Shown here: positions 1-64,000 of the stretch, one piece after another
Layout of the letters: each line of letters starts with the position of its first letter
Position numbering within the stretch: position 1 is the stretch's first letter
Assembly: GCA_964507245.1 (NCBI GenBank)
Contig: CAZDQC010000004.1
Location: forward strand, 1,771 to 65,770
DNA: 64,000 nt
Direction: 5' to 3'
Source of the DNA: an uncultured Rhodospirillaceae bacterium
GTDB taxonomy: Bacteria > Pseudomonadota > Alphaproteobacteria > GCA-2731375
Made by a program: the position numbers and the translations under genes
The notes under the pieces: model-generated
Told to the model about the DNA's origin: nothing
The model's input: only the letters and a program-made list of their open reading frames with translations
Databases searched by the model: none

Positions 1-887
1 CATGGGCACATAACCGGAGGTTAAGCCCTTAGCCATGGTGAAAATATCCGGCTTCACTCCGAACCGTTCTGAGGCAAATCCGGTGCCCATGCGACCGAAT
101 CCGGTTATCACTTCATCAAAAATCAAAAGGATGCCGTGTTTGGCTGTTATCTCCCTTAGCCGTTCCAAATAACCTTTTGGTGGAACGAGTACTCCCGTCG
201 ATCCGGCCATAGGTTCAACCATCACGGCAGCGATGTTTGAAGCATCGTGCAAGGCGATCATAGCTTCCAACTCATCGGCTAAATGGGCGCCCCAATCAGG
301 CTGGCCTCTGGAGAATGCTTGTTTAGCAAGATTGTGTGTATGTGGCAGATGGTCCACGCCGTTTATCAAAGGTCCGAAAAATTTACGGTTTGCGACCATG
401 CCACCCACGGAAATGCCTCCAAAACCAACGCCGTGATATCCCCGTTCCCTACCAATAAGCCTTGTGCGCGTTCCCTCACCCCGTATCCGGTGATAGGCCA
501 ATGCAATCTTCAGCGCAGTATCTGCAGCTTCCGAACCGGAATTGGTGTAGAAAATCCGATCCATACCGTCCGGTGTTATAGTGGCCAATTTCTGTGCTAA
601 TTCAAAAGCCAATGGCTGACTGAATTGAAACGATGGCGCAAACTCTAAGGTCTCCGTCTGAGCCTTGACCGCTTCGACCACCTTCGGGTGACCGTGACCA
701 ATGTTGACACACCATAGGCCGGCCGAACCATCCAATACATCGCGACCGTCATGACTTTTATAATACATTCCCTTGGCCGAGACCAAAAGGCGGGGAGCTG
801 CCTTGAATTCCCGATTTGAAGTAAAGGGCATCCAGAATTGCGACAAATCATTAGGCTGGGATTCGGCGGTGGTTAGGGGCTTATTCA
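1..887 (-). CDS. Class III (omega-amino acid / beta-alanine-pyruvate type) PLP aminotransferase; 3' end truncated by window start
   Basis: Minus-strand translation from ATG at 887 ([11 protein letters not shown]...) runs without stops to position 1. It carries class III aminotransferase hallmarks ([25 protein letters not shown]). A GGAG RBS lies about 7 nt upstream. The short plus-strand ORFs at 233-600 are antisense artefacts. Confidence 0.8.
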
Positions 888-958
888 TGTTAGACTCCAA
901 GAAGGTAGAGGGGCCCACTGTATCAAGGTGCGGGTCCAAGAAAAACCTATAACAAGGC

Positions 959-1996
959 CTAGTGGCGGTCCGGCAGCAGGTCCATGATACCTTCCAGTTG
1001 CGAAATGCGCTGACCAATTTCTATATTATTATCTAAACGCAGCGTCAGAGCGTTGATCCCCGCATCCCGATAGGTCTCGAACCGCTTACGCACCATGTCT
1101 TCGGTCCCAATAGCACTGAATTCGGTGACCATGGCGTCGGGCACCCGGTCGATAGCTGCCTGACGCTTACCGTCCTTCCACAGACGTTGAATGGCGAGGG
1201 CATCATCGGTATATCCCGCCCGCTTGAAAGCATCGTTGTAAAAATTAGTATTTTCGGAGCCCATAGCGCCCATAGAAAATGCGACACCAGGTTTATGAGC
1301 ATTGATCATTTCCTGAACATTTTCACCAATGGCCACATTACATGATGAATGCAATTCTAGATCCGCAAGGCTGCGTCCGGCTTTTTCGGCACCCATCTTT
1401 AGGTAATCGATATGGGCCTCAGGATGATCCGGGGAGAACGACGTACCCAACCAACCGTCGGCAACGGCTCCCGTATACTCCAGTGATTTTGGCCCCAACG
1501 TAGCAAGAAATATTGGGATGTCCCGTGGCGGGTGATCCAGGCGAAGGGATTTACCCTCTCCCCCGGGTAGTGGCAGGGTAAAATGCCTGCCGTCGTAGAC
1601 CACCTTCTCGCCCCGAAAGGCCATCTTAATAATCTCTACGTTTTCCTTCAAACGGCCAAGGGGTCCCTTGTAGGATACGCCTTGCAAGCCCTCGACAACC
1701 TGCGGCCCACTTACGCCTAGCCCAAGAATAAATCGGCCATTACTCAGGTTGGCGAGGGATAAGGCGGTCATCGCCGTCATGGACGGCGTCCGGGCACTGA
1801 TTTGCATAATCCCGGTGCCCAGGATGATCTTTTCCGTTTTTCCCGCTAAGTAGCCCAGAGACGTCACCGCATCATGGCCCCAAGCCTCTGCCGACCATGC
1901 GTAGGCTACACCAAGTTTCTCTGCATGCTGGATGTAATCCACCATGCCAACGACATCGACCCTGTTGTAAGCACCAATGGAAATAGAAATTTTCAT
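959..1996 (-). CDS. LLM-class (luciferase-like) flavin-dependent oxidoreductase
   Basis: 345-aa ORF with a TIM-barrel LLM signature (glycine-rich [10 protein letters not shown] segment, a C-terminal region typical of F420/FMN-dependent LLM enzymes). Confidence 0.8.
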
Positions 1997-2010
1997 AGAT
2001 TGGTCACTGT

Positions 2011-3519
2011 TTATAATTCCGTTGGGACAAATTCCGGTCCTTTTGGCCCAAGTCGCACACCCGGCCGCAAATTTTTATAGGGTAATTTTTCTGGGCGGTC
2101 GACGCTTGCGCCCGGCGCCTCAACAACCAAAATTTGTTCCGCAATATCAGTGAAATCAGCTCGGAAGTGGACACTACTTTTAAGACCAAGAATTTTCTGT
2201 TTGGCTGGTTCGCACCCCAAGTGTCGGAACATTTCTTTATCAGCCGCCTGCATTCGATGCGTGGATACGATCACGGAGACTCCCCCAGAACGCAGTAGTG
2301 CCATGGGTCCTAAATCGGGTTTTGCGCCCTTGTAGAAGGCGCCAGTACAAGTGAATTGGCCGTTACTTAAGGCGACGACCTCAAAGCTGCCTTCATAAGG
2401 CGGATCGCCGTCAGTATAAACCTTGCCGCCCAAGCTGACATCAATCGTCGCGCCTTTGCCTGATGCGTGCGCCTGAGCCGCCGCGGCGCCATCCACCAGT
2501 ACGCCGACGACTGCGCCATCGGCACCCTGCTCGATAAGCGATCGCAACATTCCAGTAGTGTCCGACGTTGCGCCTGCCCCACAATTATCCTGCACATCGG
2601 CCAATACAAACGGCTTATGAGCATTTGAAGCAATTGCCCGAGACGCAGCCTCTCCTGGTGATAACCGCTCCACTTGAAACTCCTCCTCATGCTGCAAAAT
2701 TGCGTCAAACAGAGTATCAACAGCTCGGTCTGCAGTTTCCTGATCGTCACCGTAAGCAACTACAACTGGGCCACAATCCCAGATATCCGCCGGAGGAAAC
2801 CCTGGCGTGAACGACACTGAAAGCACCCCATCCTCTTGCTCCAACTGTGCCAGTTTGTTGTAGACGCCGGCCGTTGGCTCGACCATCGTGCACTGACCGG
2901 TCAACGGCATTAAAAAGGGTATCGTCCGATGGGCCTTGGCAGGCTTCAAATCAGGTGCCGCTAGCATACTATCCAAATATCGTGCGGCGCGAGCACCAGT
3001 ATCCGCCATGTCGATATGTGGATAAGTGCGATAGGCAATTAAGCCGTCACAATTATCGAACATCTGTTGTGTTGTATTGCTATGCAGGTCGAGACTAACA
3101 ACGAGTGGAATTTCAGAGCCCAAATGCGCCCGGACCCTGGACAACAACTCTCCCTCGCCATCCTCAAAATGTTCGCAAACCATTGCACCATGCAAATCAA
3201 GGTAGACAGCATTAAAGGGTGCGGCGTTTTCTAAACCCGTCAAGAGCATCTCTGCGTAGGTTTCAAAAGCATGTTCAGTCACGTGCGCTGATGGAATGGC
3301 GAAACACCACGCAAGCGGGGCCAGTTCATGGCCTCTCGATTGGGCCTCCCCGATAAAGCCCGCTATGGCGATGTTTTTACCAGGCATTACTGTTAAAATT
3401 TCTTCACCGGTAGATAAACCCGGAAAACTTTCTGTCCGGACAAAATCATCCCATGTCGCTTTGACAGGAGCGAATGTATTGGTTTCATGCAGAAATCCGG
3501 CAATGGCTATTCGGCTCAT
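2011..3519 (-). CDS. M81 family metallopeptidase (MlrC/microcystinase C-like, DUF1485)
   Basis: ORF 2011-3567. The internal ATG at 3519 (MSRIAIAGFLHETNTF...) has a GGAGG RBS 5 nt upstream and matches the canonical MlrC N-terminus. Confidence 0.8.
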   Translation of the reverse strand: MSRIAIAGFLHETNTFAPVKATWDDFVRTESFPGLSTGEEILTVMPGKNIAIAGFIGEAQSRGHELAPLAWCFAIPSAHVTEHAFETYAEMLLTGLENAAPFNAVYLDLHGAMVCEHFEDGEGELLSRVRAHLGSEIPLVVSLDLHSNTTQQMFDNCDGLIAYRTYPHIDMADTGARAARYLDSMLAAPDLKPAKAHRTIPFLMPLTGQCTMVEPTAGVYNKLAQLEQEDGVLSVSFTPGFPPADIWDCGPVVVAYGDDQETADRAVDTLFDAILQHEEEFQVERLSPGEAASRAIASNAHKPFVLADVQDNCGAGATSDTTGMLRSLIEQGADGAVVGVLVDGAAAAQAHASGKGATIDVSLGGKVYTDGDPPYEGSFEVVALSNGQFTCTGAFYKGAKPDLGPMALLRSGGVSVIVSTHRMQAADKEMFRHLGCEPAKQKILGLKSSVHFRADFTDIAEQILVVEAPGASVDRPEKLPYKNLRPGVRLGPKGPEFVPTEL

Positions 3520-3629
3520 ACCGCCTCCAATCCACTTGTATTCTCTAAATTTTTCATTCCGACCCACGTCAGATTTCTCACTGCGATAACCACATTTTAG
3601 CTGCCAAGGGTGGTACAGTAAAAATAAGA

Positions 3630-4682
3630 CTAAGAAAGGAACACACCTTTGCCCGTGGTTTGTTGATCGAACAGTTGGTAGGCCTCCTCAGCCTGGTCCA
3701 ACTTCCAGCGATGTGTAAATAGGGCGTCAACATCAATTTTGCGATCGGCGACGAAACGGGCGCACTCCGCTTGACCAATCGAAGAAAATGTCCAGGATGC
3801 AATTATTGTCATTTGTTTTCGGATCATGTCGCGGCTCACATCCAAGGTCACCCTACCGCCCTCGCCAACGTACCCGACGGTCCCCCATGTCCTTGTGCAT
3901 TGCACGGCCGCTAGACGAGCTGATTCCGCCCCTGAACAATCGAGGGCCTTATTTACACCAACGCCGTGTGTCAGATCCTTAATGGTTGCAACCAAGTCAT
4001 CAGCACCAGCATCCAGACAAACTTCAGCACCAAACGTTTTTGCTAACGCGAGGCGTTCCGCACTCACATCCAAAGCGATAACTCTGGAACCCATGGCAGC
4101 GGCTAACTGAACCGCCGACAGGCCCACTGGCCCCTGGCCAAAAACTGCTAGCGTATCTTCGCCACGCAATCCAATTCTGCGCAAGGCACCAAAGGCCGTG
4201 CCCGTACCGCACGAAATAGCGGCGCCAGTTTCGAACGACAATTCATCAGGTAGAGGGACCAGTGTTCGGACGGGTACTTTCATATACTTCGCGTGGGCGC
4301 CATTGCCCGTCGCTCCAAACACAGTGAACCCCTCACCGCACAACTGGGACCATCCGCTGCGGCAATCATTGCAAACACCGCACCCGGAATAATGGTGATC
4401 CATCACCCGTTGGCCAATTCGAGCCTCCGCCTCTGTGACGCCGGGACCAACGTCGGCAACGACGCCACAGGGTTCGTGTCCGGCTATGACCGGACCGCCA
4501 TCACCTCCCAAACCAAGCGCGCTCGTTCCACCGTCCTTGGCGGATGCACGATAAAACTTCAAATCACTGCCGCACATACCCGAGGCCTTAATTTCCAGAA
4601 CAACTTCGCCTGCTGCAGGAATCGGATCATCAAACTGCTGTATCTCAAGTTGTCGGTCACCCAAAAAAACCACACCCTTCAT
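3630..4682 (-). CDS. Zinc-dependent alcohol dehydrogenase (MDR superfamily)
   Basis: GHEPCGVV catalytic-Zn motif, a structural-Zn Cys cluster (CGVCNDCRSGWSQLC), and a GxGxxG Rossmann motif (VFGQGPVG). Confidence 0.85.
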   Translation of the reverse strand: MKGVVFLGDRQLEIQQFDDPIPAAGEVVLEIKASGMCGSDLKFYRASAKDGGTSALGLGGDGGPVIAGHEPCGVVADVGPGVTEAEARIGQRVMDHHYSGCGVCNDCRSGWSQLCGEGFTVFGATGNGAHAKYMKVPVRTLVPLPDELSFETGAAISCGTGTAFGALRRIGLRGEDTLAVFGQGPVGLSAVQLAAAMGSRVIALDVSAERLALAKTFGAEVCLDAGADDLVATIKDLTHGVGVNKALDCSGAESARLAAVQCTRTWGTVGYVGEGGRVTLDVSRDMIRKQMTIIASWTFSSIGQAECARFVADRKIDVDALFTHRWKLDQAEEAYQLFDQQTTGKGVFLS

Positions 4683-4847
4683 CCTGATACCTCCTGATGT
4701 TCGTAACGGCGAAAAGTTGTCGAAGAAATTTCGACCTTCTTTTACCCAATCGAAATCACGTCATCATCCGTAACGACAGTGTACGCATTCAATCCAGGAC
4801 ATGCCGCCTTAAATTCCAAAAAAAATTTGCAAAATATTTTCACAAGA

Positions 4848-6098
4848 TTATCTGTTGCTCCCCAGAAAACCAAATAAATGTCCTGCGATTTTACGGATTT
4901 GTATTTCCTCTGCGCCCTCCGTTATGCGGTAACGGCGATGATGTCGGTAAATATGTTCGAAGGGCTGATTTCTCGTGTACCCCTCCCCACCAAATACCTG
5001 CATGGCCCGGTCGGATGCTTCGCACACAAGTCGGTTTGCCCGGTAGTTTGCCATGGAAACTTGATCGGTAACTGCCATATGATTTTGTTGATCCAAATTC
5101 CATGCAGTTTTGTAGACGAGATTTCTCACCATTTCTGCTTCGGTATGTAACTCCGTTAGAGGAAACTGAATTGCTTGATTGGTAGATAGGGATTTTCCCC
5201 AGGTTACCCGTTCCTTGGCGTAGGCCACGGCCTCATCAATGCAATACTGTGCGGCACCTAGCGATGATGCGGCCTGCCGAATTCGGTTCTCGTGCAAGAA
5301 AGTCTGGGCAACGACCAGCCCATCGCCTTCCTCGCCAAGATAGGATTCCGTACTGTCAGGCATGCGAACATCATTTAATGCTATGCTGCCATGGTCAGTT
5401 GGCATATTGAAGGTCCAATCCATTTTCTCAATATTGAAACCCGAATTCGTGACCGGAACCAAAAAGGCGGTGATGCCCATCCCTTCTCCCGGCTCTCCAG
5501 ACGTCCGGGCGAACACCAAATCATGGGTGGCATCGTGAATTCCTGAATTAAAACGTTTATTACCGTTGATTACCCATTCGTCCCCCAATTTAACTGCCGT
5601 GGTCTCCATATAGGTGGCATCAGAGCCATGATTACGTTCCGTCAGGCCAAACCCGATTCTCCGACTACCCGTAATGAGCGCAGGCAGAAATTCCTCTTTT
5701 TGGGCATCCGTTCCAAACTGCCACATCATATGGACGAGGGGAAAATTACCCACAATCGAAGACTCGTTTTGCAGATCATTGTGTAGGCCAAGGCCCTTAT
5801 GTGCAAAATGTTCCCGGATCATCGCCATGGACAAATTTGACCCGTTCTGACCGCCAATTTCTTTCGGAAGAGCAAATCGTAAATGCCCCTCGGCGTCAGC
5901 GCGTTTTTTCATCTCCTGGAGCAGGGCTTCCCATTCTTTGGTCGGCGTACCACCATTTTCCCAATCGGTACGCGCATGTTCCCGGCGATGGTCAAAGAAT
6001 TGTAAATTTTTCCGCTCGAGGGGTTTTATTTCACGTTCTATAAATTCATCCAGTTCCTTAATTTTATCGAGTATCACTTTGGGAACATTGAAGTCCAT
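4848..6098 (-). CDS. Acyl-CoA dehydrogenase family protein
   Basis: 416 aa with ACAD N-terminal, middle and C-terminal domain signatures (GFGLTERNHGSDA, C-terminal YEGxxEIQ-like region). Confidence 0.85.
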   Translation of the reverse strand: MDFNVPKVILDKIKELDEFIEREIKPLERKNLQFFDHRREHARTDWENGGTPTKEWEALLQEMKKRADAEGHLRFALPKEIGGQNGSNLSMAMIREHFAHKGLGLHNDLQNESSIVGNFPLVHMMWQFGTDAQKEEFLPALITGSRRIGFGLTERNHGSDATYMETTAVKLGDEWVINGNKRFNSGIHDATHDLVFARTSGEPGEGMGITAFLVPVTNSGFNIEKMDWTFNMPTDHGSIALNDVRMPDSTESYLGEEGDGLVVAQTFLHENRIRQAASSLGAAQYCIDEAVAYAKERVTWGKSLSTNQAIQFPLTELHTEAEMVRNLVYKTAWNLDQQNHMAVTDQVSMANYRANRLVCEASDRAMQVFGGEGYTRNQPFEHIYRHHRRYRITEGAEEIQIRKIAGHLFGFLGSNR

Positions 6099-6101
6099 CG
6101 G

Positions 6102-6587
6102 TTAGTCCATCTCTTCTATAACAGTGTGCAAAAGGTCTAATGCACCTTTTGTGAAAACCCACATATTCGCCTCTCGGTCGTTTTTTCCAGTTTCTACCGT
6201 GACGACACGCTCGACGGGTCCGCTGACTGCGAGACAGGTGTGACCAGCTGCATCTCCATATCTGTTGCCGGTCGGTCCTGACGCCCCGGTCTCTGCCAGA
6301 CCCCAAGTCGTACTAAGTTTTGCCCGTATGGATCGCGCGCAAAGCATCGCGTACGGCTCCGACGATGATCGGATCCCTTCCATGGCCTCTTTCGGCACGT
6401 CCAGTAGCCTACCGCGAGCACGGTGGGTATAGATAACGCCTCCGCCCAGGAAATAAGCGGAAGCACCCGGAACGGCCAAGAGGTTTGCGGAAATCAGCCC
6501 ACCAGCAGATGATTCTGAAACCGCAACGGTTTCGCCGCGTTCCTTCAAGATGGCGCCCAATCGGGTTGCCATATCCAATTTACTCAT
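6102..6587 (-). CDS. CinA C-terminal domain protein (nicotinamide-nucleotide amidohydrolase PncC-like)
   Basis: 161 aa. VSESSAGGLISANL matches the CinA/PncC AESCTGGL-type motif. Confidence 0.75.
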   Translation of the reverse strand: MSKLDMATRLGAILKERGETVAVSESSAGGLISANLLAVPGASAYFLGGGVIYTHRARGRLLDVPKEAMEGIRSSSEPYAMLCARSIRAKLSTTWGLAETGASGPTGNRYGDAAGHTCLAVSGPVERVVTVETGKNDREANMWVFTKGALDLLHTVIEEMD

Positions 6588-6834
6588 TTTGAGTCTCCTA
6601 GCTTTTCAAACATTCTGCTCCCATTGTCCGAATGGCTCAATATTTGAGGAAAAATTCGTCCGTCGCTTAACTCCTAATTCCTATCTTATCCAAGACATAA
6701 CGCATCCAAGACAACCTATATACTCAGTGAAATGTGCCCCTGCTGCTAATCGATAATACGATTGTTAAGTTGGGTTTTTTGGGAAAACGCGCTATGAATT
6801 AAATTAGAAACAAAATTGACGAAAGGCCATTCTC

Positions 6835-7779
6835 ATGAGAGCGGATATTGATGTTGAGGTTTGTGAGGTTGGCTTGCGTGATGGGATCCAAGGTATCGAT
6901 CAATTTTTCCCGACAGACAAGAAAATGGCCTGGATTGCTGCCGAAGCGGCAGCGGGTGTAGGCGAAATTGAGGTCTGCTCTTTCGTGCCTCCCAGTGTCT
7001 CAGGTCAATTCATCGATTGTGAAGAGGTAGTCGCCAATGCCTTGACCCACGATGGCCTGACGGTTTCCGCGCTTGTCCCTAATCTGCGTGGGGCGGAAAG
7101 AGGTTTTCCTACCGGCCTTCACAAGTTGAACTTCGTCCTTTCAATTTCAGAAAGTCATAATCAGGCCAATGTGCGGTGCAGCCGAGAAGAATCTCTAGAA
7201 CGGTTCCGGCAGATTGCGGAATTGCGGAACTCGACCGCGGCGAACAAAAAGGTCCAATTAGGGGTGGGTTTAGCGACCGCTTTGGGATGCACCATCGAAG
7301 GCCAAGTGGATCCTGGCGAAATTGTCCGCATCGCCGAAAAAACATTGGAATACGGTGCTGACGAACTTTCCGTCTCCGACACTGTAGGCTATGCCAATCC
7401 CACGCAGGTTCGCGATGTATTTCGGTTGTTGCGCCGGCATCTCGGAGATGACGTGATTTTAGCCGGTCATTTTCATGATACCCGTGGTCTGGGTTTAGCG
7501 AATGTACATGCCGCCCTGGATGAAGGGGTGCGAAGCTTTGATGCCTCGTTGGCTGGATTGGGTGGCTGTCCCTTCGCACCTGGTGCTTCCGGCAATATTG
7601 TCATGGACGATCTAGTTTTTATGCTGGAAGCCATGGGGCTACGAACCGGTGTGGATCTGGAAAAATTGGTGGCCGTTCGTGAAATCGTCGCCGCAGGGCT
7701 ACCGAACGAACCTTTATTGGGGGCCATTGCAAAGGCCGGTGTTCCAAAAGGCTTCAGGCCGGCTGTTGTGGCAGCTTAG
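6835..7779 (+). CDS. hmgL: Hydroxymethylglutaryl-CoA lyase
   Basis: 314 aa with DRE_TIM/HMGL-like signatures (EVGLRDGIQ; GxxExSxSD; HFHDTRGLGLANV; GLGGCPFA). Confidence 0.85.
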   Translation: MRADIDVEVCEVGLRDGIQGIDQFFPTDKKMAWIAAEAAAGVGEIEVCSFVPPSVSGQFIDCEEVVANALTHDGLTVSALVPNLRGAERGFPTGLHKLNFVLSISESHNQANVRCSREESLERFRQIAELRNSTAANKKVQLGVGLATALGCTIEGQVDPGEIVRIAEKTLEYGADELSVSDTVGYANPTQVRDVFRLLRRHLGDDVILAGHFHDTRGLGLANVHAALDEGVRSFDASLAGLGGCPFAPGASGNIVMDDLVFMLEAMGLRTGVDLEKLVAVREIVAAGLPNEPLLGAIAKAGVPKGFRPAVVAA

Positions 7780-8042
7780 GAGTTAAATCCGGATAGCGTC
7801 GTATAAGTACTGATTTTTGCTGTGCACGTCCGCGCTAGTCGCGAACGCCTGGGGGGATATCTTCTCAAATATTACAACCTTGACGTCGAACAATCCGTAA
7901 ACAAGGCATTGGAGGGCGTCCGCAACCTAGCTGCCTGCCGGATTTCAAGTTGGCCTCAGATACTTCATAAGAAAACTGAGTTTTTGACTTCTAACCAACG
8001 AACCAACTTCTCAACCAAAGCCATCATCAGTATTGAATAGGT

Positions 8043-10052
8043 TCATTCCTCTTCTGTTGCGAATATAACCAATTCGGTATCTTCGGTGACCTGCTCTCCT
8101 GTCGTAAAGGGAACGTCTTCGATTAAGGCATCCCTGGGCGCGGTGATGGTATGTTCCATTTTCATGGCTTCAAGAATGAGGAGCGCATCACCCTTTTTTA
8201 CGTTGGAACCAGGTTCCACTAACACCTGAACAATTTTGCCCGGTAGAGGCGCCGTTACCTTTGAACCCTCCTCCATATCTACATTCACCAGGGCCATACG
8301 ATCAACATGTTCAATGCGGTAGGCCCGATCATTGCTGAGGATTGTCACCTTATCCCTATCACGCACAACGGCCGCAGAAACCTTCAGGCCATCCAAATCG
8401 GCCCAAATAGTACCACCCTCGTCCACTTCACCGTCGGCCACGATTTGCCCACCTGGCAGATCAAGACGATAGCCACCGCCCCTTAGATAATGAATCGTCA
8501 CCACTAATTCGCTACCGTCTTGATCAAGGAAAATGAGTTCGTCATGTCCTTGATCGATCAGACGCCAGCCATCCACCCGGTTCCATGGGGAATAGGGGTC
8601 GGCTGGTGCCGCATAACCACGGCGAGACTGCAGTAGATCAAGACAGGCCAGGGCCAGGGCCTGATCGGGGACCGGGCCGGGAACCGGGATCAAATCTTCC
8701 TTGTGTTTATTGATAAAACCGGTTTCCAGATTGCCTGCAACAAAAGACGGATGGCCTACCACGGCAGCAAGGAAATCCACATTAGTAATTACGCCCGCGA
8801 TTTCATAGTTCTCAAGCGCTTTGCCCAAACGACGCAAAGCCGTTGAACGGTCGCGATCCCAGGCAATCAGTTTGGCGATCATGGGATCGTAGAACATCGT
8901 GACTTCTTCACCCTCTCGCACCCCTGTCTCCAGGCGCAAATTGGTGCTTTCGGCAGGTGGTCGCAGCCGATGCAAAGTGCCGGTTGCAGGCAGAAAATTT
9001 TTCTGTGGGTTCTCAGAGTAAATCCGTGCCTCGACCGCGTGGCCGGTAATTGACAGCTCGTCCTGGCTCAACGGAAGCTCATCACCAGCCGCCACATACA
9101 ATTGCCAACTCACCAGATCTTGCCCTGTAACCATCTCAGTCACGGGATGCTCCACCTGTAGCCGGGTATTCATTTCCATGAAATAAAAGGCATCCTCGGA
9201 CAGGCCTTGGCCAATGTCTGCAATGAATTCCACAGTACCTGCTCCGACATAGCCAATGGCCTTGGCAGCCTCGACCGCTGCTTCGCCCATGGCACTACGC
9301 ATTTCTAGTGTAATGCCAGGGGCGGGCGCCTCTTCCAATACTTTTTGGTGGCGACGCTGGATGGAGCAATCACGTTCGAATAGATGAACTATATTGCCAT
9401 GTTGATCGGCAAATATTTGGATTTCTATATGTCGGGACCGCTCGAGAAATTTTTCAACCAACACTCGATCATCACCGAATGACGAAAGTCCTTCTCGGCG
9501 CGCCCCCTTCAAGGCAGCGGCAAACCGGTTCGCGTCATTGGCTTGCCGCATCCCCTTCCCGCCACCGCCCGATACGGCCTTAATTAGGACGGGATAGCCA
9601 ATTTCATCCGCTGCCCTAGTCAATACAGCGTCGTCCTGATTGTCGCCATGATAACCAGGTAAAACTGGAACCTTCGCCTTTTGCATTAGAGCTTTGGCAG
9701 TACCCTTTTCTCCCATGGCTCGGATTGACTTCGCAGGGGGACCGATGAAGATAAAATTGGCTGCCACGCAGGCTTCAGCGAAAGTGGCGTTTTCCGACAA
9801 AAAACCATAGCCCGGATGAATGGCCTCGGCGCCGGTTCGTTGGGCAGCCTCGATGATTTTTTCAATCGACAGATAACTTTCCCGTACGGGCGCCGGTCCT
9901 AGAAAAACAGCCTCGTCCGCCATGGTCACATGCATGGCATTGGCATCGGCTTCTGAAAAGACCGCGACAGTAGAAATTCCCATGCGTTGGGCGGTTCGGA
10001 TAACCCGGCAGGCGATTTCACCCCGGTTTGCAATAAGAATTTTGCTAAACAT
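8043..10052 (-). CDS. mccA: Methylcrotonyl-CoA carboxylase alpha subunit (biotin carboxylase + BCCP)
   Basis: ORF 8043-10100. The ATG at 10052 gives the canonical MFSKILIANRGEIA N-terminus. ATP-grasp and biotin carboxylase motifs are present, and the C-terminal EAMKM biotinylation motif. It lies 13 nt downstream of the carboxyltransferase gene. Confidence 0.85.
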   Translation of the reverse strand: MFSKILIANRGEIACRVIRTAQRMGISTVAVFSEADANAMHVTMADEAVFLGPAPVRESYLSIEKIIEAAQRTGAEAIHPGYGFLSENATFAEACVAANFIFIGPPAKSIRAMGEKGTAKALMQKAKVPVLPGYHGDNQDDAVLTRAADEIGYPVLIKAVSGGGGKGMRQANDANRFAAALKGARREGLSSFGDDRVLVEKFLERSRHIEIQIFADQHGNIVHLFERDCSIQRRHQKVLEEAPAPGITLEMRSAMGEAAVEAAKAIGYVGAGTVEFIADIGQGLSEDAFYFMEMNTRLQVEHPVTEMVTGQDLVSWQLYVAAGDELPLSQDELSITGHAVEARIYSENPQKNFLPATGTLHRLRPPAESTNLRLETGVREGEEVTMFYDPMIAKLIAWDRDRSTALRRLGKALENYEIAGVITNVDFLAAVVGHPSFVAGNLETGFINKHKEDLIPVPGPVPDQALALACLDLLQSRRGYAAPADPYSPWNRVDGWRLIDQGHDELIFLDQDGSELVVTIHYLRGGGYRLDLPGGQIVADGEVDEGGTIWADLDGLKVSAAVVRDRDKVTILSNDRAYRIEHVDRMALVNVDMEEGSKVTAPLPGKIVQVLVEPGSNVKKGDALLILEAMKMEHTITAPRDALIEDVPFTTGEQVTEDTELVIFATEEE

Positions 10053-10065
10053 CGGTGCGTCGGCT

Positions 10066-11673
10066 CTACATCCGAAATACGCCGAACTCGGTTGACTCAA
10101 CCGGGGCGTTCAGCGCTGCGGATAAGGCTAGGCCCAGAACGTTGCGGGTTTCAGCTGGATCAATCAGGCCGTCGTCCCAACCGCGTGCTGTTGCAAAATA
10201 AGGGGAACTTTGCTCCGTGAATTGATCAATGATCGGTTGTTTAAATTCCGCCTCTTCTTCCTCTGACCATTGCTCACCCTGACGCTCCAAACCGGTGCGA
10301 CGCACCGTAGCCAATACACCCGCCGCCTGGTCCGGTCCCATCAATGCCAAGGACGCGCTCGGCCACATCCACAAAAATCGCGGACTATATGCTCGCCCGC
10401 ACATGCCATAATTACCGGCGCCATAAGACCCGCCAATTACCACGGTGAACTTAGGCACCTTGGTTGTGGACACAGCCGTAACCAGTTTGGCGCCATCCTT
10501 GGCGATGCCACCCGCCTCGTATTTTTGCCCGACCATAAAGCCGGAAATATTCTGTAAGAACACCAGTGGAATGCCCCGCTGGCTACAAAGCTCGATGAAA
10601 TGAGCCCCCTTAAGAGCGGATTCAGAAAACAAAATCCCATTGTTAGCGACGATACCCACTGGGTAACCCCAAATATTAGCAAAACCGCATACCAAGGTAG
10701 TACTATACAGACGCTTGAATTCATCAAACTCACTGCCATCCACAATGCGGGCAATGACTTCGTGCACATCGTATGGTTGACGCACATCCTGGGGCAGGAT
10801 GCCGTATAGATCTGCCGGATCATAAACGGGATCTCGGGGCAGTCGGATCTCGATGGATTTCGGTTTTACTCGGTTCAAATTGGAAACAATTCGCCGGGCA
10901 ATTGCTAACGCGTGATGGTCGTTCAGTGCGTAATGGTCGGTGACACCCGAAGTGCGCGAATGCAAATCCGCTCCACCCAAGTCCTCGGCTGATACTTCCT
11001 CGCCGGTGGCAGCCTTGACGAGCGGCGGGCCGCCCAAAAATATAGTGCCCTGTTCTCGGACAATAATGCTCTCGTCGGACATCGCGGGCACATAGGCTCC
11101 ACCCGCAGTACACGAGCCCATGACTACTGCAATTTGGGGAATACCTTTGGCCGACATATTTGCCTGATTGTAAAAAATTCTCCCAAAATGATCCCGGTCA
11201 GGGAAAACATCCGGCCATTCAGGCAGGTTCGCACCGCCAGAATCTACAAGATAGATGCAGGGAAGATGATTTTGTTCCGCTACTTCCTGAGCGCGGACAT
11301 GTTTCTTGACGGTCATAGGATAATAGGTGCCACCTTTGACCGTGGCGTCATTGGCAATTACCAGGCATTCCAGGCCGGACACTCGGCCAATTCCAGTTAT
11401 CACACCCGCCGACGGAATATCCTCCTCATACAAATCCCATGCCGCAAGTTGTTGTAATTCAAGAAATGGAGCGCCGGGATCCAGCAAACAACGGATACGT
11501 TCCCGCGGCAGCAACTTGCCGCGGCCCACATGCCGTTTCCGGGCACGCTCTCCGCCCCCTAAGTTGACTTTAGCCACAGCGGCGCGCAGCGATTTCAGTT
11601 TTTCTTCCATCTGAGTGGCGTTTGCCAGGAAGTCAGACGAGTGGGTTTGAATTTTACTAGTAATCAGCGTCAT
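10066..11673 (-). CDS. mccB: Methylcrotonyl-CoA carboxylase beta subunit (carboxyltransferase)
   Basis: 535 aa acyl-CoA carboxyltransferase with two crotonase-like domains, directly upstream of mccA. Confidence 0.85.
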
Positions 11674-11804
11674 TTCGGGAAGGCCTAGAAAGCACGTGTT
11701 CGGCCAGCATAATTCAAACTTCTAATATTCGCTAGATACTGGAGGCATGCCCATGGTGGCTCTATAAAATATACATAACGTGAAACTCAGTGATTATCTG
11801 GCTA

Positions 11805-11820
11805 TCACACCTAAGTGTGA
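11805..11820. promoter_or_regulatory. Perfect inverted repeat TCACAC-CTAA-GTGTGA upstream of mccB (candidate operator)
   Basis: Read directly from the sequence. It sits in the 217-nt gap between the CoA transferase and mccB, about 130 nt upstream of the mccB start. Confidence 0.3.
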
Positions 11821-11890
11821 CAAAGGGGCTAACTTTTGTTTCGCAGATTAGAATTGCACGTTTAATGCCAGCTGTTCGACACCCTATTAT

Positions 11891-13084
11891 TCATATAACG
11901 CCGCTATTGCGTAGTTCAACGATCTCTTCTGGCGCATAGCCAAGATCGTTAAGAATTTGGTCGGTATGTTCACCCAACTCAGGTGTTGCCATGCGGATAG
12001 ATGCAGGTGTCCGGCTCAAATTAACCGCCTGCCCGACAACCTCCTGGCGTCCTAATGCAGCGCTCTCCACGACTTGGGCCATGCCAAGGTGCTGCACCTG
12101 CGGGTCGGCAAAAACTTGATCGATAGAATAAATGGGGCCACACGGCACGCCCGCGTCGTTCAATATTCCGACCCACTCATTGCTGGTTTTGTTGACCGTG
12201 ACAGCTTCAATCCGTTCATTGACAGCGTCCCGGTTGGCTGACCGCTCCGCGCCGTTTACGAAACGAGGATCGGTTCCTAGTACCGGATCACCTAACACTT
12301 CTACAAGACGGTCATAAATTTCGGCGCCAGAAGCGGCAATGTTGATATGCCCATCGGAAGTCTTAAAAACACCTGTGGGAATTGATGTTGGATGATTATT
12401 ACCGGCCTGCGGAGGCACATCCTTGGCCAAAAGCCACCGTGCAGCCTGAAAATCCAGCATGGCGATTTGTGCCTGCAATAAGGATGACTGAACCCATTGA
12501 CCTTCGCCGGAGACCTCGCGCTCCAACAAGGCAATGAGAATTCCCTGGGCGCAGAACACGCCTGCCGTCAGATCCGCAATGGGAATACCCGCTCTCATTG
12601 GCCCCTCACCGGGAGCACCAGTGATTGACATTAAGCCACCCATGCCCTGCGCGATTTGATCAAAGCCCGGCCGCGCCATATACGGGCCATCCTGCCCAAA
12701 ACCAGAAATTGAGCCATAAACAAGACCGGGGTTGATTGATGCAAGGCTTTCGTAATCAATACCAAGCCGGTGCTTTACATCCGGACGGTAGTTTTCTATG
12801 AGCACATCAATTTCGGCCACTAAACGTCGAAATACTTCCATGCCGGCGTCAGATTTTAAATTTAATGTCATGCCTCTTTTATTACGGTGGATATTTTGAA
12901 AATCCGGTCCTAGGCGCGGACCGCCCATACCTTCACCAGCATCCGGTTGCGGTGGAACTTCAACCTTGATGACGTCGGCACCCCAATCTGCTAATTGCCG
13001 CGCGGCCGTCGGTCCGGCACGGACACGGGTTAAATCCAAAACTTTGAACCGCGACAGAGGCCCTTTGGCAGTAAGTTCGTTCAT
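11891..13084 (-). CDS. Family III CoA transferase (CaiB/BaiF family)
   Basis: 397 aa. The N-terminal LSRFKVLDLTRVRAGPTAARQLADWGADVIKVE is the canonical CaiB/BaiF signature. Confidence 0.85.
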   Translation of the reverse strand: MNELTAKGPLSRFKVLDLTRVRAGPTAARQLADWGADVIKVEVPPQPDAGEGMGGPRLGPDFQNIHRNKRGMTLNLKSDAGMEVFRRLVAEIDVLIENYRPDVKHRLGIDYESLASINPGLVYGSISGFGQDGPYMARPGFDQIAQGMGGLMSITGAPGEGPMRAGIPIADLTAGVFCAQGILIALLEREVSGEGQWVQSSLLQAQIAMLDFQAARWLLAKDVPPQAGNNHPTSIPTGVFKTSDGHINIAASGAEIYDRLVEVLGDPVLGTDPRFVNGAERSANRDAVNERIEAVTVNKTSNEWVGILNDAGVPCGPIYSIDQVFADPQVQHLGMAQVVESAALGRQEVVGQAVNLSRTPASIRMATPELGEHTDQILNDLGYAPEEIVELRNSGVI

Positions 13085-13105
13085 ATCCGGAATTCCATTT
13101 AAATT

Positions 13106-14038
13106 ATGTTAGTTCCTATTTGGATGACCTGTGGCCCTTTGGCAAGTTTCCTGGTCTATGATGCACGCGTGCAGGAAAAAAAAACGCATATCGGTATTCT
13201 GCTATTTTTAGCCGCCCTCGGTTTTATCACCATTATCGATACCGGCGCCAAATACATGACCGCCGATCTTCCGCCTTTGGTACTAGTTTGGGGATATTTC
13301 TTAGGCATTTTCGCATCAGTTTGTGTTCTCGCACTTACCAAAGGCAGCCATTTGCCCCAGGAAATATCCTCTCGTCGGCTAGTACTACATTTTGGTCGTG
13401 CTGGCCTATTGGTTGCATCAATTAGTTTTGCCTTTATTGCCCTACGTTTCATGACGTTGGCAGATGTCACTGCAATTAGTTTCACCGCGCCATTGTTTAT
13501 CACCGTGCTCGCGGTTCTTTTTTTGGGTGAAAAAGTGGACAGAGCACGTTGGCTAGCCGTCCTTGTCGGATTGGCAGGCGTCCTAATTGTGGTGCGACCG
13601 GGCAGCGGTCTACTCAGCTGGGGATCTTTGCTTCCCCTATTGACAGCACTGACCTTTGCTGGATTTCAGATCGTCACCAGGCTAATTGCAACGACAGAAA
13701 ATACTTTTGCCACCCTATTTTATACAGGCTTATTCGGCCTGATTTGGAGCAGCCTGGCACTACCTTTCGTTTGGCAATCACCTCACACCTGGCACTGGCT
13801 CGCGTTTCTTATGCAGGGAGCCTTAGGCGTTGCAGCCCATCTTTGCATGATCAAGGCGTTTTCCTTAGCGGAAGCATCTCTGTTGGCACCGTTCAATTAT
13901 TCAAAACTGATCTGGGCTACGGTGGCTGGGTATATTGTTTTTGGGAATGTCCCCACCTGGAACACCTTGGCCGGCGCGTCAGTCATCGCCCTAGCCGGAT
14001 TGTTCATCATGATGCATGAGCGTCGCAAGCACGAGTAG
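13106..14038 (+). CDS. DMT superfamily (EamA-like) transporter
   Basis: About 10 predicted TM helices arranged as two EamA repeats. The true start may be the GTG at 13169 (MQEKKTHIGILLF...), just before the first TM helix. Confidence 0.7.
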   Translation: MLVPIWMTCGPLASFLVYDARVQEKKTHIGILLFLAALGFITIIDTGAKYMTADLPPLVLVWGYFLGIFASVCVLALTKGSHLPQEISSRRLVLHFGRAGLLVASISFAFIALRFMTLADVTAISFTAPLFITVLAVLFLGEKVDRARWLAVLVGLAGVLIVVRPGSGLLSWGSLLPLLTALTFAGFQIVTRLIATTENTFATLFYTGLFGLIWSSLALPFVWQSPHTWHWLAFLMQGALGVAAHLCMIKAFSLAEASLLAPFNYSKLIWATVAGYIVFGNVPTWNTLAGASVIALAGLFIMMHERRKHE

Positions 14039-14327
14039 AAATATTGATCCCTGTGGCCAAGTCAAATAAAGGGATTTCAACATCAAAAGGGAGGAAATTA
14101 ATCCCTCTATCATTTGATAATATACCCTGTTTTCTCATTATTAAATTCTGAATCATCATCAAGTTCTGGTTCCCCGTCATCACCCAATAAGAGTACAAAT
14201 TGTCTTTTAAATGGAAAAGCTAGATCATGAGGCGTGGTGATCACCTGACGATTTTAGGAGGTATTTCCTGACATACCCGATTTCGCTACCATTATGGGAT
14301 AGTTCTTCCTAACACAGGAGTAAAGCC

Positions 14328-15185
14328 ATGCCTGCCCATTCCTCCGCCGCAGGTTCCGAACTAGATATCAGCACAACGACCGTGACTGCGCGCAAGGCCT
14401 TAGCGTACGCAGCAGGCATCATGGATACTAGTACCCAAGTTTTTAATGATGACCGTCCCGGCGGGATTACTACTCCGCCGCAGTTCTGTGTTTCCCTGGA
14501 ATGGCCCGTGGTGAATGGCAACCTCTCACGCAGTGTCGTTGGCATGCCACCGAAAGAACGGGTACGCAACGTACATGCCAGTCAGGATTCCATTTTTCAC
14601 CAAACTATTCATCCGGGCATGAACCTGTCCACAACTGGGACTATCGCTGCCATTCGGCGAACGCGCGCCGGGGCCCTGACGCTAACTAAACTGACGACTG
14701 TTGATGCCGACACCGGGCAACCGGTAGTTACTTCGTGGTCCACCGGAATTGCGCGTGACGTAGAGGTCGTTGGTGAGGACGTCAACCTGGAGCACCCTCC
14801 AGCATTACCCGAGGCAGGATCCGAGGTCATGAAAACCGTCGAAATCTTTGTGCCGCGGGAAATGTCCCATACCTATACGGAATGTGCCGATATCTGGAAC
14901 CCGATCCATACCGAGCGCGAAGTAGCTATTGCGTCTGGATTACCGGATATTATCCTTCATGGCACTGCCACATGGGCCTTAGCGGGTAGGGAAATAATTC
15001 GGCTGTGTTGTGGCAGCGATCCATCCAGGTTAAGTCGACTATTCGGGCGCTTCACGGCGATGGTGATCCCAGGTACTACAATCCGAGCGGAAATTCGGGA
15101 GCCATCAGAAGGGGTGATCGGGTTTTCAGTTTACAATGACCGTAACCAGTCGGCCATCTCTGACGGTGTGGCTATCATCGGATAG
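14328..15185 (+). CDS. MaoC-like (double hotdog) dehydratase / enoyl-CoA hydratase family
   Basis: 285 aa with an N-terminal hotdog-like half and a C-terminal MaoC dehydratase half. Confidence 0.7.
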   Translation: MPAHSSAAGSELDISTTTVTARKALAYAAGIMDTSTQVFNDDRPGGITTPPQFCVSLEWPVVNGNLSRSVVGMPPKERVRNVHASQDSIFHQTIHPGMNLSTTGTIAAIRRTRAGALTLTKLTTVDADTGQPVVTSWSTGIARDVEVVGEDVNLEHPPALPEAGSEVMKTVEIFVPREMSHTYTECADIWNPIHTEREVAIASGLPDIILHGTATWALAGREIIRLCCGSDPSRLSRLFGRFTAMVIPGTTIRAEIREPSEGVIGFSVYNDRNQSAISDGVAIIG

Positions 15186-15226
15186 ATTCCGCAAGAAATT
15201 GGTATAAACACGACGGAGTTCAACGC

Positions 15227-16462
15227 ATGGATATGCGACTGACGAGTCGCCAGAAAAAATTGATCGACCGGGCCCGAGAATTGGCCATGGAATGTTTTGC
15301 CCCCCGTGCCGCTAACTTGGACCGTACCGCCGAATTCCCCTTTGCGGATTATGATGATCTGCGTGATGCGGGATTTCTAGGCCTATGTGTGCCGGAAGAA
15401 TATGGTGGTCTTGGCGCGGATTTGGAAACCTATTGCCTGGTTTCCGAGCAGATCGCCCAAGGTAACGCTTCCACAGCCCTGTCCTACAACATGCATTGCT
15501 TAACCATGCTGATGATGGGCGAAATGGCCGATGCCCATGAAATGAGCGAAGTAAAACGTGCCCGACATGAGGTGCTGAGGGCGGCAAATTTTTGTGAAGT
15601 CATCGAAAAGAATGTTTTTTATGGGCAGCCTCATAGCGAACCAGTGGAAGAAGGTGAAACTGATCATGTTTTCAAGGTAGGCGGGCGTCGCTTTGGGACA
15701 ACAGCAGACAAAACTGAAGGCGGATATCGGCTCAACGGTCGAAAATTTTTTGTCTCTTTGTCCGGTGCCGCCGACTATTTTGCAACGCCGGCAATCTTGA
15801 ACGAAGACGGCCCTTTCGTCGAACGAACCCTGTACCTCAAAGTACCGTGTGATGCTCCAGGCGTCACCTTTACGGGTGAATGGGACCCAATTGGCATGCG
15901 GGCAACCGTGAGTCGCGACATGGAATTAGAGAATGTTCTTGTTCCCGAAGAGTCCGAAATATTGCCCCCTGGCGTTTTTGGCGGGCTCTATTTGACATCC
16001 GCTCATGGTCCGTTGCTATTTTCAGCAACATTTCTCGGTATCATGCAAGCCGCGTACAACTACACATTGGATTACCTGACGGGCGGAGTGCCAGGCTCTC
16101 CAGCAAAAGACCAAATTGGACCAGTAATGGGGAACAGCATCGCCCATATGTTGTTCATGGTGGAAGCAGCCCGCGCCTTATATTATAGATCAATATCTGA
16201 AGCAAAATTACGACCTACACACGAAATTCGGCAAAGGGCGCGCGCTGCCCATATGACTATTCAGAAAACCGTGGTCGAGGTAGCCCAGGAGGCCATCCGC
16301 GTTTGCGGTGGCCGTGCCCTGCTTAAAAAATATCCACTTGAAAGGTTTCTCCGGGACGCACAGGCCGCTTCAGTTATGCGGCCATGGACAAGAGAGATTG
16401 CCACGCAAGCGACCTGGGAAAGCGCCATAGAACACGTTCGCAAGAAGAATAACGCGCAATAA
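15227..16462 (+). CDS. Acyl-CoA dehydrogenase family protein
   Basis: 411 aa with ACAD three-domain signatures. It follows the MaoC gene after a 41-nt gap. Confidence 0.85.
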   Translation: MDMRLTSRQKKLIDRARELAMECFAPRAANLDRTAEFPFADYDDLRDAGFLGLCVPEEYGGLGADLETYCLVSEQIAQGNASTALSYNMHCLTMLMMGEMADAHEMSEVKRARHEVLRAANFCEVIEKNVFYGQPHSEPVEEGETDHVFKVGGRRFGTTADKTEGGYRLNGRKFFVSLSGAADYFATPAILNEDGPFVERTLYLKVPCDAPGVTFTGEWDPIGMRATVSRDMELENVLVPEESEILPPGVFGGLYLTSAHGPLLFSATFLGIMQAAYNYTLDYLTGGVPGSPAKDQIGPVMGNSIAHMLFMVEAARALYYRSISEAKLRPTHEIRQRARAAHMTIQKTVVEVAQEAIRVCGGRALLKKYPLERFLRDAQAASVMRPWTREIATQATWESAIEHVRKKNNAQ

Positions 16463-16590
16463 CTTAAATAGGTTTATTCTTCGGCGTACTCATCAAGCAA
16501 TTCAGTATCAATTGCTAACAAACGGCCTCCCCATTGCATCCAAGTAACGCTCCTGAAATTTTGAGACCGTGCCGTTACTCATCCCATTCA

Positions 16591-17505
16591 TTAAGGTCCA
16601 TCGCCGCCCTTGTTCCAACCCGGCTTGTCTCCAGTGCCGGAATTGCCCGCCCCACGAACAGGAGTGAGGGGCAACGCAAAACCCTGGTTGAATGCAGCCC
16701 GTGCAATCACCACAAATTTCATCCACCAGCCGCCTAACACAGCCAATAAAGCACCAGTGACAACCAACCAAGGCCCTAACGGTCCAACAAATAAACCCAA
16801 GACAATTAGAATTACAGGTGCCAAATGCCCAGCAAAATTTATTGGCACTGCCGCGTTGTTCAAGACTTCCAATGCCTTTGCAGGTGCGCCGGTATCCGTC
16901 AGATCAGCAACATATCGTCGCCACGCCAACCACCGCCCCAAAAGCAGAACCACCAGCAACACCATCATCCAAACATACAGACTTGCCAGTAAAGACGTCG
17001 TAATCAGGATAAAGCCTGCGCCTTCCGTAAAGCCAGTTATGATAATTACAGGTATAAGACCGGGATGGCGCCAGGCCGGTATACCCTTGGAGGCATGGAG
17101 AATTTGCGCCTGGCAGTATAGATACAGCGCCGCCAGCAATGCCGTCACCCAAATGGCGGGCATAGCCAGAGACGCCACAGGCCAAAAGGGACCAGCCGTA
17201 ACCACCGCCAAAATTGTTGCAGGCAGGAGCCAAGTGGACACAAATGCCTCTCGTGTCATCCAGCTGGTTTGGGGATGGTAGAACACGTGCATAGCGCGCC
17301 AGGGACGCCCGATTTCTAACCAGACGCAAAGCAAACCAACTCCGACCAAGATCACTCCCAGTACACCTAAAGGCCAATAGGCAACCCCTTGGGCTGAGGC
17401 CATGGCTGCCAAGATAACCAGCCCGGCGCCACTGCCGCCGCCGATGAAATTTCCCGCTGCGCGCCAGTCCCAATTTGTCTGATGCCAGGGTTCAATCCGG
17501 CTCAT
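16591..17505 (-). CDS. Integral membrane anchor subunit of the molybdoenzyme complex (NrfD/DmsC/PadD-like)
   Basis: 304 aa, very hydrophobic, about 8 TM helices. The ATG at 17505 overlaps the Fe-S gene by 14 nt. The opposite-strand ORF 16610-17281 is low-complexity (Pro/Ala/Thr-rich) and is rejected. Confidence 0.65.
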   Translation of the reverse strand: MSRIEPWHQTNWDWRAAGNFIGGGSGAGLVILAAMASAQGVAYWPLGVLGVILVGVGLLCVWLEIGRPWRAMHVFYHPQTSWMTREAFVSTWLLPATILAVVTAGPFWPVASLAMPAIWVTALLAALYLYCQAQILHASKGIPAWRHPGLIPVIIITGFTEGAGFILITTSLLASLYVWMMVLLVVLLLGRWLAWRRYVADLTDTGAPAKALEVLNNAAVPINFAGHLAPVILIVLGLFVGPLGPWLVVTGALLAVLGGWWMKFVVIARAAFNQGFALPLTPVRGAGNSGTGDKPGWNKGGDGP

Positions 17506-18151
17506 GGTTCTTGTCCCAGATGTAATAGAAGCCGGGATCGGTGCCTAATTCTTCATGCATACGGAAGGTTTGGTTCTCTGCTAGCAGCCTGCTAACATTA
17601 CTGTCAGGATCATCTCGATCACCGAACGTCAAGGCATCGGCGATACAGGAATTGACACAGGCTGGTGTCACTTCCGGATCCACGCCCGGGGTTTGTCCGG
17701 TCTCCTTCGCCTGATCGATGCGGTCCTGGCAGAAATTGCATTTCATGGCCACCGACATGCGCTTGTCGTCAAAGCGCGCCTCTTCATGAGCCATAGCCTC
17801 TTTCTCATAGGCGAGGTCTCTTTTATGCACGATATGGCGTGCCTGATATGGGCACGCTACGGCGCAATAGCCACAGCCAATGCACAGATCGTAATCAATT
17901 TCAACAATGCCATCAGGCCGAATTTTAGTGGCGGTAGAGGGGCAAACATGTTCGCAGGGCGGATTTGCGCAATGCATGCAACCTACGGGCACGAAGGTGC
18001 GTTGCACTTGCGGATAGGTTCCAGTTTCCATGTCCAGAACCTGACGCCATTGCACGCCAGGCGGGGTGGCATTGGCAAGCTTGCAGGCCGCCGTACAGGT
18101 TTGGCAGCCCACACATCGGCGTAAATCCGCTGCCATGACATAACGAGTCAT
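17492..18151 (-). CDS. 4Fe-4S ferredoxin-type subunit (DmsB/PadC-like, four-cluster)
   Basis: ORF 17492-18289. The ATG at 18151 (MTRYVMAADLRRCVGCQTC...) overlaps the catalytic-subunit stop as ATGA. There are four CxxCxxCxxxCP-type motifs. Confidence 0.8.
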   Translation of the reverse strand: MTRYVMAADLRRCVGCQTCTAACKLANATPPGVQWRQVLDMETGTYPQVQRTFVPVGCMHCANPPCEHVCPSTATKIRPDGIVEIDYDLCIGCGYCAVACPYQARHIVHKRDLAYEKEAMAHEEARFDDKRMSVAMKCNFCQDRIDQAKETGQTPGVDPEVTPACVNSCIADALTFGDRDDPDSNVSRLLAENQTFRMHEELGTDPGFYYIWDKNHEPD

Positions 18152-20874
18152 GCCGCACCTTCCAACTTGTGCACCCCGACCCGAACAATATCGGCCGAGG
18201 AGCCGGTCGCATCCGTCAATGCCAATGACATTGGGACCACTGTGTTCATACTGGGTGCCGGATTGTCCTTGGAATAGGGCGTAACCCAATGGTCGAATTG
18301 CCCTTGGATCAAAATGGTATCCGGTCGAATGCCCTGTTTCAATGCTACCCGTCCCTTGGTGGAACGCAGAGTGGACTTAATTTCCACCAGGTCACCTTCT
18401 TCTATACCCATTTCCTGCGCACGACTGGTGTTCATTATCATTGCGCGATGACCGTGCATATTTTTTGCTACTTCGTCTATCATCTGGTTAGAACTATTCG
18501 AACCCCAGGCCAACTGCATACTGCGCGAGGTAAGCAACCAGAAGGGGTAATCCTCCAACTTGCCACCGGAGTTGACTGTGGCTTGTTCCCAGATACCTGG
18601 GAAATCCTTCCATGGCGGCAAGGCCTCGTATTCCTTCAGTTGCTCGTCCCACCATTCAATGCCCTTTTCATGCAGGCGGTTACCAAGCTGCTTGCCGACA
18701 CGCAGTAATTGTTCTTGATAGGGCATCTCAAACCTCAGGCCCTGTTTCTTGAGTTCTGGAAACAAGTACCAGATCAACCTGGAAATAGGCCGGGTACGCA
18801 TGCCGTGTTCCTTGTACCACGCGAGGCCGTCGGTCTCGGCCCCATCAGTCAACTCGGCAGAAGCCGCTTTACACATGGCTTCCCAAATATCCTCTGCTTC
18901 GTGGACCTGCTCCACATCCAAGCTAAAGTCATAATTACCACCCCTCAAGGGCACGCCTCCGGCGCCGCGATTGATGGCGTTGTTGTAATTCTCCAATACA
19001 CCTGCACGTTTTGCGATTTCCGTCGCAATGTCAGTAAAATCCCTGGTATCTCCAAGCGGCTTGATCGCAGGTTGACGAAGGGCTACGCCTTCGTGATCCC
19101 AATAACTTTCGGAAAACTTAGTGCCACCAACCCGGATTAATTGCGTGCTTTCAAAATCAGTGCATTCCGGCAACAGCACGTCCGCCATGTGATTGGTTTC
19201 ATCCCGAATGTAGGCAAAAGAAACCACAAACGGAAATTCAGAAATACGCTCCGTTACGGACTTGGTGTCCCAGAACGAGATGGCTGGGTTCGTGCGGTAT
19301 ACGAACCATAAATCCGGCTTCGACACCTTGTTCCAATTTTCCGGGCTTTCGTTACTCCACATCCAAGCCAAATGCGTCGGACCAAGTGCCTGGCTCCACG
19401 GAGATGAGGCGGATAAAGGCACCAGTGTATCGTGTGCATTACGCGCGCTTGGATTTTCTTGCCAATTTTCTTTGTCCGTTGGGTTCATAGGATAATTCAT
19501 AAAACCATCGGGGCCTGGAGAAACCGATGCCTGACGCGTAGTCGCAGGACGGTTCAAACGTACTGTCGTGCCCAGAGTGCCGCCAGGCACCTCCAAAGCG
19601 CCAACAAGGCAAGCCAATAGTGTACGACCCCAGCAGCTTTCATATCCGCCCCAACCATTATTCACTGTTTTACCAAGAATTACCGCCACCGGACGCAAGG
19701 GAAGTTCTTCCCCGTCGATTACCGTCGTCGCGCCGACCTGAGCATACGAAACAAATTCATCAGCAATCCGGCGGATGCAACCGTCTGGCACCTGACAAAT
19801 TTCCTCGGCCCATTCCGGCGTATATTGCTCCATCTGCTTAACCAGATGGTCAAAGGCGGTTTGTACCTGGATCTCTTCGTGCTCCCATTCCTCATCGTCC
19901 GGACCCAGTTCAATGCCCGACGCCGTAAAGGTGCCTTCTAATGCGGGAGTAATATCCGGTGTATCAAAGGGTACCGGGGCACCCCGTTTGGTATCCCACA
20001 GCAACGGTTTTTGCGTTACCAGATCGCGTAGGAAATAGCCATTCGGCGCAACTAAATATGGACTCCCAGTGTGGTCGCGCAGAAACTGTATATCCAGACG
20101 CTCTCGGGGCATCTCATGTAACATCACATTCATAAGGCCAAACATAAAGGCTGGGTCAGTCTTGGGACGGATCGGCACCCATTCGGCGGAACAGGCACCG
20201 GTAATTGACAAATGTGGTTCGATCTGCACACGCTTGGCACCGCGTACGCGGGCGTCCGCATGACGGGAAACACCCATAACTCCATGGGAAGCCTCCGGAT
20301 TGCCTCCAAACGAAAGAATGTAATTCGATGTCGGTGTATCGGCAGCGACCGTAAAGCCGCGGTGCCACAATTCCCCATATAAATGTTCGGAGTGAGTACA
20401 CTTCACCCCTTGCCCGGAACCAAAGCTGAAATCTACTGCACCCCATGCAGCGAGAAATGCGGGGAAAGTCCCCATATAATAGGTTGGCGTGCCACCACCG
20501 CCAAATGAAGCTGCAACCCGGGCATAACCATTTTCATCGCGTACACCCTTAGCCTTGATTTCCTTCAACTTTCCAGCGACTAAATCCAACGCCTCGTCCC
20601 AAGATATGGGAACGAAGCCAGGGTCCTCGTTACGGCCCTTTTTGGGATTAGTCCGTTTCATAGGCGTCAGCAGTCGGTTAGGATTATAGGTTTTTTGCAC
20701 TAGGCCATAGGCCTTGACGCAGGCCCGCCCAGCACCGGGATGTACGTCCTTCAACGCGAAGTTCGGTTCCACTTCCGTGGCGACTCCACCCTCCACCTTG
20801 ACCGTCAAGAAATCGGGCCCGGCAACGCATTGATAACAATATTGCGCAAATTTTTTTGATTTGCCCATACTCAA
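18148..20874 (-). CDS. Molybdopterin (bis-PGD) oxidoreductase catalytic subunit, DMSO-reductase family, no Tat signal
   Basis: 908 aa. It has an N-terminal Cys motif region (CYQC...C), molybdopterin oxidoreductase core domains and a C-terminal molybdopterin dinucleotide-binding domain. The N-terminus has no twin-arginine motif. Confidence 0.85.
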   Translation of the reverse strand: MSMGKSKKFAQYCYQCVAGPDFLTVKVEGGVATEVEPNFALKDVHPGAGRACVKAYGLVQKTYNPNRLLTPMKRTNPKKGRNEDPGFVPISWDEALDLVAGKLKEIKAKGVRDENGYARVAASFGGGGTPTYYMGTFPAFLAAWGAVDFSFGSGQGVKCTHSEHLYGELWHRGFTVAADTPTSNYILSFGGNPEASHGVMGVSRHADARVRGAKRVQIEPHLSITGACSAEWVPIRPKTDPAFMFGLMNVMLHEMPRERLDIQFLRDHTGSPYLVAPNGYFLRDLVTQKPLLWDTKRGAPVPFDTPDITPALEGTFTASGIELGPDDEEWEHEEIQVQTAFDHLVKQMEQYTPEWAEEICQVPDGCIRRIADEFVSYAQVGATTVIDGEELPLRPVAVILGKTVNNGWGGYESCWGRTLLACLVGALEVPGGTLGTTVRLNRPATTRQASVSPGPDGFMNYPMNPTDKENWQENPSARNAHDTLVPLSASSPWSQALGPTHLAWMWSNESPENWNKVSKPDLWFVYRTNPAISFWDTKSVTERISEFPFVVSFAYIRDETNHMADVLLPECTDFESTQLIRVGGTKFSESYWDHEGVALRQPAIKPLGDTRDFTDIATEIAKRAGVLENYNNAINRGAGGVPLRGGNYDFSLDVEQVHEAEDIWEAMCKAASAELTDGAETDGLAWYKEHGMRTRPISRLIWYLFPELKKQGLRFEMPYQEQLLRVGKQLGNRLHEKGIEWWDEQLKEYEALPPWKDFPGIWEQATVNSGGKLEDYPFWLLTSRSMQLAWGSNSSNQMIDEVAKNMHGHRAMIMNTSRAQEMGIEEGDLVEIKSTLRSTKGRVALKQGIRPDTILIQGQFDHWVTPYSKDNPAPSMNTVVPMSLALTDATGSSADIVRVGVHKLEGAA

Positions 20875-20880
20875 ATCCTT

Positions 20881-21294
20881 CTATGGCAGAACCGCCTCAC
20901 CCTCGATCTCAACCATAGCGTTGGGGTCTAACAAACGGCTGACCTCCACTAACGTCATGGCCGGAAAATTCTTGCCTAAATGCTGCCCCCAAGCCGCACC
21001 CACCGCCGCGCCGGCGGCGTTGAAGGCATCCAAGTCAGTAACATAAGCGCGCAGCATGACAATATGCTCTGGGTCGCCACCGGCAGCTTTCAAGATTGAC
21101 ACCAAATTCCCGAGGGCTTGTTCCCACTGTCCGCCGAAATCCAATCCTACCTGGACTGGAACGTCGCCACGTTCACCACCCACTTGCCCCGCGATGCGCA
21201 AAATTTTGCTACCATTTGCGACCACGCCCCAGGAAAATCCCCGCGCTCGGTCCCAACCTTCGGGCATGACAGACTGATAATCGATCGCGCTCAT
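20881..21294 (-). CDS. ridA: RidA family protein (YjgF/enamine-imine deaminase)
   Basis: 137 aa RidA fold. Its stop lies only 6 nt upstream of the Mo-enzyme gene start, so the two are probably co-transcribed. Confidence 0.8.
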   Translation of the reverse strand: MSAIDYQSVMPEGWDRARGFSWGVVANGSKILRIAGQVGGERGDVPVQVGLDFGGQWEQALGNLVSILKAAGGDPEHIVMLRAYVTDLDAFNAAGAAVGAAWGQHLGKNFPAMTLVEVSRLLDPNAMVEIEGEAVLP

Positions 21295-21339
21295 TTCGAT
21301 TGTCTCCAGCGATTATTTATCTCCTAACAAAATAACCCG

Positions 21340-22053
21340 ATGGCGCCTCATTTCACCAGCACTTATGCTACAGTTAAGCTGCAAGCCGCCTGCAATACCG
21401 AGATTTTCTTGACCCAAGTTTCGCCGCCAGCCTTCAATACCACGCCAACTGTGTTGATCCTAATAGCCATCAACGTCGGCGTTCATTTGTTGCGCATGCT
21501 ATTGCCGGGACAGTGGGATGCGATGATTGGCTTTGTGGGTGCCTTTTCCCCACCCTTGTGGATATCCATCGTCATAGGCGAAGGTAACCAATGGGGATAT
21601 ACTTTGCTGTTATCCCCAATCTTTTACGCATTTTTGCACGCAGATCTTCTGCATTTGGTGATCAACATGGGCTTTTTGCTGGCCTTTGGGACGGCCGTGG
21701 AAAGGCGCCTGGGGCAAGGGCCGTTCCTGGCTCTATATATTTTGTGCGCCGTTTGTGGGGCTTGCGCTAGTTTAGCTGTATATTTTGCCACATTCGAACA
21801 AACATTCATGGTTGGTGCTTCGGGTGCTATATCAGGATTATTCGGCGCGGTATTACGGAATTCCACCCGCAAGACCTGGACTGCCGTCGCAGCCTTTATC
21901 GCCATTAACCTAGTCATTGGCTACACGGGTTTGCCGAGCATGGGACAAGTGCGCGCCGTCGCGTGGGAGGCCCATATCGGTGGATTTCTAGCAGGATATT
22001 TGCTGTTCTCGCTGTTCGACGCCCGTACCCGCAGGCTGACGCCTAGAATTTAA
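21340..22053 (+). CDS. Rhomboid family intramembrane serine protease
   Basis: About 6 TM helices. The catalytic Ser sits in a GASGAISG motif and the catalytic His in AHIGGF. Confidence 0.8.
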   Translation: MAPHFTSTYATVKLQAACNTEIFLTQVSPPAFNTTPTVLILIAINVGVHLLRMLLPGQWDAMIGFVGAFSPPLWISIVIGEGNQWGYTLLLSPIFYAFLHADLLHLVINMGFLLAFGTAVERRLGQGPFLALYILCAVCGACASLAVYFATFEQTFMVGASGAISGLFGAVLRNSTRKTWTAVAAFIAINLVIGYTGLPSMGQVRAVAWEAHIGGFLAGYLLFSLFDARTRRLTPRI

Positions 22054-22066
22054 ACGGGAGATCAAA

Positions 22067-23155
22067 TTGCAAATTACCGCGCTCCGCACCGTACAGGTAG
22101 AAATTCCTTTCGAGACACCAATCCGTACCGCGATTCATCAGGTAGACTCTGTGGGCTGTGTCCTATTGTTTGTGGATACGGATGTCGGTTTGACTGGTGA
22201 GGGATTAGTCTGGTCGTTAGGCACCCGCCGACTACCCACGTTGGAAGCCTTGATTGAAAGCATGGCAGTTAAAGTCATCGGACGTGATCCCCACGAGCAC
22301 GCCGGACTGTGGAGCGAGATGTGGGGAGATTTAAATTTCTTCGGTCATAAGGGCATCACTCTGTTTGCCATCGGCTGCATCGACATGGCCTTATGGGATC
22401 TAGTAGGAAAGGCGAATAAACTTTCCGTATGCCGCCTACTGGGACAAAGCCGAGACCGCGTCAAAGCCTATAATTCCAGCGGTTTGTGGGTATCAATGAG
22501 TATCGATGAATTACAGGCCCAGGCGCGGGACTTTTTAGCTCAGGGCTACCACGCTATGAAAATGCGCCTGGGTAAACCATCGGTCAAAGAAGATATCGAA
22601 CGGATTGCGGCGGTGCGCGAAGTCATCGGCCCAGACGTGGACTTGATGGCGGATGCCAACCAGGGCTTTACTGTCAATCACGCCATCCGGTTAGGTCGTG
22701 AGTTGGAACCTTATAACCTAGTCTGGTTCGAAGAGCCGGTCCAAGCCTACGACCTCGACGGCTCGGCCCGCGTCGCAGCCGAGATTGACACCCCCATCGC
22801 CAGTGGCGAAACGGAATACGCTCGTTATGGCTTCCGTGATATGCTTGAGCGTGGCGCAGCGGATGTTCTGATGCCCGATCTGGAGCGGGTCGGCGGCATT
22901 ACCGAATTTGTCAAGGTGGCCAATATGGCCGATGCATTCGACGTTCCCGTTTCGCCTCACCTTTATACAGAACAATGCCTACAATTGTGCGGCGCCCTAA
23001 TTAATGTGACCTATAGCGAAATGATGCCCTGGTTCAGCACCTTGTATAACGAAACCATAGAACTGGTAGATGGAGACCTGTTGATACCGGATCGTCCAGG
23101 CCTGGGTTTCACATTCAATGAGGATGAGATGTCGCGCCTGCGGCTAGGGGATTAA
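22067..23155 (+). CDS. Enolase superfamily enzyme (mandelate racemase / muconate lactonizing enzyme family)
   Basis: 362 aa with a KxK motif (AMKMRLGK) and conserved metal-ligand D/E/D positions (DANQG, EEP, LMPD). Confidence 0.8.
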   Translation: MQITALRTVQVEIPFETPIRTAIHQVDSVGCVLLFVDTDVGLTGEGLVWSLGTRRLPTLEALIESMAVKVIGRDPHEHAGLWSEMWGDLNFFGHKGITLFAIGCIDMALWDLVGKANKLSVCRLLGQSRDRVKAYNSSGLWVSMSIDELQAQARDFLAQGYHAMKMRLGKPSVKEDIERIAAVREVIGPDVDLMADANQGFTVNHAIRLGRELEPYNLVWFEEPVQAYDLDGSARVAAEIDTPIASGETEYARYGFRDMLERGAADVLMPDLERVGGITEFVKVANMADAFDVPVSPHLYTEQCLQLCGALINVTYSEMMPWFSTLYNETIELVDGDLLIPDRPGLGFTFNEDEMSRLRLGD

Positions 23156-23159
23156 TGGA

Positions 23160-24275
23160 ATGGAGAACAACATGAAAATTGCCAAGGTCGACACTCATCT
23201 AGTACGCCTGCCTTACACCACGGGCGGTGATGGCAATATTGGCAACATGGATTGGTCCACCTTGGATTATGTGCTAGTGCGCATAGAAGTTGAGAGCGGC
23301 CTGGTTGGCTGGGGCGATGCCTTTGCCTACGGCGGCGCGGCGCGATCGGTCAAAGCAGTGGTGGATTACATGCTGGCGCCCCAATTGATAGGAAAGGATG
23401 CGTCGGCCATCGAGCAACTATCCTACTACCTGCAACAGGGTAATCACTTGGTGGGGCGCTATGGTATCACCATGTTCGGCATCTCAGGTATCGATATCGC
23501 ATTATGGGACCTAATGGGTAAGGCAACACACCAGCCAATTTCAACCTTGTTGGGCGGATCGCGGCGCAACGAAATTCCTGCCTATGCGTCATTATTCAAC
23601 TACGGTAACCCAGACCAAGTGGCAGAAAATTGTCAACGTGCCCTGGATGAGGGGTATCAATCCATTAAACTGCATGAAACCACTGAACAGGCTGTTCGAG
23701 CTGCCCGCGTCGCTATAGGTGATGATGTCCCGCTAATGGTTGATACCAATTGTCCGTGGACGCCATGGCAAGCCCACAAGGCTGCATTGTCCTTCAAACC
23801 CTATGATCTGCATTGGCTGGAAGAGCCTATTTTTCCACCTGAAAATTTCGAAAGCCTGAATCATTTGGGCATTGAAGTGGATATCCCTTTGGCTGCAGGC
23901 GAGAACGCCTGCACGGCCTTTGAATTTCAACAAATGATGGATGCCGAGGCGGTAACCTATTATCAACCGAGCGTGACCAAAGTGGGCGGCATCACGGAAT
24001 TCAAGAAGATTGTCACAATGGCGAATTTAAAGGGCAACACCGTCATGCCCCATGCACCGTACTTCGGTCCAGGTCTGCTAGCTACTCTGCAAATACTATC
24101 AACCATGCCGGACGAATGCCTAGCCGAAACATTTTATTACAAAACCTTGGAAGCCAGCCTATATGGGGAAACCATCAAGGCCGAGGATGGCAACATCACT
24201 GTCCCCTCCGGTCCTGGTCTTGGTCTTGACCCCAACCCCGATGTCATCAAGGACTATTGCGACAAAGAAACCTAA
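23160..24275 (+). CDS. Enolase superfamily enzyme (MR/MLE family), tandem paralogue
   Basis: 371 aa with the same family signatures (IKLH..., DTNCPW, EEP). It begins 5 nt after the previous gene. An alternative start lies at 23172 (MKIAKVD). Confidence 0.8.
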   Translation: MENNMKIAKVDTHLVRLPYTTGGDGNIGNMDWSTLDYVLVRIEVESGLVGWGDAFAYGGAARSVKAVVDYMLAPQLIGKDASAIEQLSYYLQQGNHLVGRYGITMFGISGIDIALWDLMGKATHQPISTLLGGSRRNEIPAYASLFNYGNPDQVAENCQRALDEGYQSIKLHETTEQAVRAARVAIGDDVPLMVDTNCPWTPWQAHKAALSFKPYDLHWLEEPIFPPENFESLNHLGIEVDIPLAAGENACTAFEFQQMMDAEAVTYYQPSVTKVGGITEFKKIVTMANLKGNTVMPHAPYFGPGLLATLQILSTMPDECLAETFYYKTLEASLYGETIKAEDGNITVPSGPGLGLDPNPDVIKDYCDKET

Positions 24276-24470
24276 TAGGCAGCAGTAGCGTCATCACTCA
24301 TGTATTTTGTGGGCGGCGCATTATCCCTGTGCACATTATGATGTATGGGTTTTCCCGGTCACAATACTGAGGTTCAACTGGGCCAGGACCACTTGTTTGG
24401 CAACACGGTCCACGAATAAAATTTCTAATCACCAAGGGTGTTAAAGAATATTTGGAACGAGGGTTACCTT

Positions 24471-24505
24471 TCCCGTTGTCGTGCCAGGGCGTATAACGCT
24501 AGGCT
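24471..24505. promoter_or_regulatory. Inverted repeat GTGCCAGG-N19-CCTGGCAC (candidate operator) 45 nt upstream of the ACAD-like gene
   Basis: Perfect 8-bp arms read from the sequence (24471-24478 and 24498-24505). The spacer itself contains GCGT...ACGC. Confidence 0.35.
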
Positions 24506-24549
24506 ATCCTGGCACTAGAAAATAATAAAGCTGCCGTGGACCTAAAACT

Positions 24550-25725
24550 ATGTTGAGCAACACATATTCAGAAACAGCGCTGGAGAATGCACGAAACATC
24601 GCGCCATTATTGAGCGATGCCGCCGCAGAGATTGAAGCGGAACGCGCCCTAACTCCTGCCGTCCTCGACGCGATGCATGATGCTAAGTTATTTCGGTTAA
24701 CCCTTCCACATCGAGACAATGGCCTTGAACTGCCCCTCCCGGCCTTGGCACAAGTAGCAGAAATCATCGCGGGCGCAGATGCCTCCGCTGGTTGGTGTTT
24801 GGGCCAAGCCTTTGGTTGCGCTATGTCCGCCGCATTTATGGATAAGGTGCCCGCCCAACAGGTTTTTGGTACACGAGAAGCCGTCCTGGCCTGGGGCGCT
24901 GGCGTACAGGGCCGTATGGAGGCAACGGACGGTGGCTATCTGGTATCGGGAACCTGGCGTTTTGCCTCCGGTAGTCACCATGCGACTTGGCTGGGAGGTC
25001 ATAGCAAGGTATTCGAAACAGATGGCAATCCACGCGAGGGCGCCAGCGGACGGCAGGCGGACCGCACTGCATTGTTTCCGAGGGAACAGGCCGTGATGGC
25101 TGACGATTGGCATGTCATGGGCCTGCGCGGCACTCGCAGTGAGGGTTATACCGTGGAGAACCTGTTCGTACCCGAGGGTCTGACTTTGGATCGGGATACG
25201 CCAGCCGAATGTCAAATCGACACAACTTTGTTTCGTTTCCCCACCACGAACGTCTATGCCGCAGTCTTTTCCTCTGTCGCTCTGGGTATCGCGCAAAGTG
25301 CCTTTGACCATCTAAAAGCTTTAGGTATGAAAAAACATGCCCGCGCTGCGCAGACAAGTATGCGCGACAGTCCGGTCTTCCAGGCGAATTTGGCGGAGTT
25401 AAGGGCACAGCTTGAATCTGCTCGTGCCTATAAACACGCTGTTATAAGCGAGATCTGGGAGACGGTGGATAATACTGGCGAGTTGACGATGGACGACCGG
25501 GCTCGAATCCGTTTGGCGACGACCTATACCATCAATGAAGCCACGTCGGCGGTGGAACAAATTTATCGCCTGGCGGGTTCCACTGCCATATTCGACAACG
25601 AACCGTTCGAACGCCGTTTTCGGGATATTCACGCTCTCTCGCAGCAAGTTCAGGGCAGACACTCGAATTTCGAAACCGTGGGCCGTTATATGCTGGGATT
25701 GGGAGCGGACACCATATTCATGTAG
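24550..25725 (+). CDS. Acyl-CoA dehydrogenase-type flavin-dependent oxidoreductase/monooxygenase (DszC/SfnB/HpaH-like group)
   Basis: 391 aa with the ACAD fold. Its length and N-terminus resemble the flavin-dependent monooxygenase subgroup. Confidence 0.65.
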   Translation: MLSNTYSETALENARNIAPLLSDAAAEIEAERALTPAVLDAMHDAKLFRLTLPHRDNGLELPLPALAQVAEIIAGADASAGWCLGQAFGCAMSAAFMDKVPAQQVFGTREAVLAWGAGVQGRMEATDGGYLVSGTWRFASGSHHATWLGGHSKVFETDGNPREGASGRQADRTALFPREQAVMADDWHVMGLRGTRSEGYTVENLFVPEGLTLDRDTPAECQIDTTLFRFPTTNVYAAVFSSVALGIAQSAFDHLKALGMKKHARAAQTSMRDSPVFQANLAELRAQLESARAYKHAVISEIWETVDNTGELTMDDRARIRLATTYTINEATSAVEQIYRLAGSTAIFDNEPFERRFRDIHALSQQVQGRHSNFETVGRYMLGLGADTIFM

Positions 25726-25754
25726 GCTCCATTTTTCCAATTGGTACTGGCCAG

Positions 25755-26168
25755 CTAGAAACGCACCTGGGCCGTTCCCGGAGTAATAACGTCGCCATCC
25801 TCATTCTTGATGAATATTTCCAAATCTACATTACCAGATTCGGTATCGATAGCCGTGATGGCGCCACCGGAAGTAAGGGTTTCACCAAGATAAGAGGCGC
25901 GACGATTCGAATAATTGAAACTCGTAAGGGTAGCGTTATCTCCGATCCAATTGACCACGACCTGATTCAACCAATCCCCTTGCAAGGGCCCATCGATTAC
26001 TACACCGGGGTGATTTTCAACATTAGTCGTGTAGGGTTCATCATAATGTATGCGGTGGGGATTCCAGATCGCGGCATTGTATAAAAATAAGGAAACGTTT
26101 GTCGCCGTGTAGCTACGTTCAGGCAAAGCTTCCCCCACAGACAGCTCCGAAATTTTTATGCCACTCAT
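25755..26168 (-). CDS. MaoC family dehydratase (hotdog fold, C-terminal-type half of a split hydratase)
   Basis: 137 aa with MaoC-like signatures. It overlaps the upstream partner by 4 nt. Confidence 0.75.
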   Translation of the reverse strand: MSGIKISELSVGEALPERSYTATNVSLFLYNAAIWNPHRIHYDEPYTTNVENHPGVVIDGPLQGDWLNQVVVNWIGDNATLTSFNYSNRRASYLGETLTSGGAITAIDTESGNVDLEIFIKNEDGDVITPGTAQVRF

Positions 26169-26620
26169 CGCAAAATCCTCGTTTGCTTTTCTTCCATTAC
26201 CAATTCACCGTCCTCGTTCTCTACCGACAGGTTATAAACCGCAAATATCAAAGGCCCAGATTTGCCCTGTTTTTCATACAGGTCATGTAGAGAACGGGTG
26301 GCTATCAATTTGTCTCCGGGCTTCACGGGACGATGGAACCGCATTTCCGTACCTCCCGCCATGACCCTCTTCAAAGGCAATTCAGGCAAAAAGCTATCTG
26401 GTGGAATGCCATCTGGTCCCAATTCATCCATTGGCACGAGAGGCCTCAGGGCGCCAAACATGAACATGGGCGGTGCCTCGTCGCCTTTAAGGTATTTTTC
26501 CTGTTGCTGCTCGGTCGCAATAGAATATTTCACTATGTCCCTGCGGCTAATTTCCACAAGAAAGGGTTCCGCACTGCGTCCAATCCAGGACTTTGCCTCA
26601 TCGCTGATCAATTCATTCAA
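26165..26620 (-). CDS. MaoC N-terminal-like / FAS1-like dehydratase hotdog protein (partner of 25755-26168)
   Basis: 151 aa. Translationally coupled to the MaoC gene, a layout typical of heterodimeric (R)-enoyl-CoA hydratases. Confidence 0.65.
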   Translation of the reverse strand: MNELISDEAKSWIGRSAEPFLVEISRRDIVKYSIATEQQQEKYLKGDEAPPMFMFGALRPLVPMDELGPDGIPPDSFLPELPLKRVMAGGTEMRFHRPVKPGDKLIATRSLHDLYEKQGKSGPLIFAVYNLSVENEDGELVMEEKQTRILR

Positions 26621-26631
26621 TGCCGTGTTCC

Positions 26632-27864
26632 TTATCGACCGCCCACGATGCCGTCGTCATGCAGGCTTGTAATTTCTCCACCGCTTAATCCTAATATTTC
26701 CGATAAAATTTCATCCGTATGCTGTCCAAGTGAAGGGGCAGGTTGCACAGTTTCGCGCGGGGTCGCCCCAAAGTCTAGAGGTGAGCCAGGAGTGAGGTAT
26801 GTACCAATACCAGGCTGATCCACCTGTTCGAAGAGGGGATTTTCCGTAGAACAACGCCAATCATTGTCCAGAGCCTGCTTAATACTTTGATATGGGCCCC
26901 ATGATACTCCGCCAGCTATCAATTTTTCTGACAATTCGGAATATTCCCACGACCCACACCAGGCCTCTAGAAGCATCGCAATTTCATCGGTGGCCAGATA
27001 TCGATCCCCTTCCCGTCTCAGATCAAGGCCGCGCCGTGCTTCTATTGCCGTTACCCCTTCAGAAATGTTGGCTGTTTCCACCAGAGCGGACCACTGCCGG
27101 CCCGTAATTGCGACGATCATCAGTCGACGACCGTCCTTAGTAACAAAATCCCGGCCAAATGCGCCGAATAGATTATTGCCCGTGGTCGTGCGCTCCGTTC
27201 CGTTAATCTGCGCTTCGCCAATGAAACCGAGGTTTCCTAAGGTGGCGAATGCCATATCAGTCAGCGCCAGCGATATGAATTGCCCCTCTCCCGTTAGTCT
27301 ACGATGCCGATCTGCGGCCAGAATGCCGTTGACCGCGGCCAGACCAGTGGCAATATCCCACGCCGGCAGCACATGATTGACCGGCGCCGCCTCGCCTACG
27401 GGGCCGGTGAGGTTGGGAAAGCCAGTGGCTGGGTTGACCGTGTAATCGACCTCGGACGAGCCATCGCGGTTGCCCTTAATGTTAAGCATAATAATATCGT
27501 TGCGTCGGCCCCTCATTGTCTCGTAGGACATCCAACCCGAGGTCGGGAAATTAGTGAGAAAAATTCCGGTATTCTGCCCCGGCATGCAGATCAGTTGGGT
27601 CAATAGCTCCTGACCTCGGGGATTGCGGATGTCAACAGCAAATGATTTTTTACCCTTATTCAAACCCGCCCAATAGATGCTTTCGCCATTCGCGGTTACC
27701 GGCCAGCGGCGATAGTCCAAGCCACCCCCTAAGGGGTCGAAACGTATAACCTCGGCGCCCATTTGTGCCAAAGTCATGCCGGCGCTGGGCGCAGCGATAA
27801 AAGCCGATCCCTCGATCACTCGCAAACCTTTCAAAATCCCGTTCATTAATTTTCCTATGATCAT
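26632..27864 (-). CDS. Family III CoA transferase (CaiB/BaiF family)
   Basis: 410 aa. The N-terminal LKGLRVIEGSAFIAAPSAGMTLAQMGAEVIRFD is the canonical signature. Confidence 0.85.
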   Translation of the reverse strand: MIIGKLMNGILKGLRVIEGSAFIAAPSAGMTLAQMGAEVIRFDPLGGGLDYRRWPVTANGESIYWAGLNKGKKSFAVDIRNPRGQELLTQLICMPGQNTGIFLTNFPTSGWMSYETMRGRRNDIIMLNIKGNRDGSSEVDYTVNPATGFPNLTGPVGEAAPVNHVLPAWDIATGLAAVNGILAADRHRRLTGEGQFISLALTDMAFATLGNLGFIGEAQINGTERTTTGNNLFGAFGRDFVTKDGRRLMIVAITGRQWSALVETANISEGVTAIEARRGLDLRREGDRYLATDEIAMLLEAWCGSWEYSELSEKLIAGGVSWGPYQSIKQALDNDWRCSTENPLFEQVDQPGIGTYLTPGSPLDFGATPRETVQPAPSLGQHTDEILSEILGLSGGEITSLHDDGIVGGR

Positions 27865-27898
27865 TAATAATTTGATTTATCAAAAATTTACCTGAATT

Positions 27899-28693
27899 TC
27901 ATAAATGGTGTTCCGTCAACTCCGCTGTCAAATATTCGACGGTATCCTCCACACTGTCAGAGCGATGAAACAATTTCAGATCATCAACATTGATGGTGCC
28001 GAAATCTACCAAGGCATCAAAATCCACTACCCGATCCCAAAACTCTTTACCGTATAAGACAATGGGAACTTTTTTGCGGATCTTATGCGTTTGCATCAAG
28101 GTCAGAGTTTCAAACAGTTCATCCAAGGTGCCGACGCCGCCGGGCATTGCGATAATGGCCTTCGATAGATAGGCGAACCAGAATTTCCGCATGAAAAAAT
28201 AATGAAATTCGAAAGCTAGGCTTCGTGTCACATATGGATTGGAGAATTGTTCGAACGGTAGTGAGATATTAAGACCAATATTTAGGCCCTTTGCCTCAGA
28301 AGCCCCCCGACTCGCAGCTTCCATGATTCCGGGACCACCGCCGGTGCAAATTACGAACCGTTTGTCCTCTCGGTCCAGGTTCTTGGACCAGATGGTTAGG
28401 CGATGGGCTAATTCCCGAGAGTCTTCATAATATTTGGACATCTTCAGATCTTTTTGAGCCTTTGCCAAATTACCTTTGCCGTTCTTTACAGCCTGTAGAG
28501 CCTCATTTGCCTTTTCGGCCGAAAGAATGCGCGCGGAGCCGAAAATGACGATAGTGTCACGCACGTGTTCGGCTTGAAATCGCTCTTTCGGCTCCATGTA
28601 TTCAGCCAAAATCCGCAGTGGTCGCGCCGCGTGGCTATTGATAAAGGCCTCGTCCCGGTAGGCCTTTATCGGATGAAATGGTTTATCAGCCAT
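27899..28693 (-). CDS. LOG family protein (TIGR00730 Rossmann-fold nucleotide-binding / cytokinin riboside 5'-monophosphate phosphoribohydrolase-like)
   Basis: ORF 27899-28879. The ATG at 28693 (MADKPFHPIKAYRD...) is the likely start. Motifs GGGPGIMEA and AMPGGVGTLDELFE are present. Confidence 0.75.
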   Translation of the reverse strand: MADKPFHPIKAYRDEAFINSHAARPLRILAEYMEPKERFQAEHVRDTIVIFGSARILSAEKANEALQAVKNGKGNLAKAQKDLKMSKYYEDSRELAHRLTIWSKNLDREDKRFVICTGGGPGIMEAASRGASEAKGLNIGLNISLPFEQFSNPYVTRSLAFEFHYFFMRKFWFAYLSKAIIAMPGGVGTLDELFETLTLMQTHKIRKKVPIVLYGKEFWDRVVDFDALVDFGTINVDDLKLFHRSDSVEDTVEYLTAELTEHHL

Positions 28694-28980
28694 AGAAAAT
28701 CCTATATTTTTTGCCGAAATTCTGAACCTTGGACGCCATAATATACCTGTTGCCTCGATAGTAGACAGACAGGCGTTTATTAATTGTCGCTCGGACCACC
28801 CGAGCCTGGTTCTACATAAGTGGTGGGGTCGAGAAGGCCAAATGCCGCGAAGGATTTGCGATCCGGAGGCCAATTGCAACTTGGCTAATCAGGTCGAATT
28901 CAGCATACCGAAGGTATCAAGCACTGCAGAAACGGCCGGTGGCTGGCCTTCTCGATGCGACTAGAAAATAATTCACCTCT

Positions 28981-28999
28981 CCATAGATTATTCCTATGG
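28981..28999. promoter_or_regulatory. Inverted repeat CCATAG-N7-CTATGG in the divergent LOG / hypothetical intergenic region
   Basis: Perfect 6-bp arms read from the sequence. Confidence 0.25.
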
Positions 29000-29091
29000 G
29001 CCTGCTTCCCGAAATACGGCAAATTTAAATGTATTTCTACGTTGATCAGGGCAGATTTTGACGTCCGAGTTCACCAGTCCTATGGTGGGGA

Positions 29092-29460
29092 ATGAGCCAG
29101 CTTTTCGATACCCTGAACCACATTGCCACTTGCTTGAATGACGACGTCGCCTTGGTACGCCGTGGACGCTTTATTGACCTGGATTTTCTGCTTGGCGTTG
29201 CCGCGGAGACCCATTATTTGACCATTTCAGTCGGCCGGCTGTCCTCAATCGTACCGGGACCCGTCCTTATGAAACCTTGGGAATTCGCAATTCGTATTCA
29301 AGGGGAGGCTTGGGAACAATTTCGCCAACCTGTCCCAAAACCTAATTACCACGACATTTTCGCCATGTGCAAACAAGGCACAGCAAGTATCGAAGGGAAC
29401 ATACAACCGCTGATGGCTAATTTGAGATATTTCAAGGAACTTCTTGCACATGGTCGTTGA
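29092..29460 (+). CDS. Hypothetical protein (possible SCP2-like small lipid/ligand-binding fold)
   Basis: 122-aa ORF immediately upstream of, and overlapping by 17 nt, the alpha/beta hydrolase gene. I recognise no motif. Confidence 0.4.
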   Translation: MSQLFDTLNHIATCLNDDVALVRRGRFIDLDFLLGVAAETHYLTISVGRLSSIVPGPVLMKPWEFAIRIQGEAWEQFRQPVPKPNYHDIFAMCKQGTASIEGNIQPLMANLRYFKELLAHGR

Positions 29461-30295
29461 ACTGGAGCCCATTGTTGGCCGTTATGCTCAGGTCAAAATA
29501 CAAAATCGCGCCAACCGCATCTATTTCGAGGAGGCGGGTCAAGGCATTCCCCTAGTTTGTCTACATACAGCCGGCGCCGACGCCACGCAATTTCGTCATT
29601 TGCTGAACGACCAAAGTATTACAAAGGACTACCGCATTATTGCGTTCGATTTACCTTGGCACGGCAAAAGCCTACCGCCTGCTGGCTACCACATGGAAGA
29701 GTACAAACTGACCACCGAAGTTTATGTAGAGACAATCATGACGGTTTGCCGGGCTCTGGAATTAGAGCAGCCGGTGATCATGGGCTGTTCCATGGGTGGG
29801 CGCATCGTGTTGGAGTTGGCACTGAGCCGGGACAAAGAGCTACGGGCCGTTATTGCGTTGGAAGGTGCCGATCATCAGGAACCCTGGTACGACACGAATT
29901 GGTTGAATAGGCCGGATATTCATGGAGGAGAGGTTTCCGCCGGTCTGGTCTCCGGCCTGGTAGCACCACAAAGTCCGGAAGAATACAGATGGGAGACGTT
30001 ATGGGGCTATCTACAAAGCGGCCCCGGAGTGTTCAAGGGGGATCTGCATTTTTATCGTGAAGACAGTGATTACCGGGACCGAGTTGCAGATATTGACACC
30101 GTAAATTGCCCAGTATACCTGCTGACCGGAGAATATGACTTTTCTTGCACCCCCGAGGACACATTGCGGACAGCCGAGCGCATTGACGGGGCGCAAGCCA
30201 TCATAATGGAAGGCCTCGGTCATTTCCCCATGTGCGAGGATCCGGAACAATTCCGAAAATACATTATGCCCATATTGAGCCAAATTAAGGGATAA
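29444..30295 (+). CDS. Alpha/beta hydrolase fold protein
   Basis: 283 aa with a nucleophile elbow GCSMGG, an HGxxxxxxxW-like N-terminal region and a C-terminal His (GLGHFP). Confidence 0.8.
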   Translation: MHMVVELEPIVGRYAQVKIQNRANRIYFEEAGQGIPLVCLHTAGADATQFRHLLNDQSITKDYRIIAFDLPWHGKSLPPAGYHMEEYKLTTEVYVETIMTVCRALELEQPVIMGCSMGGRIVLELALSRDKELRAVIALEGADHQEPWYDTNWLNRPDIHGGEVSAGLVSGLVAPQSPEEYRWETLWGYLQSGPGVFKGDLHFYREDSDYRDRVADIDTVNCPVYLLTGEYDFSCTPEDTLRTAERIDGAQAIIMEGLGHFPMCEDPEQFRKYIMPILSQIKG

Positions 30296-30303
30296 TTACG
30301 AGA

Positions 30304-31776
30304 ATGCCCGATTATGACGTCATCGTTGTGGGGGGCGGCAACGCCGCATTGTGTGCTGCCCTATCTGCCAGGGAATGCGGCGCTTCCGTGGTGGTTTTGG
30401 AACGAGCACCACAAGGCGAAGCCGGTGGTAATTCCCGTTTTACGGCCGGGGCCATCCGCACCGTCTATAACGGCCACGACGATATCCTCGATCTGATGCC
30501 CGATTTGACAGATGAAGAGAAAAATAACACGGACTTTGGCAGCTACACCGAAGAGAAATTTTTTGACGACATGGGGACAGTAACCGATTACCGCACCGAT
30601 CCCGATCTGGCGGAAATATTAATTACCCAATCCTTTCTGACTCTAAAGTGGATGCAAGGTAAAGGTATGCGATTTATGCCCCTCTACGCCAAACAGGCTT
30701 TCAAAATAGACGGCAAGTTCAAGTTCTGGGGTGGTTTGACGGTGGAGGCCTATGGCGGAGGTCCCGGGTTGATTGAAGCATTGACGGAATCCTGCAAAAA
30801 AGAAGGTATTGAAATTCGCTACGAGTCCCGCGCCATGTCCTTGATCAGAAATGACGATGGCGTCCATGGGGTCAATTTGCGCCAGAGTGGCAAGACGCAA
30901 GAATTGATAGCCAAGTCCGTTATTTTGGCATGCGGCGGCTTTGAGGCAAACGCGGAAATGCGCACGCGCTACCTGGGCCCCGGATGGGAACTGGCCCCAG
31001 TCCGGGGCACACGGTTCAATACCGGAGACGGCATTAATATGGCGCTAGAAGCTGGCGCCAGTCCTCGCGGCAACTGGTCTGGCTGTCATGCGGTGGCATG
31101 GGATCGAAACGCTCCTGAATTTGGTGACCTCGCGGTAGGCGACGGTTTCCAGAAACACAGTTATCCGTTTGGCCTGATAATCAACGCTGATGGCAGGAGG
31201 TTCGTCGACGAAGGCGCCGACTTCCGCAATTACACCTATGCGAAATACGGTCGAGAAATCCTCAATCAGCCCCGCCAATTCGCCTATCAAATCTTTGACC
31301 AAAAGGTGGTGCACCTTTTACGGGACGAATACCGTATCCGAGAAGTCACCAAGGCCCAATCAGATACCCTTGAGGGCCTGGTGGCACAGATGGAGGGCGT
31401 GCACCCAGATCAGTTCCTTCGTACAATTGACGAATATAACGCCGCTGTGCAATCCGATATCCCCTTCAATCCCACAATCAAAGACGGCCGCCGCACTGAG
31501 GGACTGACCGTGGATAAGACTAATTGGGCCAATACCTTAGACGAACCACCTTATATGGCCTTTGGTGTTACCTGCGGCATCACCTTCACATTTGGCGGCG
31601 TTCGGGTCGACAAGAACGCCCAGGTCATTGATACCGATGGCGAAGTAATACCGGGTCTCTATGCGGCCGGGGAGATGGTTGGTGGTCTGTTTTATTTCAA
31701 TTACCCGGGAGGGACCGGTTTGATGTCCGGAGCAGTTTTCGGCCGCATCGCCGGCGCCGCAGCATCGAAAGGTTGA
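30304..31776 (+). CDS. FAD-dependent oxidoreductase, TcuA (tricarballylate dehydrogenase)-like / fumarate-reductase flavoprotein family
   Basis: 490 aa. N-terminal DVIVVGGGNAALCAALSARECGASVVVLE ... GGNSRFTAG is very similar to TcuA. It starts 9 nt after the hydrolase gene. Confidence 0.75.
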   Translation: MPDYDVIVVGGGNAALCAALSARECGASVVVLERAPQGEAGGNSRFTAGAIRTVYNGHDDILDLMPDLTDEEKNNTDFGSYTEEKFFDDMGTVTDYRTDPDLAEILITQSFLTLKWMQGKGMRFMPLYAKQAFKIDGKFKFWGGLTVEAYGGGPGLIEALTESCKKEGIEIRYESRAMSLIRNDDGVHGVNLRQSGKTQELIAKSVILACGGFEANAEMRTRYLGPGWELAPVRGTRFNTGDGINMALEAGASPRGNWSGCHAVAWDRNAPEFGDLAVGDGFQKHSYPFGLIINADGRRFVDEGADFRNYTYAKYGREILNQPRQFAYQIFDQKVVHLLRDEYRIREVTKAQSDTLEGLVAQMEGVHPDQFLRTIDEYNAAVQSDIPFNPTIKDGRRTEGLTVDKTNWANTLDEPPYMAFGVTCGITFTFGGVRVDKNAQVIDTDGEVIPGLYAAGEMVGGLFYFNYPGGTGLMSGAVFGRIAGAAASKG

Positions 31777-31780
31777 TGTA

Positions 31781-32680
31781 ATGTCAAACGAAACCCTTGG
31801 CTTCATCGGTCTGGGCGTCATGGGCGAACCCATGTGCCACAATCTGCACAAAAAATCCGGGCGCAAAGTCATGGCCTATGACATTAATCCCGCACCGCTA
31901 GAACGGGCTCGAGAGGCCAACATGGGTGTGGCTAACAGTCCGCAGGATATAGCCAAAAATTGCGATATAATTTTCCTATCCCTGCCCAGCGGCGTGCAGT
32001 TGGAGCAAGTTTGCCACGACCTAAATCCTTATATGCGTGCCGGTCAAACCATCGTAGACACTACCACCGCCCCGGTGGCTCTGACCAAGAGTCTGGCAGC
32101 GGAATTCAAGGCCATGGGCGTGGACTACGCCGACGCCCCAATCGCGCGCACCCGGCAGGCAGCCCGCGAGGGTACTCTGGCCGTGATGGTTGGTGCAAAA
32201 AGTTCGGTTTTCAAAAGGATTGAACCATTGATCGGCTGTTATGCCAACGATATCTCCCTCTGTGGAGACGTAGGAAGCGGACAAATCGTGAAAATTCTCA
32301 ATAACATGATCGTGGCCGAAACCGTCAATGCCATCGGCGAAGCCTTGACCATTGGCCGGCGTGCGGGCCTTGACGACGCCTTGCTGCTGGACACCCTATC
32401 CAAAGGATCCGCGGATAGCTTCGTTTTGCGCAATCACGGGGTCAAGGCGATGCTGCCCGGGTTGTTCCCATTACGCGCCTTCTCCATCAACTACATGATC
32501 AAAGACATGAAGTATGCCATTGATCTTGCAGAAGAAACTGGAGTTGACGTTAAAGGGGCCAGGACAACTAATGCAGTTCTCGAGGAGGGTGCAAGTGGGC
32601 CCTTGGCCGAAGCGTATTGGCCTGCCATGCTGGCGGTGATCGACCCGACGATCGATGCAAAAACTCCAGATGGGGATTAG
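31781..32680 (+). CDS. NAD(P)-dependent oxidoreductase, 3-hydroxyisobutyrate dehydrogenase family
   Basis: 299 aa with an N-terminal GFIGLGVMG Rossmann motif and HIBADH-type catalytic region. It starts 4 nt after the TcuA-like gene. Confidence 0.85.
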   Translation: MSNETLGFIGLGVMGEPMCHNLHKKSGRKVMAYDINPAPLERAREANMGVANSPQDIAKNCDIIFLSLPSGVQLEQVCHDLNPYMRAGQTIVDTTTAPVALTKSLAAEFKAMGVDYADAPIARTRQAAREGTLAVMVGAKSSVFKRIEPLIGCYANDISLCGDVGSGQIVKILNNMIVAETVNAIGEALTIGRRAGLDDALLLDTLSKGSADSFVLRNHGVKAMLPGLFPLRAFSINYMIKDMKYAIDLAEETGVDVKGARTTNAVLEEGASGPLAEAYWPAMLAVIDPTIDAKTPDGD

Positions 32681-32709
32681 TAGAGAATATTAATTCCAAC
32701 GGGAAAACC

Positions 32710-34416
32710 CTAATACCCGGCTAGAATTGCATCTGCGATCTTTTCGGCTGTCATCAGCACCGGAATATTCGTGTTGGCACACGGCACCACGGGAAAGATA
32801 GAGGCATCACAAACACGTAACCCATCTATGTCCTTGACCCGGCCTGCATTATTTGTAACGGCCTTAGGATCGTTCTCCGCTCCCATACGGCAGGAGCAAG
32901 ACGCATGCCAGACACCAACCGCAGCCTTGCGCACAAAAGTTTCCATTGCGTCCTCATCCTCCAGCAACTGCGGCAGAGTAAAATCTTCAAGGATTAACTT
33001 GTTCATGAGGAAACGGCGCAGACCGTCTGGACCATCAAGCAGTTTAGCCATGACGGTGGTGAGAAATTTGTTCTTGCTGTTTACTTCGCCTACCTGTCTC
33101 ACCTTATCCGAGTAACTGGCAGGAAAGGGATCAGAGGTTGCTGCCTGCATGGCGGGCATAGCGTAGATTGCGGCCATGCGTCGGACGGAATCCTTCAGCC
33201 TTTCCAAATCACGGACATCTGAAAGCAAATTAAACTCAACCGTCGGCTCGTCCCGCCATTCGGGTGTCTGCAATTTAACCTGGCCTGTCTCAGAGTAGGT
33301 TTTGTTGACAAATATGACCATGGAGGCGATCTGCTCCCCCACAGCGTGCCAGGATGACTTCGAGGAGACGGCAACAAACATATCTCCTGCCGGGATCCCC
33401 TCTAGTCCGGAGGAGTAGCGCAGAGCTACCAGGATATGCCGACGAGTTAAATTATTGATACGGGCATGAGGTTTTATGAAAGAGGCAACGGCGATGGAGG
33501 GATGGTCCATTAGACCCTGACCGACACCGGGAACATTAGCGCGCACTTCTATACCCATTTCATTCAATACGATGGCCGGGCCAATTCCGGCGCGCAAAAG
33601 ATGCGCAGGTGAATGGATGGCACCGGACGATAGGATGATCTCGTTCCCGCGGTATTCTTGTTCACGTCCTTGAACCAGAGCCTTTATACCAACGCACCGC
33701 TTACCTTCGAATAGAAGTTCCTTGACCTGGGTTCGTGTAGTAATGGTTAAGTTTTCACGTAACCGGGTGCCGGGATCCAAGTAGCCGATGGCGGCGGAAA
33801 CCCTGCGTTCATAAGCATTCGACATGGTTGCGGGAAAATAACCATCTTCGAATTTACCGTTCTGGTCCGGCAAGTATTTGAAGCCGGCCTCCTCAAATGC
33901 CTGCGCTACTGCCTCCGCATGGTTGTTCCACTGGTCACGCATGATGCGTCGGATGGGAATGCGCCCTTCCTTGCCGTGATAGGGACCATCGTAGTCCATA
34001 TCACGTTCGACCTTTTTAAAATAGGGCAGTACCGTGTCCCAGTTCCAGCCGGCCGCACCTCTTTGTTCCCATTCGTTGAAATCTGTCGGCGCGCCTCGAT
34101 TAGCCATCTGTCCATTGATAGACGAACCACCGCCCAGGACCCGAGCCTGCTCGTACTTACGTAATGGCGGGCGGTCCACATCCGGGTTGTTGTGAGAAAT
34201 CACTTCGGTGGTGACTTGAAGATCATTCCAGATGAAGCGTTTGTCCAAATACGCTGTTCCAGGATAGCTGTCCAATATCTCTTCCGGCACATCTCCGTGC
34301 GGCGTGTCCTGACCCGCCTCACACAGCAGCACTTTATTACCGCTTTTGGCCGACAACCGGTTTGCTAGCACGGAACCGGCGGATCCTCCTCCCACTATAA
34401 TGTAATCGTACTGCAT
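32710..34416 (-). CDS. GMC family oxidoreductase (choline dehydrogenase-like)
   Basis: 568 aa. N-terminal YDYIIVGGGSAGSVLANRLS FAD-binding motif and a C-terminal GMC signature with an active-site His (HPVVPC-like). Confidence 0.85.
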   Translation of the reverse strand: MQYDYIIVGGGSAGSVLANRLSAKSGNKVLLCEAGQDTPHGDVPEEILDSYPGTAYLDKRFIWNDLQVTTEVISHNNPDVDRPPLRKYEQARVLGGGSSINGQMANRGAPTDFNEWEQRGAAGWNWDTVLPYFKKVERDMDYDGPYHGKEGRIPIRRIMRDQWNNHAEAVAQAFEEAGFKYLPDQNGKFEDGYFPATMSNAYERRVSAAIGYLDPGTRLRENLTITTRTQVKELLFEGKRCVGIKALVQGREQEYRGNEIILSSGAIHSPAHLLRAGIGPAIVLNEMGIEVRANVPGVGQGLMDHPSIAVASFIKPHARINNLTRRHILVALRYSSGLEGIPAGDMFVAVSSKSSWHAVGEQIASMVIFVNKTYSETGQVKLQTPEWRDEPTVEFNLLSDVRDLERLKDSVRRMAAIYAMPAMQAATSDPFPASYSDKVRQVGEVNSKNKFLTTVMAKLLDGPDGLRRFLMNKLILEDFTLPQLLEDEDAMETFVRKAAVGVWHASCSCRMGAENDPKAVTNNAGRVKDIDGLRVCDASIFPVVPCANTNIPVLMTAEKIADAILAGY

Positions 34417-34431
34417 GTCCTCTCCCGCTTC

Positions 34432-35040
34432 TTAATCCTCTTCTGCCACATAGTAGAGCACGAATTGTTGTGCCAAGCTCTCTATTTGCCTAGCGGGCCG
34501 GGAGAGATGTGAAATTGCAATATGGACAGAGGGATAACCTTCAGCCTGCTTATTAAACTTCCCCATAGCGGGCGATATCAATGGCAAAAAGCCGACCGAA
34601 TTGCGTACATAAGTGCGTGCCTTTTCATCCAACTGACCCGGGTCTACGGCGACCATTAAAACCCGCCGCATTAAGGTTGCTTTTGCAGCACCCATACCGA
34701 TGACTGCCGACCAAGGGATCAAACCCAGGGGCGGGCGCTGACTAAAAATTCCATTGCTGTCAAAAGTAATCACTGGTTTTTTATCAAAAGCCATTTCCAA
34801 TAGTAAGAATGAGACAAACAAACAAATAAGAATGGCCAAAATGTTAACCCAACCTAAATTTGCAAGAACGAATTCTCCGGAACCTTCTAAACCGTCTGTC
34901 TGCAGGGTCATGGCAACCCCTAGCAGGCAGGGAATAATTAAAACTCCGATCTTTAACTTTGATGGGTAAAAATTTACCGGATCAGGCGGCGTGCCCACGT
35001 TCCGCCTATTCGTAAGGTGGTCCTGTCCTTCGACTGACAT
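34432..35040 (-). CDS. Hypothetical membrane protein (two N-terminal TM helices plus a soluble domain; possibly bacterial PH-like)
   Basis: ORF 34432-35070. The ATG at 35040 (MSVEGQDH...) is the likely start. I recognise no catalytic motif. Confidence 0.45.
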   Translation of the reverse strand: MSVEGQDHLTNRRNVGTPPDPVNFYPSKLKIGVLIIPCLLGVAMTLQTDGLEGSGEFVLANLGWVNILAILICLFVSFLLLEMAFDKKPVITFDSNGIFSQRPPLGLIPWSAVIGMGAAKATLMRRVLMVAVDPGQLDEKARTYVRNSVGFLPLISPAMGKFNKQAEGYPSVHIAISHLSRPARQIESLAQQFVLYYVAEED

Positions 35041-35121
35041 TTCGCCGCATTCCCCCAAAACTCTGACCAATTATAGCCATTCCGGCCGATTGGGGCTACT
35101 CTAGCCAGAGGAGGATTTAGG

Positions 35122-35892
35122 ATGGAAATTCATCAACAAGTTGCCATTGTCACCGGCGCAGCTAAAGGTATTGGCGCTAGCATTAGCCGAGCCCTTGCCG
35201 CGGCTGGCGCACGGGTGGTTTGTGCTGATATTGACGGGGACGCCGCAAATAATATCGCCAAAGAGCTGGGCGGGGACTGCATGCCCCTGACTGTGGACGT
35301 CGGCGACGTTGACTCTATCGAAACCATGCTGGATCAGACGATGGAGCAATTTGGGCAATTGAATACCATCGTTAACAATGCGGGTGTAACCCGCAGCGCC
35401 TACATAATGGATTTGACCGAAGCTGATTGGGACCGCATCCACCAGGTCAATGCGCGAGGTGTATTTTTCTGCCTGCAAGGAGCCGCACGACGCATGATCG
35501 AAGGTGATGGTGGCCGCATAATCAATATCGCGTCCATTGCCGGCCGTGGCTATGCAGGTACATCGAACGCAGCTTATGCCGCTTCCAAGGGTGCGGTAAT
35601 TTCGCTAACCAAAACCGCGGCACAACAATTGGCCAAGCACGACATTACCGTCAATGCCATCTGCCCCGGCGTCACAAGAACGGAGTTGCTGGAGAAAATT
35701 TTCACGACCATTGAAGAAAGCCAGGGCATCAGCAAAGCGGAAGCAGAAGCCCGCGCTGCCCGGCCCATACCTCTGCAGCGCATTAATGAGCCTGAAGATG
35801 TTGCCGCCATGGCAATCTTCCTTGCTTCACCCGGCGCTCGCAATATCACTGGCCAAGCGTACAATGTCGATGGTGGTTTAATTACAAGCTAA
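35122..35892 (+). CDS. SDR family oxidoreductase (3-oxoacyl-ACP reductase-like)
   Basis: 256 aa with a TGAAKGIG cofactor motif, NNAG, and a YxxxK catalytic dyad (YAASK). Confidence 0.85.
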   Translation: MEIHQQVAIVTGAAKGIGASISRALAAAGARVVCADIDGDAANNIAKELGGDCMPLTVDVGDVDSIETMLDQTMEQFGQLNTIVNNAGVTRSAYIMDLTEADWDRIHQVNARGVFFCLQGAARRMIEGDGGRIINIASIAGRGYAGTSNAAYAASKGAVISLTKTAAQQLAKHDITVNAICPGVTRTELLEKIFTTIEESQGISKAEAEARAARPIPLQRINEPEDVAAMAIFLASPGARNITGQAYNVDGGLITS

Positions 35893-36142
35893 GAACCATG
35901 CTCATAAGATCGGTTAATAACCTCTAAAATGCAATTTTCAGAAAATAGATTTATGCAGGACATCACGTGCAAATAGAATTTGGTTTAATAGAATCTGCCT
36001 AACCCGATTTAGCTGAACGCGAAACTTTCACATGCCCACCCGCCCACCAAATTTTGAGATAAAACCAACGGCCAAAGCCGTAATAATTTAGCGATTATAC
36101 CAGTTCCTTGCGGGTCTGGCTCAAATTGCGTAACAGGGTGAC

Positions 36143-37657
36143 GTGCACGCATTATACGGGCGTAAAGTTATGCATCAAAAAGAGCAGAGCGTGGAACAAG
36201 ACGTGGTTAAGTCTTTGGAGTGGGTCCGTCGGGCCGTCGAACAAGGCTATCAGTCGGGCCAACACTTGCTCCAAAATTTTCGAAACGATAATTATTATTC
36301 GTCAACTGCTCGGCATGAAAAAACACTCAATTTCGATCCTTCCTCCCTGGGAGGGATCAAGGCAGTGGTCGAGGACCTATTGCAACACATTAAGGACAGT
36401 ATGCTTAGTGACGGCCAGCTTCAGTATGAACGCTTAAGGACGGACCATTCTGATGGCACAATTCGGATAACAATTCCGGATTTTGTTTTTGAACTGCCCA
36501 GTTTAGGACATTTACAACTGGGTGACGTGGTCATTCAGGTGCGCCGGGAAAATGCCCGTTATGACAGCGTATGCCTAGACCTGCCCAACGAATGTAAATT
36601 CTATACACCCAACGGCACTCAAGGTCGCATTTCTGCCACTAAACCATTCGCCAAGGTTCGCTGGGACAACCATTTGCAGATTAGTTCCGAGTTCGAATTT
36701 TGCCTCCCAAGTTTGGTATTCTCGCTCGATAAAGGCGGTGAGATCGGGCGCATTGGTGAAGTTTTTGGAAAATCAAATGTGTTAGAAAATCAGGGCCGAT
36801 GGTCGGGACCGTTGCATTTGTCACTGAGTGACGTGACCTTGGGCAAAGGTGACCGATTAAAGATAAAACTGGGGAGCGTCAGATTTGTTCTAAATATTCA
36901 GGACCTAGACTTTCCATCCTATGCCGCCATGGCAAGGGCTGGTCCGACGAAGAACCAGGAATTTACAAGCGGCTTAGATCCTTGGGGATATTTTCTGACA
37001 CTGGCCGGGGGTGTGCGGTTGCAGACCGACATTACGGAACTGAGTGTTCAGGACCCTTTTCAACACCCCTTCCAATTGGCCAGAGCTCAATTTGATATCG
37101 ACCTGATAACATCCGATCGGCAAATCCTAGAAGTCACCTTGAATACTCACTACAAGGGGCTTAGTCGAACAGGCGAAGCGAAGGCGGAAGAGAAATTTCC
37201 CTGTCAGATGAAGCTCAACTTAAGTCTGGACAATTTGCCCATTGGTGCAGCTGTTGACGGAGTGACGGCGGTCGTGGAATTAGTTTTGTTGGGCAGGAAG
37301 AACACTGACCCAAATGTGCTAGAGCAACTACGACAGGATTTTAGCGCTGCCGGAACAGCCCTGCGATTAAAGAGTGTCAAAGTAACGGCTCGCAAATTTC
37401 ACTTTGATCTGACGTTACAAGTTTTCGCGAAAGCGGCTGCCAATTCCGGGTTCATCGGCGACGGAGTGTTGCGCATTCACGGACTGAAAAAAATAATGAC
37501 GAAACTTGGTCTCCAGAACTTGCCGCCAGTCGCCGAATTAATCAAGAATGAGAAATCAAACGTCGGTAGTGAATGCACGTCATTTGATATAGCTGTGCGC
37601 CCCGATGGAATGTTGACGGTAAATAGCTGTCCGGTGTTATCCTTGGCGTCCATATAA
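36143..37657 (+). CDS. Hypothetical protein, about 495-504 aa, with no recognised catalytic motif (beta-rich, weakly repetitive; DUF-type)
   Basis: Long uninterrupted ORF on a locally AT-rich stretch. The ATG at 36170 (MHQKEQ...) is the more likely start, although the ORF opens at a GTG at 36143. No signal peptide or TM helix is seen at the N-terminus. Confidence 0.55.
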   Translation: MHALYGRKVMHQKEQSVEQDVVKSLEWVRRAVEQGYQSGQHLLQNFRNDNYYSSTARHEKTLNFDPSSLGGIKAVVEDLLQHIKDSMLSDGQLQYERLRTDHSDGTIRITIPDFVFELPSLGHLQLGDVVIQVRRENARYDSVCLDLPNECKFYTPNGTQGRISATKPFAKVRWDNHLQISSEFEFCLPSLVFSLDKGGEIGRIGEVFGKSNVLENQGRWSGPLHLSLSDVTLGKGDRLKIKLGSVRFVLNIQDLDFPSYAAMARAGPTKNQEFTSGLDPWGYFLTLAGGVRLQTDITELSVQDPFQHPFQLARAQFDIDLITSDRQILEVTLNTHYKGLSRTGEAKAEEKFPCQMKLNLSLDNLPIGAAVDGVTAVVELVLLGRKNTDPNVLEQLRQDFSAAGTALRLKSVKVTARKFHFDLTLQVFAKAAANSGFIGDGVLRIHGLKKIMTKLGLQNLPPVAELIKNEKSNVGSECTSFDIAVRPDGMLTVNSCPVLSLASI

Positions 37658-37746
37658 AATTCAGTGCAATTAACTACTACGACCAAAAGGCCATGCCCAC
37701 AATAGTCCTGATTTCCCGATGAAACGGCGTTCCCACGAAATCTAAT

Positions 37747-39018
37747 ATGGAACACCTCACCCGCGATATAGCCACGCTATTGGGTCTCGCCGCCATTATT
37801 GGCTACATCAATCATCGGTTCCTGCATCTGCCACGAACCATTGGGCTGGTACTGATTGCCATGGCTGCCTCGCTGATCGCCTTGGGGATTGACGCTTTGA
37901 TACCAGGTTGGGGGGTCGGACCTGGATTTAGGGCAGTCCTTGTCGACATCGATTTCAGCGATACCTTGATGCAGGGAATGTTGGGTTTTCTATTATTCGC
38001 CGGCGCCTTGCATGTAGATTTGGGGCACTTGGCCAAGCGCGGATGGGCCATAGCGGCCTTAGCTACAGGCGGATTGTTGGTATCCACCGGAATAGTTGGC
38101 GTTGGTATTTGGTTCGTATTCAACCTAACTGGATTAAATATATCCCTGATCTATTGCCTGCTATTTGGCGCTTTGATCTCGCCGACTGACCCCGTGGCAG
38201 TATTAGGCATTCTGAAGACCGTTAAGGTGCCCGCTAGCTTGGAAGCTAAGATTGCCGGCGAGAGCCTATTCAATGACGGCGTGGGTGTCGTCATCTTTGT
38301 AATCCTATTGGCGATGGCGACCTCTGGGGGCAATGCCCTCACCTTGGGTGACATTACATTTTTGTTTTTGCGAGAGGCCTTGGGTGGAGCGGCCTTGGGA
38401 TTGGCGGCAGGAGCCGTAGCATTTTGGGCTTTACGATCGATTGATGAATACAATCTAGAGGTCATCATTACATTGGCCCTTGTGACGGTCACTTATGAAG
38501 TAGCCCATATGCTGCATACCTCCGGGCCCATCGCTGTGGTCGTGTCGGGTCTTTTGATTGGGAATCACGGAACGCGACTAGCAATGAGCGAGACTACGCG
38601 GGCGCATTTGACAAATTTCTGGACGTTGATCGATGAGGTCCTGAATGCGGTATTGTTCCTACTAATCGGTCTGGAAGTCATCATCATCTCAACCACACCT
38701 GGTTTGATGTGGGTTTCCTTTATCGCCATTCCTCTGGTCTTAGGGGCCCGGTTCGTAGCAGTCGCCGTTCCCATTGGCGTGTTTGGATTATTCCGTGATT
38801 TCACCAAAGGAGCTATTCCGGTTTTGACGTGGGGTGGATTACGGGGCGGCATTTCTGTTGCTCTGGCATTATCCTTGCCTAACGGTGATGAGAAAGACGC
38901 AATTGTCACCGTCTGTTACACGGTGGTGGTGTTTTCCATCTTGGTGCAAGGATTGACGATCGGCAAATTAGTGCAGCGGGTCGTCCCTACACAGAGTGAT
39001 GTAACCGATCATCATTGA
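37747..39018 (+). CDS. Na+/H+ (cation:proton) antiporter, CPA1/NhaP-type
   Basis: 423 aa polytopic protein whose N-terminus (LLGLAAIIGYINHRFLHLPRTIGLVLIAMAASL) is typical of NhaP/CPA1 exchangers. Confidence 0.8.
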   Translation: MEHLTRDIATLLGLAAIIGYINHRFLHLPRTIGLVLIAMAASLIALGIDALIPGWGVGPGFRAVLVDIDFSDTLMQGMLGFLLFAGALHVDLGHLAKRGWAIAALATGGLLVSTGIVGVGIWFVFNLTGLNISLIYCLLFGALISPTDPVAVLGILKTVKVPASLEAKIAGESLFNDGVGVVIFVILLAMATSGGNALTLGDITFLFLREALGGAALGLAAGAVAFWALRSIDEYNLEVIITLALVTVTYEVAHMLHTSGPIAVVVSGLLIGNHGTRLAMSETTRAHLTNFWTLIDEVLNAVLFLLIGLEVIIISTTPGLMWVSFIAIPLVLGARFVAVAVPIGVFGLFRDFTKGAIPVLTWGGLRGGISVALALSLPNGDEKDAIVTVCYTVVVFSILVQGLTIGKLVQRVVPTQSDVTDHH

Positions 39019-39031
39019 ACTGGATTAGTAG

Positions 39032-39045
39032 TCCAACCGGTTGGA
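39032..39045. repeat. 14-bp perfect palindrome TCCAACCGGTTGGA immediately downstream of the antiporter gene
   Basis: Read directly from the sequence. A TGGATTA direct repeat flanks it. Confidence 0.3.
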
Positions 39046-39319
39046 TTAACAGACCCAAAAAGTCGGACTGCAGACAGCGGCCTGAACACCGCGCTCATGT
39101 CTGTGGCGGCATGGGCCGTTTTGTGGTTCCATTTAGACAGACAATCAACGGTTTATTAGTCGCCGGCTTTAATAGTGACTTCCTTGCCTCTGTCTTGCAG
39201 AGCTCGGTGGACGTGATCATATAGTGTTAGAAAGTCGGCGGAGAATTCTCATTTCCTTGTCCTATCGACACACAGGACATACCCTGCCACCAAATAGGAT
39301 CGTGAGCTCGGAGCGGCAT

Positions 39320-40321
39320 ATGGACATTCGACAAGGTTTCATTGAGAGCATCGGCAACACGCCGCTGATCCGACTAACAAAAGCCTCAGACCTGACCCAA
39401 TGCGAGATTTATGGCAAAGCTGAATTCCTTAACCCAGGTGGTTCCGTCAAGGACCGAGCCGCCTTGGCAATTGTCAAGGCGGCCGAGACCCGAGGCGATC
39501 TAAGACCAGGTGGAATAATTGTCGAAGGTACGGCTGGCAACACCGGCATAGGACTCGCCTTGGTTGCAAACGCGCGTGGCTACAAAACAATTATCGTAAT
39601 TCCTGAAACGCAAACCCAGGAAAAAAAAGACATGCTGACGATGTGCGGCGCAGACCTGCGCCAAGTTCCAGCAGTACCTTACAGAGACGACAACAACTAC
39701 ATAAAATTTTCCGGCCGGCTCGCTAAGGAGATCGCAACAAATCATTCCCAGGGCGCTATCTGGGCTAATCAATTTGACAATGTGGATAACAGACAGGGCC
39801 ATTATGAAACAACGGGCCCTGAAATTTGGCAGCAAACAGAAGGCAAGGTAGACGGATTTATCTGTGCCGTGGGATCAGGCGGTTCATTGGCCGGTATCGC
39901 AAAATTTTTGCGGGAGCAAAATCCCTCTGTGACCATTGGCCTAGCAGACCCGCCAGGTGCCGCTCTGTACCATTATTACGCGCATGGTGAATTGAAGGCC
40001 GAAGGATCATCCATCACAGAAGGTATCGGACAAGGCCGGATCACAGCCAACTTGGAAGGGCTGAACGTAGATAAACCCTATTTTATTCCGGACACAGAAT
40101 CCCTGCAAGTTGCCTTCGACTTGATCATCGAAGAAGGATTAGTGCTGGGTTCATCCTCCGGCGTCAACGTTGCCGGCGCCATAAGACTCGGACAAGAATT
40201 AGGCCCAGGACATACCATTGTGACCTTGCTTTGCGATGGTGCACAGCGTTATCAAAGCAAGATGTTCAATCTACCCTTCCTAAGGGAGCTAGGTCTGCCA
40301 ACACCAAGTTGGATGGACTAA
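39320..40321 (+). CDS. Cysteine synthase / cystathionine beta-synthase family PLP enzyme (CysK/CysM-like)
   Basis: ORF 39224-40321. The ATG at 39320 (MDIRQGFIESIGNTPLIRL...) is the likely start. The PLP-lysine region is GSVKDR and a glycine loop GTAGNTGIG is present. Confidence 0.8.
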   Translation: MDIRQGFIESIGNTPLIRLTKASDLTQCEIYGKAEFLNPGGSVKDRAALAIVKAAETRGDLRPGGIIVEGTAGNTGIGLALVANARGYKTIIVIPETQTQEKKDMLTMCGADLRQVPAVPYRDDNNYIKFSGRLAKEIATNHSQGAIWANQFDNVDNRQGHYETTGPEIWQQTEGKVDGFICAVGSGGSLAGIAKFLREQNPSVTIGLADPPGAALYHYYAHGELKAEGSSITEGIGQGRITANLEGLNVDKPYFIPDTESLQVAFDLIIEEGLVLGSSSGVNVAGAIRLGQELGPGHTIVTLLCDGAQRYQSKMFNLPFLRELGLPTPSWMD

Positions 40322-40337
40322 TCAATCAGAGGCACCC

Positions 40338-41060
40338 ATGACCGAATTGCTTTTCCGAGAGGATCCGTACACCAGGAGTTGCAACGCTACTATCACCGCT
40401 ATAAATGACCGAGGCGGTGTCGAGCTCGACCGCACGGTATTTTATCCGACAGGCGGAGGACAGCCTGGTGATCGCGGTACTCTGACACTATCAGATGGCG
40501 GCGAGATTGTTATTATCACGACCGTGAAAGGCGAAGGTCCTGATGACGTTATCCACGTTCCAACGGAAGGACAGGATTTACCCCCAATCGGTACCACTGT
40601 GACCGCAACAATCGATTGGGAACTACGTCATCGGCTAATGCGGATCCACACCTGCCTGCATCTGCTCTCATCCGTGGTGGAATATCCAGTCACCGGTGGT
40701 CAAATCAGCGACGGCAAGGGCCGGTTGGATTTTGACATGCCAGAAATGACAGTAGATAAGGACGTCATAACCACTCGCTTGAATGACCTGATCGCGGAAG
40801 GACGTCCCGTCAACGTGGATTGGATTAGCGATGAAGAGTTGGCGGCAAATCCAGATTTGGTAAAAACTATGTCAGTGAAACCACCCATGGGACAGGGCAT
40901 GGTGCGCCTGATCGACGTTGATGGCTGCGATCTGCAGCCATGCGGCGGCACCCATGTAGCGAACACATCCGAAATCGGGCGTGTACGTGTTCGTAAAATA
41001 GAGAAAAAGGGGAAAAAAAATCGGCGAGTATCAGTTGAATTTTTTCAATCAAATCAATAA
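40338..41060 (+). CDS. AlaX-like alanyl-tRNA editing domain protein (threonyl/alanyl-tRNA synthetase second additional domain)
   Basis: 240 aa with Zn-binding HxxxH (HTCLHLL) and CxxxH (CGGTHV) motifs. Confidence 0.75.
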   Translation: MTELLFREDPYTRSCNATITAINDRGGVELDRTVFYPTGGGQPGDRGTLTLSDGGEIVIITTVKGEGPDDVIHVPTEGQDLPPIGTTVTATIDWELRHRLMRIHTCLHLLSSVVEYPVTGGQISDGKGRLDFDMPEMTVDKDVITTRLNDLIAEGRPVNVDWISDEELAANPDLVKTMSVKPPMGQGMVRLIDVDGCDLQPCGGTHVANTSEIGRVRVRKIEKKGKKNRRVSVEFFQSNQ

Positions 41061-41086
41061 GTTAAAATTTTTATTGAAGGTGATAT

Positions 41087-41923
41087 ATGAGTAATAATAC
41101 GACCTGCTCAACGGCTTGGCTAGATGAAAATTCGGACAATGTTAAAATCCTTGATGGGTCTTTCTATCTGCCTGCCGAAAACCGCGATGCCGATGCTGAA
41201 TTTGCAGATTCTCATATTACTGGCGCACAACGATTTAATATTGACGTTGTCTGCGCATCCGACACAGATTTACCGCATATGTTTCCTGACCCAATCACTT
41301 TCGCCGACGCAGTCGGTGCCATGGGGATCTGTAATGATGACATGATCATTGTCTATGATGGTGGAAAAATGACGGGTGCCTGTCGAGTATGGTGGATGTT
41401 TCGTGCCTTTGGCCATGATAATGTCGCCGTTCTTGATGGCGGCTTCAGCAAATGGACGGCGGAAGGCCGAGACGTCGAAAATACGGTCACCAAGCCACCC
41501 TCTGCCAAATTTTGTTCGGATTACCAGGACCAGATGGTGCGATCTGTCCATCACATTCTCGACTTGATCGACAAGGACGGCGAAACACAAATCCTCGATG
41601 CCCGTAGCGTCGGCCGTTTCGATGGCACTGCCGCAGAACCGCGCGCAGGGTTGCGATCAGGTCACATGCCGGGCGCTATGAATTTGCCGTATGATAGGCT
41701 GCTGAATGCAGACGGCACACTTTGCTCAACCGAGCAGCTACAGGATCTATTTAGCGGAGCAGGCCTCGATTTAAATCAACCGATTGTCACAACGTGCGGC
41801 TCAGGCGTCTCAGCCACTCTACTCCTATTGGGCCTGGTTGCGATCGGTCACGACGCCAATATGCTTTATGACGGCAGCTGGTCAGAATGGGGCAGTCGTG
41901 ATGATACGCCGATCGTCACTTAG
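41087..41923 (+). CDS. sseA: 3-mercaptopyruvate sulfurtransferase (tandem rhodanese)
   Basis: 278 aa with two rhodanese domains. The active-site Cys loop is CGSGVSA. Confidence 0.8.
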   Translation: MSNNTTCSTAWLDENSDNVKILDGSFYLPAENRDADAEFADSHITGAQRFNIDVVCASDTDLPHMFPDPITFADAVGAMGICNDDMIIVYDGGKMTGACRVWWMFRAFGHDNVAVLDGGFSKWTAEGRDVENTVTKPPSAKFCSDYQDQMVRSVHHILDLIDKDGETQILDARSVGRFDGTAAEPRAGLRSGHMPGAMNLPYDRLLNADGTLCSTEQLQDLFSGAGLDLNQPIVTTCGSGVSATLLLLGLVAIGHDANMLYDGSWSEWGSRDDTPIVT

Positions 41924-42234
41924 TCGGGACAAATTGCAAACCCATGAAATTGGAAATATGGCGACCATAGTTAATCTGCAATATGACGGCAGCCTCTTGC
42001 AGTATTTGCCGAAAGAACTGAGCAACAGTATCGTGATTTTTCTTGATAAATAGCGTTTTTAAATCCTATGTCAGAAGGGCTATAGCCACTGTCGGGAATC
42101 CACAAAATGGCAATTAGCGCCCTCTATACAAGGTAGCAGAAGAACCCCAGGATAAAGGTGAAAACTTGGGACAAAATAGTATTTGAGCTGTCTAACTCTA
42201 CCTAATAATAACCGCAATTTGGACCAATGAAGTC

Positions 42235-42783
42235 GTGCTTAAAAATGATCCGATGAACGACGAACTAGTAGTGATCACCTATCTAGAAATGACCGAACGT
42301 CCGTGTCTACCTCAGATGGCGCCGAAAGTACGCAACTATGCCTTAATGGGAGCCCCAGAAATAACCCTTGGCTTTTATAGATACCTTTATGACGCCGTCG
42401 GACGACCCTGGCACTGGACTGACCGAAAAAAACTATCAGACGAAGAACTAGGTAAAATTATCCACGATCCTGTTGTAGAAGTTTTTGTGCTCTACGTCGG
42501 AGGGTCACCTGCAGGTTTTTTTGAATTAGATTACCGCACCATGCCAACCGCGGAACTTGCCTACTTTGGCCTCATGCCGGGGTTCATAGGTTTGACCCTA
42601 GGGCCCTATCTGCTTGCTCAAGCAATCGAAATGCTCTGGCAAAAGGAACCCAAGCGAGTGCTGGTTAATACATGCACCCTGGACCACCCCAAGGCATTGC
42701 CCCTCTACCAACGCTTCGGATTTCGACCCTATGATCGCAAGGAAACTACTACCCTAAGGAGCATGAAAAACCCTAAAAAATAA
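42235..42783 (+). CDS. GNAT family N-acetyltransferase
   Basis: 182 aa with a GNAT motif A-like region and the C-terminal LPLYQRFGF. Confidence 0.65.
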   Translation: MLKNDPMNDELVVITYLEMTERPCLPQMAPKVRNYALMGAPEITLGFYRYLYDAVGRPWHWTDRKKLSDEELGKIIHDPVVEVFVLYVGGSPAGFFELDYRTMPTAELAYFGLMPGFIGLTLGPYLLAQAIEMLWQKEPKRVLVNTCTLDHPKALPLYQRFGFRPYDRKETTTLRSMKNPKK

Positions 42784-42927
42784 AGTTCATTTTATGTTGA
42801 TCCAGCACGATGGATTTACTCGAGAACATCAATATTTTTTATTATACAAACGAATTACAACTATAATTTGGATACTAGGTGGCCACGCAATCCAACTAAA
42901 TTGGGCAAGACAATAAGTTATTATATT

Positions 42928-43656
42928 TTAATGACTGAGTATTTGGCTTAAAAATAATTTTGTACGGTCACTCTCTGGATTATTAAAAAACTCTTCGGGT
43001 TCATTCTCTTCAACAATTTCACCTGCATCCATAAAAATAACCCTGTTCGCCACTTGACGCGCGAAACCCATTTCATGAGTAACAACGAGCATGGTCATTC
43101 CTGATTCAGCAAGTTCAATCATCACATCAAGCACTTCCTTGATCATTTCTGGATCTAGGGCTGATGTCACTTCGTCAAAAAGCATGACCTTAGGTTGCAT
43201 GCATAATGAACGAGCAATAGCAACACGTTGCTGTTGCCCGCCCGAGAGTTGTCCAGGAAATTTCTGAGCCTGCTCGGGAATTTTAACGCGCTCCAATAAT
43301 TCCATAGCCAATTCCTCAGCATCACTCCGAGGCATTTTTCGGACCCAAACCGGACCTAAAGTACAATTTTCTAAAACAGAAAGATGGGGAAATAAATTAA
43401 AACTCTGAAAAACCATCCCGACATCGCTTCTTATTTCGGCGATATTTTTTATATTAGAGGTTAGTTCAATTCCATCGACATTTATTGATCCTTCCTGATG
43501 CTCCTCCAGCCGGTTGATACAACGTATCAGGGTCGACTTTCCGGATCCGGACGGACCACAAATTACAATTTTTTCACCACCATCTACGCTTAAATTAATG
43601 TCTTTCAAGACATGGAATGAACCAAACCATTTATGCATATTTTCGATCTTAATCAT
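42928..43656 (-). CDS. aapP: Amino acid ABC transporter ATP-binding protein (polar amino acid family, AapP/GlnQ-like)
   Basis: 242 aa with Walker [10 protein letters not shown], signature LSGGQQQRV, and Walker [12 protein letters not shown]. Confidence 0.85.
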
Positions 43657-43713
43657 CGCCTCTTTCCTAATTATTCGGAATTCTTACTGTTTGATGAAAG
43701 CATTAGCGATATT

Positions 43714-44793
43714 TTAATCATGATCTGTATTCAAACGTTTTTCTAAAAATATCGAATATCGCGACATTGAAAAACAGCAAATAAAGAAAAATATTGCTAT
43801 AAATATGTATACTTCAATATGCAAACCGCCCCATTTAGTATCAGCTAACGACGCCCTTCCAATCCCTAATGGATCTAATAACCCGATAATGATAACCAAT
43901 GTCGTATCTTTGTATAAACCTATGAAACTATTGACAATTCCGGGTATTGAAATCTTTAAAACCTGCGGCATGACAACTAATCGATGGGTCTTCCAGTAAC
44001 TTAACCCAATTGCTTGGCTCGCTTCATATTGTCCAACTGGGATGCCCGCGAGTCCACCCCGAATTACTTCAGCCAAATAAGCAGCTGAGAAAAAAGTCAC
44101 CATAATCAAAACACGTAGCAGAAGATCGAATGAGGTACCCGGTGGAAGAAAATAATTCAACATTGTGGAAGCGATAAATAATATAACGATCAGTGGAACG
44201 CCGCGGAGAACTTCAATAAAAATCACGCAGAGAATTTTAACGGCTGGTAAGTTTGAAGTACGGCCCAACGCAAGGAATATGCCAATTGGTAAGGAAAAAG
44301 CGACCCCTGTAATACCAACAATTATAGTAAGCATTATTCCGCCGAATAGGTCCGTGGTAACTGGTTCTAATCCCAAACCACCTAACAAAACCCAACCCGC
44401 TAAGAATGGGAATAACATGCTGTATAGGAGCAAGTATTTTCGGTATGGCAATTTTTCTACAAAAATCGGTATGAAAGCCAAAATTAATAGTATGAATGTT
44501 AGATTTACTCTCCAATGAAGATGCGTTGGATAGAAGCCGTAAATAAACATATTAATTCTTTTGGTAATAAAGGCCCAGCATGCCCCCTCCCCTGGCGTGG
44601 CCATTTGCTCCCAACACGAATTGCGGCTATCCCCCAACCAGACAGAATTGATTAAAGCCCATTCGAAGATCGGAGGAACAACGACAATAACGATGTAGAT
44701 CGATAATATGGTTAGCACAGCATCGAACGGCGAAGAAAATAAATTCTGCCGCAACCACCTTACTACTTTATTTAGCGCATTTACTTGGGGCAT
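43714..44793 (-). CDS. aapM: Amino acid ABC transporter permease (AapM-like)
   Basis: 359 aa membrane protein with an EAA-like loop (GLSYWKTHRLVVMPQ). It is strongly AT-rich. Confidence 0.8.
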   Translation of the reverse strand: MPQVNALNKVVRWLRQNLFSSPFDAVLTILSIYIVIVVVPPIFEWALINSVWLGDSRNSCWEQMATPGEGACWAFITKRINMFIYGFYPTHLHWRVNLTFILLILAFIPIFVEKLPYRKYLLLYSMLFPFLAGWVLLGGLGLEPVTTDLFGGIMLTIIVGITGVAFSLPIGIFLALGRTSNLPAVKILCVIFIEVLRGVPLIVILFIASTMLNYFLPPGTSFDLLLRVLIMVTFFSAAYLAEVIRGGLAGIPVGQYEASQAIGLSYWKTHRLVVMPQVLKISIPGIVNSFIGLYKDTTLVIIIGLLDPLGIGRASLADTKWGGLHIEVYIFIAIFFFICCFSMSRYSIFLEKRLNTDHD

Positions 44794-44845
44794 ATTTATT
44801 CAGTTCAGCAGCACCTTACCCAAATAACCAGATCTTTCATTTCCA

Positions 44846-46027
44846 TTACCTATCCTTTATTCCTATGCTTCTATTATAAATATTCATAAGCAAAGATATG
44901 AAAAGGGAACACAATAGGTAAACTAACAGAACAATTATCATTGTTTCCATTTCTTTACCTGTTTGCATTAACGAAATCCCGCCGATCGTAGCCATTATAT
45001 CCATATAACCAATTGCGAGAGCCAAAGATGAATTTTTTGTTAGGTTCAAATATTGACTAGCAAGAGGCGGTATAATAATTCGCAATGCCTGCGGTATCGT
45101 AACAAGCTGAAGGGTGCGTTTAGGTGTTAAGCCTACGGCATACGCAGCCTCTGTTTGGCCCTTGTGTACAGCGAGTATTCCCCCTCTGACAATTTCCGCG
45201 ATAAACGCCGAGGTGTAATAGGACAATGCAAACCAAAGGGCTATATACTCAGGCCTTACAGCCAGCCCGCCCCGAAAATTAAAGCCGCGCAGGGATGGTA
45301 TTTCCAGCCCTACTGGAGAATCAGATGCAAAAAAAGTTATCCCGGTAATTCCAAAAATGAAGATCAATCCGATGGAAAATATGGGATAAATTTTTCCTGT
45401 TTTGGCTTGCACTTGTTTAGCCCAAACCCTGTAGATTAAAAATAGGATGATAGAAACTATAATCGCCACGATGACGTAATTGAAACCATCTTGAAAAATG
45501 GGCCTTGGGATAAAAAATCCTCGGTTTGTTAGGTGTACTACATCCCCGATTGAAAGAGCTTTTTTGGGGACCGGCAAGCTATGAATAATGATACTATGAA
45601 TAAATAAAATATGGAGAAGAACGGGCACATTACGGGTAAATTCAACAAATATATAAGATAATTTATTAACAAGAAAATTTGATGACAGCCGGCAGATGCC
45701 AAGGATAAATCCAAGTATAGTTGCCAATATGATTCCAGTTATAGCGACTAATAATGTATTTAATAATCCTACTAAGGCTGCCCTAAAATGTGTGTCGGTT
45801 GGAGAATATTCGATAAAGGGCTGAAAGGTGATATCGTAGCCTGCCGGGTAAGCAAGAAAATCGAAACTGAACTCCTTACCCACCGAAGCTAGATTTACCG
45901 TAATATTCTGTATAATCAAAAAAACAAGCAACAGCACTAATATCAAGGTCACCGTCTGCAAAATAAGCGATCGGGTCTTTTGATCATTTAGCAGATTGAT
46001 GAGACTTATATTCGTAGTGCGTTCCAT
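44846..46027 (-). CDS. aapQ: Amino acid ABC transporter permease (AapQ-like)
   Basis: 393 aa membrane protein with an EAA-like loop (GLTPKRTLQLVTIPQALR). It is strongly AT-rich. Confidence 0.8.
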   Translation of the reverse strand: MERTTNISLINLLNDQKTRSLILQTVTLILVLLLVFLIIQNITVNLASVGKEFSFDFLAYPAGYDITFQPFIEYSPTDTHFRAALVGLLNTLLVAITGIILATILGFILGICRLSSNFLVNKLSYIFVEFTRNVPVLLHILFIHSIIIHSLPVPKKALSIGDVVHLTNRGFFIPRPIFQDGFNYVIVAIIVSIILFLIYRVWAKQVQAKTGKIYPIFSIGLIFIFGITGITFFASDSPVGLEIPSLRGFNFRGGLAVRPEYIALWFALSYYTSAFIAEIVRGGILAVHKGQTEAAYAVGLTPKRTLQLVTIPQALRIIIPPLASQYLNLTKNSSLALAIGYMDIMATIGGISLMQTGKEMETMIIVLLVYLLCSLFISLLMNIYNRSIGIKDR

Positions 46028-46150
46028 TGAACTAGAATATCACGATCAGTTGTTGAAATTATGCCAAAAAAAGAAAAGGGGCATTACCGGAACTTTACTC
46101 CGGTAATGCCCAGTTCTCTAGGATCTACCTAATTGCAGATCAAAATATGC

Positions 46151-47167
46151 TCAACGGAACGGCGGTGAATATTGAAGGCCGCCCTTAGTCCAAAGAGCAT
46201 TCAGTTCACGGTTCAGGCCAATGGCAGTATTTGGGCCAATATTGCGCTCAAAAATTTCACCATAATTGCCTACAGCCTTGATGATATTCTTGGCCCAATC
46301 CTTGTTCAAACCAAGCTCCTCACCTTGACTGCCTTCCATACCGACAAACCGCTTAATTTCTGGGTTCTTCGTTTGATGACCGATATGGTCGACGTTTGCT
46401 TGTGTAATGCCGAGTTCCTCAGCGGTGATTGTCGCGTACAAAACCCAACGAACGATATCTGCCCACTGGTCATCTCCTTGCCGTACGGCTGGGCCGAGCG
46501 GCTCCTTAGAGATGATTTCTGGCAAAATCGTATGGTTCTTGGGATCCTTGAACGTGGAACGGGTCGCTGCAAGGCCTGATGCATCAGTGGTATACACATC
46601 GCCTCGACCAGAAAGATAGCATTGGCGCGCTTCTTCGTTAGTTTCGATCGCTACAGCCTCATATTTCATGCCGTTTGACCGAAAGTAGTCCGCCAAGTTT
46701 AATTCCGTCGTGGTGCCAGTCTGGATACATACAGAAGCACCATCAAGTTCCTTGGCACTCTTAATACCCATACTATTCTTTACCATGAAGCCTTGGCCGT
46801 CATAGTAATTCACACCGAGAAAAGTCAGCTTAACACCAACGTCCCGCGAGAAGGTAATGGTCGTATTTCTCCAAAGGACATCGCCTTCGCCAGAGTTCAG
46901 TTTTGTAAAGCGTGTCTTTCCTGTACTTGTAACAGCCTTGATCTTGTTTGCGTCGCCAAGTACTGCCGCCGCTGTTGCACGACAAAAGTCGACGTCAAAA
47001 CCTTTCCACTTTCCGCTGTCATCAGGATAAGCAAAGCCAGCGATACCGGTGCTGACGACACAGCGCAGGACACCAGCCTTCTTTACATCCTCGAGCGTCC
47101 CAGCTAGGGCACCCGTAGACACCACTGCGGCCGTGGCCGCAGCTGCTATAAATCCAAGATATTTCAT
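46151..47167 (-). CDS. aapJ: General L-amino acid ABC transporter substrate-binding protein (AapJ-like)
   Basis: 338 aa with an N-terminal signal peptide (MKYLGFIAAAATAAVVSTGALA) and the periplasmic binding protein fold of the polar amino acid family. Its GC content is normal, unlike the permease genes. Confidence 0.85.
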   Translation of the reverse strand: MKYLGFIAAAATAAVVSTGALAGTLEDVKKAGVLRCVVSTGIAGFAYPDDSGKWKGFDVDFCRATAAAVLGDANKIKAVTSTGKTRFTKLNSGEGDVLWRNTTITFSRDVGVKLTFLGVNYYDGQGFMVKNSMGIKSAKELDGASVCIQTGTTTELNLADYFRSNGMKYEAVAIETNEEARQCYLSGRGDVYTTDASGLAATRSTFKDPKNHTILPEIISKEPLGPAVRQGDDQWADIVRWVLYATITAEELGITQANVDHIGHQTKNPEIKRFVGMEGSQGEELGLNKDWAKNIIKAVGNYGEIFERNIGPNTAIGLNRELNALWTKGGLQYSPPFR

Positions 47168-47653
47168 TCAGAATATCTCCCTGTATTGTTTTGTTCCAAA
47201 TTATCAGGTCCGACAAGCACTAAAAACATGCCTTAACCTGCCACAGAAACCGCAGACGTTAACAGAAGACGTCAGCTTCGACAATTAACCAGTATCACCC
47301 TATTTAATATAGAAAACTACTAGTTTGTGTAGGTTTGCGTGACCGTACGCATGATTGCCTATTTGAAGACAATTGACTGATCTTCCATGTTATCTGCAGT
47401 CGTCGAAAACGCAACAGTGATACGGGTTACATATTTAGCCTCAATAGCTCGTCGACGCCATGCGCCACAATTGTGCAGAAGTAAAATTCTTATAGAGGCC
47501 ACACCCACCAAACTGCAAAAATCAAACAGCACGCAGGCGACGTATACATTGAGCGCTTGCCGAATTCATTGGTGCGGAATTTGGCTTGATGCCATTATGT
47601 AGCTGTACCATTTCGCATTCGGTCACAAGCTACAAGCGCAGAGTATTCCCGAT

Positions 47654-48829
47654 ATGAAAGATGAAACCAAATTGGTCACTACCGGCCGCGACCCGGAAAA
47701 CAATCACGGTGTCGTCAATCCACCTGTCTACCACGCTTCGACGATCTTACATCCAACATTGGATGCTTTGGACGGGTCTCGAAAAAGGCGTGAAGCAGGA
47801 GAAAGAGGTGTCTATTACGGACGGAAAGGAACACCGACAACATTTTCCCTCGAAGACATGGTTTGCGCCCTCGAAGGTGGTCACCGCTGTCAAGTCTACC
47901 CATCCGGTCTGGCAGCTATTGCTGGATCCTTATTGGCTTTTGTAAAGGCAGGCGATCACATTCTTATGACCGACGCTGTGTATGGGCCGGCACGGCGCTT
48001 TTGCAACGACTTAGCCAGCCGCTACGACGTTTCCACGACCTTTTATGATCCGGCAATTGGCTCCGAAATTAGGGATCTGATCCACGACAAAACCCGGGTC
48101 GTTTATGTGGAAGCACCAGGCACCGCCACATTTGTGATGCAGGACATCCCTGCCATTGCCGATGCCGCTCATAAAAAGGGCTGTGTGGTCATGATGGACA
48201 ATACCTGGGCATCGCCCTTGTATTGCAAGCCGTTTGAGTTAGGTGTGGATGTTTCAATTCAGGCTGGGACAAAATATATTGTCGGACATTCCGACGTAAT
48301 GATTGGCACCTCATGCGCCAACAAAGAAGCCTGGCCGGCGGTTGAAAGCATGGCAGGTTTGTTGGGCCACGCCGCTGGGCCAGATGATGTCTATCTGGCG
48401 CAAAGAGGAATGCGAACGCTATCTGTACGTCTGAAGCAGCATTGGGAAAACGGCCTAAAAGTGGCTGATTGGTTGAGAGACCAAGACATGGTGGAGGTGG
48501 TCATGCATCCGGCATTGATGGAAGACCCCGGTCACGATCTATGGAAGCGCGATTTCCTTGGCGCCTCCGGCTTGTTTGGCACCACGTTGAAACCCTGTTC
48601 TCGCGAGGCCGTGGCTGCCATGGTAGACGGCCTTGAGTTGTTTGGCATGGGCGCATCCTGGGGTGGTTATGAGAGCCTAGTGTTGCCACAGGATCCCAAT
48701 GCCTTCCGTAGCGTTACGCCTTGGCCACACGAAGGACAATGCATACGCTTCCATATCGGACTGGAGGATACTGACGATCTAATCACTGACCTAGTCGCTG
48801 GTTTTGAACGGTTGGATGCTGCCCTCTAA
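47654..48829 (+). CDS. metC: Cystathionine beta-lyase (Cys/Met-metabolism PLP enzyme)
   Basis: 391 aa with the PLP-lysine region (QAGTKYIVGHSD) and the conserved MetC N-terminus (TKLVTTGR...). Confidence 0.8.
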   Translation: MKDETKLVTTGRDPENNHGVVNPPVYHASTILHPTLDALDGSRKRREAGERGVYYGRKGTPTTFSLEDMVCALEGGHRCQVYPSGLAAIAGSLLAFVKAGDHILMTDAVYGPARRFCNDLASRYDVSTTFYDPAIGSEIRDLIHDKTRVVYVEAPGTATFVMQDIPAIADAAHKKGCVVMMDNTWASPLYCKPFELGVDVSIQAGTKYIVGHSDVMIGTSCANKEAWPAVESMAGLLGHAAGPDDVYLAQRGMRTLSVRLKQHWENGLKVADWLRDQDMVEVVMHPALMEDPGHDLWKRDFLGASGLFGTTLKPCSREAVAAMVDGLELFGMGASWGGYESLVLPQDPNAFRSVTPWPHEGQCIRFHIGLEDTDDLITDLVAGFERLDAAL

Positions 48830-48844
48830 AATGGAGACCCTGTC

Positions 48845-49630
48845 GTGGGCGCTATAACCAGTTCCAGACACTGGTTATTCGTTCCTTTAGCAGCCCTGGC
48901 TTTCCAAATCAGCGCCGCCAAGGCCACTACAATAGAAACTATAGAGTTGTTGGCGGCAGCCTCCACTATGGAAGCAGTGACGCAGATAACGTTGTCCGTG
49001 CAACGAGATCTAAATATTCGTCTGCGGCCAACGTTTGCCGGCTCTTCAACCCTTGCAAAACACATTGCTGCCGGTGCCCCGGCGCACTTATTCCTTTCTG
49101 CCGACCCTGATTGGATGTCGTATCTTGAAGGACGAAATTTAGTGACCCCGGGGAATAGGATCGACTTGCTCAGTAACCAGCTTGTCTTGCTGCAAAGGGA
49201 AAAAAGTATGCCTTCGGTGAATTTAACAAATCTGATCTCGGCGTTGGGCAACCAACGTTTGATAATGGGCGACCCTGACCATGTACCGGCCGGGCGTTAT
49301 GGGAAGCAAGCCCTCGAGTATCTGGAACTTTGGCAAACGGTTAAGTCACGGACCGTCTTTGGCGCATCAATCCGAAATGCCCTTGCCCTATTCTCACGGG
49401 GTCATGGACGCTTCGCGATTGCCTATATCACAGACGCCCGTATTTATAGGGACCTGAATATTGCCTTCCGAATTCCGGCTAAAAGTCATGCCCCTATCAT
49501 CTACCCCTTGGGCCTAATTGGCAAAGAGACCAATGACCGAGCAAAAAGGGTATTTGATTATCTGCAAAATGAACAGTCGCGCACCATTTTTACATATTAT
49601 GGCTTTACCTTTTTGCCTATGCCCCGCTAA
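48845..49630 (+). CDS. modA: Molybdate ABC transporter substrate-binding protein
   Basis: 261 aa with a signal peptide and ModA-type motifs. Confidence 0.85.
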   Translation: MGAITSSRHWLFVPLAALAFQISAAKATTIETIELLAAASTMEAVTQITLSVQRDLNIRLRPTFAGSSTLAKHIAAGAPAHLFLSADPDWMSYLEGRNLVTPGNRIDLLSNQLVLLQREKSMPSVNLTNLISALGNQRLIMGDPDHVPAGRYGKQALEYLELWQTVKSRTVFGASIRNALALFSRGHGRFAIAYITDARIYRDLNIAFRIPAKSHAPIIYPLGLIGKETNDRAKRVFDYLQNEQSRTIFTYYGFTFLPMPR

Positions 49631-49638
49631 TTGACCCC

Positions 49639-50328
49639 ATGTTAAGCCAGTTGGAGATAGAAGCGCTTTCATTATCCCTGAAAGTATCGTTCTGGGCGGT
49701 AAACTGTATTCTTTTGCCTGGCATTGCCATTGCCTGGCTTTTGGCGCGCCGGGATTTTCCTGGAAAGGCTCTGCTGGATGGCTTCGTTCATTTACCGCTG
49801 GTTCTGCCACCCGTTGCCCTTGGTTATGTGCTGTTGGTGATGTTTGGCCGTAATGGGCCCCTGGGCGCATTTCTATATGACTGGTTCGGGGTTAACCTGA
49901 TATTCTCATGGCGAGGAGCTGCCGTTGCGGCTGGCATCATGGCGTTCCCGTTATTGGTGCGCGCCGTGCGCCTATCCATGGAAGTCGTGGACCAACGTTT
50001 GGAAACAGCGGCACGAACCCTAGGTGCAAGACCCTGGCGAGTCTTTATAACCATCACCCTACCCCTCGCATCACCTGGTATTCTTACCGGCGTCCTGCTG
50101 GCCTTCATTCGTTGTTTAGGTGAGTTCGGAGCCACCATCACCTTTGCTGCTAATGTTCCAGGTGAAACTCGTACACTTCCCCTGGCGCTATATACGGCCC
50201 TGCAGGTTCCGGGAGGCGAAGATGCGGCGATGCGGCTTGCCCTTGTGTCAATCGCCCTAGCGATTGGCGCTTTGGTCGCTTCCCAATTCCTAGCCCGTGA
50301 AGTGGCAAAACGGATCGGACTTTCGTGA
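49639..50328 (+). CDS. modB: Molybdate ABC transporter permease
   Basis: 229 aa with about 5 TM helices and an EAA loop (ETAARTLGARPWRVFITITLP). Confidence 0.85.
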   Translation: MLSQLEIEALSLSLKVSFWAVNCILLPGIAIAWLLARRDFPGKALLDGFVHLPLVLPPVALGYVLLVMFGRNGPLGAFLYDWFGVNLIFSWRGAAVAAGIMAFPLLVRAVRLSMEVVDQRLETAARTLGARPWRVFITITLPLASPGILTGVLLAFIRCLGEFGATITFAANVPGETRTLPLALYTALQVPGGEDAAMRLALVSIALAIGALVASQFLAREVAKRIGLS

Positions 50329-51392
50329 TGTTGGATCTAAATGTAAGTACTCGCCTGGGAGAATTCTCGGTCGAAGCTAATATCAAAGCCGACGCCGGTG
50401 TGACAGCTCTTTTTGGACCCTCCGGGGCCGGAAAGACCACTTTAGTCAATATGTTAGCCGGTCTACTTCGTCCGGAGCGGGGCCACATTATCGTACAAGG
50501 GGAAATTCTGTTTGATCGAGAACAGGGGATAGATGTACCGCCCGAAGCGCGCCGCATTGGCTATGTGTTTCAAGAAAGTCGACTATTTCCCCACATGTCC
50601 GTGGCCGCAAATCTGAACTATGGGCGCCGACAAGACACGGTCAACTTTGACGCCGTCTTGGACCTATTAGCGTTGGCACCGTTACTGAAACGACGCCCCA
50701 ATTCCTTGTCCGGCGGCGAACGCCAACGAGTCGCTATCGGGCGAGCCCTTTTGGCGTCGCCACGGATATTATTAATGGACGAGCCATTGGCCAATCTGGA
50801 TGCACCCCGCCGATCTGAAATTTTACCATTCATTGAGGATTTACGGCGGGAGTTTTCTCCTTCCATTGTTTATGTTTCCCACAACATGGACGAAATCATA
50901 AGACTCGCGGATCAGCTAGTGGTGATGGCAGAAGGCACCGTGGTCGCGAATGGCCCGGTAGCCGAAATCACCTCGCGTCTAGACCTGCGGCCCCTTACAG
51001 GTCGCTGGGACGCTGGCTCCGTAATTGATACCGTCGTAGCTGAACAAGATGACAGCGATTTTCTAACCCGGTTGTCGTTTAAGGGAGGGAATCTATGGTT
51101 GCCGCGCTTAGATCTGGCTGTTGGAACAAGCCTACGGATACAGGTCAGAGCGCGGGATGTCAGCATTGCCCTAATTCCACCTGCAGATATCAGCATATTG
51201 AATGTTTTCGCTGGCGAAGTAATTGAGGTTGGTGAGGACGATGGTCCCCAAGTTGACGTTTTGCTTGATATCGGCGCACCATTGTGGGCTCGTATCACTA
51301 AGCGATCGCAACGGGAACTTAATATTGCACCCGGACGGATGGTCCATGCCATGATCAAGGCCATGGCCGTGGACCGCAGCGTTCGCAAATGA
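50325..51392 (+). CDS. modC: Molybdate ABC transporter ATP-binding protein with C-terminal TOBE domains
   Basis: 355 aa with Walker A GPSGAGKTT, signature LSGGERQRV, Walker B LLMDEPL, and a C-terminal Mop/TOBE region. It overlaps modB by 4 nt. Confidence 0.85.
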   Translation: MMLDLNVSTRLGEFSVEANIKADAGVTALFGPSGAGKTTLVNMLAGLLRPERGHIIVQGEILFDREQGIDVPPEARRIGYVFQESRLFPHMSVAANLNYGRRQDTVNFDAVLDLLALAPLLKRRPNSLSGGERQRVAIGRALLASPRILLMDEPLANLDAPRRSEILPFIEDLRREFSPSIVYVSHNMDEIIRLADQLVVMAEGTVVANGPVAEITSRLDLRPLTGRWDAGSVIDTVVAEQDDSDFLTRLSFKGGNLWLPRLDLAVGTSLRIQVRARDVSIALIPPADISILNVFAGEVIEVGEDDGPQVDVLLDIGAPLWARITKRSQRELNIAPGRMVHAMIKAMAVDRSVRK

Positions 51393-51401
51393 GCCTTCGG
51401 G

Positions 51402-51650
51402 TTAGTCTTTCTTTAGATTGGAGATATTGGGCCGTTCGGCCACACCTTCAGGTACGTCAACAGCTCGCGGCGTCTGGTTGTAAAAAAGGAAGGCTGGAAC
51501 AGCACCGATTATCAAGGCAATCACGATCGTGCCCGGCCAATGAAATTTAGTGAGGCCCCTGAAACGCCGCTGCCGCGCACTCCGCACCAAATATACGACA
51601 GCCACCACAACGACCGCCGAGACCAGCCATATCAGCCAAAAGTCCCTCAT
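51402..51650 (-). CDS. Small hypothetical membrane protein (2 TM helices)
   Basis: 82-aa ORF with two hydrophobic helices. It is convergent with modC. No motif is recognised. Confidence 0.35.
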   Translation of the reverse strand: MRDFWLIWLVSAVVVVAVVYLVRSARQRRFRGLTKFHWPGTIVIALIIGAVPAFLFYNQTPRAVDVPEGVAERPNISNLKKD

Positions 51651-51674
51651 CCAGGCATGCTAACAGAATCCGTA

Positions 51675-52457
51675 TTACAAATCGATGTCTTGTAAGGCAA
51701 TAGCGCGGCCTTTGGCCGCCGCCATCAAATAAGACAGATCGCTACCGCCTAAGACCATGCGAACGCCCATTTTTATGTATTTTGCTGCCAGATCATCATA
51801 GATACCACCCATGCCTGCCCATTTGCGGTTATTTTGGCAAGCGGAAATCGTACTTTCGTAGGCGGCTACGACGTCCTCATGATCATATTGGCCGGGTATG
51901 CCCATTTCGGCACAAAGATCATTGGTGCCTATCAAAAGCACATCAACCCCGTCAACACCGGCGATTTCATCAGCATTGGCGATAGCCTCTGGGCTCTCCA
52001 ACATAACCACGACTAGCAAATTTTCGTTAATTAGCTTGGTCGCTTCGGCCATGGGGAGATTTTCGTATTCCAAAATTGCGGCGCCACCAGCGAGGGATCG
52101 GTGACCGAGCGGGGGATAGAGACACTGATCGACCACGCGTCGTGCCTCCTTGGCAGAATTTACGTGCGGTACCACGATGCCTTGCGCTCCGGCATCTAAC
52201 GGCCGGCTCGCATGGTGATGGAGGTGCGACGAAGCCCTCACAATCGGCGTGCAGCCGGCATCCAGTCCAGCTAGGGAAATATCCGCAACTGTTTCTAAAT
52301 TCAACGGACTATGTTCCATATCAATAAACAGCCAGTCATATCCACAGACCTTGGCGACTTTTGCAATCTCGACGCCACGGGCAATACGCACGCCAATTCC
52401 CAGCGACAATTCTCCGTCGGATAGCTTTTGCTTGGTAACATTCTGTATGATAGCCAT
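51675..52457 (-). CDS. HpcH/HpaI family aldolase (2-keto-3-deoxy-acid / 2,4-dihydroxyhept-2-enedioate aldolase-like)
   Basis: ORF 51675-52544. The ATG at 52457 (MAIIQNVTKQ...) has an AGGAA RBS. The TIM-barrel class II aldolase signatures (FIDMEHSP, VVMLESPEA) are present. Confidence 0.8.
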   Translation of the reverse strand: MAIIQNVTKQKLSDGELSLGIGVRIARGVEIAKVAKVCGYDWLFIDMEHSPLNLETVADISLAGLDAGCTPIVRASSHLHHHASRPLDAGAQGIVVPHVNSAKEARRVVDQCLYPPLGHRSLAGGAAILEYENLPMAEATKLINENLLVVVMLESPEAIANADEIAGVDGVDVLLIGTNDLCAEMGIPGQYDHEDVVAAYESTISACQNNRKWAGMGGIYDDLAAKYIKMGVRMVLGGSDLSYLMAAAKGRAIALQDIDL

Positions 52458-52618
52458 GCGAAGATTCCTAATTTTTTTACCGCTTGTTTTCCAAATATCG
52501 ACCCGGCCCAGCCGAACCATAATTGAATTAACATGTCGGCGCACCTAATTCAGGGCTACATGCGTTGTAATTCCGAAACTAATAGAGAGGCCGCGGTATA
52601 GCAAATTATGCACCTGGG

Positions 52619-53422
52619 TTATACAGCGGTACGGATACGTTCCTGGCAGGTACGAATAACTTCATCACCGGGACGTTTCCACCAATTTTCAGCCGAGAAA
52701 ATTTCAACCTCAATCAAGCCATCATAGCCAATGTGGTCAATCCATCTGGTAATCTTCGGGATGTCCACAATCCCGTCACCCATCATGCCACGATCCAGCA
52801 GCAAATCATTGGTTGGCACCAGCCAATCACAAACATGATAGGCTAGCACCCGGTCTCTGGCTCGCTTAATCTGCGCCTCTAGATCAGGGTCCCACCAAAC
52901 GTGATAAATATCCACCGCCACGCCAATTCCGTCGCCCAATACATCACAGAGATCAAGCGCCTGGCCAAGGGTATTGATAGCACATCTTTCAGCCGCATAC
53001 ATGGGATGAAGCGGCTCGATTGCTACTGGCATGCCGGAAGCCCGTGCGTGAGGCAGCACGGCGCCAAGCCCATCACGGATCATTGACCGTGCGCCGGTGA
53101 TATCCTTAGATCCATTCGGCAAACCACCCGCCACCATGATTAAACAATCTGCTCCCAAGGCCACGGCCTGATCCACAGCCAACAGATTGTCATCAATCCT
53201 TGCTTGACGCTCCATATTAGTAGTGCCAGGAAACTGACCCGCACGGCACAGGCCTGAAACTCGAAGGCCATGTTCGTCAAGCATCCGAACGGCTTCATTC
53301 AGACCACATTCCGCTAACTTGTCACGCCAGATTGAGATGCCAGTCACACCTGCTTGTGCGTATGCAATTATAGCTCCGGCAAGGTTATGTTGCTCTCGGG
53401 TCGTAGCCTGGTTGATAGACAT
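52619..53422 (-). CDS. Sugar phosphate isomerase/epimerase (xylose isomerase-like TIM barrel)
   Basis: ORF 52619-53494. The ATG at 53422 (MSINQATT...) lies 10 nt after the upstream gene stop. The AP-endonuclease-2/xylose-isomerase-like TIM barrel has metal-ligand Glu, Asp and His positions (IEPLHP, DIYH, EVEIF). Confidence 0.75.
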   Translation of the reverse strand: MSINQATTREQHNLAGAIIAYAQAGVTGISIWRDKLAECGLNEAVRMLDEHGLRVSGLCRAGQFPGTTNMERQARIDDNLLAVDQAVALGADCLIMVAGGLPNGSKDITGARSMIRDGLGAVLPHARASGMPVAIEPLHPMYAAERCAINTLGQALDLCDVLGDGIGVAVDIYHVWWDPDLEAQIKRARDRVLAYHVCDWLVPTNDLLLDRGMMGDGIVDIPKITRWIDHIGYDGLIEVEIFSAENWWKRPGDEVIRTCQERIRTAV

Positions 53423-53432
53423 GCGGGCTGGA

Positions 53433-54812
53433 TCAGCCACAATACAACTCCCGCATATCAGCGAAGTCAGGCTCCGCACCATAGGCAAAACCAACGCTAT
53501 TCAATGATCCTATTGTGATCAGACCCTCCTTGATGGTCAGACGAGTGACGCCACCTGATTCATGATAGATATCGGGATGGGCCTTACGGAATGCTACCTG
53601 TTCCGCGTGGGGGACACCGGTCAACCCATTGACATAGTGATGGCCATTTCGTTCTACATGGGTGATGCCCAACAAATTAACGAGCGCCAAATCCTGCTGC
53701 ACCGACAGACCTGCCTGGGTAGTCAAATCTTCTGCCGACATAAAGAACCCCTGACCCCAATGGTCACAACGCCCTCGATTCAAAATCGATTTGTAAAGAC
53801 CCTTGCAGGATTTTGAAGAAACACCACGATAACCCAATTCTCGGCCTCTAGGAAACGCCTCAAGGGACCCATCCGATTCATCAAGGATTACAGGCTTCCG
53901 TGCGCTCAACTCGCTGACATCAACTTCCAAGGCGACGCTGCGGGATATCGGTTGTTCCACGAACAGGATAGACTGATTAAACCGTTTCAAGCGGGGATTG
54001 CCCTCAATCCCATCCAATAATGCGCTAACCCCTCGTACATCTCCATATTGTTCATTACCATCCAAGCTGACAATGTATCCATCGTCACACTCATCGAGCA
54101 AATCAGCGATTTCCACCAAGCGGGCGATATCTTCACTAAGATCACCGCAGACCTTAATCTTGAAGTAATTGTGCCCGTAAGTGGCGATGACCTCACTCAG
54201 TGTTTCGGGTAGGCCGTCGGCAACCGATTGTGGATTTTTTCTAATCGGATCGAGCATCCCGACCGTATGTCGTGCGTGGATACTGCGTGCCGGACTCAAG
54301 CCAGCCAAAAACTGGTCCATGTCAAATTCATCGCTAGTAATACCAGGCAAATTACCTTGCACGGCACTATAGAAGGACACTTTCTGTAACCTACAAAGAC
54401 TGTCAAGAATGGCGCGGTCTAAGATAGCCGGACCGTAGCAGGCGACGAGGGAATTATCTCCTCTTCCACCACATATTTGGATTTGTTCTTTGTAATTTGA
54501 TAGGAACAAGCCGAAGGCTGTCGCGGGAGAGGCGTTGCGGTATAGAAAAGTCGCGGTACACAAGGAATGGCGTAATTGGTCAAAGTTATCTTCATTACTG
54601 AGCCCCAAATTTTTGTCGAACCATTTGGGCGCCAACATCTCCGCTGATAGTCCCCAACCTTCCCGCCCGTCAAGTAGCCGTATACGCACCCGAGCGAATA
54701 CCTGGGGGCATTCGCGCAAAGTGGTAACCCCAAATTTGAAAGGCATGCGCAGGGTGACATCTCGCTCGTACAGCTGTACTTCTTCAACCGAAAGTTTGGT
54801 GTATTCAGCCAA
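53433..54812 (-). CDS. Enolase superfamily enzyme (mandelate racemase subgroup-like; probable acid-sugar dehydratase or epimerase)
   Basis: 459 aa with a KxK motif (FKIKVCG) and D/E/D metal ligands (SLDGNEQY, FVEQP, ILDESD). Confidence 0.65.
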   Translation of the reverse strand: MAEYTKLSVEEVQLYERDVTLRMPFKFGVTTLRECPQVFARVRIRLLDGREGWGLSAEMLAPKWFDKNLGLSNEDNFDQLRHSLCTATFLYRNASPATAFGLFLSNYKEQIQICGGRGDNSLVACYGPAILDRAILDSLCRLQKVSFYSAVQGNLPGITSDEFDMDQFLAGLSPARSIHARHTVGMLDPIRKNPQSVADGLPETLSEVIATYGHNYFKIKVCGDLSEDIARLVEIADLLDECDDGYIVSLDGNEQYGDVRGVSALLDGIEGNPRLKRFNQSILFVEQPISRSVALEVDVSELSARKPVILDESDGSLEAFPRGRELGYRGVSSKSCKGLYKSILNRGRCDHWGQGFFMSAEDLTTQAGLSVQQDLALVNLLGITHVERNGHHYVNGLTGVPHAEQVAFRKAHPDIYHESGGVTRLTIKEGLITIGSLNSVGFAYGAEPDFADMRELYCG

Positions 54813-54975
54813 AATAACCCCCTAGATACCGCGCCAATGAGCAATGGCTCGAACACGGGGTATTATCGTGAGATTACCATATACAAACTCACCCACATTG
54901 TGACCTAGGGTCGCCACGAATTCACCCTGTTCAAGAAACCGCTTGCCTTGATCACTTCAATACATAACGAAATTT

Positions 54976-55992
54976 TCACAAAGGTACCCTTCGATTTTCC
55001 ATCGACGAATATTCGATAGCTTCAAGAATACGGGCCATACCCACACCACATTCATCTACACCCGCCAAAGGTAGTCTCTTGCCATCCACAGCGTCTAAAA
55101 AAGCCCGAAACTCCGCCGCTACGACTTGAAAGGGCTCAGTCACAGCGCAATAGGGTTTTTCGACGCCTTGGTTGTTGGGTTGCCAAATACCCCCCACCAA
55201 TTCATGACGTACCCGATGAACCTGCAAATCATTGACCTGGTAGTCAATCTCCACCGCCCCCTTACTCCCCGAAACCATGAACTCCTTCGTCTGGGTAGCG
55301 CCCGGAACAATATTGTCGTTCCAGCGACCGGGCTGGATGCAACCGACCTCTACTTGCGCCAAGGCGCCAGTGGCATAGAACAGCCGGATTAGGGCAAAGT
55401 CGTCATACCCCCGGCTGAAATGATCTTTGGTTACGGCATCGACTTCTAACGGCAACTCGCCCGTCATCCAATTGGCCTGATCGATAAAATGAACAGCGTC
55501 ATTCGCCACGACGCCGCTGTCGGACCTAGCCCTTTTATACCCATGGAAGCGGCCTGACATATACCGCAAATCACCTAGACGGCCTTTGTCAATTTCTTCC
55601 TTTGCCCGCTGAGCTAAGGGATGAGCCCGGAAATAAAAGCCTACTTGAACTACTTGATCTCGTACCATCTCCTTAAAGGCCAAAGCATCGTTGAGAGTTA
55701 GGGTCATAGGCTTTTCAATAAAAATAGGTTTTTCCGTATTCAGCACCGGAAGGCAAACCTCTAAATGCAAATTCGTCGGAGCCAATATCACCACGAGGTC
55801 TGCCTTTTCCAAAAAGTCCGTTACCGCCCCCGATACCTGATTAGGCGCAATACCTAAATCTACACATCTACACCGCGCCGCCTCATCCGGATCGACTATA
55901 TACAAATCATCGGCCAAACCCAGCGAGCGCCACGCTGCTAAATGCGTAGGTCCAAAATTGCCAAACCCTATTTGCAATATACAACGCCTCAA
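54976..55992 (-). CDS. Gfo/Idh/MocA family oxidoreductase
   Basis: 338 aa with an N-terminal Rossmann motif (ILQIGFGNFGP) and the EKP motif (IFIEKPM). The start is non-ATG (TTG at 55992 or 55977). Confidence 0.8.
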   Translation of the reverse strand: MRRCILQIGFGNFGPTHLAAWRSLGLADDLYIVDPDEAARCRCVDLGIAPNQVSGAVTDFLEKADLVVILAPTNLHLEVCLPVLNTEKPIFIEKPMTLTLNDALAFKEMVRDQVVQVGFYFRAHPLAQRAKEEIDKGRLGDLRYMSGRFHGYKRARSDSGVVANDAVHFIDQANWMTGELPLEVDAVTKDHFSRGYDDFALIRLFYATGALAQVEVGCIQPGRWNDNIVPGATQTKEFMVSGSKGAVEIDYQVNDLQVHRVRHELVGGIWQPNNQGVEKPYCAVTEPFQVVAAEFRAFLDAVDGKRLPLAGVDECGVGMARILEAIEYSSMENRRVPL

Positions 55993-55994
55993 GG

Positions 55995-56231
55995 CTATTT
56001 CCCTAAGGCAGCAACGCCATGTGTTGTGAGAAAGGCGCGCATGCCGCTGCTAGCTAGTTCTGGATTGACGAGCAGATCAGAGGCGTCTGTCAAGGTATCA
56101 GCTATCACATGGGCATCTGCATAAGCGGTACGGTTGAAGGGACGATTAGCGCGCGCCGGGAAATCCTGCGTCATGGGTCTAGTGAATGGTACCAGGGTGC
56201 CGTCAGAGATCGTTAAATTTAATGGGGGCAC
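55995..56231 (-). CDS. Small ORF (78 aa, GTG start) exactly filling the gap between the two Gfo/Idh/MocA genes; hypothetical
   Basis: Its stop lies 2 nt before the downstream gene start, and its GTG start lies 3 nt after the upstream gene stop. No motif is recognised. Confidence 0.3.
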   Translation of the reverse strand: MPPLNLTISDGTLVPFTRPMTQDFPARANRPFNRTAYADAHVIADTLTDASDLLVNPELASSGMRAFLTTHGVAALGK

Positions 56232-56233
56232 AA

Positions 56234-57391
56234 TCAGGTCTCCAAATCTGGCACTTGTAACCAGCGGCCCTCGGACCAGCTTTGAAGACCCAATTCTGCC
56301 AGTTGCACCCCTTTAGCACCGGCCAGCAGATCCCAAGGAAAGGCGCTATCTTCGTACAAATGGTGAATAAATAATTCCCACTGCGCCTTGAAGGCGTTGT
56401 CGTACTGGACGAGATCAGGAACCTCTTCCCAGCCATCATTATAGTCGATAGTGGGCGGAATGTCCGGATTCCAAACTGGCCTTGGCGTATCGACCAGGGA
56501 TTGAATTCGACAGCGCCGAAGGCCTGCCACAGCTGATCCGTTAGTACCGTCCACATGCAGCGTCAAGAGATCATCCCTGCGGACCCGGGTGCACCAAGAT
56601 GAATTGAAATGGGCGATAACGTCACCCTCTAGCTGGAAAGTGGCATAGGCCGCATCGTCCACATCTGCTTCGTAAGGTTGGTTATATTCGTCCCATCGTT
56701 TTGGAATGTGGGTAGCTCCCAGACAGCTGACTGCCTTCACCGAACCGAAGATGCTGTCCAGCACATACCGCCAATGACACAGCATATCCAGTATGATGCC
56801 ACCACCTCCGCTCTTCTTGTAGTTCCACGAGGGCCGCTGGGCCGGTTGCAGTTCGCCATCAAATACCCAATAGCCGAACTCGCCCCGGACCGACAGAATA
56901 CGGCCGAAAAAATCGGCATCGATCAGGTATTTCAGTTTTCGGATACCAGGCAACCATAATTTATCTTGCACCACCCCATGCTTGATACCAGCCGCCTTGG
57001 CCTTTTCATAGACGGCGTAGGCATCCACTAGATTGTCTGCAGCCGGCTTTTCACAATAAATATTTTTGCCGGCGTCGATGGCCTTGGACAGCAAACTAGC
57101 CCGCGCCTGGGTTGTCGCGGAGTCAAAAAATAGTGTGTCGTCCAGATTAGCGATGGCGGCATCCAGGTCGTCGGTCCAGCGATCGAGACCATGTTCCCGC
57201 GCCAAGGCACCTACCCGACCCGCATCCCGGCCCACCAGAATAGGATCAGGCATCACGCGAGTTCCGTCGGCCAATTCCAAACCGCCCGCCTTCATAATTT
57301 CGAGGATCGAGCGGATCAAATGCTGGTTTTTACCCATACGGCCAGTGACACCGTTCATGATGATGCCTAGACGTTTCTCACTCATACTCAC
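56234..57391 (-). CDS. Gfo/Idh/MocA family oxidoreductase
   Basis: 385 aa with an N-terminal Rossmann motif (LGIIMNGVTGRMG) and the EKP motif (IYCEKPA). Confidence 0.85.
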   Translation of the reverse strand: MSMSEKRLGIIMNGVTGRMGKNQHLIRSILEIMKAGGLELADGTRVMPDPILVGRDAGRVGALAREHGLDRWTDDLDAAIANLDDTLFFDSATTQARASLLSKAIDAGKNIYCEKPAADNLVDAYAVYEKAKAAGIKHGVVQDKLWLPGIRKLKYLIDADFFGRILSVRGEFGYWVFDGELQPAQRPSWNYKKSGGGGIILDMLCHWRYVLDSIFGSVKAVSCLGATHIPKRWDEYNQPYEADVDDAAYATFQLEGDVIAHFNSSWCTRVRRDDLLTLHVDGTNGSAVAGLRRCRIQSLVDTPRPVWNPDIPPTIDYNDGWEEVPDLVQYDNAFKAQWELFIHHLYEDSAFPWDLLAGAKGVQLAELGLQSWSEGRWLQVPDLET

Positions 57392-57509
57392 TCCATGACC
57401 AGTGATTGGCAGATGCGGTGAGGGTGATAACCAAAGCTTCCTGCCTTTTCATCAATATTCGACTTAATATCCCGGTCGCGCAAAAATGACATGAATGAAT
57501 AATCAAACA

Positions 57510-58571
57510 TCATCCCAGCCAAAGTTCTAAATTCTCGGCAACGAAATCGTCGTCACACAGATGTGGGTAATGGGCGATTATCCGATCCAATTCCGCAGCC
57601 TGACCTGGGCTAAGCTTTTCATCTGGGTTTAAGCACCAGTTACCCCGCATCAAACCTTGGCGACGTAACACTTCATTACACCCAGCAATACAGCCTGCGA
57701 AATCATTGGCTACATCAAACAAGGCGCCGTTCGCATCGGTGATCTGACTATCCAATTGAAGTAAATTCATATCGATTTTACCCGCCGCAATGGCCCCATG
57801 TGCCAAACTCAAATAATCAACAGCCGGTTTGACCCATACGCTCCAATGCCCCAATAGACCACCCTTGAAGCGTACGACAACCTCCTCCTCACCCCGTTTC
57901 AACGCATAGGGGGTCAGTAAGTCCAGAAAGATGTGATCATCATTCCCAGTGTAAAGACTAATACGATTTTCTGCTTCCGCAGCGACCACACCACGCATTA
58001 CGTCCAGGGTCCGATAACGATGAAAAGGTGCAACTTTGATGGCGATAACATTATCGATGGCCGCAAAGCGGCGCCAGAAATTCGTCGATAATAAAACACC
58101 ACCTACAGCCGGTTGCAGATAGAAACCCACCAAGGGAATGCGATCGCCGACGGCCCTACAATGGGCAATTATCTCATCCTCATTGGAACCTCTATGGGCA
58201 GCTAGACTTAACAGCCCGGCGTGATAGCCAAGGCCAAGCGCGATATCCGCTTCGGCAATTGCTTGGTTGGTTGATCCCACCAGACCAGCAATCATGATTT
58301 TGGTTTCTTCCGTCCAATCGGCCACGGCTTCCGCCGCCATCCGCAGGACGGGTTCATACAGACCTACGTCGCGTATTTCGAATTGCGTCGAATGCACGCC
58401 CACTGCCAGGCCACCAGCCCCAGCATCTATATAGTAACGGCTTAAGGCCCGCTGATGACGCTCATCCAGAATACGCTGTTCGGTCAATGCCAGGGGATGA
58501 GCGGGGATCACCACGCCCCGACGCAGCAGCGCAATCACTTCGTTGGGCAATTCTTCCCGATGCAACGGCAT
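57510..58571 (-). CDS. Dihydrodipicolinate synthase-like (DapA fold) protein of the DUF993 type
   Basis: 353 aa with a class I aldolase/DapA-like TIM barrel pattern. Family assignment is from memory of DUF993 proteins that cluster with Gfo/Idh/MocA and TIM-barrel isomerase genes. Confidence 0.55.
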   Translation of the reverse strand: MPLHREELPNEVIALLRRGVVIPAHPLALTEQRILDERHQRALSRYYIDAGAGGLAVGVHSTQFEIRDVGLYEPVLRMAAEAVADWTEETKIMIAGLVGSTNQAIAEADIALGLGYHAGLLSLAAHRGSNEDEIIAHCRAVGDRIPLVGFYLQPAVGGVLLSTNFWRRFAAIDNVIAIKVAPFHRYRTLDVMRGVVAAEAENRISLYTGNDDHIFLDLLTPYALKRGEEEVVVRFKGGLLGHWSVWVKPAVDYLSLAHGAIAAGKIDMNLLQLDSQITDANGALFDVANDFAGCIAGCNEVLRRQGLMRGNWCLNPDEKLSPGQAAELDRIIAHYPHLCDDDFVAENLELWLG

Positions 58572-58586
58572 CCTTTCCCCCAGGTT

Positions 58587-59342
58587 CTAGAACGACACCA
58601 CGGTATCGATGTCGTAGGTCAGTGCCGAATTAACTAGTCGCGCCTCGCGATTACCGTAGTGCATGGCACAGGCACGCCGCCATCTATCCGATCGATTGGT
58701 CGATGACTGATGCAGAGTATTTCCATGATGAAAGGAGACCCCACCACATCGTACAGGCGCAGGCGTCATTTTGTATTGACTAGCCACATCGTCGGGAATT
58801 AACAGATTAAATGGTTCCCCTTCTGGTGCGATGTGGGGAATGACGTTGTCATTGTTTGTGCCTTCACCGAAATACAAGCAGCCGTTGCTTTCGTCTGCGT
58901 CGTCCAGAGCGACCCAGGCGGTCACCATGCTTTCATTGTCATTTGGCCCAAAATAGAAATTATCCTGATGCACCGGTTTGGGACCACCACCATTGGGTGC
59001 CTTGAAAAATATCTGACTAAAAAAAACTTTGGGCCCGGGTCCGATGATTTGTTCAACCAGTGAAAGGAGCCCTTTGTCACCAGCGAGAGCCCTAAAAACC
59101 GGTCTCAGGTAGACTGGATTGTCCAGCTTCCGCAAAATAGCTCTATCAGAAATATTAGGTTCCACATACCAGGCGCGATCTGCAGCATTTAATTTGCCGA
59201 TTTCCTCTGCTGCCCAGGTCTCTGCGTCGGTAATGGCTTCATTCATTTGTGTCTCGGAAAATATACCCTCGACGGTTAGATGGCCCCGCGCTCCATAATC
59301 CACGATCTGTTGGGAATTGAGGCAATTCATGACCTTCTCCAT
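58587..59342 (-). CDS. Phytanoyl-CoA dioxygenase (PhyH) family Fe(II)/2-oxoglutarate oxygenase
   Basis: 251 aa with the HxD...H facial triad (HQDNFY ... HHGNTLH). Confidence 0.75.
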   Translation of the reverse strand: MEKVMNCLNSQQIVDYGARGHLTVEGIFSETQMNEAITDAETWAAEEIGKLNAADRAWYVEPNISDRAILRKLDNPVYLRPVFRALAGDKGLLSLVEQIIGPGPKVFFSQIFFKAPNGGGPKPVHQDNFYFGPNDNESMVTAWVALDDADESNGCLYFGEGTNNDNVIPHIAPEGEPFNLLIPDDVASQYKMTPAPVRCGGVSFHHGNTLHQSSTNRSDRWRRACAMHYGNREARLVNSALTYDIDTVVSF

Positions 59343-59646
59343 AAAATAACCATCCAGTTACGTACAGCAGTCTTGTAGGATGGCCAACTGCGGATCGGCG
59401 GAAGAATTAACAGACGCCCTGAGTTTCTATAAGGGCGACATAGGCTATTTCGATCCAATTCCTATGACGGCTGACTACAAACCAATCGAGACCTATTTCA
59501 AGCTCAAAAACCATTCGATATTTCTAAGACTTGCAACAATGACTTCTGGGGTTTGTCGGTGAGGTTCGGAAGCTAGGGTGATAGGAAGAGAAAGGCGCGC
59601 CAAAAATTCTTTCGAGCGGCATAATTCTAACCGAAGTCATTGAAAA

Positions 59647-59952
59647 TCAAATCACTTGCGAGAACTCAACTAATTCCCTCGTCCGCTCAACTTTGCCGGC
59701 CCAGTGGCGATCAAATTCGGTAATAAATCCCTTCAAAATATCCGAATTTAACAGCGTGTTAGCGGTATCCAGGTCCAAAAATTCATAAAATGCAATATGG
59801 ACATTCGCTTCCACACTACTCCAACCACGTTTCGCGCTGAGGGCATTAAAAGCCTTCAAGGCATCGGGCAGATGTTCGTTTTCGTACCAAGCATCAAAAG
59901 CATCCCTAACAGAGGTATCAACCTCAGCACGCACGATTAAATAGGCAGCCAT
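59647..59952 (-). CDS. Hypothetical small protein (about 101 aa; possible dimeric alpha+beta barrel fold)
   Basis: ORF 59647-60015. The ATG at 59952 (MAAYLIVRAEV...) is the likely start. No catalytic motif is seen. Confidence 0.4.
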   Translation of the reverse strand: MAAYLIVRAEVDTSVRDAFDAWYENEHLPDALKAFNALSAKRGWSSVEANVHIAFYEFLDLDTANTLLNSDILKGFITEFDRHWAGKVERTRELVEFSQVI

Positions 59953-60243
59953 ATCATCACTTTCCGAAAACTTATGCCTACACAGATTAGCCGCAGACAA
60001 ATGGATTGCAACCACTTACATAATTAGTTCCTTCACCATTCTGCAAACACGCAGTAACCTGCAAAATTGGAGTGCATTGATCCAGGTTGAACTTAGCTAC
60101 CGGCATAGTGAATATAAAATCGGGTTTCGCTACAAAAGCTATGTCCAGCGTTGTCTGCTTCACAGAATAGTGCACCAGCGCAGCTCAGTCGGTGGTTTCC
60201 ATTCCCGACGGATAATTACAAAATAGCCCTTTTCAATTCCGAC

Positions 60244-61086
60244 CTATCCTAGTTCTGGACCAGCGATCAGGAAGACTTGTGCCGGATCATCCAATGGTTC
60301 TTCCCGTTTAAGCAGCATGCGCATATAACCCCGCTGCCGGGAAAACCCAGCCTTAGTCAACCACATCACTAAACTCCTTTGATGATCGGCTGCATCTAAG
60401 AAAACCGATCCACCTTGTGACAAAACGCTATCCAACAAAGTTAATGCGTCGTCCTGCGACCTAGCCGATAAAGGCCCAATCTGGGTCGCTAGCCGGCCAT
60501 CCCGGGCCAGCACAAAACCCTTCAATTCGCCATTTTGTTCCAGTACTAACGCCTGTTCCGGACACCGATTTTGAAGATGTTTAAGTAAGGCCCGCCTGTC
60601 CGCACCGGCTACTGAATAATCAAATTTAGCTACGGTATCCAGATCGTCCTGCTCCATGAACCGCACACCTTCGTGCATATGACCACCCGGCAGATCCGCC
60701 TGCCAACGGCTCAACGGATAAATATCCCTAAACCCCAAGGGAAGATAGATTTGCCTCCCCGCTTCGGTTGCATCTAGGCCCGCGACCAGATCCAACTCTT
60801 GCGCCCGGTCCATGCAACGACGCATCAAACCGCCGGCCAGACCACGTCGCTGCCAGGCACTGGTAACAAGGATCATGGCAATCCAGGCAAATCGGTCACC
60901 TTGGGGTATCAACATTGATGTAGCAACCAGATCACCGCACCGGACGCCCGTACCCTCTCCGTGGCCCAACATGAACAGCCAATCGTCGGCAATCTGGTTC
61001 CAGCCCGCCTCCTCATTCAAGCGGACGGCATTATCCACATCTGCTGCCACCAAAGGCAACCAGATCAGATCATCAATATTTTCCAT
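60244..61086 (-). CDS. GNAT family N-acetyltransferase (two-domain)
   Basis: ORF 60244-61125. The ATG at 61086 (MENIDDLIW...) overlaps the upstream epimerase gene by 14 nt. Acetyltransferase motifs ([11 protein letters not shown]) are present. Confidence 0.65.
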
Positions 61087-62119
61087 CCCGAACTTCAAAA
61101 TGGGTGGGTTTTCCCAGCGATGCACCGTCGCGGGCCACCCAGTCCGCGACCCAATCGACCATGTGAAGCAATGAAACCTTGGGATAGCCGAACAACTTTT
61201 CGGCCAGGCCCGTGTTAATCAACCAAGCCTCCCGTGCCGGTTCGCCTTGCAGTGTAACCTCCCTGTTGAAACGTTTAGCAAATTCTTTAGCCAACCAGGA
61301 AATTGCCGTGACCTCCGGTCCTGTCACGTTCAATGCGCTGTGGGGAGTCGTACAATGGCCCAGGGCGCGCAAAGCCTGTGCATTGGCGTCACCTTGCCAG
61401 ATCACGTTGACATGGCCCATTCTCAAATCTACCGCTTGGCCAGCCCAAACCTTGGTTGCCACATCATACAGTACACCATAGCGCATATCGATCGCATAAC
61501 TTAGGCGGAGGCTACGCCCGGGTGTGCCAAATTGGTTGGAAAAATGCTCAAACACCCGCTCCCGGCCAACGCAGGAATTGGCGTATTCTCCTGGCGGTGG
61601 GGTTAGGGGCGTATTTTCATGAGCACCATGAGAAAAAATTGATACGAATGGATAAACGCAAGCAGTGGAAAAACTGACAATGTTAGCGGCACGGAACCGT
61701 TGCGCTGCAATGGCAGGGGCATGGACATTCATCGCCCAGGTCAAGTCTTCGGCACCTGTGGAACCAAATTTACGCCCTGCCATAAATATAATGTTCGGAA
61801 TCTCTGGCAACGACGCCACGGCGTCTCGATCCAACAAATCGCAAGTGATGGTTTCCACATCATGGCGTTGCAGCTGTTCAACTAATCCTACCTCGGAAAA
61901 GCGTGCAACTCCGATCACCCGTTTTTCCGGCGCGGCACGCTTGGCAAGACGCGCTAGTGTTGGCCCCATCTTCCCGCCAACGCCCAAAACCATAATGTCG
62001 CCATCCAACGCCGCCAGGTCGTTGATCAAGGCCTGACTGGGCCGGCTCATGAATTCATCCAGTGCTGCCTCGTCACTGAACCCCCCAGGGAAATCACGGA
62101 GTTGCAAAACGTCGTTCAT
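61073..62119 (-). CDS. NAD-dependent epimerase/dehydratase family protein
   Basis: 348 aa with an N-terminal Rossmann motif (VLGVGGKMG) and an extended SDR-like core. Confidence 0.75.
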
Positions 62120-62537
62120 GACAATGGCTTTTCCAACCTGCCTACAGTTTCGAGCATCCGAACAATACCGCTATAACAAATACAACGGAAAGGGCCAAAA
62201 TGTGTGCCCCCCGTTTTGGGCGTGCCACTTATCTTTATATTTTGGTACGTTATTTTCGCCTTAACCAAACCCACTAACCTGCCGGTCAACGTGATGATAA
62301 CGAATTAGGTTTCAAAAAATCCTTCATGTACGAAAAGTAGAGCTTTCAATCGGCTCTAAATTAGGTTGTCTGAAAGCAGCATCGATCCCAGCCCATGATT
62401 TCCTCGGCACCCTGTTTCAAGACCTTAGTTGACAATATCGAGAGGTCAAAGACACATTCGGACCAATGCAATATCCCGCTAGACCCGTATGTCTAGGTCA
62501 ATGTTAGACTGGCGTGAATTTAAAATAGGGGAATGAA

Positions 62538-63299
62538 ATGGATTTGGGACTGAGGGGCAAGAAAGCGATGGTTACCGGCGGCACGCGCGGCATAGGCCGA
62601 GCTATCGTAGAACGACTCGCTACCGAAGGAGCAGATGTTGCTATCTGCGCCCGCAATGTCGATGAAGTGGCGGCAACCGTTTCAGCCCTACAAGAGAGGG
62701 GTGTTCAGGCCACGGGCACAAACGTCGATGTGGGCGATGAATTAGCCTTGAAAAGCTGGATAAACCAGGCTGTCAGCGAATTAGGCGGACTGGACATCGT
62801 GGTCGCCAATGTTTCGGCCCTCGCAGGGGATGACACCGCGGCAGCCTGGCATGACGCCTTTGGCATAGACATGATGGGAACAATCCACACGATAGATGGG
62901 GCCCTACCACATTTGGAAAATTCAGAAACAGGAGCCATCGTCGCAATTAGTTCCGTCTCTGCCCTACAGTATTTTGGTGGGGTACGAGCTTATAATTCTA
63001 TGAAAGCAGCCCTGATAAACCACATGTCCAACCTTGCTCATGCCCTTGCACCTAAAGGTATACGTGTTAATACGGTATCACCGGGGACAATATATTTTGA
63101 AGGTGGTATCTGGAATAAACGTGAACTGGAATTGCCCGAACTCTTCGAAGGGGCTCTAGCAATGAACCCAATGGGCCGAATGGGGACACCCGCAGAAGTA
63201 GCTGATGCAACGGTCTTTTTATGCAGCCCCCTAGCCAGCTTTATTGCCGGCACCAACTTGTTAGTGGACGGCGCGCTATCTCAGGGCGTTCAATACTAG
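62538..63299 (+). CDS. SDR family oxidoreductase
   Basis: 253 aa with TGGTRGIGRAI, a YxxxK dyad (YNSMK) and a GGAAG RBS. Confidence 0.85.
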   Translation: MDLGLRGKKAMVTGGTRGIGRAIVERLATEGADVAICARNVDEVAATVSALQERGVQATGTNVDVGDELALKSWINQAVSELGGLDIVVANVSALAGDDTAAAWHDAFGIDMMGTIHTIDGALPHLENSETGAIVAISSVSALQYFGGVRAYNSMKAALINHMSNLAHALAPKGIRVNTVSPGTIYFEGGIWNKRELELPELFEGALAMNPMGRMGTPAEVADATVFLCSPLASFIAGTNLLVDGALSQGVQY

Positions 63300-63324
63300 T
63301 GAAATTCGTAAAGGAAATAGTCCG

Positions 63325-64000
63325 ATGGCAATGAAACCCCAACTGCTTCAACTGCTGGAGGCCATGAAAGCCCAAGATCTAAAACCTATGCACAAGTTGA
63401 GCCCCAAAGATGCGCGCAGGCAAATGACAGAAACGGCTAAATCTCGTGATACGACCTTAATCGAGGTTGGCAATATAGAAGACCGCACAATTCCTGGTCC
63501 GGCAGGAGCAATCCCTGTGCGGATATACAGATCAGAAAGGACTGATGGGCCCGTCGGTGCCATGGTCTACTTTCATGGCGGAGGCCATGTTATCGGTGAT
63601 CTGGACTCCCATGACTCCGTCTGCCGCGCAATTTGCCGTGATGCAAAAATTTTTGTCATGTCTGTAGATTACCGAATGGGACCAGAGTCAAAATTTCCAG
63701 CTGCTGTCGATGACAGTTATGCCGCCACGAAATGGCTGTTTGAAAATGCAGATAGTATGGGTGTCCGGGCGGATAAGATTGGCGTCGGCGGCGATAGTGC
63801 AGGTGGTAACTTGGCCTTAGTCACCTCTCTACTAGCCAGAGACAACGAAGACATCTCTATCGCATTTCAGATGCTGGTTTATCCCGTGATGGATTACACG
63901 GGCGGCACACCAACGTATGCTTCCTTCGGCAAGGGCTTTGGCCCCCTGACGGCAGATTCGATCCCCTACTTCCGCAAACATTATTTGAATAGCGACCAAG
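63325..64000 (+). CDS. Alpha/beta hydrolase, hormone-sensitive-lipase (HSL/family IV esterase)-like; 3' end truncated by window end
   Basis: Not in the ORF track because no stop lies within the window. The ATG at 63325 has an AGGAAA RBS. The oxyanion-hole HGGG motif (YFHGGGHVIGD) and nucleophile elbow GDSAGG are present. Confidence 0.8.
   Translation, partial: MAMKPQLLQLLEAMKAQDLKPMHKLSPKDARRQMTETAKSRDTTLIEVGNIEDRTIPGPAGAIPVRIYRSERTDGPVGAMVYFHGGGHVIGDLDSHDSVCRAICRDAKIFVMSVDYRMGPESKFPAAVDDSYAATKWLFENADSMGVRADKIGVGGDSAGGNLALVTSLLARDNEDISIAFQMLVYPVMDYTGGTPTYASFGKGFGPLTADSIPYFRKHYLNSDQ

Follow-up and report, generated by a model that had tools for sequence, protein, structure and literature searches.

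The operon on the minus strand at 16591-21294 raises the question of which molybdoenzyme it encodes, and whether the Rid-family gene at its head and the acyl-CoA genes beside it belong to the same chemistry. The window is the whole stretch of DNA that was analysed, with a length of 64 kb, and its features are collected in the table. With a probability of about 0.7, the locus specifies an orthologue of PadBCD (EC 1.17.5.1), which acts as phenylacetyl-CoA:acceptor (quinone) oxidoreductase where phenylalanine and phenylacetate are broken down anaerobically. The kind of enzyme is already known, and the locus is an ordinary member of it. Two traits had made it seem unusual, a partnership with RidA and the acyl-CoA genes next to it, and neither of them is upheld.

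Table. Features of the pad locus and its surroundings, in window coordinates
Feature	Coordinates	Strand	Product or description
Rid-family gene	20881-21294	(-)	137 aa; PF01042, E 6.6e-17
padB, molybdopterin (bis-MGD) catalytic subunit	18148..20868	(-)	906 aa; PF00384 and PF01568
padC, four-cluster [4Fe-4S] ferredoxin subunit	17492..18151	(-)	219 aa; Fer4_11 and Fer4_7
padD, NrfD/DmsC/PsrC-like integral membrane quinone-side anchor	16591..17505	(-)	304 aa
MaoC gene	14328-15185	(+)	convergent with the pad operon
Acyl-CoA dehydrogenase (ACAD) gene	15227-16462	(+)	convergent with the pad operon
modABC	48845-51392		identified with NCBIfam models

The four tightly coupled minus-strand genes described in the first-pass annotation are all present among the open reading frame calls. 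The junctions also stand as described: 6 nt separate the Rid stop codon from the longest padB frame, the padB stop and padC start share an ATGA overlap, and padC shares 14 nt with padD. The start of the catalytic gene is the one detail that probably differs. The longest padB frame (18148-20874, minus strand) comprises 908 aa from a TTG at 20874, but the likely start is the ATG at 20868, which yields 906 aa and widens the gap behind the Rid gene to 12 nt. An AAGGA lies 7 nt upstream of this ATG, and the 906-aa start agrees with a 100%-identical database protein (P0001). The order and coupling of padB, padC and padD are seen again in more than 20 independent loci, so the arrangement is not due to chance. 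The gap of only 6-12 nt makes co-transcription of the Rid gene with padB probable. A promoter and terminator scan of 16300-21600 gave sites no commoner than in shuffled sequence and is silent on transcript structure. A search for FNR boxes (TTGAT-N4-ATCAA, at most two mismatches) gave 41 matches where 37.6 would be expected, and the region upstream of the pad operon has none. The modABC molybdate importer noted earlier in the same window is confirmed, as all three proteins score above their NCBIfam cut-offs (ModA 140 versus 62.5 bits, ModB 335 versus 262, and ModC 426 versus 285).

The identity of the enzyme is carried mainly by PadB, which has 67% identity to PadB of Thauera aromatica (P0085) over 99-100% of its length. 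PadC has 68% and PadD 41-44% identity to their T. aromatica counterparts. P0085 lies in a padBCD-padEFGHI-padJ cluster, in which padBCD is followed by five phenylglyoxylate-oxidoreductase genes and a phenylacetate-CoA ligase; this agrees with the published definition of the pad cluster (PMC4453571; PMC5109826). PadBCD joins a molybdenum protein (about 93-100 kDa) and a four-cluster Fe-S protein (about 25 kDa) to a membrane subunit, and the window proteins of 906, 219 and 304 aa match this make-up. In a single neighbour-joining tree without support values, the window PadB belongs to a clade of metagenome-assembled genomes (MAGs) of marine Alphaproteobacteria, mostly low-oxygen or deep-water. 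This clade is nested inside the PadB family, not within a clade of periplasmic reductases, and is flanked on both sides by bona fide pad clusters (L001, L030, L026 and L023). Across 104 other PadB-family members, 328 columns show a conservation of at least 95%; the window protein keeps 322 of these, and the only fixed differences are Y786L and A866S. The N-terminal YCYQCVAGPD...C motif and Cys157 are invariant in the family alignment. This N-terminal motif has three cysteines, and the four-cysteine FS0 motif is absent from the entire PadB family. In JGI annotation, these proteins already carry the name phenylacetyl-CoA:acceptor oxidoreductase.

Among NCBIfam models and PDB sequences, PadB matches PhsA, ArrA and PsrA best, and these matches cover mainly the N-terminal third. 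The NCBIfam scores lie below the cut-offs (PhsA 157 versus 694 bits, ArrA 108 versus 1600, and TtrA 40 versus 1750). T. aromatica PadB has the same sub-threshold profile, so the missing equivalog match is uninformative. The earlier assignment to the PadBCD type holds more strongly than it was made, and the locus is, judged by sequence, a member of the PadBCD family and not merely PadBCD-like.

The two smaller subunits are in line with this placement. PadC contains 16 cysteines in four ferredoxin motifs, and its sub-threshold matches (DsrO, NrfC and TtrB) are of the class of four-cluster electron-transfer subunits. PadD has about eight hydrophobic segments or transmembrane helices, and its K/R-rich conserved loops and both termini lie on the same side. 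Its own Pfam matches are below threshold (NrfD E 0.036, near full length; DmsC E 0.16). A DmsC match at E<=1 is found in all eight aligned PadD members, the window protein included (best 4.7e-10), and an NrfD match in five of the eight. The homologues are named by their sources as DMSO reductase anchor or as the 26-kDa subunit of phenylacetyl-CoA:acceptor oxidoreductase. A profile search with PadD against PDB sequences gave no meaningful match. The AlphaFold model, run with database homologues (pLDDT 85, pTM 0.85), has PsrC (2vpw_C) as its best PDB fold match (E 2.2e-4, TM 0.68) and ActC of alternative complex III as the next.

The first-pass annotation had described the enzyme as a cytoplasm-facing member of the DMSO-reductase family with Tat-less catalytic and Fe-S subunits, and both points are borne out. 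Two codons before the TTG at 20874, the earliest start, the frame is closed by a stop, which makes an N-terminal extension of PadB, and hence a Tat signal gained by start revision, impossible. Motif inspection of both proteins found no Tat RR motif at the N-terminus of PadB or PadC. The sole RR in PadC is at residues 11-12, abutting the first cysteine motif, and a 46-codon upstream extension of padC, inside padB, has neither an RR motif nor a hydrophobic region. The homologues have equally short N-termini in the alignment. As neither carries an export signal, PadB and PadC are placed on the cytoplasmic face.

The preferred reading suggests the following mechanism, in which the substrate, the quinone coupling and the molybdenum cofactor are taken over from the T. 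aromatica enzyme. PadB would be a cytoplasmic bis-MGD molybdoprotein that carries out a four-electron oxidation of the alpha-methylene group of phenylacetyl-CoA or of a closely similar arylacetyl-CoA. Water would be the oxygen donor and phenylglyoxylyl-CoA the product. From PadB, the electrons would travel along the four [4Fe-4S] clusters in PadC, reach the PsrC/NrfD-like PadD and be handed on to quinone, with PadB and PadC seated on the cytoplasmic face of the membrane.

The remaining steps of the Pad pathway are not linked to the marine operons. Searches by tblastn and Pfam found no padEFGHI, padJ/paaK or FlK thioesterase in the 64-kb window, tblastn with PaaK/PadJ, PadG and PadI queries from L030 matched nothing, whether in the window or in the loci of the marine clade, and no padJ, padEFGHI or FlK lies within ±10 kb of any marine-clade pad locus. 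Linkage to padEFGHI and padJ defines the Pad pathway, not the enzyme. Without linked padEFGHI, padJ and FlK, the upstream and downstream steps must lie elsewhere or differ. Several PadB-family members also occur in non-aromatic contexts (L028 and L029), so the family may have more than one function.

These features lend some weight to an unlikely alternative, a PadBCD-family member whose substrate or role has shifted. Such an enzyme would act on another arylacetyl-CoA or on an acyl-CoA unsubstituted at position 2, for which the family III CoA-transferase nearby is one possible supplier, and its 2-oxoacyl-CoA product may stay a thioester, since no FlK thioesterase is linked. The absence of padJ, padEFGHI and FlK from every marine-clade neighbourhood, the varied contexts of PadB-family members, and Y786L and A866S at otherwise conserved columns are consistent with it, as is the synteny of the CoA-transferase III, EamA and MaoC genes in L003 and L004 (in L004 in the order padD-MaoC-EamA-CoA-transferase, without ACAD). 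Against it, all but six of the conserved columns are unaltered, the CoA-transferase/MaoC block is missing in most marine loci (L008, L010 (MaoC only), L015, L021 and L022), the ACAD gene occurs in the window alone, and genes unlinked in a MAG window may still be in the genome.

The ACAD and MaoC genes had been taken earlier as a hint to the substrate, and this does not survive: both are convergent with the operon, and the ACAD gene has a counterpart in no related pad locus. An acyl-CoA substrate is nevertheless likely for the window enzyme because of its homology, not because of its neighbours. Tandem genes of the 'mandelate racemase' superfamily were considered as a link to phenylglyoxylate and rejected, since they most resemble acid-sugar dehydratases, with scores under the cut-offs. 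In the locus comparison, a hemerythrin and an uncharacterised protein of about 430 aa recur downstream.

The gene upstream of padB had been read as a RidA deaminase acting on a reactive enamine or imine intermediate, and this idea fails on several grounds. The protein has FPAMT where E. coli YjgF has FPARS, with methionine at the position of the catalytic Arg105, a residue that 119 of the 121 sequences in its Rid subfamily share. It scores 44 bits against TIGR00004 (cut-off 106.25) and 20 bits against NF008490 (222). Its C-terminal Glu-containing motif is conserved. Arg105 is needed for imine hydrolysis, and Rid subfamilies that lack it appear not to be imine hydrolases (PMC4433059). By its residues, the window protein is thus Arg-less and predicted not to be an imine deaminase.

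The adjacency to padB is also variable, and the Rid gene is a non-conserved part of pad operons. A Crp/FNR gene lies between the Rid gene and padB in eight relatives (L007, L008, L010, L011, L014, L015, L021 and L022), which suggests that the direct adjacency arose by loss of this regulator gene. In L006 the arrangement is Crp-padBCD, and no Rid gene was found within ±10 kb. The 64%-identical Rid homologues of Chelatococcus and one further genome lie away from pad genes. A conserved rhomboid/enolase synteny block also includes the Rid gene and could explain its position. Most likely, the Rid protein stands outside the chemistry of the enzyme and is a neighbour only. Of the marine loci whose upstream sequence is readable, 14 (13 and the window) have the Rid gene ahead of padB, and L006 is the only clear exception, which may reflect some functional link within the marine clade.

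One form of such a link would make the Arg-less Rid protein a functional fourth component. Outside the marine clade, the slot before padB is held by a FlK-type thioesterase (L023-L030), and it is quite improbable that in the marine clade the Rid protein took this slot, and possibly the job, acting on phenylglyoxylyl-CoA or processing or quenching another reactive 2-oxoacyl-CoA. The similar size (137 versus 134-137 aa) and spacing of the two genes, the absence of a linked FlK in the marine clade, the recurrence in the 14 loci and the short gap that implies co-transcription would fit this role. FlK and the Rid protein give no alignment, so the Rid protein is not a diverged thioesterase, and no Rid-family thioesterase is known. 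The intervening regulator gene, the missing gene in L006, the homologues away from pad genes and the synteny block argue against the role as well. If it were true, it would be the first biochemical function for an Arg-less Rid subfamily.

It is very doubtful that the locus encodes some other molybdoenzyme of three subunits facing the cytoplasm, for instance a sulfite:quinone dehydrogenase of the SoeABC type, that was given the wrong name because of similarity. SoeABC is Tat-less and cytoplasm-facing and has the same architecture, with A, B and NrfD-like C subunits. A sulphur-transport gene near the operon in L008 and a weak match of the ACAD to 3-sulfinopropanoyl-CoA desulfinase (104 bits versus a cut-off of 600) also point in this direction. 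The best NCBIfam match of the ACAD is, however, acryloyl-CoA reductase, with a similar score. A desulfinase feeding sulfite to the enzyme was rejected, because the ACAD stays far under the cut-off and is not a conserved gene. The full-length identity to PadB of the T. aromatica pad cluster argues for PadBCD instead, and the name sulfite dehydrogenase is on none of the 120 best PadB matches or the 120 best PadD matches, whose source names are either PadB or generic. A search for literature connecting SoeABC or SoeA with PadB found nothing useful.

A periplasmic respiratory reductase with a wrongly called start, acting on polysulfide, thiosulfate, tetrathionate or arsenate, to which the PhsA, ArrA and PsrA matches and the PsrC-like anchor fold might point, is effectively refuted by scores far under the cut-offs and mostly confined to the N-terminal third, by the stop that blocks an N-terminal extension, and by the family-wide lack of the four-cysteine FS0 motif.

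As a probable PadBCD orthologue, the locus would put an oxygen-independent attack on phenylacetyl-CoA in uncultured marine Alphaproteobacteria. Phenylacetyl-CoA is a hub of phenylalanine and aromatic breakdown, and the assignment may be of modest use for interpreting carbon turnover in low-oxygen oceans. Many related MAGs bear names from oxygen-minimum and deep waters. Specialists may be served more by the FlK-type thioesterase conserved directly upstream of padB than by the locus itself, and likewise by the recurrent downstream pair of hemerythrin and the ~430-aa protein.

When compared to known systems, the closest solved structures, PsrABC, PhsABC and ArrAB, share the superfamily and the combination of a bis-MGD subunit, a four-cluster ferredoxin and an NrfD-type anchor. 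Unlike the window enzyme, they are Tat-exported and periplasm-facing, have a four-cysteine FS0 and reduce inorganic substrates, and the sequence similarity is remote. SoeABC differs in its substrate, and the source names and the closeness to PadB indirectly set the window enzyme apart from it. The Rid protein resembles the RidA (YjgF/TdcF) deaminases in its PF01042 domain and C-terminal Glu motif, whereas its methionine in place of Arg105 and its score below TIGR00004 place it with the Arg-less Rid groups. The FlK-padBCD operons of diverse Proteobacteria (L023, L026, L028 and L030) have the padBCD core, with 65-76% PadB identity, and like the window a gene of about 135 aa directly upstream of padB. 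This gene encodes a hotdog-fold FlK-like thioesterase (PF22636) in those operons, in contrast to the unrelated Rid-fold protein in the window. The T. aromatica-type pad cluster differs in that the window operon is unlinked to padEFGHI, padJ and FlK and is preceded by the Arg-less Rid gene, and the host of the classical PadBCD is a denitrifying betaproteobacterium, while that of the window is an uncultured marine alphaproteobacterium. The subunits, their order and translational coupling, the lack of Tat signals and the unusual three-cysteine N-terminal motif of PadB are nonetheless like those of PadBCD in T. aromatica, Azoarcus evansii and Aromatoleum aromaticum.

Four ORFs share the minus-strand orientation: a Rid-family gene, padB, padC and padD. 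ORF coordinates agree with the junctions of the first-pass annotation: the gap from the Rid stop is 6 nt to TTG 20874 (12 nt to ATG 20868), an ATGA overlap joins the padB stop and padC start, and padC overlaps padD by 14 nt. ATG 20868, with an AAGGA box 7 nt upstream and in agreement with the 100%-identical database entry P0001, is more likely to be the padB start than TTG 20874. PadC has 16 cysteines grouped into four ferredoxin motifs.

Features of the window and of related pad loci (L handles)
Feature	Sequence	Coordinates	Strand, domains or remarks
Rid-family gene, 137 aa	window	20881-21294	minus; ORF; PF01042
padB, molybdopterin subunit, 906 aa (908 from TTG)	window	18148-20868/20874	minus; PF00384 + PF01568 (Pfam)
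padC, ferredoxin-type subunit, 219 aa	window	17492-18151	minus; 4Fe-4S dicluster domains (Pfam)
padD, hydrophobic protein, 304 aa	window	16591-17505	minus; no above-threshold Pfam match
PadB Cys motif, residues 11-24	window	20797-20838	
MaoC	window	14328-15185	opposite to padD, convergent
ACAD (acyl-CoA dehydrogenase)	window	15227-16462	opposite to padD, convergent
Tandem MR/MLE genes	window	22067-24275	
modABC	window	48845-51392	above NCBIfam cut-offs
Low-GC region	window	42001-46000	GC 0.40 vs ~0.51 elsewhere
Leucine-catabolism-like set	window	4848-11673	HMG-CoA-lyase-like gene, 6835-7779
Acyl-CoA module	window	25755-27864	
137-aa ORF of the module	window	25755-26168	no Pfam match
FAS1_DH_region hotdog-type gene	window	26165-26620	PF13452
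Second family III CoA-transferase	window	26632-27864	
Long ORFs, 504 and 459 aa	window	36143-37657; 53433-54812	no Pfam match at E<=1e-5
FlK genes	L023; L026; L028; L029; L030	9585-9992; 9584-9991; 9574-9978; 9583-9990; 9588-9995	
FlK genes	L024/L025; L027	9582-9995; 393-800	
FlK gene	L001 (T. aromatica)	22700-end	end of pad cluster
FlK-padB without adjoining padC or padD	L024/L025; L029	9582-16064; 9583-15035	
Crp/FNR regulator	L008	9191-9916	immediately upstream of padB
Hemerythrin + 428-449-aa protein	L008	14561-15847 and 15934-16434	also L007, L009-L011, L014, L015, L021, L022
Hemerythrin/428-449-aa protein	L026; L029; L023	14416-16169; 13081-15035; 18176-18676	other lineages

Sequence comparison places the window locus in the PadBCD family, because of subunit identities, tree nesting, retained conserved columns and JGI naming. 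Window PadB has thousands of relatives; for each of the best 120, full-length identity is 64% or more. Among these is the Thauera aromatica K172 protein P0085, at 67% identity. The enzyme type named in the first-pass annotation is correct; identities to the T. aromatica counterparts are 68% for PadC and 41-44% for PadD. At the chromosomal locus of P0085, the Mo, Fe-S and membrane subunit genes are followed by five genes that encode POR, Fer4, Pyr_redox and TPP domains, and then by an AMP-binding ligase. By gene order and domains, this is the published pad cluster of padBCD, padEFGHI (phenylglyoxylate oxidoreductase) and padJ (phenylacetate-CoA ligase) (PMC4453571; PMC5109826). A Rhodospirillales MAG (L030) has the full cluster as in T. 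aromatica, in L026 a gene of the phenylacetate-CoA-ligase type is divergent from padBCD, and in L023 padBCD adjoins genes with the 4-hydroxybenzoyl-CoA reductase and benzoyl-CoA reductase domain sets. In a neighbour-joining tree of 130 sequences, P0017 is sister to the window's clade, which is nested among pad-cluster lineages: T. aromatica and L030 branch to one side of it, L026 and L023 to another. At 322 of the 328 alignment columns with 95% or higher conservation among the 104 non-marine members, the marine clade (the window and related marine Alphaproteobacteria MAG loci) is identical; only two differences are fixed, Y786L and A866S. NCBIfam has no PadB model, and T. aromatica PadB and window PadB share one list of sub-threshold matches, with PhsA, DmsA and ArrA far under cut-offs. 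Many PadB-type proteins and their anchors are named 'phenylacetyl-CoA:acceptor oxidoreductase' by JGI.

The family, including T. aromatica, shares the PadB motif YCYQCVAGPD...C (residues 11-24 and Cys50 in the window). It has only three cysteines where a four-Cys FS0 motif is usual, with Pro-Asp in place of the third, and PF04879 is matched by no PadB family member. Cys157 (GVKCTHSEH) does not vary in the family, and its aligned position is close to the Mo-ligand region of ArrA.

By analogy with the T. aromatica enzyme, PadBCD would act as a phenylacetyl-CoA oxidoreductase of the same mechanism (probability about 0.7). PadB would catalyse the four-electron, water-dependent alpha-oxidation of phenylacetyl-CoA to phenylglyoxylyl-CoA at a cytoplasmic bis-MGD site, and electrons would pass via four [4Fe-4S] clusters to quinone at PadD. 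The main rival, an enzyme of this type whose substrate or whose product's fate has shifted, is unlikely; in its favour, the pathway partners are unlinked in the window. The 64 kb contain none of padEFGHI, padJ, FlK, the Crp regulator and the hemerythrin. The convergent MaoC and ACAD genes had been taken as a clue to the substrate. They are no evidence on it, since ACAD has no counterpart in related loci and the whole block is missing from most other marine loci. The order in L004 is padD, MaoC, EamA and CoA-transferase III, without ACAD, and in L003 a hemerythrin gene follows padD.

Judged by similarity to PadB and by the names that database sources give, a SoeABC-type enzyme is very unlikely. 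A periplasmic reductase is very unlikely too. PadB and PadC are Tat-less, as first proposed. An in-frame stop two codons upstream of TTG 20874 leaves PadB no possible N-terminal extension, and no RR motif is present at its N-terminus (MGKSKKFAQYCYQC...). padC has a formal earlier start 46 codons upstream, within padB; this extension lacks both a twin-arginine consensus and a hydrophobic core. PadC orthologues (215-218 aa) begin at the coupled Met, and the sole RR of PadC (residues 11-12) adjoins the first Cys motif.

Window PadD alone weakly matches NrfD (E 0.036, almost whole length) and DmsC (E 0.16). Of eight aligned members, the window's included, every one reaches E<=1 with DmsC (best 4.7e-10), and NrfD is matched by five. 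The AlphaFold model from 30 homologues (pLDDT 85, pTM 0.85) has PsrC of polysulfide reductase as its top solved-structure match (2vpw_C, E 2.2e-4, TM 0.68), followed by NrfD-like ActC subunits of alternative complex III. Hydropathy indicates about eight helices. The most conserved loops are lysine/arginine-rich and lie on the same side as both termini; by the positive-inside rule this side is therefore predicted to be cytoplasmic, in agreement with Tat-less PadB and PadC docking on it.

Seven unrelated loci outside the marine clade (within L023-L030) carry a gene for a FlK-type hotdog thioesterase (PF22636, 134-137 aa) directly upstream of padB. Phenylglyoxylyl-CoA hydrolysis is assigned to a separate hydrolase, EC 3.1.2.25. 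In the pathway, phenylglyoxylyl-CoA is formed and then hydrolysed to phenylglyoxylate (PMC9765128). The FlK-type protein is a candidate for this hydrolase step. No FlK gene occurs within ±10 kb in the marine-clade loci or the window. The Rid protein has no homology to FlK, and its replacing the thioesterase in the marine clade is highly improbable. In some family members FlK-padB lacks adjoining padC or padD, and padB is followed directly by selA and selB (L024, L025), or is followed by DUF2249, a 449-aa protein without Pfam or NCBIfam match, and hemerythrin (L029).

The Rid protein scores 44 bits against the RidA-subfamily cut-off of 106.25. The reactive enamine or imine suggested by the first-pass annotation finds no support, because the essential Arg105 of E. 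coli YjgF (FPARS) is replaced by Met (FPAMT), and Rid subfamilies without this Arg are regarded as non-imine-hydrolases (PMC4433059). Met occupies the position in 119 of 121 subfamily sequences, the window protein included. Rid and padB are probably co-transcribed in the window, because the gap is only 6-12 nt. Their link is weak: of the marine-clade loci, only the window and its closest relatives, L002-L005 and L017, have Rid immediately before padB. In L007, L008, L010, L011, L014, L015, L021 and L022 the two are separated by the gene for a Crp/FNR-family regulator of 241 aa, and in L006 padBCD is accompanied by an SDR gene and the regulator, without Rid. The simplest reading is that Rid and padB became neighbours when the regulator gene was lost. 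In Chelatococcus reniformis and one other genome, Rid homologues with 64% identity lie away from pad genes. The regulator, found immediately upstream of padB in most marine-clade relatives but in neither the window nor its closest relatives, best matches FtrB (151 bits vs a cut-off of 211) and hints at low-oxygen control. The two features that had set the locus apart, the RidA partner and the acyl-CoA neighbours, do not survive comparison with related loci.

Rid, a divergent rhomboid gene and two tandem enolase-superfamily (MR/MLE) genes together make up a conserved block that is syntenic across the marine clade. The best matches of the MR/MLE pair are acid-sugar dehydratases, under cut-offs, and no evidence links it to mandelate or phenylglyoxylate. 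Distant lineages repeatedly carry, shortly downstream of padBCD, a hemerythrin gene and one for a 428-449-aa protein that matches nothing in Pfam or NCBIfam; oxygen/NO sensing or maturation are possibilities, and neither gene is in the window.

The remainder of the window encodes general catabolic functions. The modABC importer reported earlier is present, 27 kb from the operon and without specific linkage. The low-GC region, which may be horizontally acquired, encodes a GNAT acetyltransferase and an amino-acid-type ABC transporter (ATPase, two permeases, binding protein). The leucine-catabolism-like set includes an acyl-CoA dehydrogenase, a biotin carboxylase/BCCP alpha subunit with MCC BT domain, and a carboxyltransferase beta subunit. 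The second family III CoA-transferase, with its hotdog-type gene and the ORF beside it, forms a separate acyl-CoA module.

The MAG names of the marine lineage refer to Saanich Inlet, the eastern tropical North Pacific, the Arabian Sea, the Black Sea at 150 m and a 3000-m sample. In family membership by sequence, subunit architecture, lack of export signals and anchor fold, the operon is of the PadBCD type, a known kind of enzyme now found in an uncultured marine lineage.

Follow-up and report, generated by a model that had tools for sequence, protein, structure and literature searches.

The oxidative routes of uronate and aldarate degradation run through Udh, Gci or GudD/GarD, KdgD and GarL. 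The locus described here encodes members of the same four superfamilies ('Epimerase' SDR, enolase, DHDPS and HpcH), and its substrate is likewise expected to be anionic; the likeness serves as a lead. It does not go beyond the superfamilies: no PDB sequence matched the SDR at E<0.01, the enolase-like protein appears MLE-type with 12-20% identity to its best structural matches, and no aldehyde dehydrogenase is present at the locus. GarL is among the best NCBIfam matches of the HpcH protein, yet it scores 131-133 bits where the cut-offs are 393-407. Families typical of sugar and cyclitol chemistry include Gfo/Idh/MocA dehydrogenases and xylose-isomerase-like TIM barrels. The two are also paired in the oxidation-elimination systems for levoglucosan (LgdA/LgdB1/LgdB2/LgdC) and for 3-keto-glycosides and C-glycosides (DgpA/DgpB/DgpC), which differ from our locus in having no enolase-superfamily, DUF993 or DHDPS-type enzyme. 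Levoglucosan dehydrogenase (6A3F, E 1e-13) was the second-best PDB match of the core Gfo protein after 3OQB 'oxidoreductase' (E 9e-166), and the LevoglcsnDh model gave 59 bits where 650 are required. DgpA2 was the best PDB match of the accessory second Gfo protein at an E value of only 7e-12, followed by other distant matches to inositol dehydrogenases. The myo-inositol pathway (iolG, iolE, iolI, iolO, iolB, iolC, iolD, iolJ) has Gfo dehydrogenases and TIM-barrel isomerases/epimerases in common with the locus, and IolO is the best NCBIfam match of the second TIM barrel found in relatives (78.7 bits, cut-off 300). It differs in that IolG scored 50-63 bits against 355 and IolO 28-79 against 300 (28 in the window itself), and the defining genes iolB, iolC, iolD and iolJ were absent from the locus in Pfam and NCBIfam searches. 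No protein reached any NCBIfam equivalog cut-off, including those for levoglucosan dehydrogenase (40-59 against 650 bits) and HpaI/GarL/RhmA (115-147 against 369-441 bits). An earlier sequence-only reading had matched the locus to no characterised cluster, and the neighbourhood and equivalog comparison with iol, lgd and dgp agreed, with no one-to-one correspondence and all scores below cut-off.

The described genes that resemble the locus most are those of Sinorhizobium meliloti SMc04134-SMc04130, which encode TetR, Gfo (SMc04133), DUF993, a 'mandelate racemase' (SMc04131) and a sugar-phosphate isomerase (SMc04130) in one string beside a transporter. These are orthologous to the conserved core defined below, with identities of 53%, 64%, 70%, 48% and 59%, respectively. 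The S. meliloti cluster differs in its CUT1 sugar ABC transporter and in having no DHDPS-like, SDR, HpcH or PhyH genes, and it is accompanied by two further Gfo genes and, a few genes on, by an SMP-30/gluconolactonase gene; the window differs from it in having no TetR, transporter or functional DUF993 gene. Structures of core members are orphans, namely 4DNH (DUF993), 3JU2 (SMc04130), 3QC0 and 3OQB, deposited under generic names ('uncharacterized protein', oxidoreductase, sugar isomerase). Literature searches turned up nothing on DUF993 (PF06187) or on the associated PDB entries.

The window analysed is a 64 kb stretch of DNA from an uncultured Rhodospirillaceae bacterium. The features of the locus are as follows.

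51402-51650, minus strand: conserved 82-aa ORF, likely a membrane protein (synteny in relatives)
51675-52457, minus strand: HpcH/HpaI-family predicted class II aldolase, 260 aa (Pfam HpcH_HpaI, 114.9 bits)
52619-53440, minus strand: core xylose-isomerase-like TIM barrel, 273 aa (Pfam AP_endonuc_2, 130.5 bits)
53433-54812, minus strand: divergent enolase-superfamily enzyme, 459 aa (AlphaFold model and Foldseek)
54976-55992, minus strand: second Gfo/Idh/MocA dehydrogenase, 333-338 aa (Pfam GFO_IDH_MocA)
55995-56231, minus strand: 78-aa ORF, apparent DUF993 pseudogene remnant (Pfam DUF993, positions 2-47 of 382)
56234-57385, minus strand: core Gfo/Idh/MocA NAD-dependent dehydrogenase, 383 aa (Pfam GFO_IDH_MocA)
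57386-57509, no strand: deletion scar at the site of ABC permease and ATPase genes (flanks colinear with relatives)
57510-58571, minus strand: DHDPS/N-acetylneuraminate-lyase-fold protein, 353 aa (Pfam DHDPS, 29.9 bits, above the gathering score)
58587-59330, minus strand: PhyH dioxygenase, 247 aa (Pfam PhyH, 93.5 bits)
59381-59577, plus strand: 3'-terminal remnant of an NMT1 gene, about 65 codons (blastn against relative L002)
59647-59952, minus strand: conserved 101-aa ORF (gene calls at the same position in L001, L089, L090 and L092)
60244-61125, minus strand: GNAT acetyltransferase, Acetyltransf_18/1 (Pfam)
61073-62119, minus strand: extended SDR of the 'NAD-dependent epimerase/dehydratase' family, 348 aa (Pfam Epimerase, 38.6 bits)

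Eight tightly packed, co-oriented minus-strand ORFs between 51675 and 59342 had been proposed as an operon. The ORF list and gene calls on near-identical contigs, which give the best-supported gene limits, located all eight at the proposed positions, with intergenic spacings of -8 to +163 nt. As the boundary of the conserved co-oriented set these limits did not hold, and the set runs from the 82-aa ORF at 51402 to the end of the extended SDR at 62119. The arrangement is not due to chance: at least eight other loci, on MAGs and metagenome contigs from related alphaproteobacteria of Rhodospirillaceae type, keep the gene order, and the genes are under purifying selection. The family calls for HpcH, the TIM barrel, the enolase superfamily, the two Gfo/Idh/MocA proteins, the DapA fold and PhyH were upheld; the DUF993 label, the mandelate-racemase subgroup and the 78-aa ORF as a gene were not.

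The 78-aa ORF had been taken for an independent, coupled gene. BLASTP against the DUF993 protein of L002 aligned it to residues 1-51 fused to residues 354-380, and blastn against L089, the closest outgroup, in which DUF993 is intact, showed that 942 nt are absent. About 51 N-terminal codons are thus joined in frame to about 27 C-terminal codons of a protein that is 388 aa long in relatives, and roughly 940 nt (~313 codons) are gone. The whole barrel falls in the deleted part, together with the YTGDD motif and Lys223, which conserved-residue analysis found to be invariant in DUF993 and a candidate Schiff-base lysine. Population variants of the ORF carry 12 differences in 237 nt (~5% divergence) with a pN/pS of 1.30, and their stop codons differ. 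Collectively, these comparisons indicate that the ORF is a neutrally drifting DUF993 pseudogene remnant. The DUF993-like label had been attached to the wrong gene, the 353-aa DapA-fold protein, which was rejected as a DUF993 member by BLASTP against genuine DUF993 (E = 0.58).

Two further deletions were mapped by tblastx and blastn, which also detected the DUF993 deletion. One removed the bulk of an NMT1/NitT-TauT-type solute-binding-protein gene and the adjacent TetR gene, leaving the 3' remnant at 59381-59577. Over 200 nt the remnant shares 68.5% identity with the NMT1 gene of L002 at its 3' end (blastn, E 3e-13), with comparable matches in L006, L007, L009 and L090 and a tblastx identity of 63% over 41 aa. 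The other, between 57386 and 57509, removed ABC permease and ABC ATPase genes; L002, L006-L009 and L090 are colinear with both flanks, and relatives are ~1.5 kb longer at this point. L089 likewise has no ABC permease and ATPase genes at the scar. Four contigs (L088, L001, L092 and L093) span the 57386-57509 junction gap-free, and five independent metagenome contigs, 98.5-99.5% identical, jointly read through all three junctions with no gap. The fuller cluster that every close relative carries comprises the NMT1-type binding protein, TetR, the ABC permease and ATPase (except in L089) and intact DUF993.

It is therefore highly improbable that the locus is an intact, self-sufficient eight-gene sugar or sugar-acid operon with the 78-aa ORF as a real coupled gene. 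The eight close, co-oriented ORFs, the purifying selection on the seven larger ones and the open 78-aa frame, which starts 2 nt past the upstream stop codon, fit such an operon. The fused ends of DUF993, the drift of the remnant, the intact gene in L089 and the missing transporter and regulator do not. We instead consider the window to hold a reduced copy of a widespread cluster in which the transporter, TetR and the core enzyme DUF993 were lost at this locus. Our best explanation as a whole has a probability of roughly 0.6; its architectural and decay components are very probable, and confidence in its chemistry is low. The genome was seen through these 64 kb and the losses refer to the window; a DUF993 copy or a transporter may lie elsewhere.

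Three separate deletions of uptake, regulation and a core enzyme could also mean that the entire locus is becoming a pseudogene and no longer functions in the organism. Relatives show sporadic losses too, with PhyH missing or reduced in L002 and L089 and L090 interrupted by a restriction-modification insertion, which would be consistent with this. Against it, variants sharing the deletions gave a pN/pS of 0-0.17 for the intact genes compared to 1.30 for the 78-aa remnant, on small counts of 0-28 synonymous differences per gene. Summed over the remaining genes there were ~60 synonymous compared to 16 non-synonymous differences, and no frameshift or premature stop was found in these genes in the five contigs. 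This suggests that all the other enzymes are under purifying selection, and decay of the whole locus is very unlikely.

The enolase-like gene, orthologous to SMc04131, is the hallmark of the cluster, with more than 8000 homologs (440 sequence clusters when those at E<=1e-30 are grouped at 50% identity) and a pN/pS of 0.10-0.17. The 459-aa protein matched MR_MLE_C at only 21.7 bits, under the Pfam gathering score, and had no PDB sequence match. Its AlphaFold model (pLDDT 90) gave dipeptide epimerase, OSBS/NSAR and MLE as top Foldseek matches (E ~1e-16), which bears out the enolase superfamily. The candidate catalytic residues K218-x-K220, D251, E286, D311 and K334 are invariant among homologs and lie at barrel-strand ends in the model, a pattern that indicates an MLE-type rather than the mandelate-racemase-type enzyme proposed earlier. 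The DapA fold of the DHDPS-like protein was supported by both Pfam and Foldseek (model pLDDT 91; top matches DHDPS, NAL and HOGA, E 1e-12, target TM-score 0.86), and conserved-residue analysis identified an invariant Tyr151 and an invariant Lys179 as candidate Schiff-base residue.

Among the remaining genes, the core Gfo gene had a pN/pS of 0-0.13 and the second Gfo gene of 0.10. The TIM barrel matched PDB 3QC0 and 3JU2 (E 1e-106; pN/pS 0.11). The HpcH protein (PDB matches YfaU, HpaI and GarL, ~1e-32; pN/pS 0.07) appears to be a class II, metal-dependent 2-keto-3-deoxy-acid aldolase, as the sequence-only reading had its family, with 260 aa rather than 289 according to gene calls on near-identical contigs. 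The PhyH protein is a predicted Fe(II)/2-oxoglutarate dioxygenase with the HxD...H residues present and PDB matches to PHYHD1, EvdO2 and SnoK (1e-15 to 1e-12). Its gene showed two synonymous and no non-synonymous differences between population variants; it is reduced to a 43-codon remnant in L002 and absent from L089, suggesting independent loss in these two relatives. Across 24 sequences, the SDR family has an invariant S151 and a Y179-x-x-x-C183 motif in place of YxxxK. The 82-aa ORF downstream of HpcH has syntenic counterparts at 55-61% identity in L002 and L006-L010 (pN/pS 0.14), had no significant Pfam match, and is likely to be a membrane protein because its translation has two hydrophobic stretches. 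The longest version of the 101-aa ORF has 122 aa, and its Pfam search gave just a sub-threshold DUF4286 match. The GNAT gene, syntenic in L002, L009, L090 and L092, is a lineage-specific accessory.

Comparison across loci points to a conserved core of TetR, Gfo/Idh/MocA, DUF993, the MLE-type enolase-like protein and a xylose-isomerase-like TIM barrel, of which there may be two. This core recurs in several hundred species including the cultured S. meliloti and Nitratireductor. Of the 40 fully flanked loci, 38 have a TTT or NitT/TauT-type ABC transporter no more than 10 kb from the enolase-like gene, and in sampled loci it sits inside the cluster. The marine alphaproteobacterial lineage adds a DHDPS/NAL-type enzyme, an atypical extended SDR, a second Gfo, HpcH, PhyH and GNAT. 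The SDR is a conserved cluster partner (20/40 fully flanked loci). HpcH, PhyH and the second Gfo each occur in just 4-5 of the 40 (HpcH 4/40, second Gfo 4/40) and are lineage-specific accessories outside the core.

These distributions bear on whether two or three independent modules merely lie side by side rather than forming one pathway. Many Burkholderiales carry an Epimerase, DHDPS-like, transporter, TIM and enolase-like block with no Gfo or DUF993 within 10 kb, Gfo and DUF993 occur in just 20 of the 40 fully flanked loci, and HpcH, PhyH and the second Gfo are confined to one clade. On the other side, S. meliloti and Nitratireductor hold enolase-like, Gfo, DUF993 and TIM genes in one string, apparently one TetR-controlled operon, and Alpha- and Betaproteobacteria repeatedly show the linkage in differing gene orders. 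We regard separate modules as rather unlikely.

Transporter class varies by lineage (CUT1, TTT, NitT/TauT), and the substrate may differ from cluster to cluster. The CUT1 transporter beside the S. meliloti ortholog cluster, and the GH39 and KduI/IolB genes next to a paralog of the enolase-like protein in rhizobia, make a carbohydrate-type substrate plausible. Alternatively, the cluster family might act on an anion that is not a sugar, for example a heteroaromatic carboxylate, a lactone or dicarboxylate, or a modified amino acid or betaine. In that case the enolase-like protein would epimerise or cycloisomerise, the DHDPS-like protein would deaminate or dehydrate, and PhyH or MetE-like enzymes would remove or add a substituent. 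Among MLE-type members of the enolase superfamily, epimerases and cycloisomerases acting on amino-acid derivatives or muconates are commoner than acid-sugar dehydratases, and hydroxyproline-betaine catabolism combines DHDPS-family deaminases with enolase-superfamily epimerases. Consistent with a non-sugar anion are this precedent, the MLE-type pattern and best folds of the enolase-like protein, the TTT transporters of Burkholderiales, and the binding protein of relatives, which is closest to the pyrimidine-binding ThiY and THI5 and not to sugar binders. Some Rhizobiales versions also carry CoA-transferase, old-yellow-enzyme (OYE), second MR_MLE protein and MetE-like genes, of which the CoA-transferase, OYE and MetE-like genes are atypical of sugar pathways. 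However, the enzymes that accompany the enolase-like gene most constantly are Gfo proteins and xylose-isomerase-like TIM barrels, and the CUT1 transporter, the two extra Gfo genes and SMP-30/gluconolactonase in S. meliloti, like the neighbours of the rhizobial paralog, speak for sugars. We regard a non-sugar substrate as unlikely.

The family to which the reduced cluster belongs is uncharacterised, transporter-linked, usually TetR-controlled and probably acid-sugar catabolic. Its chemistry as a whole, like the order of oxidation, isomerisation, dehydration and cleavage put forward earlier, can be proposed only tentatively. An anionic sugar-like compound would be taken up, the Gfo and/or SDR enzymes would oxidise it with NAD+, and the TIM barrels would carry out isomerisation, epimerisation or beta-elimination. 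The enolase-type enzyme would take the proton alpha to the carboxylate (dehydration, cycloisomerisation or epimerisation) to give a 2-keto-3-deoxy acid. The metal-dependent HpcH aldolase or a Schiff-base lyase would then yield pyruvate and an aldehyde; candidates for the lyase are the DHDPS-like protein and, where the cluster is intact, DUF993. DUF993 may be redundant with the DHDPS-like and HpcH enzymes, which might explain why its loss is tolerated. The role of the remaining enzymes in this organism appears to require neither DUF993 nor the dedicated importer.

The sequence-only reading took the locus for an intact eight-gene operon for the breakdown of a sugar or sugar acid. All eight minus-strand ORFs were found, and Pfam searches supported the HpcH_HpaI, AP_endonuc_2, PhyH, DHDPS and both GFO_IDH_MocA assignments, but the DUF993 and mandelate-racemase (MR) subgroup labels did not hold.

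Features of the cluster (window positions)
51675-52544, minus strand: HpcH_HpaI protein (Pfam); the true start is probably 52457, giving 260 aa
52619-53494, minus strand: AP_endonuc_2 TIM barrel (Pfam); 273 aa if started from 53440
53433-54812, minus strand: enolase-like protein, 459 aa (AlphaFold and Foldseek; Pfam MR_MLE_C below threshold)
54976-55992, minus strand: GFO_IDH_MocA protein, the accessory Gfo338 (Pfam)
55995-56231, minus strand: 78-aa ORF, DUF993 remnant (Pfam and BLASTP)
56234-57391, minus strand: GFO_IDH_MocA protein, the core Gfo383 (Pfam)
57510-58571, minus strand: DHDPS-family protein (Pfam, 29.9 bits against a gathering score of 22.1)
58587-59342, minus strand: PhyH protein (Pfam)

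No cluster protein reached an NCBIfam equivalog cut-off. A promoter scan returned fewer promoter-like sites than were found in shuffled sequence, and a terminator scan gave no convincing intergenic terminator.

The 78-aa ORF, previously read as a small coupled gene, proved to be the remnant of a DUF993 pseudogene. Its Pfam match to DUF993 covers only model positions 2-47 of 382. By BLASTP, residues 1-51 correspond to residues 1-51 of an intact relative's DUF993 protein (59% identity) and residues 47-73 to residues 354-380 (48% identity), the two matches overlapping at a short 'L-x-D-A' stretch. Compared with L089, the closest outgroup contig, exactly 942 nt are gone with 3 nt in their place, an in-frame loss. 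The deleted part contains the family's invariant Lys223 and YTGDD motif, and the window holds no full-length DUF993 gene (PF06187, ~382 residues with Lys223 and YTGDD). Among population variants the remnant has a pN/pS of 1.30 (12 differences in 237 nt), and its stop codon varies in position, giving 75 aa in contigs L088 and L092 and 78 aa in the window; the ORF is therefore evolving by neutral drift.

Contigs with close homologs, whose enolase-like and DHDPS-like proteins are 63-80% and 71-81% identical to those of the window, carry a fuller cluster. Its order is Epimerase-family SDR, one or more GNAT genes, an NMT1-type binding protein on the opposite strand, TetR, PhyH, DHDPS-like, ABC permease, ABC ATPase, Gfo (383 aa), DUF993 (382-388 aa), Gfo (338 aa), in some cases a TIM barrel of 276-278 aa, enolase-like, TIM barrel (273 aa), HpcH and the 82-aa ORF. 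Mapping of the window against six such relatives (L002, L006-L009 and L090) by tblastx and blastn revealed three gaps relative to all of them. The binding-protein gene is reduced to ~200 nt from its 3' end (59381-59577) and TetR is gone; between 57510 and 57385 the window is short of ~1.5 kb that holds the permease and ATPase genes; and DUF993 has lost ~940 nt. L089, whose DHDPS-like protein is 86% identical to that of the window, is without the transporter, TetR and PhyH but has an intact 388-aa DUF993 gene. It follows that the transporter was lost earlier and that the DUF993 deletion is recent.

An assembly artefact as the cause of the deletions was ruled out by five contigs from independent assemblies (L001, L088, L092, L093 and L087), which are 98.5-99.5% identical to the window and jointly span all three junctions without a gap; L092 spans the entire cluster, SDR through HpcH, with the reduction seen in the window. 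Insertion in the relatives was likewise rejected, since remnants of NMT1 and DUF993 persist in the window and the genes occur in distant lineages, both of which argue for deletion here. Relative to the cluster type that we define from S. meliloti SMc04130-04134 (TetR, Gfo, DUF993, enolase-like, TIM barrel and adjacent transporter), the window keeps Gfo, the enolase-like gene and the TIM barrel, and is without TetR, an intact DUF993 and an adjacent dedicated transporter. Collectively, these results suggest, with a probability of about 0.85, that the locus is not an intact operon but a decayed and reduced representative of a cluster family that is widespread and uncharacterised.

The enzymes that remain are still constrained after the deletions. 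The pN/pS values were 0.10 for Gfo338, 0-0.13 for Gfo383, 0-0.09 for the DHDPS-like gene, 0 for PhyH, 0.07 for HpcH, 0.11 for the TIM barrel, 0.10-0.17 for the enolase-like gene and 0.14 for the 82-aa ORF; because each gene contributes few differences, the values should be read for direction rather than precision.

Several further features of the region and its relatives were observed. Two small conserved ORFs accompany the cluster in the clade, at 51402-51650 (82 aa, with two hydrophobic stretches and under purifying selection) and at 59647-59952 (101 aa). In L092, an unrelated 100 nt (16023-16122) replaces 593 nt of the window (50975-51567), a stretch that takes in most of the 82-aa ORF and, from a convergent ABC ATPase gene, the 3' end with its TOBE domain; L087 agrees with the window, and the replacement is either a structural variant or a misassembly. 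PhyH was lost independently in two relatives, with a 43-codon 3' remnant in L002 (3735-3863) and complete absence in L089 (1244-1430), and the accessory genes of the cluster turn over fast in the clade. In L090 (GCA_029935915.1), a restriction-modification pair, DNA_methylase and RE_Eco29kI, is inserted between DUF993 and the second Gfo (15576-17365). Elsewhere in the window, an amino-acid-type ABC transporter has a GC content of 39-41% in its ATPase gene and its two permease genes (42928-46027), compared with 51% for the whole window and 50% for the adjacent binding-protein gene (46151-47167). The syntenic genes in L002 do not have such a drop (56-57% vs 61%), and the membrane components in the window may be a foreign replacement.

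The enolase-like protein scored 21.7 bits against Pfam MR_MLE_C, under the gathering score of 29.4, and a PDB sequence search returned no match for it. Its AlphaFold model, built with 18 homologs, had a pLDDT of 90 and matched many enolase-superfamily structures in Foldseek with a probability of 1.0 and E of about 1e-16, at an identity of only 12-20%. The model predicts the two-domain fold of the superfamily, an N-terminal capping domain and a modified TIM barrel. Three acidic candidate metal ligands, D251, E286 and D311, are invariant across the 18 homologs, each at the end of a predicted strand (247-251, 282-286 and 308-310, which are barrel strands 3, 4 and 5). The sequence-only reading had placed the protein in the MR subgroup, which has a His-Asp dyad on strands 7 and 6. 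Judged by motif position in the model rather than by residue-level superposition, this dyad is absent: strand 6 (330-333) is followed by an invariant K334, and strand 7 (357-360) by E361 and D362, with no His after it. The model instead places an invariant K218-x-K220 at the end of strand 2 and K334 at the end of strand 6, as in the muconate-lactonising enzyme (MLE) subgroup. The modelled catalytic pattern is thus of the MLE type and not the MR type, which fits the best Foldseek matches, namely dipeptide epimerases, OSBS/NSAR and MLE, all MLE-subgroup enzymes. Because its identity to solved members is only 12-20%, the protein would represent a new, divergent MLE branch.

For the 353-aa protein, previously described as DapA-fold and DUF993-like, the fold was upheld, but there was no Pfam match to DUF993 and the BLASTP E value was 0.58. 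Its model matched the DHDPS/N-acetylneuraminate lyase (NAL) fold with a target TM-score of 0.86 and an E of 1e-12 (Foldseek). Its conserved K179 and Y151 line up with the catalytic Lys and Tyr of DHDPS 3PUD, and the candidate Schiff-base Lys179 is invariant. TIM barrel, Lys and Tyr together would place the protein in the DHDPS/NAL family, and it reached no NCBIfam equivalog cut-off. The HpcH protein scored 114.9 bits against Pfam HpcH_HpaI, which supports its prediction as an HpcH/HpaI-type class II aldolase, and fell below the cut-offs of the characterised equivalogs HpaI (146.5 vs 368.8), GarL (133.3 vs 393) and RhmA (115.4 vs 441). The Epimerase-family SDR (61073-62119) and its 23 homologs have an invariant Y179-x-x-x-C183 where YxxxK is canonical and no PDB relative by sequence search; judged by sequence, they appear to form an atypical family of extended SDRs.

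The enolase-like family has >8000 members at 90% clustering and 440 clusters at 50% identity (E<=1e-30). A scan of one genome per GTDB species confirmed at least 582 related stretches, and the best 80 of these loci are mostly from Burkholderiales, Rhodospirillaceae and Rhizobiales. The 40 loci with complete 10-kb flanks were used to count partners. In 38 of them the enolase-like gene has a transporter no more than 10 kb away, of the tripartite tricarboxylate (TTT) class in 23 and of the NitT/TauT-type ABC class in 19, with both in four. The other partners were DHDPS-like (25), the second TIM barrel (23), Gfo, DUF993 and SDR (20 each), the 273-aa TIM barrel (17) and TetR (16); HpcH, PhyH and Gfo338 occur in only 4-5. 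Stand-alone MetE-like (Meth_synt_2) genes, sometimes paired, adjoin the enolase-like gene in 11 of the 40, including L019, L028, L031, L033, L047 and L068; in L004 a MetE-like gene lies downstream with a LysE exporter. Homologs were also present on haloarchaeal plasmids, so the enolase-like family crosses the bacteria-archaea boundary. One of these, on a plasmid of Natronococcus sp. CG52 (L096, 1668-10440), is 36% identical and has in its vicinity an IclR regulator, a gene of the fumarylacetoacetate-hydrolase family and four Gfo/Idh/MocA genes.

Cultured bacteria carry similar clusters. S. meliloti has a TetR-Gfo-DUF993-enolase-like-TIM string (53, 64, 70, 48 and 59% identity), which locus tags and gene order place at SMc04134-SMc04130; its neighbours are a CUT1 sugar ABC transporter and another two Gfo genes. 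On a plasmid of Nitratireductor thuwali the order is TctC-TctB-TctA-TetR-TIM-enolase-like-Gfo-DUF993-TIM. In R. johnstonii 3841, a 48% identical paralog on pRL10 shares its operon with an Opp-type ABC transporter, KduI/IolB, GH39, a TIM barrel and a 2-hydroxyacid dehydrogenase. Three core components match structural-genomics entries, none with an assigned function: DUF993 matches 4DNH ('uncharacterized protein', E 4e-175), the TIM barrel 3JU2 (SMc04130) and 3QC0, and Gfo 3OQB. Full-text literature searches by family name, PDB code and locus tag returned no functional information, and SMc04130-SMc04140 were found in regulon or network tables only.

The view that the cluster matches no named pathway was borne out, with no NCBIfam equivalog and no one-to-one match to iol or lgd. 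Membership in iol, lgd or dgp was ruled out by NCBIfam cut-offs. An iol cluster would comprise IolG, IolE, IolD, IolB, IolC and IolJ; IolG scored 50-63 bits vs a cut-off of 355, and the cluster proteins and neighbours that were scanned included no IolB, no kinase and no IolD-type enzyme that uses thiamine diphosphate. The LgdA model NF052479 gave 59.3 and 40.2 bits vs a cut-off of 650, and whereas lgd has the TIM-barrel enzymes LgdB1, LgdB2 and LgdC, the window retains only one TIM barrel. The catabolic cluster is assembled from known superfamilies, and its core is uncharacterised.

The substrate is probably an anionic, carbohydrate-like compound: anionic because of the TTT and anion-type ABC transporters, and carbohydrate-like because of the CUT1, GH39 and KduI/IolB contexts. 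Against a sugar, the binding protein of the relatives has ThiY and THI5 as its nearest matches, and some Rhizobiales versions include CoA-transferase, OYE and MetE-like genes. MLE-type enzymes often act on amino-acid derivatives, which also counts against a sugar. If the substrate is anionic and carbohydrate-like, the Gfo and SDR enzymes would oxidise it, the TIM barrels would isomerise, epimerise or eliminate, and the enolase-type enzyme would act alpha to a carboxylate. Pyruvate would then be released by a Schiff-base lyase (the DHDPS-like protein, or DUF993 where intact) or by the HpcH aldolase. DUF993 is possibly dispensable here because of the lineage's extra lyases. We put this chemistry forward, as a whole, only tentatively.

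A broader proposal, which we consider possible but doubtful, is that the five-enzyme core (Gfo, DUF993, the MLE-type enolase-like protein and two TIM barrels) forms a wholly new pathway for a common anionic carbohydrate-like compound. DUF993 would then be a new Schiff-base lyase family, and the marine lineage would have been rewired via the DHDPS-like protein and HpcH after losing DUF993 and the importer.

For the organism this is a modest finding, which concerns a single accessory catabolic locus in reductive remodelling, and the window corrects the annotation of the 78-aa ORF. The cluster is a well-defined target for enzyme-function discovery because it is widespread, yet its core members have no published substrate, reaction or phenotype. 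The cluster family includes a separate branch of the enolase superfamily, comprising about 440 clusters at 50% identity, as well as at least three crystal structures of orphan proteins, and model carriers are available in S. meliloti 1021 and in cultured Ramlibacter, Variovorax and Nitratireductor strains. The natural population data, in which the enzymes stay selected without DUF993, regulator or importer, constrain models of how the parts depend on each other. If the proposal of a new pathway is true, the core would span several hundred proteobacterial species and some haloarchaea, and the marine lineage would be a natural experiment.
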